A stretch of DNA of 64,000 bases. Source: an uncultured bacterium. GTDB lineage: Bacteria; Schekmanbacteria; GWA2-38-11; J061. Under the pieces are notes generated by a model. That model made no database searches. It had not been told where the DNA came from and saw nothing but the letters and a program-made list of their open reading frames with translations. The translations under genes and the position numbers were made by a program. The stretch spans positions 5,217 through 69,216 of the forward strand of contig CAZJVM010000001.1 in assembly GCA_964549305.1 (NCBI GenBank), written 5' to 3'. Below, one piece after another: positions 1 through 64,000 of the stretch (positions are counted from its first letter, which is position 1; every line of letters begins with the position of its first letter).

Positions 1-719
1 CCTATGTCGATGCTTCCGGGGAGTTTCTCGGGCTTTTGAAGGATGTGTCCGACCCCGAGAAGAAAAGAAAAATAATAGGCAATCATTTTATAAAGGTTTT
101 TGAAAGAGAAGCGGAAAAACTCGGAGGCTTTGATTATCTCGCGCAGGGCACTCTCTATCCTGATGTAATTGAAAGCGTATCCTGCAAAGGACCTTCGGCG
201 ACCATAAAAAGTCACCACAATGTGGGAGGTCTTCCGGAGAAATTTGACTTCGAACTGATTGAGCCCTTCAGAGAGCTTTTTAAAGATGAGGTGCGGCTTG
301 TAGGCCAGTCACTTAATATACCGGAGGATATTATTTTTCGTCAGCCCTTTCCCGGTCCCGGGCTTGCAATAAGAATTATAGGTGAGATTACTCACGAAGG
401 GCTCGATGTGCTGAGAGAGGCAGATGCCGTAGTAGTTGAGGAGATAAAGAATGCCGGGCTTTACAGGCAGATATGGCAGTCCTTTGCCGTGCTTCTGCCG
501 GTAAGGACAGTAGGAATAATGGGCGATGAGCGCACATACGAAAATGTCGTTGCCATAAGGGCTGTTGAGAGTTTCGACGGGATGACCGCGGACTGGGTAA
601 AACTTCCCCACGAGCTTCTCGAAAAAATATCAAACAGGATAATCAACGAAGTAAGGGGAGTCAACAGAGTCGTCTACGATATAAGCTCCAAACCGCCCAG
701 CACGATTGAGTGGGAATAG
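1..719 (+). CDS. guaA: GMP synthase (glutamine-hydrolysing), C-terminal portion; 5' end lies outside the window
   Basis: The ORF is open from the window edge. C-terminal GMP synthase dimerisation-domain motifs are present (...[14 protein letters not shown]..., ending IEWE). Confidence 0.9.
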
Positions 720-744
720 CGTATTTGCCGGTTGCAACAAATTT

Positions 745-2868
745 ATGGGGGAAATCTCGCTTATTAAGAAAAAACAAGTTCAGCTGATTGTTTTATTTAT
801 ATTTGGTTTTTTATTGCTTTCCAATTTCAACACTTATTCCGCCGAAATCAATTATTATCAAAAGGCGCAGAATTTCGAAAAATCAGGAAACGAACATCTG
901 GCGTCAGTCTGTTATATAAGGTGCATTTCGGAGTATAAACCGATTTCTGATTATTTTCTTTACAGAATATTTCTCATCGCGCGAGACAAGGGCAATATTT
1001 CGTCTTGCAGGAAAATCACGAAAATCTTCAAAAAAAAATACCGCGAAAGCAGATGGTACGAAGGAGTGCTTTCGGGTATGGCAAATATGCTTCTGTTGCG
1101 TGAAGAATACGGAGAGTGCGTCAAGATTTATTCTGAATGTCTGAATATTTCAAAGGCAACCGACAGAAGGGCAGAGGTGATTTTCAAACTTGCTGAGGCA
1201 TATAAAAAAGAGGGTAAAAAGAGCAGTGCTAAAAAATATTACCTTACGCTTTGGAAAAATTATCCTTTTTCACCTTACGCTAAAACCGCGGAAGATATCC
1301 TTGCAGGTGAATATTACGGCGTCAAAGACGCAAGGGATAAATTCTATCTGTCAATACTGCATAAACGGGCGAAAATCCTTCACCAAAATTTCCTTTATAA
1401 GGCCGAGTTGACAGAACTTGAATATATAATAAGAAAGGCGGGAAACTCGCTGAGTAATTTTGTACTTGATGTAATTATGGATAAAGGCAGGGCGCTTGAA
1501 AGGTTAAAGGATTACCGAAGTGCCGCAAAACTTTATGACAGCATAGGCAACAGGATAAAAAAAAGCGCTTATGCTTCAAAATATCCTTTCTTCCTTTACA
1601 GAGAAACAAACTGTTATCTTCAGTTGTCCGATGAAAAGAATTTCCTCTCTGACGCAAATGAGATGGTCGGAAAATATAAAAACTCTTCTTATTGCGGGCG
1701 CACATACTATCTTCTTTATACCTTTTATAAAAACAGGAATGATTATAAAAATGCGAGATTTTACCTGGACAAGATAGTTGAAGGGGGAAGCAAGTATTTC
1801 GAAAAGGCTGACTTGCTGTGGAAAGCGGGTTTCCTCAGTTACGAAGAAGGGGATTACTCGTCCGCCATAAAATATTTCAGGATGTCTTCGGAATCTGCGG
1901 GAAATGATTCGAAACAATTCAGCAAGGCTTTGTTTTGGACCGGGAAGTCAGCGGAAAAAATAAGGCTTTCCGCCTACGCGCAGACTATGTTTAAAAAAGC
2001 GGAATCTTCGGACAGTTACTACGGTTGGTTGTCCCGGTACAGAGTTGACGGCAGTAAAATGAATTTAATGTCGTTAAACGATATTAAGTGCCGGGATATT
2101 GGTTTAAGCGACGGCACAGACTCAGATGATTTTTCCTGGAATCGTCTTCGTAATATAAAAGATAAAAAGTTTGTCCATTATTTAGAGCGCTCATTTTTGT
2201 TAAATATGCTGGGCGACGACGGAAATTCCGTCTATGAGTTGAACAAAGGGCGAAAACTGCTGAAGAATCCGGACAGGGCAGGTAAAGTTGCATTAGCATC
2301 TCTTCTGGTGCATTTAGGGGGATACAGGGAGGCAATTGATTATTTGAGGAGAGAAAACGATAATACGCTCAATATTCTTTCTCCTTCCGAAGATATTATG
2401 AGAATAGTCTACCCCTTTGCTTATTACGATGAAATCGCCCGTTCTTCAAAGGATGCCTCAATAAATCCGTTTTTCGTAATGGCATTGATTCGTCAGGAGA
2501 GCTTTTTCAATCCGGCAGCATTGTCAACAGCCGGCGCGGTGGGATTAATGCAGGTGATGCCTTCAACTGCGGAGAAAGTTGCCGGATCGGATATATACGG
2601 GGAAATGCTCTATGATTACCGTTTAAATATCAGCATAGGCGTCAAATACCTTTCCGGGTTGATGGGGGAAAACGGCAGGAATCCCTATTTGGTTTTACCT
2701 GCCTATAATGCGGGGGAAAAAAAATTGGCTGAATGGAAGAAAAAGATAGATTATTCCGATCCCGAATATTTTACGGAGAAGATAACCTATGGTGAAACGC
2801 GGGAATACATAAAAAAGGTGATGACGAATTTCTTTAACTATATGAGTATTTACTGCGGGGAGAACTAA
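745..2868 (+). CDS. Soluble lytic murein transglycosylase (TPR/superhelical N-terminal region plus C-terminal SLT domain)
   Basis: SLT catalytic region ALIRQESFFNPAALSTAGAVGLMQVMPSTA with AYNAG. N-terminal signal peptide after the internal Met (MGEISLIKKKQVQLIVLFIFGFLLLS). The start was moved to ATG 745, which precedes the hydrophobic segment. Confidence 0.8.
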   Translation: MGEISLIKKKQVQLIVLFIFGFLLLSNFNTYSAEINYYQKAQNFEKSGNEHLASVCYIRCISEYKPISDYFLYRIFLIARDKGNISSCRKITKIFKKKYRESRWYEGVLSGMANMLLLREEYGECVKIYSECLNISKATDRRAEVIFKLAEAYKKEGKKSSAKKYYLTLWKNYPFSPYAKTAEDILAGEYYGVKDARDKFYLSILHKRAKILHQNFLYKAELTELEYIIRKAGNSLSNFVLDVIMDKGRALERLKDYRSAAKLYDSIGNRIKKSAYASKYPFFLYRETNCYLQLSDEKNFLSDANEMVGKYKNSSYCGRTYYLLYTFYKNRNDYKNARFYLDKIVEGGSKYFEKADLLWKAGFLSYEEGDYSSAIKYFRMSSESAGNDSKQFSKALFWTGKSAEKIRLSAYAQTMFKKAESSDSYYGWLSRYRVDGSKMNLMSLNDIKCRDIGLSDGTDSDDFSWNRLRNIKDKKFVHYLERSFLLNMLGDDGNSVYELNKGRKLLKNPDRAGKVALASLLVHLGGYREAIDYLRRENDNTLNILSPSEDIMRIVYPFAYYDEIARSSKDASINPFFVMALIRQESFFNPAALSTAGAVGLMQVMPSTAEKVAGSDIYGEMLYDYRLNISIGVKYLSGLMGENGRNPYLVLPAYNAGEKKLAEWKKKIDYSDPEYFTEKITYGETREYIKKVMTNFFNYMSIYCGEN

Positions 2869-2874
2869 ATGTAC

Positions 2875-3744
2875 CTAATGAATTTGATTGATGTAATCTT
2901 CAATGAGACTGCGGTTTTCAGGAGATATTCTCGAGATGTTTATCCCGGTTGAGTATTTTATTACATCACCTTCGGGAACCTCTATGCATCTGCACACCTT
3001 TCCGTCAATGTAAATGACTTTGTCGTTAATCATGAGATTTACTCCAACGTGGTCATTGGGTTTCAACGGATAAATATGCCGAAGAAGAAGTCCGCTGAGA
3101 CTTATATCCGTTACTTCCGCTTTTTCCTTGTTTTCTTCCATATTTTCCTTGTTTAGACTGTTGCAGTAAGCAAAGGTATTTACGCTGTAACGGGGATAAC
3201 GTCTTTTTTCGAGATATGAGTGTGTCATGGAAATCAATTCCATAAACCTGTCGGGAGAATTGATGGAAAGAAAACCGTCGATGAATGCACTGTTTTTAAG
3301 AAGATTGTTCCAGTAAAGATTCAGTTTTTCTTTTTCAACATCATTCTTTCCGTCTTTTTGAAAAGCTTCCACCGAGTGAAATAACATTACACAGATAACT
3401 TTAATGCCCGCACTTCCCTCGATACCCAAATCAATCTTTTTCTTTAAACGACCAATGAAAAGAAGTGAGTTAGAAATGTAAAGAAAAGGGCAGTAATTAA
3501 TAGTAAAGGGAAAAACTCCGTTCTTCAGGAAGTCTGACGCGTCCCTGAGAAGCGATTCCTTCATCTTTCCCCATTGTTTGGAAAGAAGCGCGAATTCTCT
3601 TCTCGCTGCCTGAGAGTTGCATACTTTATCAGATGATGAAAGCTTGCCTGATATTTCGAGGAATAAGTCTTTTATATTGTCTGACTCAAGATCAAGGTCG
3701 ACAATATCGGGGAGATACTCTTTGAATTCCTCTTTTATAGCCAT
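2875..3744 (-). CDS. PilZ-domain (c-di-GMP binding) protein with an uncharacterised N-terminal domain
   Basis: The C-terminal region carries both PilZ signature motifs: RxxxR (EKRRYPRYSV) and D/NxSxxG (DISLSGLLL). The N-terminal ~190 aa have no motif I recognise. Confidence 0.55.
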   Translation of the reverse strand: MAIKEEFKEYLPDIVDLDLESDNIKDLFLEISGKLSSSDKVCNSQAARREFALLSKQWGKMKESLLRDASDFLKNGVFPFTINYCPFLYISNSLLFIGRLKKKIDLGIEGSAGIKVICVMLFHSVEAFQKDGKNDVEKEKLNLYWNNLLKNSAFIDGFLSINSPDRFMELISMTHSYLEKRRYPRYSVNTFAYCNSLNKENMEENKEKAEVTDISLSGLLLRHIYPLKPNDHVGVNLMINDKVIYIDGKVCRCIEVPEGDVIKYSTGINISRISPENRSLIEDYINQIH

Positions 3745-3925
3745 AATTTAATTATTAATAAGTTAATTTAAATTATAAGATTTTGTCATTAGTCGTGTCA
3801 ATTTTTTTGTCAAAAATCAATAAGCAATTTTTTAAGCGAAAAACAGTTTCAGTTTCGGTAATAGTCCTTCTAATCTTTAGGGAAATCTTTATTAATTTAT
3901 GATTGGTAATCAAAGAGGGATAAAT

Positions 3926-5110
3926 CTACGTTGATTGTTTGCTCATCTGTTTGAAGTATTTAAAACAGAAGGACGCATAGATTGAAAGGAGGGTGCGGAC
4001 TTTCCTGAAATAATCCTCAGCATGAGACTGCGACGGTTTGTCTTCGGAAAGAAGTTTGTTAATTTGCCTCAGAAGGGTGAGTGTGTCGAGGGAGGACGAT
4101 TTAAGTAGTGAGATGTCGCTGTCTGAAAGTTTTTCATCAAGTATCAATCCGTATTTTTTATCCATTTCAAAGAGTGATTCCGTAAAGGCGCGCACCTTTT
4201 CCGTTTCCCACGCTTTTTTGCCTATTTGCCAGTATATCTGCCTGTTTTCGATTCCTATGGAAAGCAGTCTCATCTCCCTGATATTTTTCCTGAATTCGTA
4301 ATAATCCTTATTACCGATTCTTCCCGAACTCCTTTTTGATTTTTTGCCATTGTAATCAACTTTGGAAGAAATTCTCCTGCCGAATAAGTATTCAAGGAAT
4401 AATTCGTTTGCCGCGGGATAATCGGGATGCTCCATATGGGTGCTGAAAAAAAATATCATTCCTCTGTTTAAATTTCTTTTTCCCGCAAGTATCGCTCCGT
4501 TGCAGGTTTCTTCAGCGAGTTTCTCATTTACCAAAAACATTGTTTTTCCCGTAAAACCGTTGAACAGAGCGAGAGGAGTTATGGATTTGTCGTCTTTAAT
4601 CAGCGGTCCTCCGTAAATAGGCGAAAGCAATTTATTATCTTCCATATTTGTTCCGCCTGAAAGTATTTCCATATTTATTTCCCCGCGCACCGGATGAAAA
4701 ATATAACTGCACCCGTAAGAAGTGCTGTATTTGTATTCCATTGCTTTTGCCTTGGGAAGAGATGAGGAGAGGTTGTTGATTTTTCCAGATGTAAAATTAA
4801 AGTGATGAAGAGGTTTTTTTGATGACCTGAGGACGAGGTATGCTCCCGCGCATATTCCCGCGTAAATTCCGCCTTTTGAAATAAAGTCACTGATGGCGCG
4901 TGCTCCCTCTTCTCCCAACGATTCCGCAACGGCAAAACTGTCGCCGCCTGAAACTATGAGAATATCCGAAGCATCGAGAATGCCATTTCCGATATCTTTG
5001 GAAGATACGAAACTGACTGAGAAAATATTATACTTTTCAAAAAGTTTAATCAGCCAGATAAAAGAGTGTGACGCTCCTTCATCGGTATATATTGAAATTC
5101 TTTTTTCCAT
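3926..5110 (-). CDS. Hypothetical protein with N-terminal class-I glutamine-amidotransferase-like / BPL_N-like fold
   Basis: The N-terminus ILIVSGGDSFAVAESLGEEGARAISDFISKGGIYAGICAGAYL resembles GATase1-like or BPL_N-type domains. I do not recognise the remainder. Confidence 0.35.
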   Translation of the reverse strand: MEKRISIYTDEGASHSFIWLIKLFEKYNIFSVSFVSSKDIGNGILDASDILIVSGGDSFAVAESLGEEGARAISDFISKGGIYAGICAGAYLVLRSSKKPLHHFNFTSGKINNLSSSLPKAKAMEYKYSTSYGCSYIFHPVRGEINMEILSGGTNMEDNKLLSPIYGGPLIKDDKSITPLALFNGFTGKTMFLVNEKLAEETCNGAILAGKRNLNRGMIFFFSTHMEHPDYPAANELFLEYLFGRRISSKVDYNGKKSKRSSGRIGNKDYYEFRKNIREMRLLSIGIENRQIYWQIGKKAWETEKVRAFTESLFEMDKKYGLILDEKLSDSDISLLKSSSLDTLTLLRQINKLLSEDKPSQSHAEDYFRKVRTLLSIYASFCFKYFKQMSKQST

Positions 5111-5227
5111 TTAATCAAGAAAATGCTTTAATCAAAGCCGGATTTATTATATAAATTTGATGAAACAAGGCAATTTTAAAGCAGTTCATTAATTCATTCA
5201 TATAAGAGAAAAAGCTTATATTTCGTT

Positions 5228-6304
5228 ATGGAACTTAAAATCGAAGAACTCAGGAAAAAAATAGATTCCATCGATTCCCGTATTTTGAAGCTTTTAAGCC
5301 AGCGCGGAACGATAGCAAAAAAAATCGGTGAAATAAAGAAAAAGAACGGAACCAAAATTCATGTCCCTCATCGCGAAGAGGAAGTGTTAAAGAAAATAGA
5401 AAGGGAAAACAGCGGGCCTTTTCCTACGGCAGTAATGAAAGGTCTGTTTAAGGAAATAATATCCTCCACGCGCTCACTTGAAGAACCGCTTACCGTATCC
5501 TGTCTCGGACCTTTGGCTTCATTTTCCCATTTGGCTTCAATAAAGCAATTCGGAAAATCAGCCAATGTGCTCACAAAACCTTTTTTCAAGGATGTCTTCG
5601 ATGATGTGGAAAAAGATGTGTCTTCTTATGGCGTTGTGCCCATCGAAAATTCTTATGAGGGTACCGTCAACGAAACTCTGGACCTTTTCCTTGATTACTC
5701 ACTCAAGATTACGGGGGAATTGTTTTTAAGGATAAATCATAATCTTATGAATATTTCAGGCAAGGCAAAGGAAATAAAGACCATAGTAAGTCATCCACAA
5801 GCACTCGGGCAGTGCAGGGAATGGCTTGCCAAGAATATGCCGGGCGTAAATGTGGAGGTAGTTTCGAGTTCCTCAATGGCGGCAAAAATAGCGTCACAGG
5901 ACCGCAGAAAAGCCGCGATAGCGAGCAAAACGGCTATTGATATCTACGGTCTTAAAAGTGTATCGGAGCACATAGAAGACAGCGTCAACAATTTTACCCG
6001 ATTTCTCGTATTGGGGAAAAACAGCAACTCTAAGTCCGGGAAAGATAAAACATCGATTATATTTGCGGTAAATGATAAGGCAGGCGCTCTTCACGATGCT
6101 CTTTCTTTTTTTTCAGAGAGCAGATTAAGCCTTACAAAGATAGAGTCGAGGCCGTCCAAAAAAAAACCGTGGGAGTATATATTCTACATTGATTTTATAG
6201 GCCATGTTGAAGATCGTTCAGCCAAGAAGGCCCTTTCACGCCTTGAAAGCAACTGTCTTTTCCTCAATATTCTCGGCTCATATCCGCGGGGCACTCTTGA
6301 CTAA
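5228..6304 (+). CDS. pheA: Bifunctional chorismate mutase / prephenate dehydratase (P-protein)
   Basis: N-terminal chorismate mutase region (LRKKIDSIDSRILKLLSQR). This is followed by a prephenate dehydratase domain (VSCLGPLASFSHLA...) and a C-terminal ACT domain (IIFAVNDKAGALHDALSFF...ESRPS). Confidence 0.85.
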   Translation: MELKIEELRKKIDSIDSRILKLLSQRGTIAKKIGEIKKKNGTKIHVPHREEEVLKKIERENSGPFPTAVMKGLFKEIISSTRSLEEPLTVSCLGPLASFSHLASIKQFGKSANVLTKPFFKDVFDDVEKDVSSYGVVPIENSYEGTVNETLDLFLDYSLKITGELFLRINHNLMNISGKAKEIKTIVSHPQALGQCREWLAKNMPGVNVEVVSSSSMAAKIASQDRRKAAIASKTAIDIYGLKSVSEHIEDSVNNFTRFLVLGKNSNSKSGKDKTSIIFAVNDKAGALHDALSFFSESRLSLTKIESRPSKKKPWEYIFYIDFIGHVEDRSAKKALSRLESNCLFLNILGSYPRGTLD

Positions 6305-6307
6305 GAA

Positions 6308-6958
6308 ATGAACCTCTCATATTCAATCGTAAGCTATATGGCTTTGCTGCTTTCCATTTCGGTCCACGAATGTTCCCACGCATGGAGCGCCAATTACTTC
6401 GGTGATGAAACTGCAAAAAGAATGGGGCGCCTGACCATCAATCCCATACCGCATATCGACCCCTTCGGGACGCTTTTGTTTCCTATGCTCATGATTTTTT
6501 CGGGCAGCGGGTTTCTTATCGGATGGGCAAAACCGGTTCCGGTTGATTTGAGAAATCTCAAAAATCCGAGAAAAGACAACCTCTGGATATCATTTGCGGG
6601 ACCTTTGAGCAATCTTGCTCTCGCGGGTATATTTGCCCTACTTTTTCATACTATCATAAGATTTACTAATGACCCGTTGTCGTCTGCTCAGACATCGGTT
6701 ATCGAACCTTTCATCATTTTTGTCTATATGAGCATCCGCATCAATGTTATTCTTGCCATATTCAATATGATACCGGTTTTTCCTCTTGACGGAAGCGGAG
6801 TGATTTCAGGGCTTTTACCCTATGACAAAGCGGTCGCTTTTGAGAGGATGAGGCCATACGGTTTTTTGATACTTATGATTCTTCTCTTTACAAATATCCT
6901 TGGTGTTATTATTACGCCTGTGAGCAATGTGATTTTTTCGTTGCTCGGTGTGGGATAA
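6308..6958 (+). CDS. Site-2 protease family (peptidase M50) membrane metalloprotease, short form
   Basis: HExxH zinc motif (VHECSHAW) lies in the first TM helix. The protein is polytopic and hydrophobic. A second-ligand region reads NMIPVFPLDGSGV, as in M50 LDG motifs. Confidence 0.65.
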   Translation: MNLSYSIVSYMALLLSISVHECSHAWSANYFGDETAKRMGRLTINPIPHIDPFGTLLFPMLMIFSGSGFLIGWAKPVPVDLRNLKNPRKDNLWISFAGPLSNLALAGIFALLFHTIIRFTNDPLSSAQTSVIEPFIIFVYMSIRINVILAIFNMIPVFPLDGSGVISGLLPYDKAVAFERMRPYGFLILMILLFTNILGVIITPVSNVIFSLLGVG

Positions 6959-6975
6959 AATAACGGAGCGATTAA

Positions 6976-7971
6976 ATGAGTGGGAAAAAAAGACGGGTAT
7001 TAAGCGGAATGAGGCCAACGGGTCCTCTTCATCTCGGACACTACATAGGCGTCCTTGAAAACTGGAAAGCAATGCAAAGTGAAAACGAGTGTTTTTTCTT
7101 TGTTGCAGACTGGCACGCATTGACAACTGAATATCAGGATGCTTCGAATATAAGAAAATATTCCGAAGATATTGTTATTGACTGGCTCGCTTCGGGAGTA
7201 AATCCGGATGAGTGCACAATATTCGTTCAGTCCGATGTGCTCGAACATTCCGAACTTCATTTGCTTTTATCTATGATTATACCAATTCCATGGCTTGAAA
7301 GGGTTCCATCCTACAAGGAAACCAGAATGAATCTAAAGAACAGGGATCTCTCTACATACGGTTTTTTGGGATATCCTCTTCTACAGTCGGCGGACATTCT
7401 GATGTATTCTGCGGATGTGGTTCCCGTGGGAGTCGACCAGGTTCCTCATATCGAGCTTGCGAGGGAGGTGGCAAGAAGATTCAACCATATATACGGTAAG
7501 GATGTTTTTACCGAGCCTCAGCCGCTATTGACATCTACGCCAAAACTTCCCGGGACTGACGGAAGAAAGATGAGTAAAAGTTTTGACAACTGCATTTACC
7601 TCTCCGATAAAATTGAAACCGTGGAGAAAAAACTGAAGACGATGACAACCGATCCGCAGAGGATAAAAAGGAACGATGCGGGCAACCCTGATGTGTGCCC
7701 TGTTTATGATTATCAAAAGGTATTTTCTTCAAAGGATGAAGTCGAAACTGTTTCACAGGGATGCAGAGGAGCTGATATAGGCTGTGTGGACTGTAAAAAA
7801 ATTCTCACAGGAAATATAAGGGAATTTTTCGTCACATATTCACAGGCGCGGGAAAAAATAGCGAAGCATCGCGATTATGCGATTGACGTTCTTGAAAAGG
7901 GCAGAAAGAAAGCGTCTGAAGAAGCATCTGTTATGATGGAAAAAGTAAGGAAAAGTATGAAGCTGAGGTAA
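6976..7971 (+). CDS. trpS: Tryptophan--tRNA ligase
   Basis: Class I aaRS HIGH motif (GPLHLGHYIG) and KMSKS motif (KMSKS) are both present. Length is 331 aa. Confidence 0.9.
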   Translation: MSGKKRRVLSGMRPTGPLHLGHYIGVLENWKAMQSENECFFFVADWHALTTEYQDASNIRKYSEDIVIDWLASGVNPDECTIFVQSDVLEHSELHLLLSMIIPIPWLERVPSYKETRMNLKNRDLSTYGFLGYPLLQSADILMYSADVVPVGVDQVPHIELAREVARRFNHIYGKDVFTEPQPLLTSTPKLPGTDGRKMSKSFDNCIYLSDKIETVEKKLKTMTTDPQRIKRNDAGNPDVCPVYDYQKVFSSKDEVETVSQGCRGADIGCVDCKKILTGNIREFFVTYSQAREKIAKHRDYAIDVLEKGRKKASEEASVMMEKVRKSMKLR

Positions 7972-7980
7972 CCTTATGCT

Positions 7981-10900
7981 ATGGATAAGATATTTTCAAA
8001 AAAAGTTAAGAGAATCAGAAATATCTTCAATGCAGAGATAGGGGATAATAATGAAATATCAGGATTAACCGGTTCATCCTCAGCATTTCTGCTTTCGCAA
8101 TTTCTAAACCGTGACAGTCAGACCTTTTTTATCGCATCGACTCCCGAGAAGGCCAAAATTCTTTATGGGAACCTGGTTTTTTTCAGGCAAAATTTCAGTA
8201 ATCAAAAAGATTCAGACGAAAGCGAAAATATTTATTACCTTCCTCCGAGAGACACTGCTTTGTATGATGAGCTCTCTCCCGACCATGAAATAACTTCTCA
8301 AAGAATATATTGTCTTCTTAAAATGATGAGTTCTCCCGGGATATTCATAACTGTTCCGGAATGCCTGACGACCTATTTGATGCCTAAAGAATTTCTCGAA
8401 AACAAGCGCAAAGACATAGATTCGGGAGATATGATTGACCGCGAGGAATTCGCCCGTTATCTCTTTGAGTCAGGATATGTGCGCAGTGAATTTGTGGAAC
8501 AGAGAGGGGAATTTAGCGTCAGAGGAGGAATTATAGATTTTTTCCCCGGTTATTATGACCATCCGGTGCGAATAGAACTTTCAGGTGATGAGGTCGTTTC
8601 CATAAGGGAATTTGACCCTTTTTCCCAACGGTCTGTCAAAAAGCTTTTAAGTGCCTCGGTATTTCCCGTGAGAGAAGTAGCGTATGGTGATGACAGAGAA
8701 TCCCTGCTTGAAAAATATTCGGACCGATTTGGCGACCTGACAAAACATCCGAAAGCGAAAAGAATCAGAGAAAAAATCGAGGAGGGGGAATATTTTCCCG
8801 GTATCGAAAACTATCTTCCTCTCTTTTATTCTGAAAAGAGCTCATTGTTCGACTATATGCAGAAGGATGCTCTTATCGTAACAGATGAGAAAGACTCCCT
8901 TTTGGAAAAAATATACGAGGCATACAATGATTATGAAAATATCCGGAAAGAATCCGGCATAGGCGACGCGCCCACATTACCTGTGGAATCTCTTTGTCTT
9001 GACAGTGAAGGGGTAAAGAAACAACTCTCCCGGTTCAGGCAGGCAAATATTTCCTTCCTCGCATCTTCAGATGCGAGTGTTTGTTTGGATATAAAGAGCA
9101 CTGATTATCTTCATATTGATATAAATCTTCGCTCGGACCGTTTTTTTTCCGTTGCCTCTGAATTAAAAAAGAAAAGGGATGAGGGATACCGTGTTTATAT
9201 TGCCGCGGCATCAAAACCGCGCGCGGAAAGACTGATTAAGATGTTTATGGATTATGAACTTTCCACGGGCATTTTTAAAAACAGGGAAGTTGACCTGTTA
9301 GAGGGAATAACGAAATCTCCCACTCCTCCCCGAATTGTAGTAGGCAGTCTTTCGGACGGATTTGTCATTGATGACCTGAAACTCATCTTTGTGACGGAAA
9401 AGGATATTTTTGGAAAAAAATCGGATGTCTACCGTAAAAAGGTGGTTACACGAATCAAGTATTCCTCGACTTTCGAAAGTCTTAAAAGGGGTGATTATGT
9501 TGTTCATACCGATTACGGAATAGGCAAGTTTTCCGGACTTGAAAGTATGGCGTCTGATGGCAGGCAAATTGATTTTCTTGTCGTCACATATCAGGAAGGA
9601 GAGAAGGTTTATGTGCCTTCCGACAGTTTTGGGCTTGTGCAGAGGTATATAGGCGCAAGCGGTTCGAAACCCGTCATTGACAAACTTGGAACGCAGAACT
9701 GGAAAAAAAGGAAGGAAAGGGCGAAAAAAGCTATTGCCACAATAGCGCAGGAACTTGTGGAACTTTATGCCTTGAGGCAAACATCCAGGGGGTATTCTTT
9801 TTCGACTGATGATAACTGGATAAGGGAATTCGAATCAAAATTTGAATATGAGGAAACCCCCCATCAGATTAGGGCAATAGAGGATATAAAAGCGGATATG
9901 GAGTCAGCAAGACCGATGGACAGACTCGTTTGCGGTGATGTGGGATACGGAAAAACAGAGGTGGCAATGCGCTCCGCTTTCAAGGCAATACTGGACACGA
10001 AACAGATTGCCGTACTTGTCCCTACCACTATTCTTGCTCATCAGCATTATAAAACTTTTATGGAAAGATTCTCCGGATTTCCCGTAAGAATCGAAATGCT
10101 TTCAAGGTTCATACCGAAGAGGAAGCAAAAAGAGATTATTGATGATGTAGAGTCCGGGAAAGTGGATATCGTAATAGGTACTCATTCGCTTGTCATTAAT
10201 AAAATGAGGTTCAAAGACCTCGGGCTTCTTGTCATTGACGAAGAGCACCGTTTTGGCGTGAAACATAAGGAGAGACTTAAAAGAATTAAAAAGGATGTCG
10301 ATGTGCTTACGTTGACGGCGACGCCTATTCCGAGAACGCTTCAATTTTCAATGATGGGTATAAGAGATATGAGCGTAATAGAAACTCCTCCCGAAGAGAG
10401 ATTGCCCGTGAAGACATTTGTTTCAACCTTCAGTAAAAATATCATTAAAAAAGCTATACTTGCTGAAAAGGAAAGAGGGGGACAGATTTATTTTGTTCAC
10501 AACCGGGTGCAAAGTATTCCGGCAATTTACCAGTTTCTCGAAAAACTCATTCCGGAAGTGAAAATAGGGATTGCCCACGGACAGATGAAACCCTCGGAGC
10601 TTGAAGAGATAATGATACGCTTTGTAAACAAGGAATATGACCTTCTTCTTTCAACGACCATTATCGAGTCGGGCATAGATATTCCATCGGTAAATACGAT
10701 AATAATCAACAGGGCGGACAAGCTTGGATTGGCGCAGTTGTATCAGCTAAGAGGGAGGGTAGGCAGAAGCAGAGAACAATCATACGCATATATACTCGTT
10801 CCTGCGGATAAATCTCTCACGGAAGTGGCAAGGAAGCGGCTTTCCGTTATAGAAGAATTGTCCGAACTCGGGTCAGGTTTTAAAGTGTCAATGCATGACC

Positions 10901-11463
10901 TTGAAATCAGGGGAGGCGGAAATATACTCGGAGAAGCACAATCGGGACAAATAGCCGCAATCGGATATGAACTTTACTGCAAGCTGATAAAAGAGACAAT
11001 AGGTGAAATAAAGGGGAAGGAACAAAAGACTACTCAGTGCAAAGTGGATTTGAAAACCGATGCCCTTATCCCCGATACATTTATCGATGATTCGATGAAA
11101 AGAATATCAGCATACAGAAGAATATCGGAAGCGACTGAGTTAGATGAGCTTGATGAACTGAGAAATGAATTTACCGATAAATACGGCCCTTTGCCGTTGT
11201 CATTTGAAAAGCTTTTGTTGATATCTCAATTGAGAATAGGAGCTCAGAAAAAATTCATCGAGTCAGTGAGCGAAGCGCCGCAGGGGCTGGTTTTTCGCTT
11301 CGCCGGTAATTTTAAAGCGTCCGAATCGTTTCTCAGTAAACTTCTTTCAACTGACAGATATGAGGTGAAGTTTACGGATGATAATTCTATATTTCTTAAA
11401 TCCGGGGATAAAAGCGCTGATAAAGCTAGTCTTGCTCTGGAGTTTGTGGAGTTTGTGGGTTAG
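7981..11463 (+). CDS. mfd: Transcription-repair coupling factor
   Basis: 1160 aa. A UvrB-homology N-terminal region and a CarD/TRCF domain are followed by superfamily-2 helicase motifs ([26 protein letters not shown]). Confidence 0.9.
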
Positions 11464-11469
11464 AGGATA

Positions 11470-13833
11470 TTATATGGACAAATGATGTCCTGATTCCATG
11501 AAGAAATTATTGACGACTTCAGTAAGGTCCAGGATATTGAAAGGTTTGGGCAGACAAGTGCTCTTTGTCTCTTCTATAAATTTTTTTGTTTTTGGGTCAT
11601 AAGTGTCGCCCGTCGTAAAAATCACCTTTTTCTCGATACCGTTTTTCTTGCTCCGCAGGGTGTTATATAGGGTAAATCCGTCGACTCCGGGCATTCTCAG
11701 GTCTGATATTATCAGGTCGTAAGAGTCATTGTTGATTTTATCAAGGGCAGTTTTTCCGTTGTCTGCCGATTCCACTTGATGATTTTTATTCAATATGGAT
11801 ATCATAAGCTCTCTAATCATTGTATCATCGTCGATAACGAGAATTCTTTTCCTGTCATTCGTTTGATCGGTTGTTTCTTTTCTCGGTGTTTTATCTTCTC
11901 CTGCTTCCGGAACTTCCAAGAGGGGTAACTTGATTGTAAATTCAGTTTTGCTGAAAGGTGTGCTTTCCACGTGTATTGTGCCTTTATGGTTGTTGATGAT
12001 GCCGTAACATACGCTCAAGCCGAGCCCGGTGCCGATAGAAGGCTCTTTCGTGGTAAAAAAAGGATCGAAAATTCTCTTCAGGTTCTTTTCCTGTATGCCC
12101 GGTCCGTTATCGCTTATTGTGAGCAGTACGTGTCCGCCCTTATTTACCGAAGTAACGGATATTGTTCCTTCGCTTCCCATCAATGACTGAAAAGCGTTGT
12201 TAATCATATTGATTATTACCTGTTCGACCTGTGTTTCGTCTGCCATTGTGTTTGGCAGGTTATCACACAAGTCGACTGTAAGATTAATGTCACTTGTGTC
12301 AATCTTGTATTTGAAAAGCTTTGTCACTCTTGTAACTATTTCATTTATATTGACTGATTTAAACTGCGGTTTATTATGCCTCGCGAAACCGAGAAGAGAA
12401 TGAATGATATTTTTCGCCCCTTTTGCGCTCAATTCGATTTTTGAAATCATTTCAGACAAGTCGCCGCTTACGTTCATTTCATTAATAATCTGCGCATATC
12501 CTAAAATAGGAGCAAGTTTATTGTTGAGCTCGTGCGTAATTCCGGAAATCATTCCGCCGAGAGACGCGAGTTTCTCAGAATGTAAAAGCTGTTCTTCAAG
12601 CTTCTTTCTTTCGGTTATATCTTTTATAAGAAGGACATTGCCAATAATAGGATTTCCGCTTTTGTCCCGCGGTACGGAGAGGGAAACGAGCACAGGGAAT
12701 GATTTTCCTTTTTTATTCAAAAGGTTTTCTTCAATGCTTCGAATTGTTATATTGTCATCTCCGGACAACCTTTTTCTGAGTAAGCTTGCTTCGTTTCCGT
12801 TGCTTGCCGATGTGTCCGTGTTTTTTCCGTTTCCCTTTTCGGGGAGTATCATAAAAATACTTTTGCCGATAGCTTCAGCAGAGGAGTAACCGAATATATT
12901 TTCTGCTCCCTTATTCCAGTAAATGATTGAATTGTCGGAATTTGCCGTTACAACGGCATCATCGAGACTTTCTATTGTTGATTCTATATAATCGCGCAGA
13001 TAGTCAATAAGCTCGTCTCTTTGTTGTTGAACTGAAATGTCCTTCAGCATCAGGGCAAATCCCTCTACTTCCGCTGACTTGGAATGGATAATCGAAGATC
13101 TCAATTCAACAGGCACAATATCTCCGCTTCGCACTTTTAGCTTGATTTTAACGGGGAGAGAAACCTCTTTTCTTTTTATGAAAAAGAAGTTTTTTGCGAA
13201 TTCTTCAGGGCTGTCGTTTGTAAGAATGCTCAGGTGTTTTCTCAAAATCTCCGCGGGATTGTATCCCGTAAGATTCTTTGAATAATCGTTTGCAAACTGT
13301 ATAACGCCAGAATTGTCTATAATGAGAAAAGCTTCCGGGAATTTAGAGATGATTTCTTCGTACTTGTCAATATGGTATTCGCCGCCTTCCTCTGCCAAAT
13401 CAGCTTTCTTTGATACTGTTTTTTTCTGTTGATGCCTTGATTTTGGAACACTATTAAGCTCTTTGATTTTTTTAATATTCTTGAGGTCAAAACAGATACT
13501 TGTTTTACCGTCTTTTCCAGATGCTTTTTTTGAATAACAGATAAAGTTAAGCTCTACAAGACTGCCGTCTTCGAGCATTCGCTGACTTTGTATGATTTTC
13601 TCTTCATCTGTTTTTAAAATCGAGTTTTTTGCTTCAATGAAATTATTGAATATTTTTTCCGGAATAAGAGGCAGGTAAGAATAGAGAATATCCTCTTTCT
13701 CATAACCGAAGATGCCTTCCGCTAAATCCGACCATCTGGTTACTTTTCCGGAAATGTCGATTTCAAGAAGAAACTTATTATTCTTTAAATTCTTCTCAAT
13801 TTCATTTATTAATGAAGTTTTCATTGGCGTCAA
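11470..13833 (-). CDS. Hybrid sensor histidine kinase (multiple PAS domains, HisKA, HATPase_c, C-terminal receiver)
   Basis: PAS-like repeats come first. The HisKA H-box is ITHELNNKLAPILGYAQI and the HATPase G-boxes are DNGPGI...GTGLGL. The C-terminal receiver carries conserved Asp residues (LVIDDD...ISDLRMPG). Confidence 0.85.
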   Translation of the reverse strand: MTPMKTSLINEIEKNLKNNKFLLEIDISGKVTRWSDLAEGIFGYEKEDILYSYLPLIPEKIFNNFIEAKNSILKTDEEKIIQSQRMLEDGSLVELNFICYSKKASGKDGKTSICFDLKNIKKIKELNSVPKSRHQQKKTVSKKADLAEEGGEYHIDKYEEIISKFPEAFLIIDNSGVIQFANDYSKNLTGYNPAEILRKHLSILTNDSPEEFAKNFFFIKRKEVSLPVKIKLKVRSGDIVPVELRSSIIHSKSAEVEGFALMLKDISVQQQRDELIDYLRDYIESTIESLDDAVVTANSDNSIIYWNKGAENIFGYSSAEAIGKSIFMILPEKGNGKNTDTSASNGNEASLLRKRLSGDDNITIRSIEENLLNKKGKSFPVLVSLSVPRDKSGNPIIGNVLLIKDITERKKLEEQLLHSEKLASLGGMISGITHELNNKLAPILGYAQIINEMNVSGDLSEMISKIELSAKGAKNIIHSLLGFARHNKPQFKSVNINEIVTRVTKLFKYKIDTSDINLTVDLCDNLPNTMADETQVEQVIINMINNAFQSLMGSEGTISVTSVNKGGHVLLTISDNGPGIQEKNLKRIFDPFFTTKEPSIGTGLGLSVCYGIINNHKGTIHVESTPFSKTEFTIKLPLLEVPEAGEDKTPRKETTDQTNDRKRILVIDDDTMIRELMISILNKNHQVESADNGKTALDKINNDSYDLIISDLRMPGVDGFTLYNTLRSKKNGIEKKVIFTTGDTYDPKTKKFIEETKSTCLPKPFNILDLTEVVNNFFMESGHHLSI

Positions 13834-13921
13834 AAGGTTTTAACTTGCTATAATATATATATTTATTTTACTATGTCCAACGAAAAGTAACAAACAATAT
13901 CCATTCACTAATCGGACAATC

Positions 13922-15304
13922 ATGGAAGAAAAAAAGATTTTAGTTGTCGATGACGAAAAAGATATTCTTTCAATGATGTCAAAATTTCTCACCGAAAAGG
14001 GTTATCTCGTTTTTCAGGCGGATTGCCACAAAAAAGCACTCGAAATTGTCAAAAAAGAAGATATAGACCTTGCAATAATAGACCTCGTTATGCCTCAGAC
14101 AAACGGAATTACCGTGTTGAAGGAGCTACACCAGATAAATAGCAGTCTTATCGGTGTGATTGTGACAGGATTTGCTACAATTGATTCGGCAGTGGAGGCA
14201 ATGAAATCAGGCGCTTTTGATTATCTTCAAAAACCCTTCAACCTTGAAGAACTTTTGATGGTCATAAACAAAGCTCTTAAATTCAGAGAGCTTGAAGGGG
14301 AAAATATCTTTCTGAAATCTCAGCTTAAAAGGAAATACAAATTTGACAACTTTGTGGGGTCAAGCGAACCAATGCTTGAAGTTTTTAAAATTATTGAAAC
14401 AGTCGCAAATACTGACAGTACGGTATTGATTTTTGGTGAAAGCGGAACAGGCAAGGAGGTCGTGGCAAAATCCATACATTACAATTCAGGAAGAAGAAAT
14501 AACTATCTCGTACCTGTCAACTGCGGCGCAATTCCCGAAGACTTGCTTGAAACGGAGTTATTCGGACATGTTAAGGGAGCTTTTACCGGAGCCGTAAATA
14601 CGAGAGTCGGTCGTTTTGAGTTCGCTTCGGGAGGAACTATATTTCTTGATGAAATTGGAGATATGTCATTGAGCCTGCAGGTAAAGTTGCTTCGGGTTCT
14701 TCAGGAGAAAGAATTCACACCGGTGGGAGGATCCGCGCCCGTTAAGGTAGATGTGAGAGTGATTGCCGCAACAAATCAGAACCTTGAAAAGGCAGTGGAA
14801 GAGAAAAAATTTCGTGAAGACCTTTTCTACAGACTCAATGTCATCCCCCTGCAACTTCCTCCTTTGCGCGAAAGGAAAAGTGATATACCCCTGCTCGTGG
14901 ATTATTTTATCAGTCAGATGAAAAAAGAGAAAAAGGTGAGAGTCAAAGAGGTGTCAGATGATGTTATGCAAACCTTTATCGATTATGACTGGCCCGGAAA
15001 TGTGAGGGAATTGGAGAACCTCATAGAGAGAATGATGATATTTAGCGGAGACAAAGACCGTCTCACGGCAATTGATTTACCCGATAAATTCAAAAAAAGA
15101 AAAACCAAATCCCGTTCCTACCAAATTAGGCTTCCACTGGACGGACTTCCCCTAAAAAATGTCATCGGGCAAATAGAAGACGACCTTATTGTGCAGGCAT
15201 TGGAAAGGACTGGAGGTGTCAAGGAAAAGGCGGCAAAACTTTTAAAACTCAACCGCACCACGCTTGTCCAGAAAATAAAAAAAAGAAAAATCTCCGGCGG
15301 TTAA
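13922..15304 (+). CDS. Sigma-54-dependent two-component response regulator (NtrC family: REC + AAA+ + Fis-type HTH)
   Basis: Receiver domain ([10 protein letters not shown]...IDLVMP). AAA+ Walker A (GESGTGKE) and the sigma-54 contact motif GAFTGA ([10 protein letters not shown]). C-terminal HTH ([21 protein letters not shown]). Confidence 0.9.
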
Positions 15305-15492
15305 TATTCTTTTTTGAGTGCTCGTTTAATCCCTGAGCGTTAAAAAAATAACGCTTTCCATTTGAAACGGCAAAAAATTGCCTGTCTATGAGCATATAAT
15401 TCCTCTTGAAGTAGAAAAATACTTTTCTCTATAAAATTTATCTCATTGATTAATAAGAGAAAAATAAAATTTAGATATATTCCCCGCGTCTA

Positions 15493-15508
15493 TGGCATAT
15501 TTCTTGCT
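15493..15508 (+). promoter_or_regulatory. Candidate sigma-54 (-24/-12) promoter upstream of flhG-fliA
   Basis: TGGCATatttcTTGCT matches TGGCAC-N5-TTGCW, with GG and GC at canonical spacing. It lies about 37 nt upstream of the flhG start and immediately downstream of a sigma-54 activator gene. Confidence 0.5.
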
Positions 15509-15544
15509 TAATTCCTGAGAAAAACTTCTTTAACGGAAAAAATT

Positions 15545-16390
15545 TTGCTTAAAAATATGCCATCAAAAAAGATAATCAGTATTACAAGCGGAAAAGGAGG
15601 AGTCGGGAAAAGTACGCTTGTTTTTAACATTGCGTTGTCACTTAATAAACAGGGCGCCAATGTACTTGTTCTTGACGCGGATCTTTCCCTTGGAAATATG
15701 GACCTCTTTGCAGGAGTTAAACCTCTTTTTACGCTAAAAGATGTTTTTGATGGAAACAGAAGTCTTGATGATGTGGTAATAGAGGTTAAAAAGGGGTTGA
15801 AAATTATCCCCACTTCCTCCGGAGATGAAACACTTTGCAATCTTTCGGACAAGCAGGAGATAAATCTTGTTTCCGCTTTTGATAACCTGAAATCATCCTT
15901 TGATATTCTTCTCATAGATACGGATGCGGGTATCTCCGCAAATGTAATATATTTTTCGACAATATCTCAGGAAATTGTTCTTGTCATAACTCCTGATCCG
16001 GCATCGCTTCATGATTCTCTCGCGCTGATTAACCTTCTTTCGAATAAGTACGGAGAAAAATCTTTTAATGTCGTTGTTAACTGTGTGCGCACCAAAGAGG
16101 AGATGGGAAGCGTTTTTTCATCTTTCAGCAATATGGTGGACAAGGAAAACTGCAACGTGCGCCTGAACTATATGGGGGCTGTTCATTTTGACAATAAAAT
16201 GGTCGAGGCCGTCAAAAAACAATCGGCGGTGAGTGAGCTTTATCCCAAGTCCTTGTCGTCAAAAGATATTAAAAAAATCGCCGCAACGATAATGGCAATG
16301 CCTTCACAACCATTTCCAAAGGGAAATGTGCAGATTTTACTCGGAGATTTTTTGGAGCAAAGCAGAAACAAGGAAAAATATAACCTTTAA
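15545..16390 (+). CDS. flhG: MinD/ParA-family ATPase, FlhG (FleN)-like flagellar number regulator
   Basis: Deviant Walker A (SGKGGVGKST). A MinD-like protein immediately upstream of fliA, as in flhF-flhG-fliA loci. Confidence 0.7.
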   Translation: MLKNMPSKKIISITSGKGGVGKSTLVFNIALSLNKQGANVLVLDADLSLGNMDLFAGVKPLFTLKDVFDGNRSLDDVVIEVKKGLKIIPTSSGDETLCNLSDKQEINLVSAFDNLKSSFDILLIDTDAGISANVIYFSTISQEIVLVITPDPASLHDSLALINLLSNKYGEKSFNVVVNCVRTKEEMGSVFSSFSNMVDKENCNVRLNYMGAVHFDNKMVEAVKKQSAVSELYPKSLSSKDIKKIAATIMAMPSQPFPKGNVQILLGDFLEQSRNKEKYNL

Positions 16391-16405
16391 AAAGGGTATG
16401 GTACA

Positions 16406-17218
16406 ATGAAAAAAGTTATTTTAAAAAGGAAGTCGCGACGCAAAACGCTTAACAGTAAATTAGTAAACAGAGAAGAATTAATCGTTCAGTATTTGCCGCT
16501 AACGCGCTCGATTGCGGAAAGAATATCCACGAGACTCCCTAATAATGTTGAAATCGACGAGCTTGTTGCAGCCGGCATAATGGGATTGATGGATGCGGCA
16601 GACAAGTTTGACCCTTCCAAGCAGATTAAATTCAAAACATACGCCGAATTCAGGATAAGGGGCGCCATACTTGACGAACTGCGCGCGATGGACTGGCTTC
16701 CCAGGTCCCTGAGAAGAAAAACTTCCCAAATTGACAATGCCCGTTTCACTTTAGAACAGCAATTGGGGAGACACGCTACGGATAAAGAGGTCGCGGAGCA
16801 TATGAACATAGACATCGAAGAATTATATGATATGATAAACAGCGTAAAAGGAAAATCTCTTCTTTCTCTGGATGAACCGATAGACGGAGATTCAAAAAGC
16901 AGAACACTTCTTGAATGCCTTGTAAGCAAAGATTCTCAGGACCCGCATTCACTTGCAAGCTTAAAAGAAATGAAGGAGATGATAGCAAAGGCAATTGACC
17001 TTCTTCCGGAAAAGGAAAGGCTTGTAATTTCGCTTTACTACTATGAAGAACTGACTATGAAAGAAATAGGGCAGATTATGAATGTTACGGAGTCAAGAGT
17101 GTCACAGATTCACACAAAAGCCGCGATGTCGCTAAAATCGAAGCTTAAAAAAGTATCAAAAGAAAAATCGGTTCCTTCTTTTAAAACAACTGAATCCGCT
17201 TTCGGGAATTCAATATAA
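16406..17218 (+). CDS. fliA: RNA polymerase sigma factor sigma-28 (FliA/WhiG family)
   Basis: Sigma-70 region 2 (YAEFRIRGAILDELR), region 3 and region 4 (ISLYYYEELTMKEIGQIMNVTESRVSQIH) are present. Length is 270 aa. Confidence 0.85.
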   Translation: MKKVILKRKSRRKTLNSKLVNREELIVQYLPLTRSIAERISTRLPNNVEIDELVAAGIMGLMDAADKFDPSKQIKFKTYAEFRIRGAILDELRAMDWLPRSLRRKTSQIDNARFTLEQQLGRHATDKEVAEHMNIDIEELYDMINSVKGKSLLSLDEPIDGDSKSRTLLECLVSKDSQDPHSLASLKEMKEMIAKAIDLLPEKERLVISLYYYEELTMKEIGQIMNVTESRVSQIHTKAAMSLKSKLKKVSKEKSVPSFKTTESAFGNSI

Positions 17219-17224
17219 CAGATT

Positions 17225-17914
17225 ATGAGCGAACAAGATAAAAAAAAGGACATCCTTTTAAACATTCATCATACCTTTCTTTTGGGAAAAATCACAGGAG
17301 ATTTATTCCACGAAATCAATAATATGGTGGGGGCGTCAATTGGTTTTGCGCAACTTGCAAAAATGAGTATGGGCGAAGATGATGTGAATAAACTCATCGA
17401 TGTTGTTTTAAACTCCACGGAAAAAATCAAGGAAATAAGCAAATCCGCGCAGACCTACCTCAGTTATTCAAACAATAACGGGTCGCTTGTGGATATTTCA
17501 GATGTACTCTGCCACTGCGTTACATTGTCAAGAAAAAGCCTGATAAAACGGGGAATTAAAATATCTGATTGTGACAAAAAACTCATAGCTTTTCAAACCG
17601 ATGTAAGGACCTTGAAGCATGCCATTTTAAGTTTTATTTCCTTCATTACGGAGAATAACGAAATCGGCGGCACTCTTGATTTGAAAGCGGAAAAAATTAA
17701 TGAAACCCAGGTTAAGATTGAATTTTTTAAAGATGATTTATGCGTTGAAAAAATTAATGAAATTATACGCGATTTTGACAACCTGGATTTTATGGAAAAT
17801 TTGGAAAATGACTGTTATATGGCATTGTATTTGATTCAAAAAGTATTGGGCGCTTCCACGGAAATTTCAAAGTCAACCTTTTCATTTATCATTGACGAAA
17901 TCGTTTCCCAATAG
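17225..17914 (+). CDS. Degenerate histidine-kinase-like protein (HisKA-like H-box, ATP-binding boxes eroded); hypothetical regulator
   Basis: H-box-like segment (FHEINNMVGASIGFAQLA) and a partial N-box-like stretch (LKHAILSFISFITENN). No DxGxG or GxGxG G-boxes. It sits between fliA and flgM, 6 nt after the fliA stop. Confidence 0.45.
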   Translation: MSEQDKKKDILLNIHHTFLLGKITGDLFHEINNMVGASIGFAQLAKMSMGEDDVNKLIDVVLNSTEKIKEISKSAQTYLSYSNNNGSLVDISDVLCHCVTLSRKSLIKRGIKISDCDKKLIAFQTDVRTLKHAILSFISFITENNEIGGTLDLKAEKINETQVKIEFFKDDLCVEKINEIIRDFDNLDFMENLENDCYMALYLIQKVLGASTEISKSTFSFIIDEIVSQ

Positions 17915-18082
17915 AACCTTTCTTTTTCATTCCCTTATGTTTACTGTTTTGCGATATCCTTATAAATCAAAAGCGTAGCTGAACGCGTCGAGTCACTATG
18001 TCAACGGGATGTTATTCCGTCTAAAGTAGCAGCAAAAATATGACGAGGAATAGCTATTCTTTAAAGAGGTAAATCCTTAAAA

Positions 18083-18310
18083 ATGAAAAAGAATAGAGAT
18101 TCCCTCGAAGCAGTTAAGAAAATGCTTCCCTTTGTTGAAAACGACAGAGAAAGAGAAGAAAGAGTCCTGTATATTAAAAGTCTTGTTGAGAAAGGTAAAT
18201 ACAAATCCAATTCCGGTAAAATTGCCCAAAAAGTTATAAATGACCAGCTTGTTGATGAATATATGATGTTTTTACCCATCCTTATGTATCTCGCAAAAGA
18301 ATGTAAATAA
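18083..18310 (+). CDS. flgM: Anti-sigma-28 factor FlgM-like
   Basis: 75 aa. The C-terminal segment IKSLVEKGKYKSNSGKIAQKVINDQL matches the conserved FlgM sigma-28-binding helix (consensus roughly AIxxGxYxVDxxKIAdKLL). It is adjacent to fliA. Confidence 0.55.
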   Translation: MKKNRDSLEAVKKMLPFVENDREREERVLYIKSLVEKGKYKSNSGKIAQKVINDQLVDEYMMFLPILMYLAKECK

Positions 18311-18370
18311 TCGTTAACCAATCATTTGTGATTTATCAATCTTCCATTTGCAGTTTATTTAAAATCAAAG

Positions 18371-18386
18371 TATTTGCGGGCAAATA
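18371..18386. promoter_or_regulatory. Perfect palindrome TATTTGC-GG-GCAAATA downstream of flgM and upstream of gshA
   Basis: 7-bp inverted arms were seen directly. It could be an operator or a weak stem-loop. No U-tract follows. Confidence 0.25.
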
Positions 18387-18487
18387 CCCCCCTCTGTGAT
18401 TAAAATCCTTGATTTGAACACCAGGAAAAATATATAAGAATTTTAAACATTCATTAATAAAATATACTTTAATAAATTGGGACCATC

Positions 18488-19738
18488 GTGGATTTCATCA
18501 AGGATTTATACAGGATAATTACCGAGCACTCGTCTGATATTAATAAATGGGTTGATGAGGTTTCTCAGGAGAAGTACATCTCCGTGTACTCATCGCACGA
18601 TATCAGAAACAGCGGTTTCAAATCTTCCGCAGTTGACGCGAATGCCTTCCCCGGAGGATTTAGCAACCTCTGTGAAAACAGCATTTCCATATGTTCCCGT
18701 GCCCTTAAAAACTATATTGATGAACACTATGAGGGGACCCGGAATATTATTCTGCTTGTAGAAGAACAAACCCGCAATCCCTATTACCTTGAAAATGCCC
18801 ATGTGCTGAGAAGGATTATAGAAAACGCGGGATTTAACGCGGTTTGCGCGATTCTCGGTGATGAAAAAATAGAAGCGAAGACAGCATCAGGGAAGAAAAT
18901 TGAATTGTTTCCGTCAGTTGCTGATTCAGGCAAATTGTCGGCAGGAGATATAACCCCTGATATTATCATAAGCAATAATGATTTTTCCTCAGGTGAACCA
19001 ACAAAGATAATAAATATTTCCCAACCGATTCTTCCTTTGCCTGAGATGGGATGGTATAGGAGAAGAAAAAGCCAGCATTTTGAAATATATTGCCATCTGG
19101 TAAATCAATTAGGGAAAAAATATTCATTTGACCCGTGGTTACTTTCAGGTTTTTTTGATATTCACGATGATATTGATTTCGCGAAAAAAAAGGGATTTGA
19201 AGAAGCAGGGACAAAAATTGATTCGGTTCTAAAAGATATACAGAAGAAATATAATGAATATGGTATAAAAGATAAACCCTTTGTTTTTGTTAAGAATAAT
19301 TCAGGGACATACGGTATGGCGGTTATGACAGTCGATTCAGGAGAATCTTTCGTATCCATGAACCGCACTACGCGAAATAAGATGTCATACAGCAAAAATA
19401 AAGTCAAAGTTTCAAGCATTATAATTCAGGAAGGAATACCTACTACTGATATGCTTGACGGGAAAGTGGCAGAACCGCTTTTTTATTTTATAGGAAAGAA
19501 TCCCGTAGGAGGTTTTTTCCGTTTTCATTCATCCCGAAGCACTAAGCAGAATCTCAATGTGGTGGGAATGAGTTTTGCCTATGACAGTCTTTGTCCCGAG
19601 GAAACAGGATATTTTTCCGTATCGGGAAAATCAAATGTCACTCTGGAGAAGATTAAAGTATATGAATTTATGGGAATTCTTTCCACTTTGGCTCAATCAA
19701 TTGAAACACAAAAAATCGTGAATAATGGGAAACAATAA
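18488..19738 (+). CDS. gshA: Putative glutamate--cysteine ligase of the rare 'T. ferrooxidans-type' GshA family
   Basis: ~416 aa protein whose stop overlaps the start of a clear gshB by 14 nt. Size and gshB-adjacency match the rare GshA family described from Thiobacillus ferrooxidans, which is typically found next to gshB. The family assignment is recalled from memory, not an alignment I can run. Confidence 0.45.
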   Translation: MDFIKDLYRIITEHSSDINKWVDEVSQEKYISVYSSHDIRNSGFKSSAVDANAFPGGFSNLCENSISICSRALKNYIDEHYEGTRNIILLVEEQTRNPYYLENAHVLRRIIENAGFNAVCAILGDEKIEAKTASGKKIELFPSVADSGKLSAGDITPDIIISNNDFSSGEPTKIINISQPILPLPEMGWYRRRKSQHFEIYCHLVNQLGKKYSFDPWLLSGFFDIHDDIDFAKKKGFEEAGTKIDSVLKDIQKKYNEYGIKDKPFVFVKNNSGTYGMAVMTVDSGESFVSMNRTTRNKMSYSKNKVKVSSIIIQEGIPTTDMLDGKVAEPLFYFIGKNPVGGFFRFHSSRSTKQNLNVVGMSFAYDSLCPEETGYFSVSGKSNVTLEKIKVYEFMGILSTLAQSIETQKIVNNGKQ

Positions 19739-20690
19739 ATTAAGAATCGGAATTATTCTGGATTTCGTCGAATGTCTCGATGTTTTGGACGACACATCCC
19801 TTCTGCTTTTCAATGAGCTAAAGAAAAGAGGTCATGAAGTGTTCTATATTCATCCCGGAGATATATATTCCGTTGACGGAACTCTTATGGCTAAACTCTC
19901 TTATGCAGAATATGACGGTAATTTCGAAATCAAATCTGCAAAGATAACCCACGAAAAGGCAGAGACACTTGATGCCATACTTGTCAGAATCGAACCACCC
20001 TATGATATTAACTACATTTTCCTGAATCAGCTTCTTGATTTGGTGAAAGACAGAGTGTTCATTTTTAACGCGCCGGGAGGACTAAGGGAAGTATCGGAAA
20101 AACTTTTTATTCTCAATTTTCCAGATTATATTCCCAAAACGATTGTCTCAAAAGATATACTAAGATTGAAACATTTTGTCCTTTCAAATAAAAAAACCAT
20201 AATAAAGCAGTTGGACTTATTCGCAAGCAAGAATCTGTTTACGTTAACGTCAGAAACTAAAGAACCGCATCATTATCTTAAAGACGCAACCGCTAATGGG
20301 ATAAAGTATGTAATGGCCCAAAGATACATTGATTCTGTCCACGACGAAGGAGATAAGAGAATAGTTTTCCTGAACGGCAAAATATTGGGATGTTACAGGC
20401 GTGTTCCCGGAAAAGGCGATTTTAGAAGCGATCCGGATTTCGGAGGGAAAAACAGAAGCACAACGCTCACCGAAAAGGAAAGTGAAGTCTGTCTTCATGT
20501 AGCTGATGAATCATTGAAAAAAGGAATCTATCTCGGCGGCATCGATATGATAGGCGGTTACCTTACGGAAATAAATATAACTTGTCCCGCGGGAATTATC
20601 GCTCTTAATGAAATTTATAACGTGAAACTTCACGAAGATATTGCAACTTTTATCGAGTATAAGTGCGACAGTATGCCCGGGTTAAAATGA
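19725..20690 (+). CDS. gshB: Glutathione synthetase (prokaryotic ATP-grasp type)
   Basis: Alignable to E. coli GshB throughout: N-terminal LRIGIILD...GHEVFYIHPGDIY, then DGDKRIVFLNGKILGCYRRVPGKGDFRSD...GGIDMIGGYLTEINITCP. Confidence 0.85.
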   Translation: MGNNKLRIGIILDFVECLDVLDDTSLLLFNELKKRGHEVFYIHPGDIYSVDGTLMAKLSYAEYDGNFEIKSAKITHEKAETLDAILVRIEPPYDINYIFLNQLLDLVKDRVFIFNAPGGLREVSEKLFILNFPDYIPKTIVSKDILRLKHFVLSNKKTIIKQLDLFASKNLFTLTSETKEPHHYLKDATANGIKYVMAQRYIDSVHDEGDKRIVFLNGKILGCYRRVPGKGDFRSDPDFGGKNRSTTLTEKESEVCLHVADESLKKGIYLGGIDMIGGYLTEINITCPAGIIALNEIYNVKLHEDIATFIEYKCDSMPGLK

Positions 20691-20733
20691 ATGTAGGGGC
20701 GAATTCAGGTGACTATTTTTAACAATGCGAAAT

Positions 20734-20750
20734 ATGCACCAAAATGGTGC
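20734..20750. promoter_or_regulatory. Perfect palindrome TGCACCA-AAA-TGGTGCA upstream of the zinc-ribbon gene
   Basis: 7-bp inverted arms, about 95 nt upstream of the ORF at 20844 (about 130 nt upstream of the alternative Met). Confidence 0.3.
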
Positions 20751-20843
20751 AAAGAGGTAAAAGTACTTAAATGGCATTATGTTATTTATAGTTATTAATA
20801 GATTATCCACAGGGTTTTCCAAGTACCTCTGGAAAACTTTTAA

Positions 20844-21158
20844 ATGAATTACGCGGGAGGTATTCTTTTTATGAATGTTCAGTGCCATTTTTGTAAAAAG
20901 AAAATTTCAGTCGAAGGCAGAGTGTCAAGGAGTGAAACCTGTCCGGAATGTGGTTATGATATCCACTGCTGTATGAACTGCCGTTTTTACGATGAGTCAA
21001 AACATAATAAATGCAGTGACCCTCAGGCAGAGTGGGTATCAGACAGGGAGAGGCGGAACTACTGCGATTATTTTGAAATCAATCCTGCATCAGAGGGAGC
21101 GGATAAAGGCGAAAAGGAAAATGCGCGGGAAAAAGCGGAATCGCTTTTTAAAAAATAG
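20844..21158 (+). CDS. Small cysteine-rich zinc-ribbon protein, hypothetical
   Basis: Three CxxC pairs (CHFCKK, CPECGY, CMNCRF) plus CDYF, then an acidic/lysine-rich tail. The start may be the internal Met (MNVQCHFC). Confidence 0.4.
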   Translation: MNYAGGILFMNVQCHFCKKKISVEGRVSRSETCPECGYDIHCCMNCRFYDESKHNKCSDPQAEWVSDRERRNYCDYFEINPASEGADKGEKENAREKAESLFKK

Positions 21159-21277
21159 TATAAGAAAAATTCTTAATTTCATAAAAAAAAGTTCACAAAA
21201 TTTAAACAATGTTATATTTTACAGCGTTAAAAAGATTTAAGAATTGAACTTGTCGAATATTTGCAGGGAGAGGGAAG

Positions 21278-21718
21278 TTGGTTGAAATTTCTAAGGAAGA
21301 AGAAGAAAAGATTCGTCAAAAGATCAGAGCTGAGCTTGAAGAGGAGGAAAAAGAACGCCTCGAAAGACTGAAACATTTAAACTATTTGAATGAAAAGGAA
21401 GATCAGGAAGAAGATAAAGTTGATGAAACGAAACTTTTGGAATTAAAGAAAATTGAAATAATAGAAAATGAGAAAGTCGCGTTCTATAAAGAAAAAGGTT
21501 ATATTCCCGTAAAGACAAGATCAGGAAAAACCAAATGGATATCCAAAGAGGAGTATAACGAAAAGAAACATAAAATCCGCGTAAAGCGAAGGCGCAACGG
21601 CAAGGATTTAAATCCTGTGGAAAAACCCGGCCAAAAGAACCTCAAATCGATTTTTATCATTATTCTTATATTTGTTCTTTTTTCAATATTTATATCTCTT
21701 GTGTCTTCAATATTTTAA
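21278..21718 (+). CDS. Hypothetical tail-anchored protein (highly charged coiled-coil region + C-terminal TM helix)
   Basis: An E/K-rich heptad-like region is followed by SIFIIILIFVLFSIFISLVSSIF as the final ~23 residues. Confidence 0.4.
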   Translation: MVEISKEEEEKIRQKIRAELEEEEKERLERLKHLNYLNEKEDQEEDKVDETKLLELKKIEIIENEKVAFYKEKGYIPVKTRSGKTKWISKEEYNEKKHKIRVKRRRNGKDLNPVEKPGQKNLKSIFIIILIFVLFSIFISLVSSIF

Positions 21719-21764
21719 TTCCGAATATTATTTATAACCCTTTAAAACTTGTGAAGTATTCAAT

Positions 21765-23768
21765 ATGAAAAAGTACCTTCTCAAAGAATTGAAGCATGAA
21801 ATCCGCGAAAATGGCAATAAAATAAACTTCAGAGAAGAGCTCAATGAATCGCAATATGAGGCAGTCAGCCATATTGACGGTCCGGTGCTCGTTATAGCAG
21901 GCGCAGGAAGCGGTAAAACGCGTACACTTGTTTATCGTGTCGCAAAACTTGTCGGGGAAGGCATTCCGCCCGAATCAATTCTTCTTCTCACCTTTACAAG
22001 GAAAGCTTCACAGGAGATGCTTCGCCGTGCCGCAACGATTTTTGACAGCAGATGCGAGAAGGTTTCCGGAGGAACCTTTCATTCTTTTGCGAATATGATT
22101 TTGCGCCGTTATGCGGAATTTGTTGGACTTACGGGCGATTTTACCATTCTTGACCGCACCGACTGTGTGGATGCAGTGGGAATGATTAGAAGCGAGATGG
22201 GATTCAGTGAAAAAGAAAAACTTTTTCCGAGAAAAAGCACCATACACGCAGTTTTGAGTTTAAGCATAAATAACGGAATAAGCATTGAAAATGCCATTGA
22301 AAAGAGTTGTCCCCATTTCATTAAGTGGCATAAGGAGTTCAACGCAATATCCAAAAAGTATAAATCTTACAAACGGGAAAACAATCTCGTTGACTATGAC
22401 GACCTTTTGACTCTTCTCGATAAACTTTTAAAAGAAAACGATGAGATAAGGGAGAAATTATCATCTTATTACCGCTATGTAATGATAGACGAGTATCAGG
22501 ACACTAATGTGATACAGGCAGAAATAGCGTACTCCCTTGCATCGGCACATAACAACATTATGGCGGTAGGTGATGACGCGCAGAGCATATATTCATTCAG
22601 GGGTGCCACATTCAAAAATATAATGGAATTTCCTCAAAGATATCAGGGGACTAAGATAGTAAAGCTCGAGCAGAACTACAGGAGTACGCAGAAAATCCTC
22701 AATTTTACGAATAATGTCATTGAACTGGCAAAACAAAAATATACTAAGCATCTTTTTTCTGAGATTACGGGTGGTGATGTACCGTCCCTTGTAAGAGCAC
22801 CCGATGAATATACTCAGTCAAAATTTATAGTGCAAAAGATATTGGAACTGCACGAAAATGGGGTAAAACTTAATGATATAGCAGTGCTTTTCAGGTCCGG
22901 CGACCTTTCCTTTGATCTTGAACTTGAACTTAACAGAAGGGAAATTGCATATGCAAAATACGGAGGATTCAAGTTTATAGAAACGGCACACGTAAAGGAT
23001 GTTGTAGCACATCTTCGGATAATCGCAAATCGTCTCGATATTATCAGCTGGACAAGGGCACTTCTTTTAGTTGATGGGCTTGGTTCGAAAACAGCTTATA
23101 AAATGCTTGGGATTATAAAAAACAAACCGGAAAACCGTAATGCAATTCTGTCACTTGCAACCAAAAGGAACAAGGAAGGCATAGAAAAGATGTTAAATCT
23201 TCTTGAGTCAGTGGAGAAGACTTCAGATAAACCTTCAGAACAACTGCCGGAAGTTATTGAATATTATACACCTATAATCAAAAGAAAATATGACAACTAT
23301 CCGAAACGAGTCAAAGACCTTGAGCATCTCCTTACAGTCTCGGAAAGATACAAGAGTCTGAGGTCATTTCTTACGGATATGGCAATTGATCCTCCCACAG
23401 AGAAAAAATCCATTGCCGATGTGGAAGCGGAAGAAAAAAGGGATGATCTTCTTGTCCTGTCAACGATTCATTCTGCAAAAGGGCTTGAGTGGCACACTGT
23501 TTTCATTATATGGACGCTGGAAGGGATATTCCCGTCAAGTTATTCACTATGGGATGAAGAAGATGTTGAAGAAGAAAGACGCCTGATGTATGTTGCGGCA
23601 ACAAGAGCGAAAAAAAATCTCTTTCTTTCATACCCTGTAAATATTTATGAGAGAGGGACGGGACAGTTGCTTACAAAACCTTCTCAGTTTGTTGCGGGAA
23701 TAAGTGAATCGCTTCTTGAACATATGGCTGTAGTTGATGAGGAAAACGATTTTCCTGAATGGGAATAG
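21765..23768 (+). CDS. ATP-dependent DNA helicase, UvrD/PcrA/Rep family
   Basis: SF1 helicase motifs are present: Q-motif LNESQYEAV, Walker A AGAGSGKT, motif Ia TFTRKASQEM, then GTFHSFA, DEYQDTN and C-terminal VAATRAKKNL. Confidence 0.85.
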   Translation: MKKYLLKELKHEIRENGNKINFREELNESQYEAVSHIDGPVLVIAGAGSGKTRTLVYRVAKLVGEGIPPESILLLTFTRKASQEMLRRAATIFDSRCEKVSGGTFHSFANMILRRYAEFVGLTGDFTILDRTDCVDAVGMIRSEMGFSEKEKLFPRKSTIHAVLSLSINNGISIENAIEKSCPHFIKWHKEFNAISKKYKSYKRENNLVDYDDLLTLLDKLLKENDEIREKLSSYYRYVMIDEYQDTNVIQAEIAYSLASAHNNIMAVGDDAQSIYSFRGATFKNIMEFPQRYQGTKIVKLEQNYRSTQKILNFTNNVIELAKQKYTKHLFSEITGGDVPSLVRAPDEYTQSKFIVQKILELHENGVKLNDIAVLFRSGDLSFDLELELNRREIAYAKYGGFKFIETAHVKDVVAHLRIIANRLDIISWTRALLLVDGLGSKTAYKMLGIIKNKPENRNAILSLATKRNKEGIEKMLNLLESVEKTSDKPSEQLPEVIEYYTPIIKRKYDNYPKRVKDLEHLLTVSERYKSLRSFLTDMAIDPPTEKKSIADVEAEEKRDDLLVLSTIHSAKGLEWHTVFIIWTLEGIFPSSYSLWDEEDVEEERRLMYVAATRAKKNLFLSYPVNIYERGTGQLLTKPSQFVAGISESLLEHMAVVDEENDFPEWE

Positions 23769-23774
23769 ACTATA

Positions 23775-25190
23775 ATGAAAAAAGAAAAAATTCCCTTTTA
23801 TGAAGGCGCGGCGGTTTTTGCCGACCCAATCCATAATTATATACCTTTTACGTTACCTGTTACATCTACTGAATCTTCCGAAAAAGACCTTATAGATTCT
23901 GTATGGATTCAGAGACTTAGAAAGATTTATCAACTGCAGAGTCTGAGATGGGTTTTCCCTTCTGCTGAACACAGCAGGTTTCAGCATTCAATCGGAGCGA
24001 TGCATCTTTCGGGAAGAATGGCAAAACAGCTATATCCCACTTTAATCAAAAACTGCCGGCAATGTCCTTCTCAAAATTTCATCGAAGAACTGTTGCGCGT
24101 AACGGGTCTCCTTCACGACATTGGTCACGGGCCTTTCGGACATTTTTTTGATGAAAACTTTCTCGATAAATACCGTATTACCCACGAAGATCTCGGACAG
24201 GAAATCATAAAGAAGGAATTGTCGGGCATTATCGAAAAAATACGGCGCAGTCCTTCGGGAAAATTCAAAAAAGGAGAGGTTATAAATCCTGAATACCCCG
24301 CATTTCTCATTAAAAAACAGAATCTTAAAAAAAATAAAAAATATCCCAAGTGGCTGAGAATGCTCTCACCCCTTTTCAACGGCATTTTTACCGTTGATAA
24401 TATGGATTATGTTCTGAGAGATTCCTATATGTGCGGAGTGAAAATAGGCCCTGTGGATATCGAAAGACTGATTCATTACACCTTTTATTCGTCAATGGGG
24501 TTTACTATACATAAATCAGGCACTTCCGCGCTTACTATGTTTCTCAATGCCCGCCTTTATCTCTATTCCAATGTTTATTATCACAGGACGACGCGCGCGA
24601 TTGACCATCATTTGAGGGAGATATTCAGAAAGACGATCACATTGATATTGAGAGATGACAATCCGTTGCAGAACCTCAGGGAATATGAAAAACTTACCGA
24701 CTGGTCTCTTTCTGAAACCGTTACCGCGTGGAAGGATTCTCCCCATGCTGAAAAGAGGGAACTTTCATCTGAGTGGTCTGCCATACTTCTGAGAAAACCA
24801 AAATGGAAGCTTGCTTTTGATTATACACGCACTGCGGATCTCATGAAAGCGGGGATACCTGTTATAAGCGAAAAAGAATGGAGTGAAAGGATAAGAGAAC
24901 AACTCCCTGAGAAGCTGAAAGAACTTCCTTTTTCAGTGGATGTGCAGGAACAGGACCCTCGTCCCGAAAATCCCATGTCTATGGGCAATCAGCAAATATT
25001 CGTTTATGACCCTAATTCCGGAAAAATATCAAAGGAAGCGCTCCTTAAACTTTTTGAATTCATTCCATCTAAGGTGTTTCACTACAGGGTTTTTGCGCTT
25101 GACCATAAAAACGACAAAATCCTCGGGAAAATTGCTATGTCTTCCCTCGGTTACTCGGGAAAAATCCAGAAAACGGAAACCAATATTTAA
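23775..25190 (+). CDS. HD-domain phosphohydrolase, dGTP triphosphohydrolase-like
   Basis: HD motifs RFQHSIGAMHL...LLHDIGHGPFGH...DNMDYVLRD. It starts 7 nt after the helicase stop. Confidence 0.75.
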   Translation: MKKEKIPFYEGAAVFADPIHNYIPFTLPVTSTESSEKDLIDSVWIQRLRKIYQLQSLRWVFPSAEHSRFQHSIGAMHLSGRMAKQLYPTLIKNCRQCPSQNFIEELLRVTGLLHDIGHGPFGHFFDENFLDKYRITHEDLGQEIIKKELSGIIEKIRRSPSGKFKKGEVINPEYPAFLIKKQNLKKNKKYPKWLRMLSPLFNGIFTVDNMDYVLRDSYMCGVKIGPVDIERLIHYTFYSSMGFTIHKSGTSALTMFLNARLYLYSNVYYHRTTRAIDHHLREIFRKTITLILRDDNPLQNLREYEKLTDWSLSETVTAWKDSPHAEKRELSSEWSAILLRKPKWKLAFDYTRTADLMKAGIPVISEKEWSERIREQLPEKLKELPFSVDVQEQDPRPENPMSMGNQQIFVYDPNSGKISKEALLKLFEFIPSKVFHYRVFALDHKNDKILGKIAMSSLGYSGKIQKTETNI

Positions 25191-25193
25191 TAT

Positions 25194-26114
25194 ATGCCTA
25201 TCCCGGAGACTAAGAATATCAGGGCATCGATAGATTTAGGTACAAATTCCGCGCTTCTTCTAATTGCGAGAGTGGAAGGAAAAAATATCGAAACCATTCG
25301 CGAAGAATTGAGAATATGCAGAATAGGCGAAGGAGTCGATGCCTCGGGTATTCTCAGCGCAAAAGCAATTCAAAGAACAATCAGAGTACTTCGGGAGTAT
25401 AAAAATATTGCGATCGAATATGGCGTCTCAGATATAATAATAGGCGCAACAAGCGCTGTAAGAGATGGAAGTAATTCAATTACTTTTATCAATAAAGTTA
25501 AAGCGGAACTTGATCTTGATATAGAGGTGATTTCAGGGCAGAGGGAAGCCGAATTATGTTTTCTCGCTTCATCGGGCACTATTCCGGAATCTTGCCAAAG
25601 TGCCCTTGTAACAGATATAGGGGGAGGAAGTACCGAATTTATATCCGGAATAAGAGGGGAAATTAAAAATCTTGTGAGCTGCCAGTTCGGGTCCGTTCGC
25701 CTTACGGAAGAATATATTCATCATAATCCTCCGAAAAAAAATGAAATTTCAGACATGAAGAAACATATAGAAAATGAGCTTTCTTCAATGAAAAGAGAGA
25801 AGTGGAGAGCGGAATGTCTTATAGGTGTGGCAGGCACAGTAACTACCATTGCTCAGATGATACAGGAGAGCCCTGAATACAGGCGTGATGAAATCGAAGG
25901 TTTTAGGATAAGCTCAGAGAGTCTTTCATCACTTATTGATAGAATTTCTTTCGTTACGACACAAGAGAGAAAAAAATTTGCCGGTCTTCATCCCGCCCGA
26001 GCAGATGTAATTGTAAGCGGAGCGGTGATATTAAAGGAAATTATGGATTATTTCGGCTATAACGAAACGATTACGAGCACAAGAGGACTGCGCTACGGGC
26101 TTTTAATGAAATAA
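25194..26114 (+). CDS. Ppx/GppA family phosphatase (exopolyphosphatase / guanosine pentaphosphate phosphohydrolase)
   Basis: ASKHA-fold motifs (IDLGTNSALLLIA, DIGGGSTEF). Length is 306 aa. Confidence 0.8.
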   Translation: MPIPETKNIRASIDLGTNSALLLIARVEGKNIETIREELRICRIGEGVDASGILSAKAIQRTIRVLREYKNIAIEYGVSDIIIGATSAVRDGSNSITFINKVKAELDLDIEVISGQREAELCFLASSGTIPESCQSALVTDIGGGSTEFISGIRGEIKNLVSCQFGSVRLTEEYIHHNPPKKNEISDMKKHIENELSSMKREKWRAECLIGVAGTVTTIAQMIQESPEYRRDEIEGFRISSESLSSLIDRISFVTTQERKKFAGLHPARADVIVSGAVILKEIMDYFGYNETITSTRGLRYGLLMK

Positions 26115-26223
26115 GAGGAATGTTATCAATGTTCATTTATTTTACAATATAGTGAAAGTAATTTTACAAAATGATTTTAATAAACGCCCTAAACACTTAA
26201 CCTTTTTATGGAGGGTCGCACAG

Positions 26224-27270
26224 ATGAGAAAACAGATTTTCACAATGCTTTGCTGTATGCTTGTTCTAACATTGGTATTTGCCTGCGCGCCGGCAAAAAA
26301 AACGGAGGACGCGAAGGTCGTCAAAAGCGCCGAAGATTATACATTTGAAAATGAATTTCCTGTGACGCATATTCCCAATTTTCCCCGTGCCGCGGAATCA
26401 TATTTTTCACCTGACGGAAAGAGCATAATATGTCAGGCGAAGATGGACGGAGATACTTCCTACCATGCCTATACGGGAACTATAACAGGCGAAAACATAA
26501 AGAAAATCAATGACAAAGGGGAAGATGCCTGTAACTTTTATTTTCCCGACGGGACGAAAATCGCGTGGACATCCACACGTGACAACCTTGATATGCCCAA
26601 AGGCGATTGGTCGGATTCGACACAGTATCCCGAAGGCGCGGAATTATATATATCCGACCTTGACGGCAATAATATAACGAGAATTACTGACAATAAATAT
26701 TATGATGCGGAAGTTTCCGTTTCTCCAGATGGCAAATGGATTCTCTTTGGAAGGCAGATTAACGGTGAAATGGATTTATGGCGGATGAAATCCGACGGCA
26801 CCGAAGAGATGCAGGTGACGCACACACCGGTTTGGCAGGAAGGCGGAGCTTTTTATATGCCCGATTCGGAGACTATACTTTATCGTGCGTGGAAGAAGGA
26901 ATATGATTCACAAAGAAGAAAACCGATGACAATTTTCACTATAAAGCACGACGGAACGGGCCATAAACAGATAACTCACGATGACGAAACCAATTGGGCG
27001 CCTTATCCCCATCCGGACGGAGTGCATTTCGCTTTTGTAAAGGTTTTACCTCCTTCGGATCCCGCGATTCCTATGCCAAATTTTGAAATCTATATGATGA
27101 ATCTTGAAACAGGGAAGCAGACAAGGATGACCTATGACGATGGATTCGACGGTTTCCCCTCAATTTCTCCAGACGGTAAAACACTGATGTTTTCATCGAG
27201 CAGGGCAGCGACTTCAACTGAAAGAGCTCTGAAACTTTTCCTTATGGATATAAGCAATTTCAAGGACTGA
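26224..27270 (+). CDS. TolB-like beta-propeller lipoprotein
   Basis: Lipoprotein signal (MRKQIFTMLCCMLVLTLVFAC). Repeated PDGK/SPDG beta-propeller blades (FSPDGKSI, VSPDGKWI, ISPDGKTL). The start was moved to the internal Met preceding the signal peptide. Confidence 0.55.
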   Translation: MRKQIFTMLCCMLVLTLVFACAPAKKTEDAKVVKSAEDYTFENEFPVTHIPNFPRAAESYFSPDGKSIICQAKMDGDTSYHAYTGTITGENIKKINDKGEDACNFYFPDGTKIAWTSTRDNLDMPKGDWSDSTQYPEGAELYISDLDGNNITRITDNKYYDAEVSVSPDGKWILFGRQINGEMDLWRMKSDGTEEMQVTHTPVWQEGGAFYMPDSETILYRAWKKEYDSQRRKPMTIFTIKHDGTGHKQITHDDETNWAPYPHPDGVHFAFVKVLPPSDPAIPMPNFEIYMMNLETGKQTRMTYDDGFDGFPSISPDGKTLMFSSSRAATSTERALKLFLMDISNFKD

Positions 27271-27292
27271 TTTCAGTTCAAGAAAACGACGT

Positions 27293-27332
27293 ATAAAAAA
27301 ATAGGGGACATAGCTGTCCCCCATTTTTTTTG
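27293..27332. terminator. Bidirectional rho-independent terminator between convergent genes
   Basis: AAAAAAATA-GGGGACA-tagc-TGTCCCC-CATTTTTTTTGG: a GC stem flanked by an A-run and a T-run, between the TolB-like gene (+) and fbp (-). Confidence 0.65.
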
Positions 27333-27343
27333 GTGACAATAGG

Positions 27344-28321
27344 TTACGTAAGGCACTTCAATATTTCCTCTACAAGGGGTTTACTCCCCACATAGAGGGC
27401 AGTGCGTTGATGATGTTTTTCCGGTACTATATCGAGAATAGGCATGCCGTTTTCATCGATTGCCGTACCACCTGCCTCTCTGCACATAAATGAAACTACT
27501 GATGCCTCGTACATTAATCTGAGTTTTCCCTGCGGTCTGTTTTTTTCAGGATTGAGATGATTGACGATGGCGGGATACATAAACATTCCGCCGTTTCCAA
27601 GCAAGCGGTGAAAGTCTCCCGCTAAAGCGCCAAGATAACGAAAAGCGTATTTCTTTTCATTCTCGCTAATCCAATTTTGAACGGACTCTTTAAATGTATA
27701 ACGGTTTGCCGCGTTAAAGGAAAGTTCCCATTTCTTTCTGTCATCAGGAAGAAATACGCGTACCGGTTTTACAAATGTCATTGTTTCGTCAATATGAAAA
27801 CGCCAGCACCCCGCATCCCTGAGGGCAATGGTAAATGTTCCAGTCGGTATTACGAACATTCCAGAAGCGATATAGTCATTTCCCGCTCTCAGATGACCGT
27901 CTTCAGCGCCTTCAAGATTGCGTTTTGCTATTCCGAACATAAATCCCACGGGCAGCATATGTGATACATTCGATGAACCGTCCAGTGGGTCGAAATAAAT
28001 AAAGTACCTTCCGCTTCCCGTATCCATCGGGATGATGTTCTCCGCTTCTTCGCTGACCGCGTGAATGACTCTTTTGGATGATTTGAGATAGTGGATTACT
28101 ATTTCGTGGGCAATCTGGTCCATTCTGAGTACATTTTCACCTTGAACGTTTATTGTGCCCGCACCGCCGAGATTTCCCCTCAGCGCGCCTGTTACATAGT
28201 AGTGCTGAATATGTTTTGCCGCGCTTAAGATGGCATCCATAAGAATGAGAAAGTGATATGTGCGATTGTATTTTTCCTGATGGTGGTAAAGAAAATTCAT
28301 AAATGTTTGTTCGAATTCCAT
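27344..28321 (-). CDS. fbp: Fructose-1,6-bisphosphatase class 1
   Basis: FBPase motifs DPLDGSSN and GKLRLMYEA are present. Length is 325 aa. Confidence 0.85.
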   Translation of the reverse strand: MEFEQTFMNFLYHHQEKYNRTYHFLILMDAILSAAKHIQHYYVTGALRGNLGGAGTINVQGENVLRMDQIAHEIVIHYLKSSKRVIHAVSEEAENIIPMDTGSGRYFIYFDPLDGSSNVSHMLPVGFMFGIAKRNLEGAEDGHLRAGNDYIASGMFVIPTGTFTIALRDAGCWRFHIDETMTFVKPVRVFLPDDRKKWELSFNAANRYTFKESVQNWISENEKKYAFRYLGALAGDFHRLLGNGGMFMYPAIVNHLNPEKNRPQGKLRLMYEASVVSFMCREAGGTAIDENGMPILDIVPEKHHQRTALYVGSKPLVEEILKCLT

Positions 28322-28577
28322 CGCGTCTCTCCCCTCAATTTAGATTTTCTCGGATTGTTTTGAATGAATAATATTAACAATTAAAAAAAAATTATAATCG
28401 GAAAATCCGGATAAAAATACAGTAATAATTGCCTTTTTGTAAAACAACGCCTATCAAAAATCAACCTGTTAAATGATTTTGCCGCCACATACGTTTCCGA
28501 TTTAAATTGACATAATTACTTGATGAAATTTAAAGGCGGTTCTGTTAGAATACAGCTAATTAATTAACGGGGTATAT

Positions 28578-29687
28578 ATGCGCATTATAGACAGGTATGT
28601 AGTAAGAGAATTTCTAAAGTATCTTGCCACGACACTTTTCGCGTTCGTTGCAATCTATTTCATAATAGACATTTTCGAAAGAGTGGACGATATAATAGAG
28701 CACAGCGTGCCATTATCCGTTGCTCTCAAGTATTATGTCTATAAATTTCCATATATGTGTTTCAATGTTTTTCCCTTTACGCTCTTGTTTGCGTCTCTTC
28801 TGACTGTGCGTCAGTTTGTGGCAAATAATGAAGTTGTCGCCATAACGGCAAGCGCAATAAGTCCATACCGTTTTCTCTTTCCCATTGTAATAATAGGTGT
28901 TGTTTTTGCCGTTTTCATCTTTGCCGTAAACGAGATGATACTACCCTATACGAACGAAAAGTATGAAGAATACGGCTATACCATAAGAGGTAAAATGGAC
29001 CCCGCATACCGTCCCTCAAATGATAAAGTGCAGGAGAGATGGTACAGGGGAGACAAGAATACCTTTTATAATATGGATATTCTTATCAAATCCACTCAGG
29101 AGGTGCAGAAACTTACCATTTATAAGGTTGGTGAAAATTTTGAGCTGAAAGAAAGAATCGATGCCGACAGAGCAAGATACAGAAATGACAAATGGATTTT
29201 CAAGAACGGTATTTCGCGAAAATTCAGAAAGGATAACTGGGTCGTGAAGGATGAGTTTGAAAAGGAAGCAAAGGAAATTCCCCAAAAGTTCGAAGATTTT
29301 CTTAAGACGGAAAAAGACCCGGAATCTATGTCGTATCTGGAGCTTAAAAGATATCTCGAAAGAATCAAAAAGGGCGGTATAGCGCCCAATCAGTCAATAA
29401 AGTATCTTGTGGATTTATACAGCAAGTTTTCAATTCCGGCATCCGCGGCGGTTATGACCCTTCTCGGCATTCCTTTTGCCATAAGAAGCAGGCGTTTCAG
29501 GGGGGCAATGTCGGGTATCGCTTTAAGCATAGGAATAGGGTTTTCCTACTGGATAATCTTCTATCTTTTCGTCTCTCTCGGACACGGGGGAAAACTTCCC
29601 GCCATACTTGCCGCATTCGGTCCCGTTTTTATTTTTTTGGGACTGGGGTTCTATATGTTTTCAGACCTTAACCGCAGAATTATCTGA
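28578..29687 (+). CDS. LPS export ABC transporter permease, LptF/LptG (YjgP/YjgQ) family
   Basis: N-terminal MRIIDRYVVREFL with TM helices, a large periplasmic beta-jellyroll insert and C-terminal TM helices, which is the typical LptF/G architecture. This implies an outer membrane. Confidence 0.75.
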   Translation: MRIIDRYVVREFLKYLATTLFAFVAIYFIIDIFERVDDIIEHSVPLSVALKYYVYKFPYMCFNVFPFTLLFASLLTVRQFVANNEVVAITASAISPYRFLFPIVIIGVVFAVFIFAVNEMILPYTNEKYEEYGYTIRGKMDPAYRPSNDKVQERWYRGDKNTFYNMDILIKSTQEVQKLTIYKVGENFELKERIDADRARYRNDKWIFKNGISRKFRKDNWVVKDEFEKEAKEIPQKFEDFLKTEKDPESMSYLELKRYLERIKKGGIAPNQSIKYLVDLYSKFSIPASAAVMTLLGIPFAIRSRRFRGAMSGIALSIGIGFSYWIIFYLFVSLGHGGKLPAILAAFGPVFIFLGLGFYMFSDLNRRII

Positions 29688-29688
29688 C

Positions 29689-30198
29689 CTATATGTAATC
29701 CTTTATCAGGTTTACATAGTTTTTCGCTCCCTGAAGAATTGCCTTTATTTCGTCGTCAGACAGTTTCCTTTTAGCTTTTGCGGGTATTCCCACAAGGAGT
29801 GTGCCCGGTTCGATTCTGCTATGTTCCGGCACTACTGCGCCTGCGCCTATTATGCACCCCTCTGCTATGTGGGCATCGTCGAGGATTATGGCGCCCATTC
29901 CGATTAAACAATTGTTTCCTATTTTGCACCCGTGCAAAATGGCACCGTGTCCCACTGTCACATTGTCTCCCACAATCAGAGGATATGTGTCGGTAGTTAC
30001 GTGAAGAAGGCATCCATCCTGAATATTGGTCATATCACCGATTTTTATGTAATTTACATCTCCGCGCGCTACGGTTTTATACCAGATGCTCGATTTTTTC
30101 CCGACGGTAACATCGCCGATTATGTCGGCGCTTTCGGCAATGAAAGCCGATGAATCTATCGAAGGTTTTATATCCTTATAGGAAAGAATCATATTCAT
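29689..30198 (-). CDS. Gamma-class carbonic anhydrase family / hexapeptide-repeat protein (YrdA/PaaY-like)
   Basis: Left-handed beta-helix hexapeptide repeats. Conserved His ligands (HGCKIG, GAILHG). Length is 169 aa. Confidence 0.75.
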   Translation of the reverse strand: MNMILSYKDIKPSIDSSAFIAESADIIGDVTVGKKSSIWYKTVARGDVNYIKIGDMTNIQDGCLLHVTTDTYPLIVGDNVTVGHGAILHGCKIGNNCLIGMGAIILDDAHIAEGCIIGAGAVVPEHSRIEPGTLLVGIPAKAKRKLSDDEIKAILQGAKNYVNLIKDYI

Positions 30199-30356
30199 TT
30201 CTCCTCTGTCATTTTACGGAATCATTGAATTATAATAATTGCATAATAGACGTCAGTTTTTATCACGGTATTGCAAATTTACGAAGATATTTTTTTGACG
30301 CCGACGCCTGATTAAGGATATGAAATTAAATCTCTGTTGTCTTTAATGAGGGAATT

Positions 30357-31271
30357 TTGCTAATTTACGGTATGACAAATGTTATGAAATATATATCCGA
30401 CTATATGGAATTCCTCGATGTTGAAAAAGGGCTTTCCGCAAATACCATTGCTTCCTACAAAAACGACCTTAACGGGTTTGTATTGTCGATAGAAAAAAAG
30501 AGAAGGAATAATGTCAGAGCGATCACTTCGTCGGATATAAGATTATATATAGCATCCCTGAGAGAAAGGGAACTTGCCGTTACGTCGATTACGAGAAAGG
30601 TTGTATCTTTAAGGAACTTTTTTAAATATCTCGTCAAGGAGAAGGCAATCGACAATGACCCGGCATCTAAAATAGAAAATCCCAGACCCTGGAGAAAACT
30701 TCCGGATGTACTCAGTATTGAAGAGGTTGAATCGATATTGGCAATTCCCGATGAAAGCTCAATTCTGGGGTTGAGAGACAGAGCAATACTGGAACTTCTT
30801 TATTCCTGTGGACTGAGAGTTTCCGAACTTACTTTTCTGCTCGTAAACGATATAGACCTTGAATCCGGTCTTTTGAAAGCTACGGGGAAGGGGAATAAAG
30901 AGCGTCTTGTACCCGTTGGCGAAGAGGCACTTGAAATGGTTTCGAAATATCTTTCAACTGCGAGACATTCTCTTCAAAAAAATGATATAACATCCAGAAA
31001 AATATTTTTAAACAGGTCGGGCAGAGGTCTTACAAGGCAGGCAGTATGGAAACTGTTGAAAAAGTACTGCCTTTTAGCCGACGTAAGGAAAAAAGTTACT
31101 CCTCACACCTTAAGACATTCCTTTGCGACGCATATGATAGAAAGAGGCGCTGATTTGCGTTCCGTGCAGATGCTTCTGGGACATTCCGATATATCCACGA
31201 CCCAGATATACACACATATATCACTGACTAGAATGAAGGAAGTTTACAAGAAGTTTCATCCAAGATCCTGA
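30357..31271 (+). CDS. xerD: Tyrosine recombinase XerD/XerC
   Basis: C-terminal catalytic region HTLRHSFATHMIERGADLRSVQMLLGHSDISTTQIYTH with the catalytic Tyr. The N-terminal core-binding domain is ANTIASYKNDL. There is no phage context. Confidence 0.8.
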   Translation: MLIYGMTNVMKYISDYMEFLDVEKGLSANTIASYKNDLNGFVLSIEKKRRNNVRAITSSDIRLYIASLRERELAVTSITRKVVSLRNFFKYLVKEKAIDNDPASKIENPRPWRKLPDVLSIEEVESILAIPDESSILGLRDRAILELLYSCGLRVSELTFLLVNDIDLESGLLKATGKGNKERLVPVGEEALEMVSKYLSTARHSLQKNDITSRKIFLNRSGRGLTRQAVWKLLKKYCLLADVRKKVTPHTLRHSFATHMIERGADLRSVQMLLGHSDISTTQIYTHISLTRMKEVYKKFHPRS

Positions 31272-31280
31272 AGAGCACAG

Positions 31281-32486
31281 ATGAAGAAAAATTTATTAAA
31301 AAAAATAAGAAGATATATTGTTTACGTTGCTGTCCTAATCTTCAGGTGTGCAGTTTCTCCTTTATCCTTCGGAGCAAAAAGCGGGTTGGGCGCGATTTTA
31401 GGATTCCTTTCATATTTGTTTCTTAAAAAGTCGCGAAATATCGCCATGAATAATGTGAGAAGGGCATTCCCCGGAATTGATGGGAGAAAAGCGGAAAGCA
31501 TTGTAAGGGAGTCCTTTAAAAATATGGGAAGAAACATCCTTGAAGCGATTCATTTGGAGGGGATGTCTCCGGCGGAAGTAAAAAATATGACGGAATATGA
31601 GGGGCTTGAAAAAATTAATGAAGCGATGAAAGAAGGGAAAGGAGTAATCGTAATAACGGGACACATCGGGAACTGGGAATTTTTTCAATCTGCTATGTCG
31701 TCTCTCGGATATTCCTCGACAGTGTTAGCGCAAAGATATTCAAATCCCTATATAGACAAGATGATAACAAAAATCAGAAATGCTTCAGGCACAAAGGTAA
31801 TTATTAGAAGAAGGGGAAAGGAAAGGGAGTTGATGAAGGGAGTCTTAAGCGCGTTATCAGAAGGCGATGCCCTTGGGATTCTTATGGACCATTACACGAA
31901 GAAAGGCGGGATTGCGGTGCCTTTCCTTAAGGGGGAAACAAGCGCGCCGGCAGGTCCCGCGCTTTTTGCCATGCGTACAGGCGCACCGGTAATATTCGGA
32001 TATGCAATGAGGATGAGAGAAGGTAAGTTTAAAGTTAAATTCACGAACCCCCTTAAAATTGTAAAAGGAAAAAACCGCGATGTGGCACTCGCCGTCAACA
32101 CCTCGAAGTTTATTCAGGCAATTGAAGAGGAGATACTTAACTATCCGCGCCAATGGGCATGGATGCATAAATTTGCGAGAAAGCACAGAAAAAGCGTAAA
32201 GCGTGTTGATTACGGGAAATTGCCTAAAGTGGTAATATACTCAAAAAAGGAGTGTTGCCTTTGTGACGAAGCAAAAGATATTATTAAGGAAATATCCCGT
32301 AGATTTCCTTTGAACGTTGAAGAGGTGAATATTTCAGATGATGAAGAAAAAATGGAAAAATACGGAAGAGAAGTCCCCGTTGTTTTTATAGAAGGGAAAA
32401 AATTATTTAAATTAAAGGTTGAGAAGAATCGTTTCCAGGATAGAATTGCCGAGTGCCTTTATAATTTGAATTCCGAAAATGCCTAA
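31281..32486 (+). CDS. Lipid A (Kdo2-lipid IVA) lauroyl/myristoyl acyltransferase family protein (LpxL/HtrB-like) fused to a C-terminal glutaredoxin-like (DUF836) domain
   Basis: N-terminal TM helix, then the acyltransferase HX4D region (ITGHIGNWEF). The C-terminal ~90 aa are VVIYSKKECCLCDEAKDIIKEI...VPVVFIEGKKLF, a thioredoxin-fold CxxC segment. Confidence 0.65.
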   Translation: MKKNLLKKIRRYIVYVAVLIFRCAVSPLSFGAKSGLGAILGFLSYLFLKKSRNIAMNNVRRAFPGIDGRKAESIVRESFKNMGRNILEAIHLEGMSPAEVKNMTEYEGLEKINEAMKEGKGVIVITGHIGNWEFFQSAMSSLGYSSTVLAQRYSNPYIDKMITKIRNASGTKVIIRRRGKERELMKGVLSALSEGDALGILMDHYTKKGGIAVPFLKGETSAPAGPALFAMRTGAPVIFGYAMRMREGKFKVKFTNPLKIVKGKNRDVALAVNTSKFIQAIEEEILNYPRQWAWMHKFARKHRKSVKRVDYGKLPKVVIYSKKECCLCDEAKDIIKEISRRFPLNVEEVNISDDEEKMEKYGREVPVVFIEGKKLFKLKVEKNRFQDRIAECLYNLNSENA

Positions 32487-33213
32487 TTACAAATTAAAGA
32501 TACAATATGACGGGACCGTTTATGCCGGATGGCAGATTCAACCCCATGAAATGACTATCGAAAAAGTGATTGCCGATGTCATTGAAGAAATATTTCACGA
32601 GAAGATAAAGCTCATAGGGGCATCCCGAACCGATGCAGGAGTCCATTCAAGGGGGCAAACCGCGAATTTTCACATTTCAAAAGAGATTGATTTATTTACA
32701 CTGAAGAAAGGTGTCAACGCGCTTCTTCCCGATGACATATCAATACAAAGCGCGGAAAGGGTTGATGATAATTTTCACGCACGATTCAGCTCGAAAGGTA
32801 AGATATATAAATACTATATTTGGAACAGAGATTATAAAACTCCTTTTTATTCACTATACTCGTGGCATATTTTAAAGCGCCTCGATATGGAGGCGATGAA
32901 AGCGGCATCTCGTTTTTTAAAAGGTGAGAAAGATTTTTCGTCTTTCAAGGCGTCAGGTTGCGATGCTAAATCTCCCGTAAGGCGGATAGATTCTTTTGAC
33001 ATCAGGAGTGAAGATGGTTTTGTCGTGTGTACCATAGAAGGAAGCGGTTTTTTAAAACAGATGGTAAGAAATATCGTGGGTACATTGGTTGAAATCGGTA
33101 CAGGAAGGATGACTCCCGTGGATATGGTGCACATTCTCGAAGTCCGCGACAGAAAAGCAGCAGGTCCCACTGCCCCTGGACGGGGACTGGTGCTTGTCAA
33201 GGTAAAGTATTAG
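32479..33213 (+). CDS. truA: tRNA pseudouridine(38-40) synthase
   Basis: The catalytic Asp motif GASRTDAGVHSRGQ is present. Length is 244 aa. Confidence 0.9.
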   Translation: MPNYKLKIQYDGTVYAGWQIQPHEMTIEKVIADVIEEIFHEKIKLIGASRTDAGVHSRGQTANFHISKEIDLFTLKKGVNALLPDDISIQSAERVDDNFHARFSSKGKIYKYYIWNRDYKTPFYSLYSWHILKRLDMEAMKAASRFLKGEKDFSSFKASGCDAKSPVRRIDSFDIRSEDGFVVCTIEGSGFLKQMVRNIVGTLVEIGTGRMTPVDMVHILEVRDRKAAGPTAPGRGLVLVKVKY

Positions 33214-33342
33214 TATGCACTGTCTGTAAAAGGAAAAACTTTTTCCGAAGGGAAATGCACATATAAAACGGTATGGAAATACAATTCCAAAAAATATTAT
33301 GGACAACGCCTGTCTTCTTTAGTATATATGAAAACTTGACTA

Positions 33343-33414
33343 AGGCACGTAGCTCAGCGGGAGAGCGCTGCCCTGACGCGGCAGAGGTCAGGGGTTCGAA
33401 ACCCCTCGTGCCTA
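33343..33414 (+). tRNA. tRNA-Val (anticodon GAC)
   Basis: Manual fold gives a cloverleaf. Acceptor AGGCACG/CGTGCCT, U8, D-stem GCTC/GAGC. Anticodon stem CTGCC/GGCAG with loop CTGACGC. T-arm AGGGG-TTCGAAA-CCCCT. Discriminator A, no encoded CCA. Confidence 0.8.
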
Positions 33415-33468
33415 AGATGCGAGTTATTTCGGGGGGACTATGGGAGATATTAAAACGGTAGTTAATGT

Positions 33469-35391
33469 ATGAGCGAAATTGAAATTTCTTTTGTTGACGG
33501 TGAGACACTGAAAGTTCCCTCAGGCAAGACTGTAGAAGAAATCCTTTCACAGAATAAATCCCCACTAAGGAAAAATGCCGTTGCCTGCAAGTTGGACGGT
33601 AATCTTTATGATTTGTCTTGCGTGCCCGGGAACGGCTCTGTCATAGATGTTATAGTTTCTGAGTCGGAAGAGGGAACCGAGATTTTGCGTCATAGCACAT
33701 CGCACATTATGGCGCAGGCGGTGACAGAATTATTTCCCGGAACGAAAGTAGCTATAGGTCCGGCAATCGATAAAGGCTTTTACTATGATTTTGAACGCGA
33801 GGAAAGTTTTACGCCTGAAGACCTCAAAAAAATAGAAAAGAGGATGAAAAAAATAGTCTCCTCAAACTCTTCCTTTTCAAGAAAGGTTATATCGAGGGAG
33901 GACGCTATCAGACTTTTCAGCGATAAGGGTGAAAAATATAAAGTGGAACTTCTCGAGGCATTGGAGGATGAAGAGGTTACAATGTATGAGCAGGGCACTT
34001 TTACCGACCTTTGCAGGGGACCTCATATCCCCAATACATCCAAAGTAAGGCACTTCAAGCTTCTCAATACGGCAGGTGCCTATTGGAGAGGTGATGAAAA
34101 GAACCCTATGCTTCAAAGAATTTACGGCACTGTATTCCCTACAAAAGAAGGTCTTGAGGGATACATCACATTTCTCGAGGAAGCAAAGAAGCGCGATCAC
34201 AGGAAATTGGGAAAAGACCTTGAACTTTTCACAATCAGCGACGAAATCGGGGCGGGCCTGGTAATATATCTTCCAAAGGGTGCGCTTTTGAGAACTCTTC
34301 TCGAGGATTTTGAAAAAAAGGAACATCTCAGGAGAGGATATGACATTGTAATCGGTCCGCAAATTCTTAAAAAAGACGTTTGGGTAAAATCCGGACATTT
34401 CGACAACTACCGGGAAATGATGTATTTTACAAAAGTGGATGAGCAGGAATACGGTATCAAGCCGATGAACTGCATTTCACATATGTTTGTATACAAGTCA
34501 AAGCTGAGAAGCTACAGAGATTTGCCAATGCGTCTTTTTGAGCTTGGCACTGTGCATCGGCACGAACGCTCGGGGGTCCTTCACGGTCTTATGCGCGTAA
34601 GGGGATTTACACAGGATGACGCCCATATACTTTGCATGCCGGAACAGCTTCAGGATGAAATACTATCCATAATTGATTTTGTGGATTATGTAATGAATAT
34701 ATTCGGTTTTGAATATGAAATAGAATTGAGTACGAGGCCTGAAAAATCAATAGGTTCAGACGAAGCATGGGATAGGGCTACACAGGCTCTCGAAGGCGCG
34801 TTAAAATCAAGAAATCTTCCCTATGATATCAACGAGGGCGACGGTGCCTTTTACGGGCCTAAAATAGACATAAAACTGAAGGATGCCATAGGAAGGTCCT
34901 GGCAGTGCGCGACTATACAATGTGATTTTACCCTTCCCGAGCGATTCGACCTCACTTATGTTGACAGCGATGGTCAGCAAAAACGTCCGGCGATGCTTCA
35001 CAGGGTGATTTTGGGAGCAATGGAGAGGTTTATGGGCGTTCTCATAGAACATTTTGCTGGAGCTTTTCCCACATGGCTTTCACCGGTACAGGTAATAGTA
35101 ATGACTATTACCGAGGCAGTTGACGGTTATGCCCGAAAAATTGAAGAATCTCTTAAATCTCAGGGAATAAGATGTAAGCTCGATGTAAGAAACGAAAAAA
35201 TATCTTATAAAATCAGGGAAGCTCAGCTTGCAAAGGTGCCTTATATGCTGATTATAGGCAAAAAGGAGATGGGAGATAATTTAGTTTCACTGAGATTGAG
35301 GGGAGGAAGTACGCCCGGTTCGATGACCGTTGAAGACTTTCTCAAAAAAATAAATGACGATATAAACAATAAAATGTTAAAACCCCTATGA
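33469..35391 (+). CDS. thrS: Threonine--tRNA ligase
   Basis: 640 aa. TGS N-terminal domain, editing domain, class II core (motif 2 [12 protein letters not shown]) and the anticodon-binding C-terminal domain. Confidence 0.9.
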
Positions 35392-35395
35392 GGAG

Positions 35396-35959
35396 GTGAA
35401 TGTTATAAAAAAGTTTGATCGCCGAATTCCAAAAAGAAAACAGTCAAATATAAATGAAATGATAACAGCTAAGGAAGTCAGGCTTATTTCTTCAACTGGC
35501 GAACAGGTGGGAGTTATTTCCACAGAAGAAGCGAGAAAAATGGCTGAAGAGGACGGACTTGACCTTGTTGAAGTTTCTTCCAATTCCAGTCCTCCCGTAT
35601 GCAAAATTATCGATTACGGGAAACATTCCTTTCAGCAGAAAAAAAAGCAACAGGAAGCGAAAAAGAAACAGAAAGTAATTCAAGTCAAAGAAATCAAGTT
35701 TAAGTTAAAAACGGAAAAGCATGATATCGATTTTAAGGAAAAACATCTTGAAAGATTCTTAAATGACGGAAATAAAGCAAAAGTGAGACTAATGCTCTAC
35801 GGGAGGGAAATGACATTGGTTGGCAGAGCGATTGACATGCTTAACCGCATTGCGCAAGACCTCAGTGAAATAGCCGTTGTTGACCAACCGCCCAAGCAGG
35901 AAGGAAGAAATGTCATAATGATTCTTGCTCCCTTAAGCGCGTCCAAGAAAAAGAGCTGA
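35396..35959 (+). CDS. infC: Translation initiation factor IF-3
   Basis: [13 protein letters not shown]...GEQVGV aligns to the IF3 N-terminal domain. The C-terminal domain is also present. An AGGAGG Shine-Dalgarno abuts the GTG at 35396, so a non-canonical in-frame ATA at 35405 is the likelier start. Confidence 0.85.
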
Positions 35960-36023
35960 ATTTGTTCTTGACTTTTTCACTGAAATACATCATAAAGCCA
36001 ATTTTTATTGGAGAAGAATTACA

Positions 36024-36221
36024 ATGCCCAAGATTAAAACAAATAGATCGGCAGCTAAAAGATTTAAGATAACCGGCTCCGGTAAGGTTAAGAGGAACAA
36101 AGCATTTAAAAGCCATCAGCTTAGTTGCAAGACGACAAAACAGAAAAGAAACCTTAGAAAGAGCAGTATTGTTTCAAAATCTGATGCAAAAAAAATTAAA
36201 ATGCAGTTGCCCTACAGTTAA
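36024..36221 (+). CDS. rpmI: 50S ribosomal protein L35
   Basis: [24 protein letters not shown] is the canonical L35 N-terminus. Confidence 0.85.
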
Positions 36222-36235
36222 GGGAGAATGAGGAA

Positions 36236-36592
36236 ATGCCAAGAGCAAAAGGTGGTTTTAAAACCAGACGCAGAAGAAACAGGTTGCTGAAGCAAACTAA
36301 AGGATACTGGAATACAAAAAGCAGTTCCTACCACGTTGCGGCAGAACAGTTGTTAAGAAGTCTTCAGTTTTCATACAGGGACAGAAAAAGGAAAAAGCGT
36401 GATTTTAGAAGTCTTTGGATAATAAGAATCAATGCTGCAGCACGACAAAACGGCACTACCTATGGCAGGCTTATTTGCGGACTTAAAAAAGCGAACATTG
36501 ACATAAACAGAAAGATGCTTGCACATATAGCCGCGACCGATCCTGAAAGTTTCAGCAAAATCGCAGAAACTGCAAAAGCTTCGTTTCAATAA
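36236..36592 (+). CDS. rplT: 50S ribosomal protein L20
   Basis: MPRAKGGFKTRRRR... is the canonical L20 N-terminus. Length is 118 aa. Confidence 0.9.
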   Translation: MPRAKGGFKTRRRRNRLLKQTKGYWNTKSSSYHVAAEQLLRSLQFSYRDRKRKKRDFRSLWIIRINAAARQNGTTYGRLICGLKKANIDINRKMLAHIAATDPESFSKIAETAKASFQ

Positions 36593-36677
36593 GAGCTAAG
36601 AAACATTGTTTTTTTATCTTTCCTTTTGATACGATATGTATTGTCTTTCCATTAAAATCTTTTCAGGTGTATAATAG

Positions 36678-37709
36678 ATGAAAGATAAGCTGACGCACAT
36701 TCGCAATGATTTTACAAAGTCCTTAAAGTCCGCTAAAAATCAAGAAGACCTCGAATCTCTGCGTGTAAAGTATCTGGGGAGAAAGGGAGTCCTTACGGAT
36801 GTTCTTAAATCCCTGAAAGAGCTTTCAGTTGATGAGAAAAAAACCATAGGCAAGCTCGCAAATGAATTAAAAAACTCCTTTGCGGGATTAATCAGTGAGA
36901 AGCAGTCTTCTATTAAAAAGATGCAATCGGGAGAAAAGGGAAACACATTATCGATTGACATCACACTTCCCGGAAGGTCTTTCCCAAAAGGGTCTTTACA
37001 TCCCATAACAATTATAATGGGAGAAATTATAGATGTTTTTTCCACAATGGGATTTGAAATAGAAGACGGACCGGAGATAGAGGAGGATTACTACAACTTT
37101 GAAGCGCTGAATATCCCCCCTGACCATCCTGCCCGGGATATGCAGGACACATTTTATATAAGCGATGATGTCCTTTTGAGAACACATACTTCTCCCGTGC
37201 AAGTCAGGACATATCTCAAAAAACAGCCGCCTATAAAGATATTGGCACCGGGTAAAGTGTTCAGGCGCGATGCCGACATTTCGCACACTCCTATGTTTCA
37301 TCAGATTGAAGGCTTTTATGTTGACGAGGGGGTTTCCTTTGCTGATTTGAAAGGTACCCTCGAAATATTCATTCATAAACTTTTCGGAAAAAACGCGAAC
37401 ATAAGGTTTCGTCCAAGTTTTTTTCCGTTCACGGAACCGAGTGCGGAGGTAGATGTGGAATGCGTTATTTGCGGAGGCAAGGGTTGCAGGGTTTGCAAGA
37501 ATTCCGGTTGGATTGAAATAATGGGTTGCGGAATGGTTCATCCCAATGTTTTCGAAGCGGTTAAATACGATGCCGAAAAATATACGGGCTTTGCCTTCGG
37601 AATGGGAATCGAGCGAATCGCAATGATTAAGTTCGGCATCGATGATATTCGGCTCTTTTATGAAAATGATATCCGTTTCCTTAAACAGTTCAGGGCAGAA
37701 GCAAAATGA
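36678..37709 (+). CDS. pheS: Phenylalanine--tRNA ligase alpha subunit
   Basis: Class II motifs are present (FRRDADISHTPMFHQIEG; GMGIERIAMI). Length is 343 aa. Confidence 0.9.
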   Translation: MKDKLTHIRNDFTKSLKSAKNQEDLESLRVKYLGRKGVLTDVLKSLKELSVDEKKTIGKLANELKNSFAGLISEKQSSIKKMQSGEKGNTLSIDITLPGRSFPKGSLHPITIIMGEIIDVFSTMGFEIEDGPEIEEDYYNFEALNIPPDHPARDMQDTFYISDDVLLRTHTSPVQVRTYLKKQPPIKILAPGKVFRRDADISHTPMFHQIEGFYVDEGVSFADLKGTLEIFIHKLFGKNANIRFRPSFFPFTEPSAEVDVECVICGGKGCRVCKNSGWIEIMGCGMVHPNVFEAVKYDAEKYTGFAFGMGIERIAMIKFGIDDIRLFYENDIRFLKQFRAEAK

Positions 37710-40105
37710 AAATATCGTGGAAATGGCTGAAAGAATATATTGATATCCCCTGTTCCCTGAATGAAATAGCCGACAGGCTTACAATGTCGGGGCTTGAAGT
37801 TGAGGATATCATCCTTTTTCGCGACAACATTCCCCGGGAAGTGGTGACCGCGCAGATTACATCCTTAAAGAAACACCCCGATTCGGATAATCTTCAGATA
37901 GTTGAAGTCAATATCGGTTCAGAAACGGTTGCTGTTGTTTCAGGCGCGCCCGGACTTGAAAAAGGAAAGCGAGTCGCATTTGCTCCCCATGGTGTAAAAC
38001 TGCCGGCGGGAAAAGTGGAAAAAAGAAAGATAAGGGGCATTGTTTCGTCGGGACTTCTATGCTGTGATGCGGACTTTGATTTGACTGAGCAATCAGAAGG
38101 CATTATTTACTTTCCCGAGGACTGTGAAATAGGCGAATATGCCGGTAAATATATCGAAACAGAGGAAGCGGTCATAGAATTGGGAGTTACGCCCAACAGA
38201 CCGGACTGTTTGAATGTAATGGGAATCGCAAGGGAAGTCTCTGCGCTTACCGGGAACGGAATAAAACAGCAAAAATCGAAATTCAACGAAATTAAAACTC
38301 CTTCATCGCATCTCATATCGCTGGTTATAGACGCGCCGGATCTTTGTCCCGCATATACCGCAAGAGTGATAGAAGATGTGGAGATTAAGACATCTCCCGT
38401 ATGGATTCAGAAACGCCTCAGGGCATCGGGAATACGCGCTATCAATAATGTAGTGGATATAACTAATTATGTTCTGATTGAAACGGGACATCCCCTGCAC
38501 GCATTTGATTACGACCTTATAGAAGGAAAAAAGATTATTGTACGAAAGGCTCGTAAAGGTGAGAAAATAACTACTCTTGATTCCGAAGAAAGAACACTTA
38601 CCGATGATATGCTTCTGATTGCTGATGAAAAAAACGGGATAGCCGTTGCCGGTGTTATGGGGGGGAAGGATTCGGAAGTTACGGAAAAGACAACAAAACT
38701 CGTTATCGAAAGCGCTTACTTCACTGCAGCGGGAATCAGGAAGACATCAAAAAAACTCGGACTCAGCACGGAAGCGTCATACAGGTTCGAGAGGGGAAGC
38801 GATCCGGGTATTCTTTTCTATGCTTCCGACAGGGTTTCCGCTCTTGTTTCTCAGATTGCAAACGGAAAAGTTTGCAAGGGTATGGTGAGTGAATCGTTTT
38901 TAAGGAATCAACCGCCGCTGATCCCCTTGAGAAAGAATGTTATGAAAAAGGTTCTTGGAACTGAAATTTCCATGGAGAAAGCTGCAAACATATGTGAAAA
39001 CCTCGGCATGACAATAAAATCAAGGGATGAGGAAGGGGTAAGCATAAATCCTCCGTCGTACAGGGGCGATATTAAAAAAGAGATTGACCTTATTGAAGAA
39101 GTGGCAAGGATATCGGGATATGAAAATATTCCCCTGAAGTATCCGGTTTCTCAGGCAGGTGGTAACGGAAATTTTCCCGGCAGATTAAAAACTATAAGCA
39201 ATATGAGATCGGAACTGGTCCGCATAGGTTTCAGTGAAGTAATTAATTACAGTTTTGTAGACTCCAGGGTACTGGCAAAAATATCAGATAAGACGCCAAA
39301 TGCTGTTTCGATTTGTAATCCTTTATCGGAAGAGCAGGATATAATGAGAACTTCTCTTATACAGGGGATTCTCAACTCTCTTTCCTTTAACGTTAAAAGA
39401 TATTTGCCTGATTTAAAGATATTTGAAATCGGAAGGGTATATCTGCCGGTAAAAGACAAATTTACGGCAGATGAGCGTGTGTTTCTTACAGGGCTTGTAA
39501 GCGGAAATATATCCCATCCGAGTTGGTATGAGAAAGAGAGAAAATCGGATTTTTTTGATATAAAAGGAGTGCTCGAGTCGCTTTGCGACGTTTCCGGATT
39601 GAAACTCAACTTAAAGTCCATATCGGTAGAGAAAGTGTTTCTCGATTCCTCTGAGTCCGCCGACATTTTTATAAATGATAAAAAATGCGGATATGTGGGG
39701 AAAATATCTGACATCATAGTGGATGATTTTGAACTTAAAACACCTGTTTATGTATTTGAAATCGATATTGATTCCATAGATTTCAAAAAAACTGTTGTAA
39801 CGTCATTTAAACGGCTTTCAAAAATTCCACCGTCATACAGAGACCTTGCCATAATAGTAAATGACAGTTTCAGTGCAGAGGAAATACTTAATTGTGTGAA
39901 AAAATCATCAGGAGAAATTCTCGAAGATGTGGTGCTTTTTGACATTTACAAGGGAAAACCGGTGCGAACGGGGTTTAAAAGCGTTGCCTTGTCTCTTACT
40001 TTCAGAGGTATTGAATCCACTCTTACCGATGAAGAGATTAATACCGTAACGGGTAGTATACTCGAATCCCTTAAAAAAGAGCTTTCCGCTGAAATAAGAA
40101 ACTGA
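37706..40105 (+). CDS. pheT: Phenylalanine--tRNA ligase beta subunit
   Basis: 799 aa. tRNA-binding N-terminal domain, B3/B4 and B5 domains, C-terminal FDX-ACB domain. It overlaps the pheS stop (ATGA). Confidence 0.9.
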   Translation: MKISWKWLKEYIDIPCSLNEIADRLTMSGLEVEDIILFRDNIPREVVTAQITSLKKHPDSDNLQIVEVNIGSETVAVVSGAPGLEKGKRVAFAPHGVKLPAGKVEKRKIRGIVSSGLLCCDADFDLTEQSEGIIYFPEDCEIGEYAGKYIETEEAVIELGVTPNRPDCLNVMGIAREVSALTGNGIKQQKSKFNEIKTPSSHLISLVIDAPDLCPAYTARVIEDVEIKTSPVWIQKRLRASGIRAINNVVDITNYVLIETGHPLHAFDYDLIEGKKIIVRKARKGEKITTLDSEERTLTDDMLLIADEKNGIAVAGVMGGKDSEVTEKTTKLVIESAYFTAAGIRKTSKKLGLSTEASYRFERGSDPGILFYASDRVSALVSQIANGKVCKGMVSESFLRNQPPLIPLRKNVMKKVLGTEISMEKAANICENLGMTIKSRDEEGVSINPPSYRGDIKKEIDLIEEVARISGYENIPLKYPVSQAGGNGNFPGRLKTISNMRSELVRIGFSEVINYSFVDSRVLAKISDKTPNAVSICNPLSEEQDIMRTSLIQGILNSLSFNVKRYLPDLKIFEIGRVYLPVKDKFTADERVFLTGLVSGNISHPSWYEKERKSDFFDIKGVLESLCDVSGLKLNLKSISVEKVFLDSSESADIFINDKKCGYVGKISDIIVDDFELKTPVYVFEIDIDSIDFKKTVVTSFKRLSKIPPSYRDLAIIVNDSFSAEEILNCVKKSSGEILEDVVLFDIYKGKPVRTGFKSVALSLTFRGIESTLTDEEINTVTGSILESLKKELSAEIRN

Positions 40106-40246
40106 AAGGGTTATATCCCGGTAAACACTCTCTTTTTTTATCAATCGCCTGCAATTACTATTCTTGACTTTTATTGCTTCTTGGCTAATATTTGAGTTGT
40201 CCTACAGATATATTATATAATCTTTAACAGGGGGAGTATTCTTAAA

Positions 40247-40513
40247 ATGCAGCAGATTGAATTATTGGAAGAAAAAATACGAAAGATGATTGATGTCATT
40301 AAAGGTTTCAGGGAAGAAAACGGCAAACTTTCTGCGCAAATTGAAGAGTTTAAGAGCAAAATTTCCGATTTTGAAAAAGAATTATCTGACAAAAACGGAA
40401 TTAAAGAAAAATATTCCGAGCTTTTGAAAGAAAAAGAAAATTTACAGAGTGAAAAGGATATGGTAAAATCTTCTGTGGAAAAACTGATTCAGGATATAGA
40501 AAGCATTGTTTAA
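40247..40513 (+). CDS. Coiled-coil cell-division protein, ZapB-like
   Basis: 88 aa, entirely a heptad coiled coil, immediately upstream of zapA. Confidence 0.45.
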   Translation: MQQIELLEEKIRKMIDVIKGFREENGKLSAQIEEFKSKISDFEKELSDKNGIKEKYSELLKEKENLQSEKDMVKSSVEKLIQDIESIV

Positions 40514-40529
40514 TTAACTTTCTAAGTTT

Positions 40530-40844
40530 ATGAATAAAGCTAATAGGGCTAAAAAAGAAACAAAAGTTGATATTTTCGGAAAAACCTATAACCTTGTGTT
40601 TGACGGTGACGAAAACCATTTTAATGAAGTGACCACTTACCTTAACGAAAAGATGGAGGAAATTCACAACAGTACAAGAATGGTTGATTCAATTAAAGTA
40701 GCTGTATTGGCGGCATTGAAAATAACCGATGAGTTGTTAACTTTAAAAAAAGAAATGGACAGTGTGGTTAATCTTGACAATGAGAAAACAGAGATGTTGA
40801 TAAATCTCATTGACAGCAATATAGAAGAAGTAAGAAATGCTTAA
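40530..40844 (+). CDS. zapA: Cell division protein ZapA
   Basis: 104 aa. The N-terminal beta region VDIFGKTYNLVFDGDENHF is followed by a C-terminal coiled coil. Confidence 0.7.
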   Translation: MNKANRAKKETKVDIFGKTYNLVFDGDENHFNEVTTYLNEKMEEIHNSTRMVDSIKVAVLAALKITDELLTLKKEMDSVVNLDNEKTEMLINLIDSNIEEVRNA

Positions 40845-40849
40845 AAGTC

Positions 40850-41139
40850 GCATGGTGGGAAATTTAAAATGGGAATTATTTAAATTTCCTATGGGGAAAA
40901 GAAAGAGAAAAAGAGTTTTTGAATAAAAGGTGAATGAATTACAAAATGAAAAAAAGTTTTAAAAATATATGGTTGTCGGTTTTGAAACAATATACACGGA
41001 TTATAAAATCCGATTTGTTCACCTTGAATAAGTCATACGATTGCGAAGAATTTGCTTTCTAACAGTCATATGAATAACTGATTATTTTCTTTTTCTAACT
41101 TAGTTTAGGCACTTATACGGTGTCCGGTTTCCCACCTGC
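40850..41139 (+). ncRNA. ssrS: Candidate 6S RNA (ssrS) between zapA and the 5-formyltetrahydrofolate cyclo-ligase gene
   Basis: A 345-nt non-coding gap separates the zapA stop (40844) from the likely ygfA start (41189), in the conserved zapA-ssrS-ygfA arrangement known from E. coli. A 12-bp long-range pairing (GCA-t-GGTGGGAAA at 40850-40862 with TTTCCCACC-TGC at 41128-41139) could form a closing stem. Internal hairpins GGAAATTTAA/TTAAATTTCC and CGGAT-tataaa-ATCCG are present. At ~290 nt this is longer than typical 6S RNA. Confidence 0.3.
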
Positions 41140-41188
41140 ATTACTTCCGAGAAGGTTAATTTTGAACAAAAAAAGCGTCAGGAAAAAA

Positions 41189-41755
41189 ATGCAGGCATTG
41201 AGGAAAAAACTGAATGTAGAAAGAGCTAAGACATATTCTGATATTGCCTGTAATAAACTTCTTTCATTTGCCCCTCTTTTAAGATCCGGCACGGTTTCCT
41301 GCTATTCCTCAAAACCTGAAGAATTACAGACAGACAAGCTCATTATCCGCCTTGTTGAAATAGGCAAAAAAGTTGCATTGCCTAAGGTTGACCAAAAAAA
41401 TAATAAAATGGACTTTTATTATATAAATTCTCCTGAAAAAGACCTGGAGACCGGTTTTATGGGAATAATGGAACCTAAAACGGGTTTGAAAAAGGTAGAA
41501 GATGTTACCGAAATTGATTTTACAATCATTCCCGCGCTTTCAGTTGATGTTGAAGGAAATCGAATCGGTTTCGGAGGCGGTTTTTTTGACAGATATTTTA
41601 AAAGCCGGGAGAAAAGAAATATATTGTGCGGATTGGTTTTCGATTTTCAAATTTTAGAATGTATCCCGTATGATTCCCGAGATGTAAAACTTGATTTTGT
41701 TATTTCTGAAAAAAGAATCATCTCTTGCGGGAAAGAAATAAGCAGAGTTCATTAA
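41189..41755 (+). CDS. ygfA: 5-formyltetrahydrofolate cyclo-ligase
   Basis: GFGGGFFDR motif and an N-terminal [11 protein letters not shown] region similar to B. subtilis YqgN. The start was moved to the internal ATG; the upstream GTG extension has no homology. Confidence 0.75.
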
Positions 41756-41775
41756 ACATAAAAGGAGGAATTTCG

Positions 41776-43347
41776 TTGGATAATATTAACATATATATTT
41801 TTTTAGTCATAGGTATTGTAGCAGGTGCTATCGTTACATACCTTCTGACTTATACAAACAGAAAGAAAGCGGCGCAAGATATAGAATCAACAAAGAAGGA
41901 AGCGGACAGGATAATTAGAGATTCAAAGAAGGAAGCGGAAACATTTACTAAAGAAAGCCGTATCGAGGCGAAAGAAACAATTCTGAAAGCAAGGACTGAT
42001 TTTGAAAAGGATACAAAAGAACAGAAAAAAGAACTTCAGCAACTGGAAAAACGTCTTGCGCAGAAAGAAGAAAATATAGACAGAAAAATTGATTTTCTTT
42101 CCAAGAAAGATCTCGACATACAGAATAAAGAAAAAGAGATGTCACAGAAAAACGATGACCTGAGAAAGTCGGAAGAGCACCTGAATGAACTAACATTCGA
42201 GTGCAAGAGACGCCTTGAAAAAATTTCCGGAATGAGCGGCGATGAAGCTAAAAAGATATTGATAGACAGCATCAGAGAAGAGGCAGATCACGAAGCGATG
42301 AAGTTTATCAGAAAAATCGAAGAAGGGGCAAAGGATACAGCACTGAGAAAAGCGCGTGAGATAGTCGCCACGGCAATCCAGAAAACGGCGTCAGATTATG
42401 TTGCGGAAACAACTGTGTCGGTTGTAGATCTGCCTTCAGATGAAATGAAAGGCAGAATAATAGGAAGAGAAGGCAGAAATATTCGTGCTTTTGAAATAGC
42501 GACCGGTGTAGACCTTATCATTGACGATACTCCGGAAGCGGTTATTCTTTCAGCGCACGATCCCGTAAAGAGGGAAATCGCGAAACGCACTCTTGAAAAA
42601 CTTATAAGCGACGGAAGAATTCACCCCGGGAAGATAGAAGAAGTATTGAATAAAATGGCGACTGAAGTTGAAGAGGATATCAGAGAGGAAGGAAATCAGT
42701 GCTGTCTTCTTCTTGGAATTCACGGGCTTCATTCCGAACTCGTTAAACATTTAGGTCGTCTTAAATTTCGCACGAGCTATGCTCAAAATGTTCTCGAACA
42801 CTCAAAGGAAGTGGCTTATTTGTGTTCGATTATGGCATCTGAACTCGGTGTTGACCCCGTGCTGGCTAAAAGGGCCGGACTTCTTCACGATATCGGAAAG
42901 GCAGTCGACCATCAGGTTGAAGGTTCTCATGCGGTTATTGGCGCCGATATAGCGCAGAAATTCGGCGAAAAACCAAATGTGGTAAACGCTATCAAAGCTC
43001 ATCACGAAGAAGAAAGCCCCCTTAGCGTAGAAGCGGTTTTACTTCAGGCGGGAGACGCGCTTTCAGCGGCAAGACCCGGGGCGAGAAGAGAAATGCTTGA
43101 ATCCTACATCAAGCGTCTGGAAAAGCTCGAACAGCTTGCCGATTCATTTAACGGAGTTGATAAATCCTTCGCGATTCAGGCAGGAAGAGAGATTCGGATT
43201 ATCGTGAATAACGATGATTTGTCAGATGACCAGACATATTCTCTTGCAAGGGATATTGCCAAAAAAATTGAAAAGGAGCTTTCATATCCGGGGCAGATTA
43301 AAGTAACTGCCATAAGGGAAACGAGAGCCGTTGAATACGCAAAATAA
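41776..43347 (+). CDS. rny: Ribonuclease Y
   Basis: Alignable to B. subtilis RNase Y along its length: N-terminal TM, coiled coil, KH domain ([27 protein letters not shown]) and HD domain ([11 protein letters not shown]), ending [13 protein letters not shown] start at 41776 with an AAAGGAGG Shine-Dalgarno. Confidence 0.9.
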
Positions 43348-43376
43348 TTGAATACGCCTGCGCGGGGAAGATGATT

Positions 43377-44183
43377 TTAATCGTTCAGACCGGTAATCTT
43401 TTCTTCAATATCTGTCAACGCCCTTGAAAGGTTGTTGAGCGTTCTTCTCGCGTCCAGTATCTTGTCTTCAAGGTCTGCAATTGACTTTGTAATATATTTG
43501 TTGTTGCTGTTTCCATTGCCGTTACCGTTTGCGGGAATGACTTTTGTAGATTTGTTTGCAGTCGTCTCATAGGCTCGACTTTTGTTTACAATCGGTTTTT
43601 TCGACAATTGAACCTGTTCGATTGTTTTTTTGGAGATACATTTCAAGGTTTCAAATACGCCTTCTCCCCTGATTGCCGAAGACGCGAATGAATCAAGTCC
43701 CATAGGGTTTATAATCGCATTCAGCTCATCGATTGACGAAATTTCCTCGAGGTCTCTCTTGTTGTATTGAAAAACTATGGGGATGCTGTCTATGCTCAGT
43801 CCGCTTTCCTGTAAATTGATTTTCAGGTCTTCAAAACTTTCAAGGTTTGCCTCAACCTGATCCTTCTGAGAGTCTGCGACAAATACAACGGCATCAACGC
43901 CTTTAAGGACAAGCTTTCTCGTAGAAGTCAACTGTACCTGACCGGGAGTTGTGTAAAGTTGAATTTTTATGTTCATCCCTCTGATTTTTCCAAGATTCAT
44001 CGGCAGCAAATCAAAGAAAAGGGTGCGGTCGGTTTCAGTGCGCATCGATAAGAGTTTTCCTCTCGTCTCGGGGTCGCTTTTGTTGTAAATAAATTCGAGA
44101 TTGGTGGTTTTTCCGCCCCTCGCGGGACCGTAGTACACGATTTTTATTATTGCTTCATCTAAAGCAACATTGAATATAGCCAT
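43377..44183 (-). CDS. mglA: MglA-like Ras-family small GTPase with ~70-aa C-terminal low-complexity/coiled-coil extension
   Basis: N-terminal 195 aa align closely with Myxococcus MglA: KIVYYGPARGGKTTNLEFIYNK, TETDRTLFFDLLP, LYTTPGQV, LKGVDAVVFVADSQ, QYNKRDL. The extension contains NGNGNGNSNN and a predicted coiled coil. No mglB gene is adjacent. Confidence 0.8.
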   Translation of the reverse strand: MAIFNVALDEAIIKIVYYGPARGGKTTNLEFIYNKSDPETRGKLLSMRTETDRTLFFDLLPMNLGKIRGMNIKIQLYTTPGQVQLTSTRKLVLKGVDAVVFVADSQKDQVEANLESFEDLKINLQESGLSIDSIPIVFQYNKRDLEEISSIDELNAIINPMGLDSFASSAIRGEGVFETLKCISKKTIEQVQLSKKPIVNKSRAYETTANKSTKVIPANGNGNGNSNNKYITKSIADLEDKILDARRTLNNLSRALTDIEEKITGLND

Positions 44184-44519
44184 ACTCGTAAATGGGAAAA
44201 GTGTTATATATCAGTTGGTTATATTTTGATTTCGGATTCTCTTATTTTGCCTGTTAAGTAGATAATTCTATCGGACAAAATTTGAAAAATAAGAAACATT
44301 TTTTAAAAAAACACTTGTTTTGGAATTCATTTTTACGCTTTGGGAAAATCCTCGTCGAATTACCGCAACGCTTTTTCAAATATATCGGCAATGGGAGAAA
44401 AATAAGAAAAAATTCAGGGAGAATCTTGTATTTCGTGAAGAAGAATTACACTGTGGAAACGATATTAATACTGCAGGTTTCCTATTAAAGAAACGGTGTA
44501 ACAGCGATATTGAAAAACA

Positions 44520-44546
44520 TTGACAAATAGTGATTATTTGTATAAT
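44520..44546 (+). promoter_or_regulatory. Candidate sigma-70 promoter for truB-rpsO-pnp
   Basis: TTGACA-15 nt-TATAAT (TTGACAaatagtgattatttgTATAATtatact), about 85 nt upstream of the probable truB start. Confidence 0.4.
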
Positions 44547-44630
44547 TATACTCTCCTTTAAATGAAAGTATTAGCATATACCCATTTCACTGAAGCTGAT
44601 TCGGCGGAAGATGATTTAAGAAGACATCAT

Positions 44631-45557
44631 ATGGATGGTGCAATAACCCTTTTTAAACCTTCGGGCATCACATCCTTTAAGGCGACGGAACAGGTTAAAC
44701 GGATTACAGGGGTAAAGAAATGCGGTCATGGCGGGACTCTTGACCCTGTAGCGGAAGGAGTGCTTCCCATATTCCTCGGAAAAGCCACAAAAGTCATTCC
44801 CTTTATAAAAAATAATGACAAAGCTTATTCCGCGACCATTAAACTCGGAGTTGAAACGGATACGATGGACTGCGAAGGGAAGGTTGTTTCGGAAAACCCG
44901 GCAATAGTGCCTTCCTTTGATGAAGTGGAAAAGGCGGTTTCCTGTTTTGAGGGAGAGATTAGCCAGAGACCTCCCATCTATTCAGCGCTGAGATACAAGG
45001 GGAAACGACTATACGAGTATGCAAGGAAGAATATAGAGATCGAGGTAAAGAAACGCAAAGTAATTATTGATAAGATTGAAATAGTGTTCTATAAGTATCC
45101 TCTTTTAAAAATTAATGTTTACTGTTCTTCCGGCACATATATAAGAAGCCTTGCCCACGATATCGGGGAAGTGCTTGGATGCGGAGGACACATAGTCGGG
45201 TTGCTGAGAACGAAAAGCGGTGATTTCCATATAAAGGAAGCCGTAAATATTGATTCCCTGAAGTCAGAATCGTCGCGAAAGGCGCTGAAAAGCCATATAA
45301 AGGGAATCGATGAGATACTCGCAGGATACGGAGAAGTGAAAGTTTCAGATGAAGTGAAACAAAAGGTACTCTGCGGTTCGCCTGTCGAAATGGATGATGT
45401 AACTGCAATCGGAGACTGCATTGCCGTCACAAGATTGTTGAAAGTTAAGGATTCGGACAATAACCTTTTGGCTATTGCCGAGATTGTTTCAGTTAAAGCC
45501 GACACTACCGGTTCTGAAAAGAATTTAATTTTAAAAATGAAAAGAGTATTTAATTGA
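44631..45557 (+). CDS. truB: tRNA pseudouridine(55) synthase
   Basis: The catalytic Asp motif GHGGTLDPVAEGVLPIFLGKATK and a C-terminal PUA domain are present. The start was moved to the internal ATG (MDGAITLFKPSG), matching the TruB N-terminus. Confidence 0.85.
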   Translation: MDGAITLFKPSGITSFKATEQVKRITGVKKCGHGGTLDPVAEGVLPIFLGKATKVIPFIKNNDKAYSATIKLGVETDTMDCEGKVVSENPAIVPSFDEVEKAVSCFEGEISQRPPIYSALRYKGKRLYEYARKNIEIEVKKRKVIIDKIEIVFYKYPLLKINVYCSSGTYIRSLAHDIGEVLGCGGHIVGLLRTKSGDFHIKEAVNIDSLKSESSRKALKSHIKGIDEILAGYGEVKVSDEVKQKVLCGSPVEMDDVTAIGDCIAVTRLLKVKDSDNNLLAIAEIVSVKADTTGSEKNLILKMKRVFN

Positions 45558-45570
45558 AGGAGGTTGAATA

Positions 45571-45840
45571 GTGGTATTGACAAAAGAAAAAAAGGCGGAA
45601 GTGAAGGACAAATTCAAACTTCACGAAAAGGATACGGGTTCTCCTGAAGTGCAGATTGCGCTTCTTACCGAGAGGATTATATACCTCACGGAACATTTCA
45701 GAACCCACAAGAAAGACCATCATTCCAGGCGCGGACTTCTCAAGCTCGTAAGCAGAAGAAGAAAGCTTCTCGAATATTTGAAGAGGCGCAACTATGAAGG
45801 ATATACGACGATTATTCGCGAACTTGGTTTGAGAAGGTAA
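45571..45840 (+). CDS. rpsO: 30S ribosomal protein S15
   Basis: 89 aa. The segments [41 protein letters not shown] are canonical S15. Confidence 0.9.
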
Positions 45841-45869
45841 CCTGAGACATTACAAAGGAACAAAATTAA

Positions 45870-47957
45870 ATGGTAAAGAAGCAGATTGATTTAGGGGGCA
45901 GCACTTTTTCCATAGAGACAGGAAAAGTCGCAAAACAGGCAAACGGTTCGGTGGTTGTTTCTCAGGGTGACGTTGTTGTCCTTGTTACTGCCGTAAACTC
46001 AAAGAAGGACAGAGAGGGAATTGATTTTCTTCCCTTTATGGTTGAATACAGAGAAAAGACATATGCAGCAGGAAAGATTCCCGGTGGTTTTTTCAAAAGG
46101 GAAGGAAGACCCAGTGAAAAGGAAATTTTGACATCACGTATAATTGACCGCCCTTTAAGGCCTTTGTTTCCCGACGGTTACCACAAGGATATTCAGGTAA
46201 TCGCCAATGTACTTTCCACTGATAAGGAATATGATACTGATATAGCGGCGATGAACGGCGCGTCCGCGGCGCTTCTTATATCGGATATTCCCTTCAGCAC
46301 ACCGGTGGGTGCAGTAAGGGTCGGGCTTATCGATGGTGAGATGGTAATCAATCCAAAATTCAGCGAACTTGAAAACAGCGACATTGATATAGTTATCGCA
46401 GGCACGAGAGATGCCGTGCTAATGGTTGAAGGCGAAAGCAGGGAAGTATCGGAAGAGCAGATGCGTGACGCGATCTTCTTCGGTCACGAGAATCTCATAA
46501 AGATGATAGAAATTCAGGAAGAACTTCAGAAGGAAGCGGGAAAGAAGAAGCAGGAAGTGTCAGTGCCTGAAGTGTCGGAGATTTACACTGCGCTCAAGGA
46601 AAAAGCGGCAGGCAAGCTCGCCGAAGCAATTGCAATAAAGGAAAAGATGGCGCGTCAGGATGCTGTTGAAAAAGTCTTCGCCGAGGCGTTAGAGGAAATT
46701 GCCCCTGATGAGGAAAAGACAGGTGAATTTAAAAGTGCCTTCGAAAAGATAGAGAAGGAATGCGTCAGAAATATGATACTTGAGAAATCAGTAAGGGCTG
46801 ACGGCAGGGGCTTAGAGGATATAAGGCCTATTACCTGCGAAGTATCGGTGCTTCCGAGGCCTCACGGTTCGGCGCTTTTTACGAGAGGCGAAACGCAATC
46901 GCTCAGCGTGGTTACTTTGGGTTCGGGAGACGACGAGCAGAGAATTGACGCTCTCGAAGGCGAATTCAAAAAATCCTTTATGCTTCACTATAATTTTCCT
47001 CCTTTTTCAGTGGGCGAGACCAGTAACCGTCTTGCAACGGGAAGAAGGGAAATAGGACACGGAAATCTTGCAGAAAGGGCGTTGAAAGCGGTAATGCCTG
47101 ATTCCGAAGAATATCCATACACGGTGAGAGTAGTTTCGGAGATACTTGAATCGAACGGCTCATCTTCAATGGCGACTGTTTGCGCGGGTTCTCTTGCTCT
47201 GATGGATGCCGGCGTTCCCACAAAAAGCCCTGTTGCGGGAATTGCAATGGGACTTGTTAAGGCAGACGACAATGTTGCCATATTATCGGATATTCTCGGG
47301 CTTGAAGACCATTGCGGAGATATGGATTTCAAAGTTGCCGGAACGCAGAAAGGTATTACGGCTTTTCAGATGGATGTGAAGATATCGGGAGTTACCAAAG
47401 ATATTGTTCAGAATGCGCTTACTCAGGCACACAAAGGAAGAATGCACATTCTCGGAATAATGAACTCTGCTCTTTCGGAACCAAAAGCAGAGATGTCGCA
47501 GTATGCTCCAAGGATAATAACCATCCATATCAATCCTTCAAAAATAGGCGAGGTTATCGGACCGGGCGGAAAGAATATCAGAGGCATTATAGAAACTACG
47601 GGTGCTAAAATAGATATAGATGACAGCGGAAGAGTCAATGTCTCAGCAGTGGAATCTGCCGCGGCAGACAAGGCGGTTGAGATAATCAAAGCTATGACGG
47701 AAGAGCCTGAAGTGGGAAAGATTTATAACGGAAAAGTTAAAAAAATAATGGACTTCGGAGCTTTTGTTGAAATTATCCCCGGCACGGAAGGGCTTGTGCA
47801 TATCTCAGAGCTTTGCGAAGAGCGTGTCAAAGCCGTGCGGGATATTTTGAATGAGGGAGACGAGGTTCCTGTCAAGCTTATAGATATAGACAGGGAAAAA
47901 AGACTCAGACTTAGCCGTAAGGAAGCTCTCCGCGCAATTGAAAAAGAAAAAAAATGA
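45870..47957 (+). CDS. pnp: Polyribonucleotide nucleotidyltransferase (PNPase)
   Basis: 695 aa. Two RNase PH domains, then KH (IGEVIGPGGKNIRGI) and S1 domains. Confidence 0.95.
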   Translation: MVKKQIDLGGSTFSIETGKVAKQANGSVVVSQGDVVVLVTAVNSKKDREGIDFLPFMVEYREKTYAAGKIPGGFFKREGRPSEKEILTSRIIDRPLRPLFPDGYHKDIQVIANVLSTDKEYDTDIAAMNGASAALLISDIPFSTPVGAVRVGLIDGEMVINPKFSELENSDIDIVIAGTRDAVLMVEGESREVSEEQMRDAIFFGHENLIKMIEIQEELQKEAGKKKQEVSVPEVSEIYTALKEKAAGKLAEAIAIKEKMARQDAVEKVFAEALEEIAPDEEKTGEFKSAFEKIEKECVRNMILEKSVRADGRGLEDIRPITCEVSVLPRPHGSALFTRGETQSLSVVTLGSGDDEQRIDALEGEFKKSFMLHYNFPPFSVGETSNRLATGRREIGHGNLAERALKAVMPDSEEYPYTVRVVSEILESNGSSSMATVCAGSLALMDAGVPTKSPVAGIAMGLVKADDNVAILSDILGLEDHCGDMDFKVAGTQKGITAFQMDVKISGVTKDIVQNALTQAHKGRMHILGIMNSALSEPKAEMSQYAPRIITIHINPSKIGEVIGPGGKNIRGIIETTGAKIDIDDSGRVNVSAVESAAADKAVEIIKAMTEEPEVGKIYNGKVKKIMDFGAFVEIIPGTEGLVHISELCEERVKAVRDILNEGDEVPVKLIDIDREKRLRLSRKEALRAIEKEKK

Positions 47958-47970
47958 TCTCCGCCATGAA

Positions 47971-49236
47971 ATGTTTTTGAAAAAATCCCTTTCCGGGGGA
48001 GCGACTCTTGTAGCCGAATATGTTCCGCACGTAAGGTCAGTGTCAGTGGGCGTGTGGATTAATTTTGGTTCAAGGGACGAACCGCGGGAATTCAACGGAG
48101 TTTCTCATTTTATAGAGCATCTGCTTTTCAAGGGCACAGGTAGGCGCACGGCAAAGGATATTGCCACTGTCATCGACAGAATAGGCGGATACTGCGATGC
48201 CTTTACGAGCAGGGAATATACCTGTGTTTATATTCAGGCAATGGATTCCCAGCTTGAAACCATTTTTGACCTTCTTTCGGATATTGTCATTCATTCCTCA
48301 TTCGACCCAGTGGAGTTCAAAAGGGAAAAGGATGTTATATTCGAAGAGATCAGAATGACTGCCGACATTCCTGACGATGAACTTTTTGACATTTTTTTCA
48401 GTTCAATTTACAAAAATCATCCTTTGGGAAATCCCATTCAGGGCACTATGAGTTCAGTTAGAAAAATGGATGACGTCAACATAAGAAAAATTTTCAGGAA
48501 ATATTATACGCCTTCGCTGATGACCCTTTCGGTTGCGGGGAATTTCGATAAAAAAAATCTTAATGAATTGTCGGAAAAATATTTTGGATTTGACGGCAAA
48601 AAGCCACGCCGAAATCCTCTGAAAAGGCAAACGCCAGTTTTTTCATCTGAGAACATTTTAAAAAACAGAAAGCTCGAACAAGCGCATCTATGCGTAGCGT
48701 TTCCGGGAATAAAGCAGAAAAGCAAATACAGGTATGCCAAATATCTTCTCAACCTCATATTGGGCGGAACTATAAGTTCGAGATTGTTTCAGAAGGTGCG
48801 GGAAGAAAGAGGTCTCGCGTACAATATTTACTCCTATTATTTTTCCTTTGAAGACACGGGCATTACGGGAATATATGCCGCGTCAAATGCTTCCAACATC
48901 TCTGAAATAATAAAACTGTCCATTGCCGAATGCGAGAATATAGTGGCAAAGGGCGTCGGGGAAGAGGAGTTGTCAATTGCCAAGGAAAACCTCAAGGGGA
49001 ATTATATGCTTTCCCTTGAAAGTATGAACAGCAGAATGATTAAGCTTGCAAAGCAGGAGATGTTTTTCGGGAAATTTTACGGACTAGACAATATTCTGAA
49101 CGAAATCGACTCCGTTACCTCTGAAGATTTGCAGAAATTGATGAAACTGATGTATAAGGCGGAAAAACTTTCCGCAGTGGTACTCGGACCCGTAGCAGGG
49201 GTGCTTAAAAAGAAGGATTTGATGATAAGCCGTTAA
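47971..49236 (+). CDS. Peptidase M16 family zinc protease (insulinase-like)
   Basis: Inverted zinc motif HxxEH (GVSHFIEHLLFKG). The start was moved to the ATG after the pnp stop. Confidence 0.75.
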   Translation: MFLKKSLSGGATLVAEYVPHVRSVSVGVWINFGSRDEPREFNGVSHFIEHLLFKGTGRRTAKDIATVIDRIGGYCDAFTSREYTCVYIQAMDSQLETIFDLLSDIVIHSSFDPVEFKREKDVIFEEIRMTADIPDDELFDIFFSSIYKNHPLGNPIQGTMSSVRKMDDVNIRKIFRKYYTPSLMTLSVAGNFDKKNLNELSEKYFGFDGKKPRRNPLKRQTPVFSSENILKNRKLEQAHLCVAFPGIKQKSKYRYAKYLLNLILGGTISSRLFQKVREERGLAYNIYSYYFSFEDTGITGIYAASNASNISEIIKLSIAECENIVAKGVGEEELSIAKENLKGNYMLSLESMNSRMIKLAKQEMFFGKFYGLDNILNEIDSVTSEDLQKLMKLMYKAEKLSAVVLGPVAGVLKKKDLMISR

Positions 49237-49257
49237 AAGATATTAAGGAGAAATAAG

Positions 49258-50550
49258 GTGATTCCAAGATATTCAAGACCTGAAATGGCGAAGATATGGA
49301 CAGAAGAGAACAAGTTCAGAAAATTTCTCGATGTGGAAATTATGGTCTGCGAAGCACTTTGCAAAAAGGGGGAGATTCCGGAAGCATCTTTGAAGGTTAT
49401 TAAAAAGAAGGCGGCATTTGATGTAACCCGCATCGAGGAAATTGAGAAAGTAACGAAACACGATGTCATCGCGTTTCTCACCAATGTAGCTGAAAATGTG
49501 GGAAAGGATTCACGCTTCATTCATATGGGATTGACTTCGTCGGATATTCTCGACACGGGTCTTTCACTTCAGATTAAGGAAGCTTCCGATATAATAATCA
49601 GGGATATAAAGGAAGTGATGAAGTCTATCAAGAAACTTGCCCTGAAACATAAGAGAAGCATTATGGCAGGGCGCTCTCACGGAATGCACGCGGAACCTGT
49701 TACATTCGGACTTAAGATGGCGGTTTGGTACGATGAGATGAAAAGAAACCTGAAACGGGTGAAGCAGGCCAGGGAGGTTATATCCTATGGAAAGATATCA
49801 GGCGCTGTGGGGACATTCGCTAACATAAGTCCCGATGTGGAGAAATATGTATGCAAGGGACTTGGGCTGAAAAACGCTCCTGCCTCGACGCAGATTCTTC
49901 AGAGAGACCGTCACGCGGAGTTTCTCACCGCGCTTGCGCTTACGGCATCGTCGCTCGAAAAGTTTGCCGTTGAAATAAGGCATCTTCAGAGGACTGAAGT
50001 TGCCGAAGCGGAAGAGTTTTTTTCCAAGGGACAGAAGGGTTCTTCGGCAATGCCTCACAAGAGAAATCCGATAACCTGTGAAAGAATAACCGGACTTGCC
50101 CGCCTCATAAGGGGTAACGCGATGGCGGCAATGGAGAATGTAGCGCTCTGGCACGAAAGAGATATCAGCCATTCGTCTGTTGAGCGCATCATAATGCCTG
50201 ACAGCACAATACTCCTCGATTATATGCTCGATAAGATGGCAAAGCTTCTTGCGAACCTTGTGGTTAAGCCGGAAAATATGAAGAAAAATCTCGAGCTTAA
50301 CGGCGGAGTTATTTTCTCGCAGGCGGTTCTTCTGCGTCTTGTGGACTGCGGTATAACCAGAGAAGCGGCATATGAAATTGTTCAGAGAAACGCGATGAAA
50401 GCCCTCAAAAGTTCCTCTGATTTTAAAAGCTGTCTTCTTTCTGATAATGAGATGTTGAAGCATCTCCCGGCTTCTGATATACGGAAAATCTTTGATTACA
50501 AATATCACACCAAAAACATAGATAAAATTTTCAGGCGCGTGTTTAAATAG
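49258..50550 (+). CDS. purB: Adenylosuccinate lyase
   Basis: The fumarate-lyase signature GSSAMPHKRNP is present. Length is 430 aa. Confidence 0.9.
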   Translation: MIPRYSRPEMAKIWTEENKFRKFLDVEIMVCEALCKKGEIPEASLKVIKKKAAFDVTRIEEIEKVTKHDVIAFLTNVAENVGKDSRFIHMGLTSSDILDTGLSLQIKEASDIIIRDIKEVMKSIKKLALKHKRSIMAGRSHGMHAEPVTFGLKMAVWYDEMKRNLKRVKQAREVISYGKISGAVGTFANISPDVEKYVCKGLGLKNAPASTQILQRDRHAEFLTALALTASSLEKFAVEIRHLQRTEVAEAEEFFSKGQKGSSAMPHKRNPITCERITGLARLIRGNAMAAMENVALWHERDISHSSVERIIMPDSTILLDYMLDKMAKLLANLVVKPENMKKNLELNGGVIFSQAVLLRLVDCGITREAAYEIVQRNAMKALKSSSDFKSCLLSDNEMLKHLPASDIRKIFDYKYHTKNIDKIFRRVFK

Positions 50551-50577
50551 TCTGCCGCTTTAACAGGGAAACGGAAA

Positions 50578-50820
50578 ATGAAAAAAGTAAAAGTTTTTGT
50601 AAAATTAAAGGAAGGTGTCCTTGACCCTCAGGGGAAAGCCGTAAAAAACTCTCTCGCATCGCTGGGATTTAATTCGGTGACAGATGTTCGAGTAGGAAAG
50701 TATATTGAACTAAATATAGACGAAGATGACAGCGGGAGTGTGAAGGAAGAAGTTGACAAGATGTGTAAAAAACTTCTCGCAAATCCCGTAATAGAAACCT
50801 TTGAAGTCAAGATTGACTGA
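50578..50820 (+). CDS. purS: Phosphoribosylformylglycinamidine synthase subunit PurS
   Basis: 80 aa, [22 protein letters not shown]..., typical PurS. It precedes purC, purQ and purL. Confidence 0.85.
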
Positions 50821-50821
50821 T

Positions 50822-51736
50822 ATGAATACCTCTAAAGAATTGTCGACTGGCGATGTAGTGCTTGAAACAAATCTTCCCGGCCTTAATCTTGTAAGACAGG
50901 GCAAGGTGCGCGATATTTACGACCTTGACGACAAACTTCTCATTGTGGCGACGGACAGGTTATCGGCATTCGATGTCATAATGGCGGAGGGGATTCCATA
51001 CAAGGGAAAGGTACTTACTCAGATTTCAAAATTCTGGTTCAGACAGATAGGAGATATCGTTCCGAATCATATAATAAGTTTTGACACTGCCGACTTTCCG
51101 AGGGAATGCGCTGAATACAGCCATATACTTGAAGGAAGAAGCATGCTCGTGGAAAAAACCGAGGTTGTGCCTGTTGAGTGTGTCGTGCGGGGATATCTTT
51201 CAGGTTCGGCATACGAGGAATATTTAAAAACCGGAGGAGTGGTCTCGGGGATAAACCTCGGCAAGGGACTTCTTGAATCATCAAAACTCGAAAGGCCTAT
51301 TTTTACTCCTTCCACAAAAGCCGAAAGCGGACACGACGAGAATATCACATTCGAAGAGATGGAAAAAAATGTTGGCAGTGAATTGTCCCGCTCGCTGAGA
51401 AAATACAGTATTTCCGTATATGAGAGAGCAAGGTCTGTTGCAGACAAAAAGGGAATAATAGTTGCCGATACTAAGTTTGAATTCGGACGGAAAAACGGCG
51501 AAATAATTCTCATAGACGAGGTGCTGACACCGGATTCTTCCAGATTCTGGCCCAAAGACGAATATTCTCCGGGGCGTCCGCAGAGCAGTTTTGACAAACA
51601 GTTTGTCAGGGATTATCTAAAAAGCACCGGTTGGGACAAGACACCCCCTCCGCCCGCATTGCCCGATGATATCATTATCAAGACCAGCAATAAATATCTT
51701 GACGCTCTTCAAAAACTCACAGGCGTAACAAATTAA
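50822..51736 (+). CDS. purC: Phosphoribosylaminoimidazole-succinocarboxamide synthase (long form)
   Basis: SAICAR synthetase motifs ([27 protein letters not shown]). The start was moved to the ATG just after the purS stop. Confidence 0.85.
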
Positions 51737-51751
51737 TGAGGTTTTCTTTCA

Positions 51752-52447
51752 ATGAAATTTGGAATTGTAGTTTTCCCCGGTTCTAATTGCGACAGAGACT
51801 GTTTCAGGGTGGTAAAAGATGTGCTTAAGGAAGAAGCAATCTATATATGGCACAAGGACAAGGATTTGTCGGGAGTTGACTGTATAATCCTTCCCGGAGG
51901 TTTTTCATACGGCGATTATTTGCGCACCGGTTCCATTGCAAGCTATTCGCCCGTAATGGAGAATGTCGTGAAATTTGCCTCCAACGGAGGGTATATTATC
52001 GGCATTTGCAACGGATTTCAGATTTTGCTCGAATCGGGACTGCTTCCCGGCGCAATGATAAAGAACAAGTCATTGAAGTTTATCTGCAGAAATGTGAATA
52101 TCAAAGTGGAAAACACAGGCACTCCCTTTACCCTTAAATACAATTCGGGCGATGTTCTCACGATACCGATTGCGCATTCCGACGGAAATTACTTCGCTGA
52201 GGAAGACACGCTTAAAAATCTTGAAGAAAACGGACAGATAGTTTTCAAATATTGTTCTTCCGAAGGATCGGTTTCTGAAGATTTTAACCCGAACGGGTCA
52301 CGCAATAATATCGCGGGAATATGCAGTGAAAATGGCAGGGTGCTCGGTATGATGCCTCACCCCGAAAGAGTTTCCGAAAGCATTCTCGGAAGCGACGACG
52401 GAGTCGGAATCTTTAAATCAATAACAGAAAGCGTTTTGAAAAAATGA
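51752..52447 (+). CDS. purQ: Phosphoribosylformylglycinamidine synthase subunit PurQ (glutaminase)
   Basis: GATase1 catalytic Cys (GICNGFQIL) and a His/Glu pair (HPER) are present. Length is 231 aa. Confidence 0.9.
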
Positions 52448-54675
52448 AAGAACCTGAAATAACCGATGAGCTTATAGAAAGTCACGGGCTTTCAAAGGAA
52501 GACTATTCAAGAATATGTGAAATACTTGGAAGAAAACCCGGTTATACGGAGCTTGGAATATTTTCCGTAATGTGGAGTGAGCATTGCAGTTATAAAAGCT
52601 CAAAGCCCTATCTCAGAAACTTTCCCACTCAGGCGCCTTGGGTTGTTCAGGGACCGGGAGAAAATGCGGGAATAATAGACATAGGTGACGGACTGGTTGC
52701 CGTATTTAAAATTGAAAGCCATAATCATCCTTCCTTTATAGAGCCATATCAGGGTGCCGCAACGGGAGTAGGAGGAATTTTAAGAGATATTTTCACAATG
52801 GGCGCCAGACCGGTGGCTAATCTCAATTCCCTGCGCTTCGGAAATGTAAATAACCCAAGAACAAAATATATAATAGAGGAAGTCGTGGCGGGAATTGCCG
52901 GATACGGCAATTGCATGGGAATACCAACTGTTGGAGGAGAGGTCTATTTTGATGATTGTTACGACAGCAATCCGCTCGTGAATGCTTTTACTCTTGGCAT
53001 AGCGAAGAAGGACAATATTTTTTACGGTGTAGCAACGGGAGTCGGTAATCCCGTAATCTACATTGGTTCAAAAACAGGGCGCGATGGAATACACGGTGCC
53101 ACGATGGCATCGGAGGAGTTTGACGAGGGTTCTGAAGAGAGAAGACCTACGGTGCAGGTGGGTGACCCCTTTACTGAAAAACTTCTTCTCGAAGCGTGCC
53201 TTGAATTAATGTCGAAGAATTGCATTCTCGGTATACAGGATATGGGTGCAGCGGGATTGACCTGCTCTACGGCGGAAATGGCGGCGCGCGCGGATACAGG
53301 GATAGAGATTGAGCTGAACAAAGTGCCTTTGAGAGAAGAGGGAATGATTCCCTATGAAATAATGCTTTCCGAATCACAGGAGAGAATGCTTCTTGTGACG
53401 GACAAGGGTAGGGAAGGCGAAGTGCTCGAAGTACTCAAAAAATGGGACCTCGATGCGGCAGTTATCGGCGAAGTTACGGATACAGGGAAATTTACCGTAA
53501 AGCAAAACGGAAAAGTCGTTTCCGATATCCCCGTAAAATCACTGACCGATGACATTTCCTCGGGAAAAAGAGATGTTGAAAGACCGAAATGGATAGACGA
53601 GATGGAGTTGAAAGAGACGGAATATACCTTGAATCCGTCAGACGCGGAGAGGGTATTTGAAGAGATAATTCTATCACCGGATATTTTGAGCAGGGAATGG
53701 ATTTATGACCAATATGACCATATGGTTGGAATAAATACAGTCGAGCTTCCGGGTTCGGATTCCGCAGTCATTCGTGTTGAAGAATCAGGCAAAGGGCTTG
53801 CAATCGCTCTTGACGGTAACGGCAGGTATTGCTTTATGAATCCCTATGAGGGGGGGAAATCATCAGTCGCGGAATGTGCGAGAAATATATCCTGCACGGG
53901 TGCGCAACCTCTTGCCATCACAAATTGCCTTAATTTCGGAAACCCCGAAAGATCCGATGTGATGTGGCAGTTTTCAGAAGCAGTGCGCGGAATCATAGAC
54001 GCCTGCAACAAGCTGAATACTCCTGTTACAGGCGGGAATGTGAGTTTTTACAATGAAACCATAGGCAAGGGAGTTTATCCCACTCCCGTTATAGGCATGG
54101 TTGGGGTTATAGACAATACTGAGAACAGATGCACTCAGGGTTTCAAAAACGAAGGAGATATTATTTTCCTTTTAGGTGAGAACCAAAGGGAAATGGGCGG
54201 AAGTCTCTATCAGAAATTTATTTGCAATGAAACGGCAGGTAAACTTCCTGTATGCAATCTTGATAAAGAAGTATCTCTTCATAACGTCTTAAGAGAGGCA
54301 ATTTCGTCAAAGTTGATAAATGCCGCGCACGATTGTTCTGACGGAGGGTTGGCGACAACGCTTGCCGAAATGTGTTTTGCTTCTAAAAAAGGTCTTGGCG
54401 CGGAAATTAATATTGCGGAAGATATTCCACCCATTGCCGTACTTTTCGGCGAGGCGCAGTCGCGCGCCGTTGTGACCTGCCATGAAAATAATATGGAACA
54501 GCTCAAGGAATTGCTAAGTAAATTCCCGGTTAAAACGACAATAATCGGAAAGGTAGCGCGGGATGATTTAAAAATCAGAGTCTCATCTAAAGGAACTGAT
54601 ATCTCAATTGAAAAAAATGTTTCGAAACTCAGGGACAAATGGAAAGGCGGAGTTAAGAATCTTGTGGCAAAGTGA
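52444..54675 (+). CDS. purL: Phosphoribosylformylglycinamidine synthase subunit PurL
   Basis: 743 aa, with duplicated AIR-synthase-related domains ([15 protein letters not shown]). It overlaps the purQ stop. Confidence 0.9.
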
Positions 54676-56071
54676 CAATAAAAAAGATGTCTTTCAGGAA
54701 AATTGCGGAGTATTCGGGATCTATAATCATTCCGAAGCGGCAAACCTCACATACCTTGGACTTTACGCGCTTCAGCACCGCGGTCAGGAAGGCGCCGGAA
54801 TCTGCACATTCGACGAAACGGGACTTCATCATTCAAAGGCGCGTGGACTTGTCGCCGAAATATTTACGGCTGAAAAATTGAGACGCCTCAGAGGCAATAA
54901 AGCGATAGGGCACAACCGCTACTCCACAACTGGACAGAGCAAGCTTAAAAACGTTCAGCCCTTTTACGCTAATTATTCATTCGGCAGCATAGCGATAGGG
55001 CACAACGGTAATATAGTAAACGCAAAATTGCTGCGGGAAAAACTTCAGGACAAAGGCGCTATCTTTCTTTCTTCAACTGACACCGAGGTTATCATTCATC
55101 TGATTGCGCAGTCATCGCAAAACAATATAATCGACCGTATCATAGATTCTTTAAATCAGGTTACGGGAGCATATTCCCTCGTTATACTTACAAAAAACGA
55201 ACTTATCGGTGTAAGAGATCCGCGTGGTTTCAGGCCTCTCGTAACCGGTGTCGTTGACGGCGCTCCTGTGCTTGCTTCGGAAACATGCGCGCTTGATTTG
55301 ATAGGCGCGCAGGATGTAAGGGAAGTGGAAGCAGGAGAGATGATTATTATCAATGACGAGGGTGTTCGCAGTATAAAGCCCTTTGAAAAGCTTAAAAGCT
55401 CGTTGTGCATATTCGAATTTATCTATTTTGCCAGACCCGACAGCAAAATCTTCGGTCGAAGCGTCTATGATGTGCGAAAAGAATTCGGACGCCAGCTTGC
55501 CAGGGTAAATAAAGTGGCTGCGGATGTGGTAATTCCGGTGCCGGATTCCGGCGTAGTAGCGGCACTCGGTTATTCCGAGGAATCGGGAATCCCTTTTGAT
55601 ACGGGGTTGATACGCAATCACTATGTGGGAAGAACATTTATTGAACCTAAACAGGCAATAAGGCATTTCGGTGTCAAAATAAAATTAAATCCCGTGGAAA
55701 GTGTTATAAGGGGAAAGAGAGTTGTAATAATCGATGACAGCATCGTGCGCGGAACGACGAGTAAAAAAATTGTCAAGATGATACGTGACGCGGGAGCAAA
55801 GGAAGTGCATATGCGCATAAGTTCGCCTCCAACGGAATATCCCTGTTTTTACGGAATCGATACACCTACGAGGGGAGAATTAATCGCGTCCTTTAATGAT
55901 ATTGACCATATCAGGGATTTTATAAAAGCCGACTCACTTTCATATCTCGATATGAATGCCATGCAGAATACCGTACAAGATAACGGCGGACAATTCTGCA
56001 AGGCGTGTTTTACGGGAAAATATCCCGTTGAGCCGGTTAACGGTGAGAACAATCAGCTGAGACTGCTTTAA
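54662..56071 (+). CDS. purF: Amidophosphoribosyltransferase (start uncertain; predicted N-terminal propeptide before the catalytic Cys)
   Basis: N-terminal-nucleophile Cys in CGVFGIY, followed by a PRTase domain ([13 protein letters not shown]). No ATG lies immediately before the Cys codon. The start is therefore either TTG 54662 (14-residue propeptide) or an ATG at 54608/54617 overlapping purL. B. subtilis PurF likewise has a propeptide. Confidence 0.85.
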
Positions 56072-56081
56072 CCTTCTTCAA

Positions 56082-56978
56082 CTACGAATGCATTTTTCTT
56101 GAATACTCCGAGCAAAACTCCGCCCCGATAATGATGATTGCGCAGGATATGTAAATCCATCCCATAGTTGCAATCAAGGTCGCGACCGGTCCGAAAAGAA
56201 GCTGATAGTCGGTGAAATAGGTTGTTACGAAGACTATATAGCAGTAAAGAAAAAATACCCAGATTACAGTTGTGATTATGGTAGTTGTCAGTATTTCCCG
56301 GAATGTGACAAAGGTGTTCGGAAGAAATTTATAGAAAGAAAGAAAAAGAAGAAAAGCTGTTGTGGAAGTAAGTATGATATTGGTCACATCCTGCATTGGA
56401 ATAATCTTGTAAAGATTGTCTGGCAGAAGAGGAAGCTTGCTTATAAATAGAAGTAGCGAAGTTGAAGAAATCGAGACAAGCATTATCACCCCTGTAATAA
56501 ACATAAGCACCACGGAAAGAAACTTTTTCCGGATGAAATGCCTTTCTGATTTCACTTTCCACGCTTTATTTACCGCTTCCTCAAGGGCAGTAAAAAAATA
56601 AACCGCCGGCCAGATTAAAATTACGAGTCCGATGATTCCGAGCTTTTGTTTTAATTCCACTGTGTAATCTATGGTTTTAATTATAGATGGCTTTATTGTG
56701 GGAAAAACGTCCTGAAAGAAATTCTGGGCATTATTTTTGATTTCCGGTGAATCGATGATAAACCCCAGTACGGAAAAGAAGATAAGGATTAAGGGGAAAA
56801 GTGAAAAAAAAGCGTAAAATGCAAGCGCTGCCGCCCTTGTCGCTCCTTCATTTTCTATGGTGTTTTTTATTGCAGTTCTATAGATGGATAGAATATTTAA
56901 AATCTTTTTGAGCATAATAAAATAGATTATGAAATAAAAATAAAAACCGGTTTCTGAAACTGTAAAAGCATATATCAA
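56082..56978 (-). CDS. YihY/BrkB (virulence factor BrkB, formerly 'RNase BN') family inner-membrane protein
   Basis: 298 aa polytopic protein. The N-terminal region RAAALAFYAFFSLFPLILIF is characteristic of the YihY family. Confidence 0.7.
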   Translation of the reverse strand: MIYAFTVSETGFYFYFIIYFIMLKKILNILSIYRTAIKNTIENEGATRAAALAFYAFFSLFPLILIFFSVLGFIIDSPEIKNNAQNFFQDVFPTIKPSIIKTIDYTVELKQKLGIIGLVILIWPAVYFFTALEEAVNKAWKVKSERHFIRKKFLSVVLMFITGVIMLVSISSTSLLLFISKLPLLPDNLYKIIPMQDVTNIILTSTTAFLLFLSFYKFLPNTFVTFREILTTTIITTVIWVFFLYCYIVFVTTYFTDYQLLFGPVATLIATMGWIYISCAIIIIGAEFCSEYSRKMHS

Positions 56979-57341
56979 AAAGAATGAAGTTTATGGCAAC
57001 AGAGTATAATGACTGAAAGTGCAAGTTGTCAATAATCATAAAAATAAAAACCGGGCAAACAATTTGTAGCTTATAAAAGCATCAGAGGGTGTCAGGAAGA
57101 AAGCATATTCTATATCAATCATTTGTTGCTCACAGCGACGATAAATGGTTTGTAAATACAGCAGGTTAGCTATCATTGCTATGTCCTTTAAATGATTGTT
57201 TGCTATGCTATCTAATTGATTTATCAATAAATAAATTGTTTTTTCGCGGTAAAAAAAATATTTTATTGGATATGAGATTAAAGGTTTTTAAGGAAAGTGG
57301 CGACAATATATGGTATAAATGCTGCTAATGGGGGAGGTGGC

Positions 57342-57788
57342 ATGAAAAAAATATCGCTTAAAAAATCTGAAGACGCGTTTACACTTGTAGAAATTCTTGT
57401 TGCCATAGTAATCCTTTCTGTAGGACTTCTCTCAATAGCAAGTTTGGTTACAACTGTTATCAGGGGTAACGCAAAGAGCAGGCGAATGACTACGGCAATA
57501 ACTCTTGCGCAAACGAAAATAGAAGAGTTGAAAAATCTGGATTATGACGATAGCAAACTCGAAGATTCAAATACGGGCAACAATTCAAGCCTTACAAGCA
57601 CATCATCCACTGACCACAGCGAAGCGGATATAGACGCGGAAGGGGGAACAGGGGGAATTTATACGAGAATATGGAATGTTGCCGATGACACTCCTTCAAC
57701 GAATATGAAAACTATTACGGTTATCATAAAGTGGGAAGAAAAGGGCAAGGAAAGAAAGACTGCGTTTACAACTATAATATCGGAATGA
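57342..57788 (+). CDS. pilV: Type IV pilus minor pilin, PilV-like (prepilin-type N-terminal domain)
   Basis: MKKISLKKSEDA|FTLVEILVAIVILSVGLLSIASL: class III signal with Glu at +5, PilV-like (compare Pseudomonas PilV ...GFSMIEVLVALLVLAIGVLGLASL). A strong GGGGGAGG Shine-Dalgarno lies upstream. Ala rather than Gly at -1 is atypical. Confidence 0.6.
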   Translation: MKKISLKKSEDAFTLVEILVAIVILSVGLLSIASLVTTVIRGNAKSRRMTTAITLAQTKIEELKNLDYDDSKLEDSNTGNNSSLTSTSSTDHSEADIDAEGGTGGIYTRIWNVADDTPSTNMKTITVIIKWEEKGKERKTAFTTIISE

Positions 57789-57797
57789 GGATGAAAA

Positions 57798-58703
57798 GTG
57801 CGCGTGAAAAATAACAGGAATGGATTTACGCTTATAGAGTTGATGGTGTCGATACTTCTCGCATCTATACTTATGGTTACATTTTATACTCTTCTTACCA
57901 GTCAGCAGAGAACATACAACAGTCAGGATTTGATTGTTGAAATGCAGCAAAATGTGAGGACGGCAATGGATACTTTGACGAGGGAATTCAGGTCAATCGG
58001 ATACGGAGTGCCTACTGCCGACACCCCTTCGGAAATTGCCGTTATAAGCAGCGCGACGGAAAACACCATAACCTTTCTCGTTGACCTTGATAATGTGAAG
58101 GCGACACTTACTGCCGACTACACGGCAGGAAATACTACTCTTTCCGTTGACACGGTGTCGGAGACATCTTCCGACAGTTATTATGGCAATTTTTCCGCAG
58201 GTGATACAATATATATAACTGACGGAAGCAAGTGGGAAGCCACTGACGTGTCATCTACTTCCCAGGGGAGTTTGGGTATCGGGGCTTTAACCAATGATTT
58301 TTCCCAGGGGTCGGTGCTTCACGTAATCAACACAATTACGTATGCCCAGAATCCATCCGACCACAAACATTCGACTGATGCGCCAACCATTAAATTGACG
58401 CGGTCTGTTGACGGAAGCACGGCACAACCGGTAGTCGATGACATTGATTATCTTGAATTCAAATACTATGATGATTCGGACAGTCAGGTCGGTTCAGCGA
58501 CTCCATACAAGAGTGTAAGTTTATCTTCCGGTGATGTAGGCGACGTAAGGAAAATAAAAGTTCTTTTTATCGCGCGAACATCGAGAGAAGATCCAAGCTA
58601 CTCGAGTTCCGGGGTCTATAACTGCGGCGACAAATACAGCGACCAATATCACAGATTAACACTGGAATCGGAAATAAAATTAAGAAATGCAGGATTGGAA
58701 TGA
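57798..58703 (+). CDS. pilW: Type IV pilus minor pilin, PilW-like
   Basis: MRVKNNRNG|FTLIELMVSILLASILMV is a canonical prepilin leader and methylation motif. PilW-like length (301 aa) and position after pilV. GTG start. Confidence 0.65.
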   Translation: MRVKNNRNGFTLIELMVSILLASILMVTFYTLLTSQQRTYNSQDLIVEMQQNVRTAMDTLTREFRSIGYGVPTADTPSEIAVISSATENTITFLVDLDNVKATLTADYTAGNTTLSVDTVSETSSDSYYGNFSAGDTIYITDGSKWEATDVSSTSQGSLGIGALTNDFSQGSVLHVINTITYAQNPSDHKHSTDAPTIKLTRSVDGSTAQPVVDDIDYLEFKYYDDSDSQVGSATPYKSVSLSSGDVGDVRKIKVLFIARTSREDPSYSSSGVYNCGDKYSDQYHRLTLESEIKLRNAGLE

Positions 58704-58704
58704 T

Positions 58705-59766
58705 ATGAAAAATAACAAAATGTTAAGCAATGAGTCGGGATTTGTCCTTGCACTTGCAATGTTTCTTCTTGCTATTCTCACTGTGATCGGTCTCGGCGCG
58801 ATTTTGATTACATCGACAGAGCTTAAGATATCGGGGAATCTCAGAACTGCTACCGATGCCCTGTATGTGGCAGAGGGAGGTATGGAAATTACTGAAGGAA
58901 AATTGAAGGCAAACGCAGTGAGCAATTTTGCAGGAACAAGCGGGACAACAAGCAATACGCAGATTTATGTCGTAGGAAAATCACCTAAAAACACCATTAA
59001 AAATCCTTTAAACTGGGTTGACACAAGCTGGTATATAGATTCGGATATGACCACGCCCCTGTCCGAGGGCAATGCGGAAACCGTGACTGCTCTTTATAAC
59101 AAATATACTATTGGTTCCGGGGAAGCCAATATTACACTGCCAAGACCTCAGTGGTTGTGGGTAAATCCCACGATTGTGGCGTTCAGAAACGTCAGGTCCA
59201 CATTCTCGGGAACAAATGCCAAAAAAGTGGAAGCGGATATTGAAATAAGATTTGAAAATAATCTCCTTTCCTTTCAGGTGTTCAAAGACCCTTCTGACGG
59301 TGTATCCGATGTTGACAATATTTCCAACAACAATGTTATAATAGGAGGTACAGGTTATGATTTTGGAATCGATCCTGCATTAAGCAAGATTACGGGAATT
59401 TGCACGAACGATAACAGTACGAAAGCTATTATAATTTATAGGGATGGGGACAACAATTTAGCGACTTCAGACTGGACAATAGTCGGAGAACCGGAGATTA
59501 ACACGACTAACAGTACATTTTGCCTCAGCAATGCGAGAGGTTACAGATATACAGCTTTGGGTGGTGCCGGGTCAAAAGAACCGGTAGCGGTTTTAAGCGC
59601 AAGCGAATATATTCCCGATACTACGGGCGCGCCTGTTTTGTCAATCAGTAACGGGGAAATTTACAAGGTTGAACTTGTCGATATATCTATGCTTTCACGA
59701 AGTGCCGGAAATCCGGCGGGTTCATCGGCAGGAAGCTGGGTGTCGAATACTTATAATCAATGGTAA
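58705..59766 (+). CDS. pilX: Type IV pilus minor pilin, PilX-like (PilX_N domain)
   Basis: ESGFVLALAMFLLAILTVIGLGAILITSTELKISGN matches the PilX N-terminal domain consensus (QRGxALxVALxxLLxLTLLGxxAxxxxxLxExMAGN). The start was moved to the ATG after the pilW stop. Confidence 0.6.
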   Translation: MKNNKMLSNESGFVLALAMFLLAILTVIGLGAILITSTELKISGNLRTATDALYVAEGGMEITEGKLKANAVSNFAGTSGTTSNTQIYVVGKSPKNTIKNPLNWVDTSWYIDSDMTTPLSEGNAETVTALYNKYTIGSGEANITLPRPQWLWVNPTIVAFRNVRSTFSGTNAKKVEADIEIRFENNLLSFQVFKDPSDGVSDVDNISNNNVIIGGTGYDFGIDPALSKITGICTNDNSTKAIIIYRDGDNNLATSDWTIVGEPEINTTNSTFCLSNARGYRYTALGGAGSKEPVAVLSASEYIPDTTGAPVLSISNGEIYKVELVDISMLSRSAGNPAGSSAGSWVSNTYNQW

Positions 59767-59790
59767 ACAAAAATATTAAAGGAGAATAAA

Positions 59791-59988
59791 ATGTTTAAAA
59801 ATCTGATTTGGGTTTTAATGACTTTTCTGGCATTAGCGGTTGTAATAACCTTTTCAACAGTGACAACGCGTGCCGATTCTGATACAAATTCAGCGAGTAA
59901 TATGAATGCTCCGGTAAACGGCGCGCAGGGGACAGGCACCAATGCCGAGCCGAACTCGACAATAAAAAACTGGCACGAAGTAAATTAA
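59791..59988 (+). CDS. Small secreted peptide precursor, paralog A (signal peptide, N/S/T/G-rich core, conserved C-terminal STIKNWHEVN)
   Basis: 65 aa. AAAGGAG Shine-Dalgarno 6 nt upstream. Sec-type signal peptide (MFKNLIWVLMTFLALAVVITFSTVTTRA). The mature part is ~37 aa. Confidence 0.6.
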   Translation: MFKNLIWVLMTFLALAVVITFSTVTTRADSDTNSASNMNAPVNGAQGTGTNAEPNSTIKNWHEVN

Positions 59989-60031
59989 TGATGTATTTGT
60001 ATAAATAAGATATATAAGAACGGAGGTTAAA

Positions 60032-60214
60032 ATGGCAAAAATAGTTAAAATGGTTTTGATATTACTCGTGTCAGGATTGATGAGCGCAACATTTACATTT
60101 GCAGTTACCACAAATTCAGACAGCAACTCAAACGCGAATGTTAATGGAGGAGGCGGACAGACTCAGCCATTTACGCCTTCTACTACAATAAAGAACTGGC
60201 ACGAAGTCAAATAA
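60032..60214 (+). CDS. Small secreted peptide precursor, paralog B (conserved C-terminal TTIKNWHEVK)
   Basis: 60 aa. GGAGG Shine-Dalgarno 5 nt upstream. Signal peptide (MAKIVKMVLILLVSGLMSATFTFAVTT). It shares with paralog A the pattern TF(S/T)xAVTTx(A/S)DSxxN...(S/T)TIKNWHEV(N/K). Confidence 0.6.
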   Translation: MAKIVKMVLILLVSGLMSATFTFAVTTNSDSNSNANVNGGGGQTQPFTPSTTIKNWHEVK

Positions 60215-60317
60215 TTCAAATATTCCTGCATACATATAAGTAAATTTTACGTTGCGGACTGTCACTATAGTTGATTATCCCAACCGTTCACTTATTGTTC
60301 AGGCAGAGAGTCTAATA

Positions 60318-61238
60318 TTGAAGAAATTCCTTTTTCTTTTATTTCTTGTCATAGTCACGGCATTTTCAGGGTGTCACCGCATAAGCGATAATGAGCTTAG
60401 TGACGTGGAGTCCGCAATAGAGTCAAAAGATTACAATCGTGCTTTGACAACTCTTTCACAACTCGCGGAAAAATATAAGGGAGATGCAATTGTCCATTAT
60501 CTTTCGGGATACTGCTTTTTAAAAAAAGAAGACAACGAAGCGGCACTCAAAGCATTCAAAAGGACTTTTGATATAAGAAAAAATTACTCCGCAATGGTAG
60601 GTGATGTTGATGTGGCGAATTTTCTCGCCGGAAACAGTTTGTCGGCGGAAAACCCTTTCTTCAAGGGAGCGATGAGAGAACTCGATACGATTATAAGCAA
60701 AAACAGCGGGGGCGAAACGGAAGAAAGAATTCGCTATCACAAGGCATCGCTTCTTCTTTTAAAAGACAAATATGATAAAGCAATCGATGAACTTGAAAAG
60801 ATAATTGAAAATAAAGTAGTGTCTCCTTATGATGCAAAAGCATATTTGAAAATTGGAGAAATCACCGCTCAATATTTACAAAATGAAGATAAGGGACTTA
60901 GTATTATCAGCGCGCTTATTGACAAATATCCCAATGACAGGGAAACTTTGGCAGAGTCAATGATTTGGATTGCAGAATATAAGATTAAACGCGCGAATAT
61001 GCTTAAAAAGAGGATCGAATCCCTCGAAGATTTTATCGAGTCATGGAAAGGGATAAAAGGGTTTCAGGAGGATATCAAAGAGGCAGTTGTGCAGATAGGG
61101 TCCGATAGTAAAAGCAGAAACAAATGTATTGCTGAAGCAAAGGAATATATTGATAAAATCAACAGGGAATATGCGGGAAGCAATTTTGCCGAAAGGACAA
61201 AAATGCTTTTAAGTGGCCTAAATGCAGTTAACCGGTAA
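60318..61238 (+). CDS. TPR-repeat lipoprotein
   Basis: TTG start, then LKKFLFLLFLVIVTAFSGC, a lipobox with Cys. TPR-like helical repeats fill the rest of the protein. Confidence 0.5.
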   Translation: MKKFLFLLFLVIVTAFSGCHRISDNELSDVESAIESKDYNRALTTLSQLAEKYKGDAIVHYLSGYCFLKKEDNEAALKAFKRTFDIRKNYSAMVGDVDVANFLAGNSLSAENPFFKGAMRELDTIISKNSGGETEERIRYHKASLLLLKDKYDKAIDELEKIIENKVVSPYDAKAYLKIGEITAQYLQNEDKGLSIISALIDKYPNDRETLAESMIWIAEYKIKRANMLKKRIESLEDFIESWKGIKGFQEDIKEAVVQIGSDSKSRNKCIAEAKEYIDKINREYAGSNFAERTKMLLSGLNAVNR

Positions 61239-62739
61239 AGGGTTCACTGTGAAAGATGCAAATCTGAAAACAAAAATCACAAAATACCTCCTTGTGGCAA
61301 TGACACTTCTTTTTCTTTTCTTTCTCCTGTTCAACATTCAGTATTCATATGAGGGGATAGTAGGTTACGACGGTTATTACCACATTAAAATAGCAAAAAA
61401 TATGGGAGAGAAAGGAGTTCTATCTCCCGATGCGTCGCTGATGTATCTTCCGGGAGGTGAGCAATTTGTTGACCATCACTACCTCTATCACATACTGCTT
61501 ATACCATTCACCTTTTCCAATCTCATTGACGGTGCCAAGAATTCGGCTATATTTTTTGATATGCTTCTGCTGATGGTTTTATCGTATATTTTGATAAAGC
61601 TTGATGTTAAAAATCCATATCTCTGGATTCTTGTACTCTTCTCTTTGTCTGAAACGTTTATCTTCAGGTTGTCTCTTCCGCGCGCAACTATACCTTCGCT
61701 AATAATCCTCATTTTAGCCTGGTATTTTATGATAAAGGAAAAATATATTCCTCTGGCAGGATTATCCTTACTTTTCCCGAGTTTCTACGGAGGATATACG
61801 GCGATTTTTATACCTCTCTCTGCTGTCATATGTTCTGTATATATAAGGAATAAACGATTTAATTACAAAGTGGTTATTGCTGTTATATCAGGTGTTACAT
61901 TAGGTAATATAATTAATCCTTTTTTTCCCGACAACCTGAAATTTATCTATCTTCAGACTACTTCTGCGGGACTTTTCAGAGTGGCAAGAGGTGGTTCGGA
62001 GTGGATGTCATTTGCGCCGGAAGAATTTATAAGGACGCAGTTTGCTTTTATCTTTCTTTTTTTGGTTACGCTTTATATTGCGGCAATTGACGACAAAAAG
62101 ATGAATAAGGAGGCATTGTCCCTTTTCTTTATCTCCCTTCCTTTGATTGCAATCAGTTTTTTCTGGCGAAGATTTATAGAATTGTCGGTGCCCTTTTCAT
62201 TGCTCTTTTCGGCAACGGTTTTCAGAGATTGCACTTTGGATAATATTACGGGATTTAGTAAGGGGGGTAAAAAAATATCGTCTGCTCTCGTGATATTCCT
62301 CACGGTCTTTTTCAGCGCGGGGAGTTATTATACGGCAAAATCGGCAACCGAGGAGATTAAATCGGATTTTCGTTCTCCCGGAAGGTACAGTCAGGGAGCA
62401 AAATGGATTTACGAAAATGCTCCGGGAATACCTGTGTATCTTACCGATTGGGATGACTATCCGGAACTCTATTTTTATAATTCCTTTAATAGGTATCTTA
62501 TAGGTCTTGACCCCGCGTTTCTCTATATTTATGATAAAGAAATGTATAAAATATGGATAGAAATTAATGCCGGAAAATATAAGGGCGATTTAAAGAAGGC
62601 GTTTACTGAAGTATTTAAAACCCCGCTAATATTTACTGACAATACTCACGGTGATTTTGTAAGATATAGTTCCGGATATGATTGGATTAAATTGCGATAC
62701 AGCGATTCCTATTGTAAAATATACAGCATTATTCCCTGA
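61222..62739 (+). CDS. Polytopic membrane protein with GT-C-like architecture (~11-12 TM helices plus ~130-aa C-terminal extracytoplasmic domain); putative glycosyltransferase
   Basis: The first loop after TM1 carries an acidic/aromatic motif (EGIVGYDGYYH). Many TM helices follow. The C-terminal soluble domain begins LTDWDDYPELYFY, reminiscent of the WWDYG motif position in STT3/PglB-type transferases. This was judged by eye only. Confidence 0.4.
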   Translation: MQLTGKGFTVKDANLKTKITKYLLVAMTLLFLFFLLFNIQYSYEGIVGYDGYYHIKIAKNMGEKGVLSPDASLMYLPGGEQFVDHHYLYHILLIPFTFSNLIDGAKNSAIFFDMLLLMVLSYILIKLDVKNPYLWILVLFSLSETFIFRLSLPRATIPSLIILILAWYFMIKEKYIPLAGLSLLFPSFYGGYTAIFIPLSAVICSVYIRNKRFNYKVVIAVISGVTLGNIINPFFPDNLKFIYLQTTSAGLFRVARGGSEWMSFAPEEFIRTQFAFIFLFLVTLYIAAIDDKKMNKEALSLFFISLPLIAISFFWRRFIELSVPFSLLFSATVFRDCTLDNITGFSKGGKKISSALVIFLTVFFSAGSYYTAKSATEEIKSDFRSPGRYSQGAKWIYENAPGIPVYLTDWDDYPELYFYNSFNRYLIGLDPAFLYIYDKEMYKIWIEINAGKYKGDLKKAFTEVFKTPLIFTDNTHGDFVRYSSGYDWIKLRYSDSYCKIYSIIP

Positions 62740-62763
62740 CTATGCCGTTACGGAGGAAATGAA

Positions 62764-63504
62764 ATGAGAAAGTGTCTTCTTTTAATTCTTGTGTTTGTAT
62801 TTATAAGCACTCTTCCCGCATTTGCCATTTATAAATGGACCGATTCAAATGGTGTCGTGCATTTTACGGATTATCCTCCCAAAAACAGCGACAAAGAATA
62901 CGAAGACGTGGATTTTAACAAAAACCTTTCTGATATGAACGATTCCTTCGGAGACGGACTCATAGGCAAAGGATGGATTCGTTTTAATATTGACAACTCC
63001 GATATTCTCGATGAATCAGGGGATTCGCTAACGATTAACGCTCCCGGGGACAGCGACATATGGTATGACAGGTTTGATGCTCCGGTTCTTTTCAAAAAAA
63101 TCAAGAAGGCAGACAAGAATTTTACGGTGGAAGTTAAGCTTCATTTTGAGACAAACGGTTCAGACAAGGGAGGGGTTGTCATCTGGACTGATAAAAGCGG
63201 CAAGGGAGATGTGGTACTTATCTGTAAATCAAAGGATGAGGATATCAATTTCAGAAGAATAATCGGTTCCGATTCGCAGAAGGGGACCGAACCTACCTAC
63301 GACAAGGAAAACGTGATATTCAGGTTAAGCAGGGAAGAGGATAGAATCAAAGGGTCATACAGCGAGGACGGAGGCGACTGGACTGACCTTGGCGAAGTCG
63401 ACTTCCCGATGGAAGGTCCTCTCAATATAGGTATTTTCGGTTGTTCGTGGAAATCCAATCCAGCGAAGATAATATTCGATTACTTTTCAGTGAGTGAGCA
63501 ATAG
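62764..63504 (+). CDS. Secreted DUF4124-domain protein with C-terminal concanavalin/LamG-like beta-sandwich region
   Basis: Signal peptide (MRKCLLLILVFVFISTLPAFA), then YKWTDSNGVVHFTDYPP, the DUF4124 signature. The C-terminal ~170 aa are beta-rich. Confidence 0.5.
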   Translation: MRKCLLLILVFVFISTLPAFAIYKWTDSNGVVHFTDYPPKNSDKEYEDVDFNKNLSDMNDSFGDGLIGKGWIRFNIDNSDILDESGDSLTINAPGDSDIWYDRFDAPVLFKKIKKADKNFTVEVKLHFETNGSDKGGVVIWTDKSGKGDVVLICKSKDEDINFRRIIGSDSQKGTEPTYDKENVIFRLSREEDRIKGSYSEDGGDWTDLGEVDFPMEGPLNIGIFGCSWKSNPAKIIFDYFSVSEQ

Positions 63505-63511
63505 AAAAGAA

Positions 63512-63976
63512 TCATTGCTCGTTTTGAACCTTTTTCGCAATTACAGCAAAAAATGGTTTTTGACTCTCATTACTTTCATACATACCTTCCGCTATATGAT
63601 ATCCTTTTCCGAGGACAACTGTTGTTTTAATATACTTCTTTTTCTTCGATAAACTTTTTGAAATTATTCTGCCGTCAACGGAAAGAGTGAAATTCCCCCT
63701 GGAAAAAATATAGAGGCGATAAGCGCCTTTTTCAGTTGTACGAATAATCGAATTGAACGTTGCCTGAGAAAAATCACCGATGCTTGCAATTAGCGGGAAT
63801 ATATTATTTCCAGTTTTCTCTTTTTCCGCGAAGGGGTTAAAAGATATTACAGTATTCTTCCAAATATCTTTTTGCTTACCGAAGAGGATAAAATCATTTT
63901 CCGTTGATTTGTCCAGACTTTTATAAATAGACAGAAGAGGGACACCGTTATGATTATTTGAAAAAACCGGTATCAT
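63512..63976 (-). CDS. Hypothetical protein (N-terminus may extend beyond the window end)
   Basis: 154-aa ORF from the first Met. The reading frame may continue upstream past position 64000. No motifs I recognise. Confidence 0.35.
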   Translation of the reverse strand: MIPVFSNNHNGVPLLSIYKSLDKSTENDFILFGKQKDIWKNTVISFNPFAEKEKTGNNIFPLIASIGDFSQATFNSIIRTTEKGAYRLYIFSRGNFTLSVDGRIISKSLSKKKKYIKTTVVLGKGYHIAEGMYESNESQKPFFAVIAKKVQNEQ

Positions 63977-64000
63977 CTGCTCCGTATAAAATTCCTCTTC

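What the first reader, a model, noticed from the sequence alone, without database searches (positions are those of the whole stretch)
57342..62739. Atypical minor-pilin locus: pilV-pilW-pilX without pilY1/pilE, followed by peptides, a TPR lipoprotein and a GT-C-like membrane protein
Canonical minor-pilin operons (fimU-pilVWXY1Y2E) carry the PilY1 adhesin and PilE. Here pilX is followed instead by two secreted peptides, a TPR lipoprotein and a 12-TM membrane protein with an extracytoplasmic C-terminal domain. Genes overlap or are tightly spaced (pilW/pilX 2 nt apart; TPR/GT-C overlap by 17 nt), which suggests a single transcription unit. The replacement of PilY1 by a different tip or accessory module is the best candidate in this window for an undescribed system.
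Basis: partly seen in the sequence, partly recalled or inferred. Interest (0 to 1): 0.65.

Follow-up and report, generated by a model that had tools for sequence, protein, structure and literature searches.

The report
Minor pilins linked to peptide glycosylation module
A conserved operon joins three pilus-tip (minor pilin) genes to two tiny secreted asparagine-rich peptides, a TPR lipoprotein and a previously unannotated STT3-like membrane glycosyltransferase, which suggests a pilus tip that carries a sugar-modified peptide instead of the usual PilY1 adhesin.

Summary
Window 57342-63504 (+) holds pilV-, pilW- and pilX-like genes, two signal-peptide ORFs (65 and 60 aa), a TPR lipoprotein, a 505-aa membrane protein and a lectin-like DUF4124/DUF1349 protein. 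The genes are tightly spaced or overlap.

The same cassette recurs in Schekmanbacteria-like, Nitrospinota and, without the TPR gene, Zetaproteobacteria contigs, at as little as 35-39% identity.

The membrane protein has no Pfam, NCBIfam or PDB sequence match. Its AlphaFold model (pLDDT 92) matches STT3, PglB and AglB oligosaccharyltransferases best. The family is large (2215 clusters at E<=1e-30). Across phyla it sits next to genes for exported proteins with Asn/Asp-rich tails (odds ratio 33).

The peptides share an invariant Asn and a C-terminal K-x-[FW]-[RH]-E tail. That tail occurs only where a PilX-like gene is adjacent (15 of 15 loci, none of about 75 others), in the gene position that pilY1 normally holds.

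Best reading (inferred): the GT-C enzyme glycosylates the peptides, and their tail docks on PilX as PilY1's last ~10 residues do. Lacking PilY1/PilE is not atypical in itself. No complex model or experiment supports the docking step. I found no description of the cassette. Interest 0.66.

The parts
56979..57341 (+). Upstream intergenic region between the divergent BrkB/YihY gene and pilV; presumed promoter region of the operon
   Evidence: 363-bp AT-rich gap, GC 0.34-0.35. Only weak sigma-70-like matches were found. The promoter was not established.
57342..57788 (+). PilV/GspI-like minor pilin (148 aa); class III signal KKSEDA|FTLVE with Glu+5 and Ala rather than Gly at -1
   Evidence: PF07963 N_methyl E 6e-7. 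TIGR02523 PilV gives 39.6 bits, below its 52.2 cut-off. Orthologues are present in L001-L004, L007, L008 and L011.
57798..58703 (+). PilW/GspJ-like minor pilin (301 aa, GTG start); NRNG|FTLIE with Glu+5
   Evidence: PF07963 E 2.8e-8. PF16074 PilW gives 25.1 bits against a cut-off of 26. Orthologues score E 1e-30 to 1e-154 in the cassette loci.
58705..59766 (+). PilX/GspK/PilK-like apical minor pilin (353 aa; an alternative ATG at 58687 gives 359 aa); SNESG|FVLAL lacks Glu+5; conserved extreme C-terminus W-V-S-N-T-Y-N-Q-W after a variable linker
   Evidence: PF14341 PilX_N gives 39.2 bits, above its 25.5 cut-off. Lack of Glu+5 is the PilK-family hallmark (PMC13533445). C-terminal conservation is seen in alignment A3. 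The AF2 model was too poor to use, pLDDT 48.7.
59791..59988 (+). Secreted peptide 1 (65 aa precursor). The predicted mature form is about 37 aa: DSDTNSASNMNAPVNGAQGTGTNAEPNSTIKNWHEVN. It is Asn-rich and ends in the K-x-W-H-E tail.
   Evidence: A Shine-Dalgarno sequence aaggag lies 7 nt upstream. It is identical to P0117. Alignment A2 shows invariant N, K and E. It occupies the syntenic position of pilY1 or mshQ.
60032..60214 (+). Secreted peptide 2 (60 aa precursor). The predicted mature form is about 36 aa: VTTNSDSNSNANVNGGGGQTQPFTPSTTIKNWHEVK.
   Evidence: A Shine-Dalgarno sequence ggagg precedes it. It is a paralogue of peptide 1, and both types are conserved in L001 and L002.
60318..61238 (+). 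TPR lipoprotein (306 aa from TTG 60318; the longest ORF starts at 60252). Signal MKKFLFLLFLVIVTAFSG|C.
   Evidence: TPR_6, TPR_19 and TPR_16 hits; the nearest NCBIfam models are YbgF and BamD, both below their cut-offs. The lipobox Cys is conserved in L001-L004. The gene overlaps the GT-C gene by 17 nt. Orthologues occur only in the Schekman-clade and Nitrospinota.
61222..62739 (+). STT3-like GT-C fold membrane glycosyltransferase of an unannotated family (505 aa). Conserved residues are D50-G-Y-Y-H54, D84-x-H86, R149, E260-W261, R316-R317-x-x-E320 and W410-D411-D412-x-P414.
   Evidence: No Pfam, NCBIfam or PDB sequence hit. AF2 gives pLDDT 92 and pTM 0.92. Foldseek PDB places STT3 first (E 6e-9, TM 0.72), then ALG12, DPY19, PglB, AglB and ArnT. 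Conservation comes from alignment A1. The family has 2215 clusters at E<=1e-30.
62764..63504 (+). Exported DUF4124 + DUF1349 (concanavalin-A-like) protein, 246 aa; probably the last gene of the operon
   Evidence: PF07081 E 7e-14, PF13511 E 1.6e-8, GH43_C2 E 6e-6. It starts 24 nt after the GT-C gene. It is conserved downstream of the GT-C gene in L087 and L090, where the genes overlap by 4 nt.

Best explanation
This is one conserved operon with two coupled modules.

Module 1 is a PilY1-less core minor-pilin set: PilV/GspI-type, PilW/GspJ-type and the apical Glu5-less PilX/GspK-type. Such a set primes and caps a type IV filament. The motor, secretin and major pilin are encoded elsewhere.

Module 2 is a periplasmic protein-glycosylation unit. 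It comprises an STT3-like GT-C enzyme that would use a polyprenol-linked sugar donor, a translationally coupled TPR lipoprotein (a possible acceptor-presenting or scaffold partner) and a ConA-like lectin-domain protein.

The two Sec-exported peptides, about 36 aa when mature, link the modules. Their Asn-rich part, with one invariant Asn in a [D/N]-x-N-[S/G/A] context, is the likely acceptor of the GT-C enzyme. Their conserved free C-terminus (I/M-K-x-F/W-R/H-E-x-x) is the likely handle that fixes them to PilX. The most probable mode is in-trans beta-strand addition, as shown for the last ~10 residues of PilC/PilY1. The result would be a filament tip that displays a small glycopeptide instead of a large adhesin.

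Shown: gene content, conserved synteny, the GT-C/STT3-like fold, the family-wide adjacency to Asn-rich tails, and the strict co-occurrence of tail motif and PilX.

Inferred: glycosylation of the peptides, the modified residue, the TPR role, docking on PilX, and tip display.
For: 1. The ordered cassette V-W-X-peptide(s)-TPR-GT-C is found in Schekman-clade loci (L001, L002, L087, L090 lacking pilV/W, L092) and in Nitrospinota (L003, L004, L007, L008, L011, L089, L091). GT-C identity is only 35-39% for the five Nitrospinota loci where it was reported. Zetaproteobacteria (L006, L040) have H-V-W-X, an Asn-rich protein and the GT-C gene, without TPR.
2. Genes overlap or lie 1-43 nt apart (66-103 nt before the TPR start, depending on the start chosen), and no terminator-like site lies in any intergenic gap.
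3. GT-C fold: the model has pLDDT 92, and STT3 gives E 6e-9 and TM 0.72. All 29 hits with E<=1e-3 are GT-C enzymes. The closest are protein-modifying: STT3, DPY19, PglB and AglB.
4. Conserved polar residues occur in the same order as the OST catalytic set listed in PMC7226087: D50, R149, E260, R316 and WDD410-412 against D56, R147, E319, R375 and WWD457-459. This is a sequence-order comparison only.
5. Across 86 loci, strictly Asn-rich ORFs make up 79 of 529 ORFs within 2.5 kb of the GT-C gene, against 4 of 750 farther away (odds ratio 33, p 4e-27). Their folded domains are unrelated (DUF5666, DUF5667, CHRD), so the tail is the shared feature.
6. The peptides share an invariant Asn, K and E (alignment A2). 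All carry signal peptides.
7. The [FWY][RH]E C-terminal tail occurs in the same 15 loci that hold a PilX-like ORF and in none of the ~75 others. It persists in Zetaproteobacteria, which lack TPR, and is absent where the GT-C gene lacks pilins. So it tracks PilX rather than TPR or the GT-C enzyme.
8. PilX lacks Glu+5. The peptide genes sit in the pilY1/mshQ position. [quoted passage not shown]
9. Flanks of L003, L004, L090, L091 and L092 carry GT1/GT2, PMT_2, epimerase and flippase-like genes, which are candidates for donor-sugar supply.
Against: - No complex model could be made.
- Schekman-clade PilX has its own conserved extreme C-terminus (W-V-S-N-T-Y-N-Q-W) after a variable linker. This looks like a cis strand donor of the GspK/ComZ type and would make a trans donor unnecessary in this window.
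- The tail is rich in charged residues (K, R/H, E), which is unexpected for a deeply buried strand.
- No N-x-S/T sequon is conserved in the peptides. Window peptide 2 has none, and the only N-x-S/T in peptide 1 (E-P-N-S-T) is outside the invariant-Asn column and has Pro at -1.
- The literal WWDYG and DxD motifs of OSTs are absent, and Pfam STT3 does not hit. The acceptor could therefore be Ser/Thr, a lipid or a glycan.
- The Schekman and Nitrospinota peptides mostly fall below my strict Asn-rich threshold. Window peptide 2 meets it by hand count but was lost in the ORF selection.
- Blastocatellia relatives have neither pilins nor Asn-rich neighbours.
- The three lineages give only three independent observations of the PilX-tail link.
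Confidence: 0.42

Rival explanations
1. The GT-C enzyme glycosylates the pilins themselves: the minor pilins here, or the major pilin encoded elsewhere. TfpW, TfpO/PilO, PglL and archaeal AglB do this for pilins. The peptides would then have another role, such as chaperone-like, regulatory or strand donor only.
For: Pilin glycosylation by membrane OTases encoded next to pilin genes is well known (the TfpW preprint, PMC9239064; AglB acts on pilins, PMC5131992). Window PilV has an Asn/Ser/Thr-rich loop (SNTGNNSSLTSTSST). In two Patescibacteria loci the GT-C gene lies beside a 541-749-aa pilin-like protein and, in L067, pilM/N/O-like genes.
Against: Most family members (Chloroflexota, Planctomycetes, Blastocatellia) have no pilin nearby. 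Their recurrent neighbours are Asn-rich tails. The PilV loop is not conserved in Nitrospinota PilV. The peptides carry the only invariant Asn found.
Confidence: 0.18
2. The minor pilins form a T2SS-like pseudopilus tip, or an EPS-type filament as in the cyanobacterial Hps system. It exports or organises the product of the glycosylation module, a glycopeptide or polysaccharide. The peptides would be cargo or primers that are released, not retained at a pilus tip.
For: The set is PilY1-less like GspIJK, and Nitrospinota and Zetaproteobacteria add a GspH-like gene. Polysaccharide genes flank the cassette (GT2, MurJ-like, Polysacc_synt, PMT_2, deacetylase). There are weak NCBIfam hits to HpsB and HpsC. 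Cyanobacterial PilX-EPS sets lie in the hps polysaccharide locus.
Against: The HpsB/HpsC scores are far below their cut-offs (26.6 against 150; 22.8 against 200). No secretin, ATPase or platform gene is seen in any flank. A strictly conserved free C-terminal tail that co-occurs with PilX argues for binding rather than mere export.
Confidence: 0.17
3. The peptides are minimal PilY1 surrogates only, acting as strand donors that license tip assembly. The TPR, GT-C and lectin genes act on other substrates, such as envelope glycans or Asn-rich proteins encoded elsewhere.
For: [quoted passage not shown] The tail tracks PilX. The window peptides are only moderately Asn-rich and lack a conserved sequon.
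Against: The peptide genes always lie between pilX and the TPR/GT-C genes. An Asn is invariant upstream of the tail. In Zetaproteobacteria the tail-bearing protein is itself strongly Asn-rich (NSN and DDN repeats) and lies directly beside the GT-C gene.
Confidence: 0.13
4. Ordinary adjacency: a standard minor-pilin operon happens to lie next to unrelated envelope genes, and the small ORFs are not expressed.
For: The small ORFs have no database family. Co-transcription was not shown, and the promoter scan is uninformative.
Against: Order and content are kept at 35-39% GT-C identity across phyla. The peptide ORFs have Shine-Dalgarno sites, signal peptides and a conserved C-terminal module in 19 database proteins. 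Stop/start overlaps link TPR to the GT-C gene, and the GT-C gene to DUF1349 in L090.
Confidence: 0.05

Closest known systems
T4aP tip/priming complex FimU-PilV-PilW-PilX-PilY1 (Neisseria PilH-I-J-K + PilC), with in-trans C-terminal beta-strand addition (Ellison et al., PNAS 2026, PMC13533445)
   Same: The I-J-K gene order is the same. PilV and PilW have Glu+5 and PilX lacks it. The gene directly after pilX encodes an exported protein whose conserved part is its extreme C-terminus.
   Different: There is no beta-propeller and no PilY1/PilC domain. The partner is a peptide of about 36 aa when mature (up to about 190 aa in Zetaproteobacteria), present in two paralogues. No pilE or fimU lies in this window. 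A TPR lipoprotein and a GT-C enzyme are co-encoded. Docking has not been shown.
T2SS pseudopilus tip GspH-I-J-K and other PilY1-less sets (Com pili, V. cholerae competence T4aP, Thermus ComZ, cyanobacterial PilX-Com/PilX-EPS)
   Same: These are PilY1-less core sets. The PilK homologue is enlarged (353 aa here) and may have a cis C-terminal strand after an insertion. The cyanobacterial PilX-EPS sets are linked to polysaccharide loci.
   Different: None of these is reported to have Asn-rich peptides, a TPR lipoprotein or an STT3-like enzyme in the operon. NCBIfam GspI/J/H and HpsB/C scores are all far below their cut-offs.
STT3/PglB/AglB oligosaccharyltransferases (CAZy GT66)
   Same: They are the best structural match. 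The architecture is inferred to be about 13 TM helices plus a C-terminal extracytoplasmic domain. There is a conserved acidic residue in the first external loop, and Arg, Glu, Arg and W-D-D follow in the same order as the OST catalytic residues. The neighbouring genes encode Asn-rich exported sequences.
   Different: There is no detectable sequence similarity (Pfam, NCBIfam, PDB). The protein is much shorter (505 aa against about 710 or more). DWDD[FY]P stands in place of WWDYG. No DxD motif was identified. The candidate acceptors lack a conserved N-x-S/T. Activity and donor are unknown.
Pilin glycosylation systems encoded next to pilin genes: TfpW (GT-C arabinosyltransferase, P. aeruginosa group IV), TfpO/PilO, PglL/PglS
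   Same: A membrane glycosyltransferase is encoded within a pilin locus and acts in the periplasm from lipid-linked donors.
   Different: Those enzymes sit beside the major pilin gene and modify the pilin itself. They belong to other families (Wzy_C-type O-OTases, or GT-C of the arabinosyltransferase type). Here the enzyme is STT3-like, sits beside minor pilins, and dedicated peptides are the likely acceptors.
TMTC1-4 / bacterial PMT_2-TPR fusions (GT-C enzymes with TPR acceptor-binding domains)
   Same: A GT-C catalytic membrane domain is combined with TPR repeats. Here they are two translationally coupled proteins.
   Different: In TMTC the TPR domain is fused to the enzyme, the GT-C domain is of the PMT/GT39-like clan, and the enzymes O-mannosylate cadherins. 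No homology was shown here.

Membership tests
Type IV filament core minor pilins (PilV/GspI, PilW/GspJ, PilX/GspK) | Class III (prepilin) signal with N-terminal methylation motif and hydrophobic alpha1-N helix | tested here: met
   PF07963 is above its cut-off for the PilV-like (29.2 bits against 21.2) and PilW-like (33.4 against 21.2) proteins. PF14341 PilX_N gives 39.2 against 25.5 for the PilX-like protein. PilV has Ala rather than Gly at -1.
Type IV filament core minor pilins (PilV/GspI, PilW/GspJ, PilX/GspK) | Glu at +5 in the I and J subunits and absent from the apical K/PilX subunit; syntenic I-J-K gene order | tested here: met
   The sequences are F-T-L-V-E (PilV), F-T-L-I-E (PilW) and F-V-L-A-L (PilX), in the order V-W-X. 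The criterion comes from PMC13533445.
Type IV filament core minor pilins (PilV/GspI, PilW/GspJ, PilX/GspK) | Subunit-specific family model above its curated cut-off | tested here: inconclusive
   TIGR02523 PilV gives 39.6 bits against 52.2, and PF16074 PilW gives 25.1 against 26. GspI/J/H, ComG and Hps models are all far below their cut-offs. Only PilX_N passes.
Type IV filament core minor pilins (PilV/GspI, PilW/GspJ, PilX/GspK) | Incorporation into a filament built by a PilB/PilC/PilMNOPQ (or Gsp) machine | not testable with these tools
   No machinery genes lie among the window ORFs scanned or in the 10-kb flanks of related loci. The rest of the genome is not available.
PilC/PilY1 tip adhesins | Large exported protein with the C-terminal PilY1/PilC beta-propeller domain | tested here: not met
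   The two ORFs after pilX are 65 and 60 aa and have no Pfam or NCBIfam hit. No PilY1-type hit was found in any window ORF scanned.
PilC/PilY1 tip adhesins | The extreme C-terminal ~10 residues add a beta-strand to PilK/PilX (a functional feature) | not testable with these tools
Indirect support: the tail and PilX co-occur in 15 of 15 loci against 0 of ~75.
STT3/PglB/AglB oligosaccharyltransferases (GT66) | GT-C fold with multi-pass TM domain and C-terminal extracytoplasmic domain, structurally superposable on STT3/PglB | tested here: met
   The AF2 model has pLDDT 92. Foldseek gives STT3 E 5.9e-9 and TM 0.72, PglB E 1.8e-6 and AglB E 3.2e-6.
STT3/PglB/AglB oligosaccharyltransferases (GT66) | Sequence membership (Pfam PF02516 STT3 or detectable similarity to solved OSTs) | tested here: not met
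   The window protein and all 39 family members gave no Pfam hit to STT3 at E<=1. A profile search of PDB sequences found nothing relevant. Two homologues carry an automated JGI 'Stt3' label.
STT3/PglB/AglB oligosaccharyltransferases (GT66) | Catalytic and recognition motifs: EL1 Asp (D56), R147, DxD/DxE/DxH, EL5 Glu (E319), R375, WWDYG, DK/MxxI (PMC7226087) | tested here: inconclusive
   Conserved D50, R149, E260, R316/R317 and W410-D411-D412 occur in the same order. The WWDYG motif is replaced by DWDD[FY]P. No DxD or DK/MxxI motif was identified. No residue-level structural superposition was available.
STT3/PglB/AglB oligosaccharyltransferases (GT66) | Acceptor sequon N-x-S/T (bacterial form D/E-x-N-x-S/T) | tested here: not met
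   In alignment A2 the invariant Asn has D/N at -2 and S/G/A at +1, but +2 is S/T in only 4 of the 13 aligned peptides. Window peptide 2 has no N-x-S/T at all.
Cyanobacterial Hps pseudopilin/polysaccharide system | HpsB/HpsC/HpsD pseudopilin equivalog models; HpsA-type PilX with beta-solenoid | tested here: not met
   NF038303 HpsB gives 26.6 bits against a cut-off of 150, and NF038304 HpsC gives 22.8 against 200. The PilX fold is unresolved.
Pilin O-oligosaccharyltransferases and TfpW | Wzy_C/O-antigen-ligase-type domain (TfpO, PglL), or an arabinosyltransferase-type GT-C next to the major pilin gene | tested here: not met
   There is no Wzy_C or PMT_2 Pfam hit. No major-pilin-like gene lies in the window; only two prepilin-motif ORFs were found. 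AftA/AftD and Emb rank below STT3 in the fold search.

The most novel reading that the evidence does not exclude
A new kind of type IV filament tip. In place of a PilY1-class adhesin, a dedicated peptide of about 36 aa is N-glycosylated (or otherwise glycosylated) on an Asn-rich stretch by a previously unrecognised, widespread bacterial STT3-like oligosaccharyltransferase family with a non-canonical sequon ([D/N]-x-N-[S/G/A], without the +2 Ser/Thr). The peptide is then locked onto PilX by in-trans beta-strand addition through its K-x-F/W-R/H-E tail, giving a glycan-tipped pilus. A corollary is that the same enzyme family glycosylates Asn/Asp-rich tails of lipoproteins and anti-sigma factors in Chloroflexota, Planctomycetota and other phyla. 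That would extend STT3-type protein glycosylation far beyond the Campylobacterota and Desulfobacterota.
Probability: 0.22. Interest if true: 0.88.

Novelty: new variant of a known kind. Interest (0 to 1): 0.66.

Why it matters
There are two separate points.

1. Tip assembly. Work published in 2026 showed that tip-complex assembly in type IV filaments is licensed by a ~10-residue C-terminal strand, supplied in cis by PilK/GspK or in trans by PilY1, PilC or MshQ. A natural system in which the trans partner is reduced to a short peptide would be the minimal form of that mechanism. It would make an easy model for studying licensing. It would also show that tips can be decorated with modular, post-translationally modified peptides.

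2. The membrane protein family. It is large (at least 2215 clusters at 50% identity, in more than 580 species genomes) and has no Pfam or NCBIfam model. Its fold is closest to the N-oligosaccharyltransferases. Its genomic partners are Asn-rich exported tails in several phyla that have no known N-glycosylation. If it is a protein glycosyltransferase, it opens a new bacterial glycosylation pathway, possibly with a new sequon. That would matter for envelope biology in Chloroflexota, Nitrospinota and Zetaproteobacteria, and for glyco-engineering.

Tried and rejected
- An exact-sequence look-up of the GT-C protein found nothing, although an identical cluster, P0001, exists.
- Profile search of PDB sequences with A1: no relevant hit.
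- Pfam scan of all 39 family members at E<=1: only scattered noise, no STT3 or PMT hit.
- Complex modelling: I tried to hand in the in-frame read-through pilX-linker-peptide1 (window:58687-59985).
- AF2 of PilX with only 7 close homologues gave pLDDT 48.7. It cannot be used to decide whether PilX supplies its own terminal strand.
- The word-indexed PilX homologue search returned only 8 proteins and missed the Nitrospinota orthologues.
- Natural fusions of the GT-C domain (N-terminal extra TM domain, C-terminal beta-rich domain) gave no Pfam hit and no functional clue.
- RiPP or bacteriocin reading of the peptides: rejected as the main reading. They have Sec-type signal peptides with A-x-A-like cleavage sites rather than leader peptides, and no RiPP maturase or ABC exporter is in the conserved cassette. 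One radical SAM/SPASM gene lies near L092 only.
- Known C-terminal sorting signals (PEP-CTERM, GlyGly-CTERM and similar): rejected. The tail has no TM segment, and no NCBIfam model hit it.
- Literature searches for this cassette or family found nothing.
- The promoter/terminator scan was uninformative: 32 promoter-like sites against 22 expected, and 6 terminators against 6.5 expected.

Full report
OBSERVATION

On the + strand they are as follows.

- A PilV-like prepilin, 57342-57788 (KKSEDA|FTLVE). N_methyl E 6e-7; TIGR02523 scores 39.6 bits, below its cut-off.
- A PilW-like prepilin, 57798-58703 (NRNG|FTLIE). N_methyl E 2.8e-8; PF16074 scores 25.1 bits against a cut-off of 26.
- A PilX_N protein, 58705/58687-59766. 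PF14341 scores 39.2 bits, above its cut-off.
- Two small ORFs, 59791-59988 and 60032-60214. Each has a Shine-Dalgarno site, a Sec-type signal peptide and the shared ending TIKNWHEV[NK].
- A TPR protein, 60252/60318-61238, with a lipobox.
- A 505-aa polytopic membrane protein, 61222-62739, overlapping the TPR gene by 17 nt.

An eighth gene follows after 24 nt. It encodes an exported DUF4124+DUF1349 (ConA-like) protein at 62764-63504, and it belongs to the unit in related loci.

Only these two ORFs in the whole window carry a prepilin motif. The part of the window I scanned is housekeeping: pur genes, pheST, pnp, mfd, uvrD and others. ORFs between 27344 and 36592 were not scanned. The closest named relatives are from Candidatus Schekmanbacteria. 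Contigs carrying the same genes, with indel differences, are in JGI metagenome 3300002231.

IS IT A UNIT?

Yes. The same ordered cassette (V, W, X, one or two peptides, TPR, membrane protein) occurs in these loci:

- Schekman-clade: Logan contig L001; Schekmanbacteria MAG contig L002; L092. L090 carries the X-to-DUF1349 part without pilV/pilW.
- Nitrospinota: L003, L004, L007, L008, L011, L089 and L091. An extra GspH/FimU-like gene precedes pilV in at least L003, L004, L089 and L091. L092 also has one.

Where identity was reported (five Nitrospinota loci), the membrane protein is only 35-39% identical to the window's.

Two Zetaproteobacteria loci (L006, L040) have GspH-, V-, W- and X-like genes. 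These are followed by a 197-213-aa strongly Asn-rich secreted protein and the membrane protein, without TPR.

Several loci are flanked by GT1/GT2, PMT_2, epimerase, deacetylase and flippase-like genes. No flank holds pilus motor, platform or secretin genes.

THE MEMBRANE PROTEIN

It has no Pfam, NCBIfam or PDB-sequence match, even when 39 family members are scanned at E<=1.

With a 39-sequence alignment (A1), AlphaFold2 gives pLDDT 92 and pTM 0.92. In Foldseek against the PDB, all 29 hits with E<=1e-3 are GT-C enzymes. STT3 of the human and yeast OST is first (E 6e-9, TM 0.72). ALG12, DPY19, PglB, AglB, ArnT and AftD/AftA follow.

The conserved polar residues are D50 (in GYDGYYH after TM1), D84-x-H86, R149, E260-W261, R316-R317-x-x-E320 and W410-D411-D412-x-P. 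D50, R149, E260, R316 and WDD stand in the same order as the OST residues D56, R147, E319, R375 and WWD listed in the review PMC7226087. This is a sequence-order comparison, not a superposition. The literal WWDYG and DxD motifs are not present.

The family is large: 5096 cluster representatives at E<=1e-3 and 2215 at E<=1e-30 among 1.84 billion. At least 583 species genomes carry it, mostly Anaerolineales, Blastocatellia, Nitrospinota, Zetaproteobacteria, Planctomycetota and Patescibacteria.

WHAT THE FAMILY'S NEIGHBOURS SAY

I clustered the ORFs within 5 kb of the gene in 87 loci. The commonest neighbour cluster has 69 ORFs in 48 loci, at positions -1 and +2. It consists of lipoproteins and anti-sigma-like membrane proteins whose only shared feature is a long Asn/Asp/Ser/Gly-rich C-terminal tail (for example DDNSNDDNGNDDNSNDD). 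An ECF sigma factor is the second commonest neighbour.

The folded parts of these proteins are unrelated: DUF5666, DUF5667 and CHRD. Planctomycetes, Zetaproteobacteria and other loci show the same pattern.

With a strict Asn-rich criterion, 79 of 529 ORFs within 2.5 kb qualify, against 4 of 750 farther away (odds ratio 33, p 4e-27). All these tails are predicted to be extracytoplasmic, where a GT-C active site faces.

I take this as good comparative evidence that the enzyme acts on Asn-rich exported segments. Blastocatellia relatives lack such neighbours. The Schekman and Nitrospinota peptides are only moderately Asn-rich (17-22% Asn in the mature window peptides).

THE PEPTIDES

A profile search found only 19 related proteins, all from the Schekman and Nitrospinota groups. 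There are short forms (48-65 aa) and long forms (102-114 aa, with an extra Cys-containing domain).

They share a C-terminal module: N-x-N-[S/G/A]-x-x-(F)-...-P-x-x-x-[I/M]-K-x-[F/W/Y]-[R/H]-E-x-x-COOH. One Asn, the Lys and the Glu are invariant in the 13-sequence alignment A2. The Zetaproteobacterial proteins end in ...PSSFREI[M/K]GQ.

An N-x-S/T sequon is not conserved. The invariant Asn has D or N at -2 and a small residue at +1.

Across the 91 loci held, a signal-peptide ORF ending in [FWY][RH]E occurs in exactly the 15 loci that also hold a PilX-like ORF, and in no other. The tail persists where TPR is absent (Zetaproteobacteria). It is absent where the GT-C gene occurs without pilins. It therefore tracks PilX.

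These 15 loci represent only three lineages, and four of them (L087-L090) were fetched through the peptide or PilX themselves.

LINK TO KNOWN PILUS BIOLOGY

Ellison et al. (PNAS 2026, PMC13533445) show the following.

- The last ~10 residues of PilC/PilY1 complete the beta-sheet of PilK/PilX in trans.
- This peptide is necessary and partly sufficient for pilus assembly.
- T2SS GspK, ComGG and CpaL supply the strand in cis.
- MshQ, encoded directly after the pilK homologue, is predicted to do the same as PilY1.
- PilK homologues lack Glu+5.

Here PilX lacks Glu+5, while PilV and PilW have it. The position directly after pilX is held by exported peptides conserved mainly at their extreme C-terminus. 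This makes 'minimal trans strand donor' the most economical reading of the tail.

The caveat is serious. Schekman-clade PilX has its own conserved extreme C-terminus (W-[VIT]-S-[NY]-x-x-x-[KQ]-W) after a linker of variable length (A3). That is the architecture of cis donors such as ComZ and the cyanobacterial PilX proteins. The PilX model was too poor to decide (pLDDT 48.7), and multimer modelling was not possible.

MECHANISM I COMMIT TO (confidence 0.42 for the whole chain)

1. The peptides are exported by Sec.
2. The STT3-like GT-C enzyme glycosylates their Asn-rich segment from a polyprenol-linked donor. The TPR lipoprotein is translationally coupled to the enzyme and probably forms a complex with it. 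I give about 0.55 to the step 'the peptides are acceptors of this enzyme'.
3. The C-terminal tail then binds the PilX-capped minor-pilin complex, probably by strand addition. I give about 0.4 to 'the tail binds PilX or the tip complex'.
4. The filament tip therefore carries a small glycopeptide. The ConA-like protein may bind the glycan.

The main alternatives are that the enzyme modifies the pilins themselves; that the pilins form a T2SS- or Hps-like pseudopilus that exports the glycoconjugate; and that the peptides act as strand donors only.

COMPARISON AND NOVELTY

Pilin-locus glycosyltransferases are also known (TfpW, TfpO, PglL, and AglB in archaea).

I could not find the following in the literature searches:

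- this cassette;
- the peptide family with its tail;
- an STT3-like enzyme family of this kind, or its association with Asn-rich tails.

I class the finding as a new variant of known kinds (type IV filament tip module; GT-C protein glycosylation). There is a realistic chance (about 0.2) that it is more than that: a glycan-tipped filament and a new widespread bacterial OST-like pathway.

Noticed in passing
L012-L083 (Anaerolineales/Chloroflexota loci), e.g. L013:9036-13562: In Chloroflexota the STT3-like gene sits in a recurrent four-gene arrangement: a lipoprotein with DUF5666 and an Asn/Asp-rich tail, the GT-C gene, an ECF sigma factor, and an anti-sigma-like DUF5667 protein with an Asn/Asp-rich tail. 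This suggests that the extracytoplasmic tail of an anti-sigma factor is modified by the enzyme.
   Followed up: partly
window 63512-64000 (-), continuing beyond the window end: This convergent gene is the C-terminal end of a longer membrane protein, at least 369 aa in L087, with a PA14-like ending and no Pfam hit. The equivalent gene in L090 is a PMT_2 GT-C with a weak PA14 hit. A second GT-C enzyme may therefore flank the operon.
   Followed up: partly
L067:173-7522 and L078:5644-9899 (Patescibacteria): The same GT-C family lies next to a 541-749-aa pilin-like protein (N_methyl plus BNR/beta-propeller repeats). In L067 it also lies near pilM/N/O-like genes and an ECF sigma factor. This is an independent link between the enzyme family and type IV pilus genes.
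   Followed up: no
L092:4768-5046: A GIY-YIG nuclease-domain ORF (92 aa) is inserted between the pilV-like and pilW-like genes of an otherwise intact cassette.
   Followed up: no
L004:3365-3706, L011:3631-4673, L091:10001-10665 (proteins P0119-P0130): The long-form peptides (102-114 aa) carry an extra conserved domain, KVTICH-x-GG-x-VTLNV-x-DGA-x-GHIPNH-x-D-x-G-x-C, with three Cys and several His. It has no Pfam match and might bind a metal.
   Followed up: no
L005:6746-9973, L042, L060 and other Blastocatellia loci: In Blastocatellia the GT-C gene is preceded by a conserved ~268-aa lipoprotein and a ~770-aa membrane protein with a long coiled-coil C-terminus. Neither has a Pfam hit. There are no pilins and no Asn-rich tails nearby.
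   Followed up: no
window 2875-3744 (-); 15545-17218 (+): A PilZ-domain protein (c-di-GMP receptor type) and a FlhG/MinD-like ATPase plus FliA-type sigma factor pair lie elsewhere in the window. They are the only other motility- or surface-related genes seen.
   Followed up: no
P0145, P0149, P0158 (N-terminal extensions); P0174, P0187, P0240 (C-terminal extensions): Some family members are fused to an extra N-terminal multi-TM domain (250-460 aa) or to a C-terminal beta-rich domain of about 150 aa (motif G-x-DY-x-E/F). None has a Pfam hit.
   Followed up: partly
L087 versus window 58319-64000: The JGI contig that carries the same genes differs by indels. Its DUF4124/DUF1349 gene is called as two fragments (83 and 98 aa). 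This reflects either strain variation or an assembly error in one of the two sequences.
   Followed up: no

What the first reader, a model, noticed from the sequence alone, without database searches (positions are those of the whole stretch)
59791..60214. Tandem paralogous small signal-peptide peptides with an invariant C-terminal tail ...(S/T)TIKNWHEV(N/K)
Two adjacent genes each encode a small precursor (65 and 60 aa) made of a Sec signal peptide, a 35-40 aa N/S/T/G-rich core and an almost identical terminal nonapeptide (STIKNWHEVN and TTIKNWHEVK). Both have their own strong Shine-Dalgarno sequence. The signal-peptidase region is also conserved (TFSTVTTRADSDTNS against TFTFAVTTNSDSNSN). Duplicated, rapidly diverging cores framed by conserved leader and tail segments are typical of ribosomal peptide substrates, pheromones, bacteriocin-like peptides or sorting-tag substrates. 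I know of no described family with a WHEV C-terminus. They sit immediately after a pilV-pilW-pilX minor-pilin operon and before a TPR lipoprotein and a GT-C-like membrane protein. This suggests a dedicated secretion, modification or display module attached to the type IV pilus tip machinery.
Basis: seen in the sequence. Interest (0 to 1): 0.8.

Follow-up and report, generated by a model that had tools for sequence, protein, structure and literature searches.

The report
Stand-alone pilus-tip strand peptides
Two tiny secreted peptides encoded right after the pilus-tip genes carry, as their conserved tail, the motif that related tip pilins have at their own C-terminus, so they most likely supply the last beta-strand that completes the tip pilin, as the large adhesin PilY1 does in other bacteria.

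Summary
pepA (59791..59988) and pepB (60032..60214) are real genes under purifying selection. They have orthologues in three or four Candidatus Schekmanbacteria-type lineages and divergent relatives in at least six Nitrospinota genomes.

They always lie in one cassette: pilV-pilW-pilX-like, then one or two peptides, a TPR lipoprotein, a ~500-aa membrane protein, and sometimes PMT_2 or DUF1349 genes.

The tail is not an orphan motif. Its core, aromatic-[H/R/K/Q]-E-(V) within two residues of the C-terminus, matches the extreme C-terminus of full-length PilX-type tip pilins in other phyla (...GWREVVQ, ...SWQEVLQ, ...NWKEVY). The cassette's own PilX-like proteins lack it. No other frame in the data held ends this way.

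Ellison et al. 2026 showed that the last ~10 residues of PilC/PilY1 (in trans) or of GspK-type pilins (in cis) complete the tip pilin's beta-sheet and license filament assembly. My best reading is that these peptides are minimal, Sec-exported trans donors of that strand. This is inferred, not modelled.

The "GT-C-like" neighbour has a high-confidence STT3/PglB/DPY19-like fold, so tip glycosylation is plausible. RiPP, pheromone and bacteriocin readings are not supported. I class this as a new variant of a known kind.

The parts
57297..57788 (+). pilV/GspI-like minor pilin. The likely true start is the ATG at 57342 (MKKISLKK..). The prepilin motif is ..DA|FTLVE.
   Evidence: PF07963 N_methyl at 7e-07 and TIGR02523 PilV at 7e-10, the latter below its cut-off. 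Orthologues are present in all cassette loci.
57798..58703 (+). pilW/GspJ-like minor pilin (G|FTLIE).
   Evidence: N_methyl at 2.8e-08 and PF16074 PilW at 1.9e-05, just under its cut-off. Conserved in all cassette loci.
58687..59766 (+). PilX/PilK/GspK-type tip pilin. It has no Glu at +5 (G|FVLALAM) and ends ...SWVSNTYNQW, so it lacks the W-x-E-V terminus found in full-length PilX-type pilins of other phyla. It is the proposed acceptor of the peptide strand.
   Evidence: PF14341 PilX_N at 6.9e-10. It is 34-77% identical to its counterparts in 10 lineages. C-termini are compared.
59509..59520 (+). Invariant N-x-[T/S]-F sequon in the PilX-like protein (N275-S-T-F278). It is a candidate N-glycosylation site.
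   Evidence: The sequon occupies the same alignment column in 10 of 10 lineages. No sequon is conserved in pilV-like or pilW-like proteins.
59791..59988 (+). pepA, a 65-aa precursor. The signal peptide is 59791..59874 (28 aa, TRA|D). The mature peptide is 37 aa with an Asn/Ser/Thr/Gly-rich head. The tail TIKNWHEVN is 59959..59985.
   Evidence: Orthologues are P0002 and P0117. pN/pS is 0.21/0.77. No Pfam or NCBIfam family matches. The mature part is disordered when modelled alone.
60032..60214 (+). pepB, a 60-aa precursor. The signal peptide is 60032..60103 (24 aa, TFA|V). The mature peptide is 36 aa. The tail TIKNWHEVK is 60185..60211.
   Evidence: Orthologues are P0004, P0005 and P0118. dN/dS is about 0.16.
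60252..61238 (+). TPR lipoprotein. The probable start is the TTG at 60318 and the lipobox Cys codon is 60372..60374. Its 3' end overlaps the next gene by 17 nt.
   Evidence: Several TPR Pfam families match. YbgF scores 9.6e-14 and BamD 3.9e-08, both below their cut-offs. A lipobox Cys is present in all 11 homologues. The gene is conserved in every cassette.
61222..62739 (+). 505-aa polytopic membrane protein with a GT-C fold, closest to the peptide-acting enzymes STT3/PglB/AglB and DPY19. Family-invariant motifs are D50-G-Y-Y-H, D84-H-H, R149, G-x-E260-W, R316-R-x-x-E320 and D409-W-D-D-[F/Y]-P.
   Evidence: No Pfam or NCBIfam hit. 111 homologues were found. The AF2 model has pLDDT 91.6. Foldseek gives STT3 at E 1.6e-9 with TM 0.70, DPY19 at 2e-7 and PglB at 7e-7. 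A weak hhalign match places D50 on PglB D56.
62764..63504 (+). Secreted DUF4124 + DUF1349 protein (concanavalin-A-like). It is also conserved downstream of the cassette in one Nitrospinota lineage.
   Evidence: PF07081 at 6.9e-14 and PF13511 at 1.6e-08. The same architecture follows the GT-C gene in L030/L031, and it is present in L003.

Best explanation
pepA and pepB are exported by Sec and cleaved by signal peptidase I. This yields 36-37-residue peptides that are disordered on their own.

I propose that their conserved C-terminal ~9 residues (T-I-K-N-W-H-E-V-x) insert as the final beta-strand of the beta-sheet of the PilX/PilK/GspK-type tip pilin encoded immediately upstream. That pilin lacks a terminal strand of its own. 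Completing the PilX fold in this way would allow the PilV-PilW pair to bind and the tip or initiation complex of a type IV filament to assemble.

On this reading the peptides do the job of the last ~10 residues of the large adhesins PilC/PilY1/MshQ, reduced to a linker and a strand. The Asn/Ser/Thr/Gly-rich head would protrude from the apex of the tip.

Two paralogues would give two alternative tips, as PilC1/PilC2 do in Neisseria.

The co-inherited TPR lipoprotein and the translationally coupled STT3-like GT-C enzyme probably glycosylate the tip. Candidate sites are the invariant N-x-T/S-F sequon of PilX and/or the Asn-rich peptide heads.

Shown here: the genes are real, the cassette is conserved, the tail motif is shared with PilX-type C-termini, and the neighbour has a GT-C fold. 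Inferred: strand insertion, export and cleavage, and glycosylation.
For: 1. Position. The peptides occupy the slot directly after pilV-pilW-pilX in every cassette found: 4 Schekmanbacteria-type lineages and at least 6 Nitrospinota lineages. This is the slot held by pilY1/pilC/mshQ in other systems (PMC13533445).

2. Motif. Full-length PilX-type pilins of Nitrospirota, Thermodesulfobacteriota, Manganitrophus and metagenomes have no PilY1 gene and are followed directly by pilMNOPQ. They end ...INWKEVY...VGWREVVQ...ISWQEVLQ...IDWMEVFQ...IDWVELFQ...LDWREVFQ...AAWQEVIQ and ...AVWREVVS. Of 4439 stop-to-stop frames of at least 40 aa in the window plus 35 loci, only these 8 pilins and the Schekmanbacteria-type peptides end W-x-E-[VLI]-x(0-2).

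3. Complementarity. The cassette's own PilX-like proteins share the PilX_N domain with those pilins (hhalign probability 97.5%) but end differently and lack the motif.

4. Published mechanism. The last ~10-12 residues of PilC/PilY1 complete the PilK/PilX sheet in trans. In GspK, ComGG, V. cholerae PilX and CpaL the extreme C-terminus does so in cis. The strand is necessary and partly sufficient for assembly.

5. Family anatomy. Members have a cleavable signal peptide, a flexible head, and a tail that always lies within 0-2 residues of the C-terminus. Some Nitrospinota members carry an extra ~45-aa Cys/His domain upstream of the same linker and tail, giving a cargo-plus-strand layout.

6. The mature peptide has no structure of its own (pLDDT below 50), as expected for a strand that folds on binding.

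7. The cis-type loci L013-L016 carry no TPR or GT-C homologues. The tail motif is therefore tied to PilX and not to the TPR or GT-C proteins.

8. Both peptides are under purifying selection.
Against: - No complex could be modelled.
- The globular domains of cassette and cis-type PilX proteins are too divergent to align. I therefore could not show that the cassette PilX stops exactly one strand short.
- The shared motif is short, about 4-5 informative positions. In Nitrospinota it drifts to F-R-E-x-x, and in one case to L-K-E.
- I could not retrieve PilC/PilY1 C-terminal sequences to compare with the tail.
- No type IV pilus motor, secretin or major pilin gene lies in the window, so the filament type is unknown.
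- The TPR and GT-C genes are always co-inherited with the peptides, so a role for them in handling the peptides cannot be excluded.
Confidence: 0.6

Rival explanations
1. The peptides are dedicated acceptor substrates of the STT3-like GT-C enzyme. The TPR lipoprotein binds the conserved C-terminal tail, as TPR domains bind EEVD-COOH or as TPR-containing glycosyltransferases recruit acceptors. It presents the Asn/Ser/Thr-rich head for periplasmic glycosylation. The product is a secreted or displayed glycopeptide.
For: - The TPR gene and the GT-C gene are translationally coupled and always adjacent to the peptides.
- The GT-C model is closest to peptide-glycosylating enzymes.
- The heads are Asn/Ser/Thr-rich and disordered.
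- Glycan-assembly genes (GT2, a MurJ/Wzx-like flippase, a deacetylase, PMT_2) flank the cassette in Nitrospinota.
- A GT-C enzyme combined with TPR repeats that acts on pilins has a precedent in TfpW.
Against: - The same tail motif ends PilX-type pilins in loci that have no TPR or GT-C homologue. The tail's primary partner is therefore unlikely to be the TPR protein.
- N-x-S/T sequons are absent from pepB, the L019 peptide and one L010 peptide (read from the sequences).
- GT-C homologues at 34% identity or less occur without peptides or pilins.
- This reading is compatible with the best explanation as an added step, but weak as the sole explanation.
Confidence: 0.15
2. The tail is a targeting or docking tag. 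The peptides are recognised by the TPR lipoprotein acting as a pilotin-like or BamD-like receptor, or they are cargo pushed out by a type II-secretion-like pseudopilus. They do not become part of the tip pilin fold.
For: - The TPR lipoprotein resembles BamD, YbgF and PilW(PilF)-type lipoproteins at sub-threshold scores.
- Pilotins bind short C-terminal segments (my own knowledge).
- Some family members carry a small N-terminal domain ahead of the linker and tail. This looks like cargo plus tag.
Against: - The tag would have to be the same motif that ends PilX-type pilins lacking any TPR neighbour.
- The peptides have no transmembrane or sorting-signal features.
- TIGR02521 (the PilW pilotin model) scores only 0.0027, far below its cut-off.
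- No secretin gene lies in any cassette.
Confidence: 0.08
3. The peptides are RiPP precursors, pheromones or bacteriocin-like peptides. A conserved leader and tail frame a variable core.
For: They are small, duplicated genes with conserved ends. Independent duplications occurred in several lineages.
Against: - The N-terminus is an ordinary Sec signal with an A-x-A site, not a RiPP leader.
- No radical-SAM, YcaO, lanthipeptide, peptidase-ABC exporter, immunity or two-component gene is conserved in the cassette.
- The core is conserved across phyla and is not hypervariable.
- The peptides are strictly linked to minor-pilin genes.
Confidence: 0.03
4. The ORFs are spurious, arising from a duplicated non-coding spacer.
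For: They are very short and of low complexity. No expression data are available.
Against: - pN is far below pS, at the same level as the flanking genes, and there are synonymous changes in the tail.
- Orthologues keep the reading frame in two phyla.
- Both have strong Shine-Dalgarno sequences.
- No Rfam family and no stable RNA structure was found.
Confidence: 0.01

Closest known systems
C-terminal beta-strand of the PilC/PilY1 (and MshQ) tip adhesins, donated in trans to PilK/PilX (Ellison et al. 2026, PMC13533445; Treuner-Lange et al. 2024, as cited in PMC13190605)
   Same: The gene lies directly after pilV-pilW-pilX. The product is a Sec-exported, non-pilin protein. The functional element is the last ~10 residues at the extreme C-terminus. 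The partner pilin lacks Glu5 and lacks its own terminal motif. Paralogous donors occur, as with PilC1/PilC2.
   Different: There is no beta-propeller (PF05567), no calcium site and no adhesin domain. The mature product is 23-37 residues (about 75-85 with the optional Cys/His domain) against 1000-3500. Strand insertion has not been modelled or tested here.
Terminal strand supplied in cis by GspK/XcpX, ComGG, V. cholerae PilX, CpaL, and by the PilX-type pilins of loci L014-L017, L023, L027 and L028
   Same: The C-terminal motif is the same (hydrophobic-x-W-[R/K/Q/H/M]-E-[V/L]-x-x-COOH). It follows a Gly/Pro-rich linker in both, for example ..GSGGGGQPRIDWMEVFQ against ..NGGGGQTQPFTPSTTIKNWHEVK.
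   Different: Here the strand is a separate gene with its own ribosome-binding site and signal peptide, so it must find PilX in the periplasm. Homology of the globular PilX domains could not be shown beyond PilX_N.
STT3/PglB/AglB oligosaccharyltransferases and the DPY19 C-mannosyltransferase (for the 505-aa neighbour)
   Same: The neighbour has the GT-C fold, with TM 0.65-0.72 to STT3 and DPY19. It has an acidic residue in the first external loop (D50-G-Y-Y, compare PglB N-D56-G-Y). It has a flexible loop with an invariant Glu. A strand-helix element D-W-D-D-[F/Y]-P resembles W-W-D-Y-G-Y-P.
   Different: It is about 200 residues shorter and has only a small periplasmic domain. It has no Pfam STT3 hit and no significant sequence match to PDB. 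The WWDYG motif is only half kept. Acceptor and donor are unknown.
Pilin glycosylation systems TfpW/TfpX and TfpO(PilO)/PglL
   Same: A membrane glycosyltransferase is encoded next to pilin genes. TfpW combines GT-C and TPR elements.
   Different: Those enzymes sit next to the major pilin gene and O-glycosylate it. Here the enzyme is STT3-like and sits in a minor-pilin cassette. The only invariant candidate site is an N-x-T/S sequon in PilX.

Membership tests
PilC/PilY1 tip adhesins | C-terminal seven-bladed beta-propeller domain (Pfam PF05567) | tested here: not met
   There are no Pfam or NCBIfam hits for pepA, pepB or the Nitrospinota forms. The mature peptides are 23-37 aa.
PilC/PilY1 tip adhesins | Gene immediately downstream of the pilV-pilW-pilX (pilIJK) minor-pilin genes | tested here: met
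   This holds in all cassette loci.
PilC/PilY1 tip adhesins | Extreme C-terminal ~10 residues add a beta-strand to the PilK/PilX sheet | not testable with these tools
Indirect support comes from the tail matching the C-terminal motif of PilX-type pilins that have no PilY1.
PilC/PilY1 tip adhesins | Sec signal peptide, not a prepilin leader | tested here: met
   A positively charged N-region, a hydrophobic core and an A-x-A site are present in all 15 peptides, and none has a G|FTLIE motif. No SignalP run was possible.
PilX/PilK/GspK tip pilins (the neighbour at 58687..59766) | PilX_N domain, prepilin-type N-terminus without Glu at +5 | tested here: met
   PF14341 scores 6.9e-10. The sequence G|FVLALAM.. 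has no Glu5.
STT3/PglB/AglB oligosaccharyltransferases (the neighbour at 61222..62739) | GT-C fold with an STT3-type transmembrane core | tested here: met
   The AF2 model has pLDDT 91.6. The best PDB matches are STT3 subunits at E 1.6e-9 with TM 0.70.
STT3/PglB/AglB oligosaccharyltransferases (the neighbour at 61222..62739) | WWDYG motif and significant sequence membership (Pfam PF02516) | tested here: not met
   There is no Pfam hit and no PDB sequence hit. hhalign against PglB gives E 0.08. The motif is D-W-D-D-[F/Y]-P, which is a partial resemblance only.
RiPP precursor peptides | Non-Sec leader plus a conserved maturase and exporter in the cluster | tested here: not met
   The peptides have a Sec signal. 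The cassette genes are pilins, a TPR protein and GT-C enzymes only.
C-terminal sorting signals (PEP-CTERM, LPXTG, GlyGly-CTERM and similar) | Signature motif followed by a transmembrane helix and a basic tail, with a cognate sortase | tested here: not met
   The tail is hydrophilic and 9 residues long, and no sortase-type gene is present.
TPR pilotins PilF/PilW/Tgl (the neighbour at 60252..61238) | Membership of TIGR02521 | tested here: not met
   TIGR02521 scores E 0.0027 with 17 bits against a cut-off of 154. The lipobox and TPR repeats are present.

The most novel reading that the evidence does not exclude
A type IV filament whose tip is licensed by a free, 23-37-residue secreted peptide instead of a PilY1-class adhesin or a cis strand. 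Two interchangeable peptides would give alternative tips. A dedicated mini-oligosaccharyltransferase (STT3-like GT-C plus TPR lipoprotein) would N-glycosylate the PilX sequon and/or the Asn-rich peptide heads, so that the filament presents a glycan at its apex. This would be a natural version of the engineered PilK-C-beta experiment. It would also be the first bacterial STT3-like enzyme dedicated to a pilus tip.
Probability: 0.25. Interest if true: 0.85.

Novelty: new variant of a known kind. Interest (0 to 1): 0.65.

Why it matters
Beta-strand addition to the apical minor pilin was proposed in 2026 as the universal licensing step for type IV filaments. So far it is known only in two forms: the end of very large adhesins, or the end of the pilin itself.

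A naturally occurring donor that is little more than the strand would be the minimal form of that mechanism. It would be an easy handle for biochemistry, since synthetic peptides could complete PilX in vitro. It would also show that strand donors can be missed entirely by annotation, because these genes have no family assignment.

The cassette also brings to light an unannotated STT3-like GT-C family of more than 100 members across many phyla. One clade of that family is hard-wired to pilus-tip genes.

Tried and rejected
- TPR-binds-the-tail was my working hypothesis until. I downgraded it because the same terminus occurs on PilX-type pilins in loci without TPR or GT-C homologues.
- I built a TPR + linker + peptide fusion alignment from 14 paired sequences for AlphaFold.
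- N-glycosylation of the peptides as the conserved function: N-x-S/T is missing in pepB, the L019 peptide and one L010 peptide, so I rejected it as a defining feature.
- C-mannosylation of the tail Trp, prompted by the DPY19 resemblance: the aromatic residue varies (W, F, Y, L), so I rejected it.
- hhalign of cassette PilX against cis-type PilX, to show that one strand is missing: only the N-terminal 69 residues align. The result is inconclusive.
- PDB sequence searches with PilX and with the GT-C profile found nothing.
- E. coli GspK against PDB: the alignment stops before the C-terminus. The K-12 GspK terminus ..IYRRTLQLY shares only the aromatic+Arg feature.
- The exhaustive profile search with the five Schekmanbacteria-type peptides found only 4 proteins. 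The Nitrospinota relatives were reachable only through synteny.
- The terminator and promoter scan, RNA folding and Rfam gave nothing beyond chance.
- Base composition gives no sign of a foreign island.
- The afdb50 fold library was unavailable.
- No supplementary text was held for the Ellison paper, so PilC/PilY1 terminal sequences could not be compared.
Full report
**Observation**

Each lies behind an AGGAG or GGAGG ribosome-binding site. Both start with a basic N-terminus, a hydrophobic core and an A-x-A-type cleavage site (TRA|D, TFA|V). This would leave mature peptides of 37 and 36 residues ending STIKNWHEVN and TTIKNWHEVK. The motif occurs nowhere else in the six frames of the window. 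No Pfam or NCBIfam model matches either peptide.

**Are they genes?**

Word-indexed and exhaustive protein searches found only a handful of relatives, all of the Candidatus Schekmanbacteria type. These are P0002 and P0005 (adjacent genes D6734_10545 and D6734_10540), P0004, P0117, P0118 and P0119.

Against the orthologous pair in L001, synonymous sites are saturated (pS 0.77 and 0.66) while pN is 0.21-0.22. The flanking pilV/W/X genes give pN 0.15-0.17 and the TPR gene gives 0.28. The tail codons themselves differ synonymously.

A-type and B-type peptides are each closer to their orthologues than to each other, so the duplication is old. In two Nitrospinota lineages the two copies are 76-85% identical, which indicates independent or homogenised duplications. 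Spurious ORFs or a duplicated spacer can be excluded.

**The cassette**

Contigs carrying the orthologues keep the order pilV, pilW, pilX-like, pepA, pepB, TPR protein, ~500-aa membrane protein. I followed the membrane protein and the PilX-like protein into other genomes. The same cassette appears in at least six Nitrospinota genomes and several metagenome contigs.

In every case one or two small signal-peptide ORFs sit between the PilX-like gene and the TPR gene. Their mature parts are as short as 23 residues. They end ..KIKEFREKR..KIKEFREAR..KIKEFRETK..RMKDFREN..RMKDYREE..QMKHFREN..KVKQFREKK..KVKQLKEKK and ..KVKNWHE.

The family consensus has three elements:
- an Asn/Ser/Gly-rich head;
- an aromatic-x-x-Pro element;
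- the tail [I/V/M]-K-x-[W/F/Y]-[H/R]-E followed by 0-2 residues and the stop codon.

Some Nitrospinota members carry an additional ~45-residue Cys/His-containing domain in front of the same linker and tail.

Homologues of the membrane protein at 34% identity or less (Acidobacteriota and others) have neither pilins nor peptides next to them. No terminator separates the window genes. The TPR and membrane-protein genes overlap.

**What the tail is**

The pattern scans also returned loci that matched only the PilX N-terminal motif. These come from Nitrospirota, Thermodesulfobacteriota, Candidatus Manganitrophus, a Pseudomonadota MAG and metagenomes.

There the PilX-position protein is long (417-623 aa). 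It is followed directly by pilM-N-O-P-Q without any PilY1 gene. It ends ...INWKEVY...VGWREVVQ...ISWQEVLQ...IDWMEVFQ...IDWVELFQ...LDWREVFQ...AAWQEVIQ or ...AVWREVVS, with one variant ...GDWYQVFA.

Across the 4439 stop-to-stop frames of at least 40 aa in the window and 35 loci, the only frames ending W-x-E-[V/L/I]-x(0-2) are these eight pilins and the Schekmanbacteria-type peptides. There are no background hits.

The cassette's own PilX-like proteins share the PilX_N domain with these pilins (hhalign probability 97.5%). They end differently, as ...SWVSNTYNQW or ...TSTSVTCP. Loci L013-L016 contain no homologue of the TPR protein or the membrane protein. The motif therefore goes with PilX and not with those neighbours.

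**Link to published work**

Ellison et al. [quoted passage not shown] In GspK, ComGG, V. cholerae PilX and CpaL the pilin's own extreme C-terminus does the same in cis. The strand is necessary and partly sufficient for filament initiation.

The donor gene (pilC/pilY1/mshQ) follows pilIJK/pilVWX. An independent survey of myxobacterial PilY1 proteins reports the same predicted PilX-PilY1 strand complementation (PMC13190605). A literature search found no description of a stand-alone peptide donor.

**Best explanation**

Taken together, pepA and pepB are most simply read as minimal trans donors of the PilX terminal strand. They would be Sec-exported, disordered on their own (AF2 pLDDT below 50 for the mature part), and anchored in the tip complex by their last nine residues. 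The Asn/Ser/Thr-rich head would project from the apex.

The longer Nitrospinota forms look like small cargo plus linker plus strand. Two paralogues would give alternative tips.

I put this at about 0.6. What is shown is gene reality, synteny and motif identity. Strand insertion itself is inferred, because complex modelling was not possible and the globular PilX domains are too divergent to align.

**The neighbours**

The 505-aa protein has no family assignment. It has 111 homologues across many phyla. It gives a confident model (pLDDT 91.6) whose best PDB matches are:
- STT3 subunits of eukaryotic oligosaccharyltransferase (E 1.6e-9, TM 0.70);
- the Trp C-mannosyltransferase DPY19;
- PglB and AglB;
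- at a lower level, ALG12 and ArnT.

Family-invariant residues include D50-G-Y-Y-H, which is weakly aligned to PglB N-D56-G-Y. They also include an invariant Glu in a flexible loop, and D-W-D-D-[F/Y]-P in a strand-helix element reminiscent of WWDYG.

It is therefore a GT-C enzyme that resembles the peptide-acting branch. It fails sequence membership of STT3.

The TPR protein is a lipoprotein in all lineages. The PilX-like protein carries an N-x-[T/S]-F sequon in 10 of 10 lineages. In Nitrospinota the cassette is flanked by GT2, flippase-like, deacetylase and PMT_2 genes. A ConA-like DUF1349 protein follows in the window and in L030.

Glycosylation of the tip, on PilX and/or the peptide heads, is a reasonable extension. 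It is inference only, and canonical sequons are not conserved in the peptides.

**Rivals**

- Peptides as pure glycosylation acceptors recruited by the TPR protein: 0.15.
- A docking or secretion tag: 0.08.
- RiPP, pheromone or bacteriocin: 0.03.
- Artefact: 0.01.

Each is weakened chiefly by the occurrence of the same terminus on PilX-type pilins that lack the TPR and GT-C genes. The RiPP reading is further weakened by the ordinary Sec signal and the absence of any maturase or exporter.

**Context and limits**

The rest of the window is housekeeping: guaA, mfd, pheA, trpS, thrS-infC-pheST, pnp, purB/C/Q/L/F and others. It contains no pilus motor, secretin or major pilin, so the filament type is unknown. 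GC content is unremarkable. No RNA family or structure explains the region.

**Verdict**

This is a new variant of a known kind: a stand-alone strand donor for the type IV filament tip. It comes with an unannotated STT3-like enzyme family as a by-product of the analysis.

Noticed in passing
window 61222..62739 (and P0006-P0116): A ~500-aa membrane-protein family with no Pfam or NCBIfam model. It has 111 homologues in Nitrospinota, Acidobacteriota, Chloroflexota, Mariprofundus, Patescibacteria and others. Its confident fold is STT3/DPY19-like and it carries invariant D-G-Y-Y-H, G-x-E-W and D-W-D-D-F-P motifs. Only the clade at 35% identity or more is linked to pilin genes.
   Followed up: partly
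window 59509..59520 (PilX-like residues 275-278): An N-x-[T/S]-F sequon is invariant in the PilX-like protein of all 10 lineages and is often preceded by a second overlapping sequon (INTTNSTF). No sequon is conserved in the pilV-like or pilW-like proteins.
   Followed up: partly
L006 3365..3706; L011 3541..3981 and 4353..4673; L012 9232..9908; L020 7068..7379: Long-form family members (about 100-113 aa) insert a Cys/His-containing module, K-V-[TD]-I-C-H-x-x-G-G...V-T-L-N-V...G-H-I-P-N-H-x-x-D-x-x-G-x-C, between the signal peptide and the Asn-rich linker and tail. It has no Pfam match and may bind metal.
   Followed up: no
window 62764..63504; L030 9540..10265: A secreted DUF4124 + DUF1349 (concanavalin-A-like) protein follows the GT-C gene in both the Schekmanbacteria-type window and a Nitrospinota lineage. 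It may be a glycan-binding accessory of the cassette.
   Followed up: no
L004 2045..3032: In a near-identical metagenome contig the TPR gene matches in two overlapping pieces in different frames, which indicates a frameshift or assembly error. pepB on L003 and L004 has a 2-residue deletion at the signal-peptide cleavage region (TFTFAVTTNSD becomes TFAVATSSN).
   Followed up: no
L017 6192..7958 and 7995..9725: Candidatus Manganitrophus has two tandem full-length PilX-type genes. Both end in the W-x-E-[V/L]-F-Q motif. This is a duplication of the cis form that parallels the peptide duplications.
   Followed up: no
window 58687..59988: pilX-like and pepA are in the same reading frame, separated by one TAA stop and 24 nt. 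This is not so in L001, so it is probably coincidence.
   Followed up: yes
window 43377..44183 (-): A 268-aa protein has a weak Arf/small-GTPase match (E 7.8e-07). It may be a bacterial Ras-like or MglA-like GTPase.
   Followed up: no
window 17225..17914, 21278..21718, 63512..63976 (-): These ORFs of 146-229 aa have no Pfam match at E <= 1e-05.
   Followed up: no
window 2875..3744 (-); L030 80..415 (-): PilZ-domain proteins occur in the window, far from the cassette, and next to the Nitrospinota cassette in L030. No link was established.
   Followed up: no
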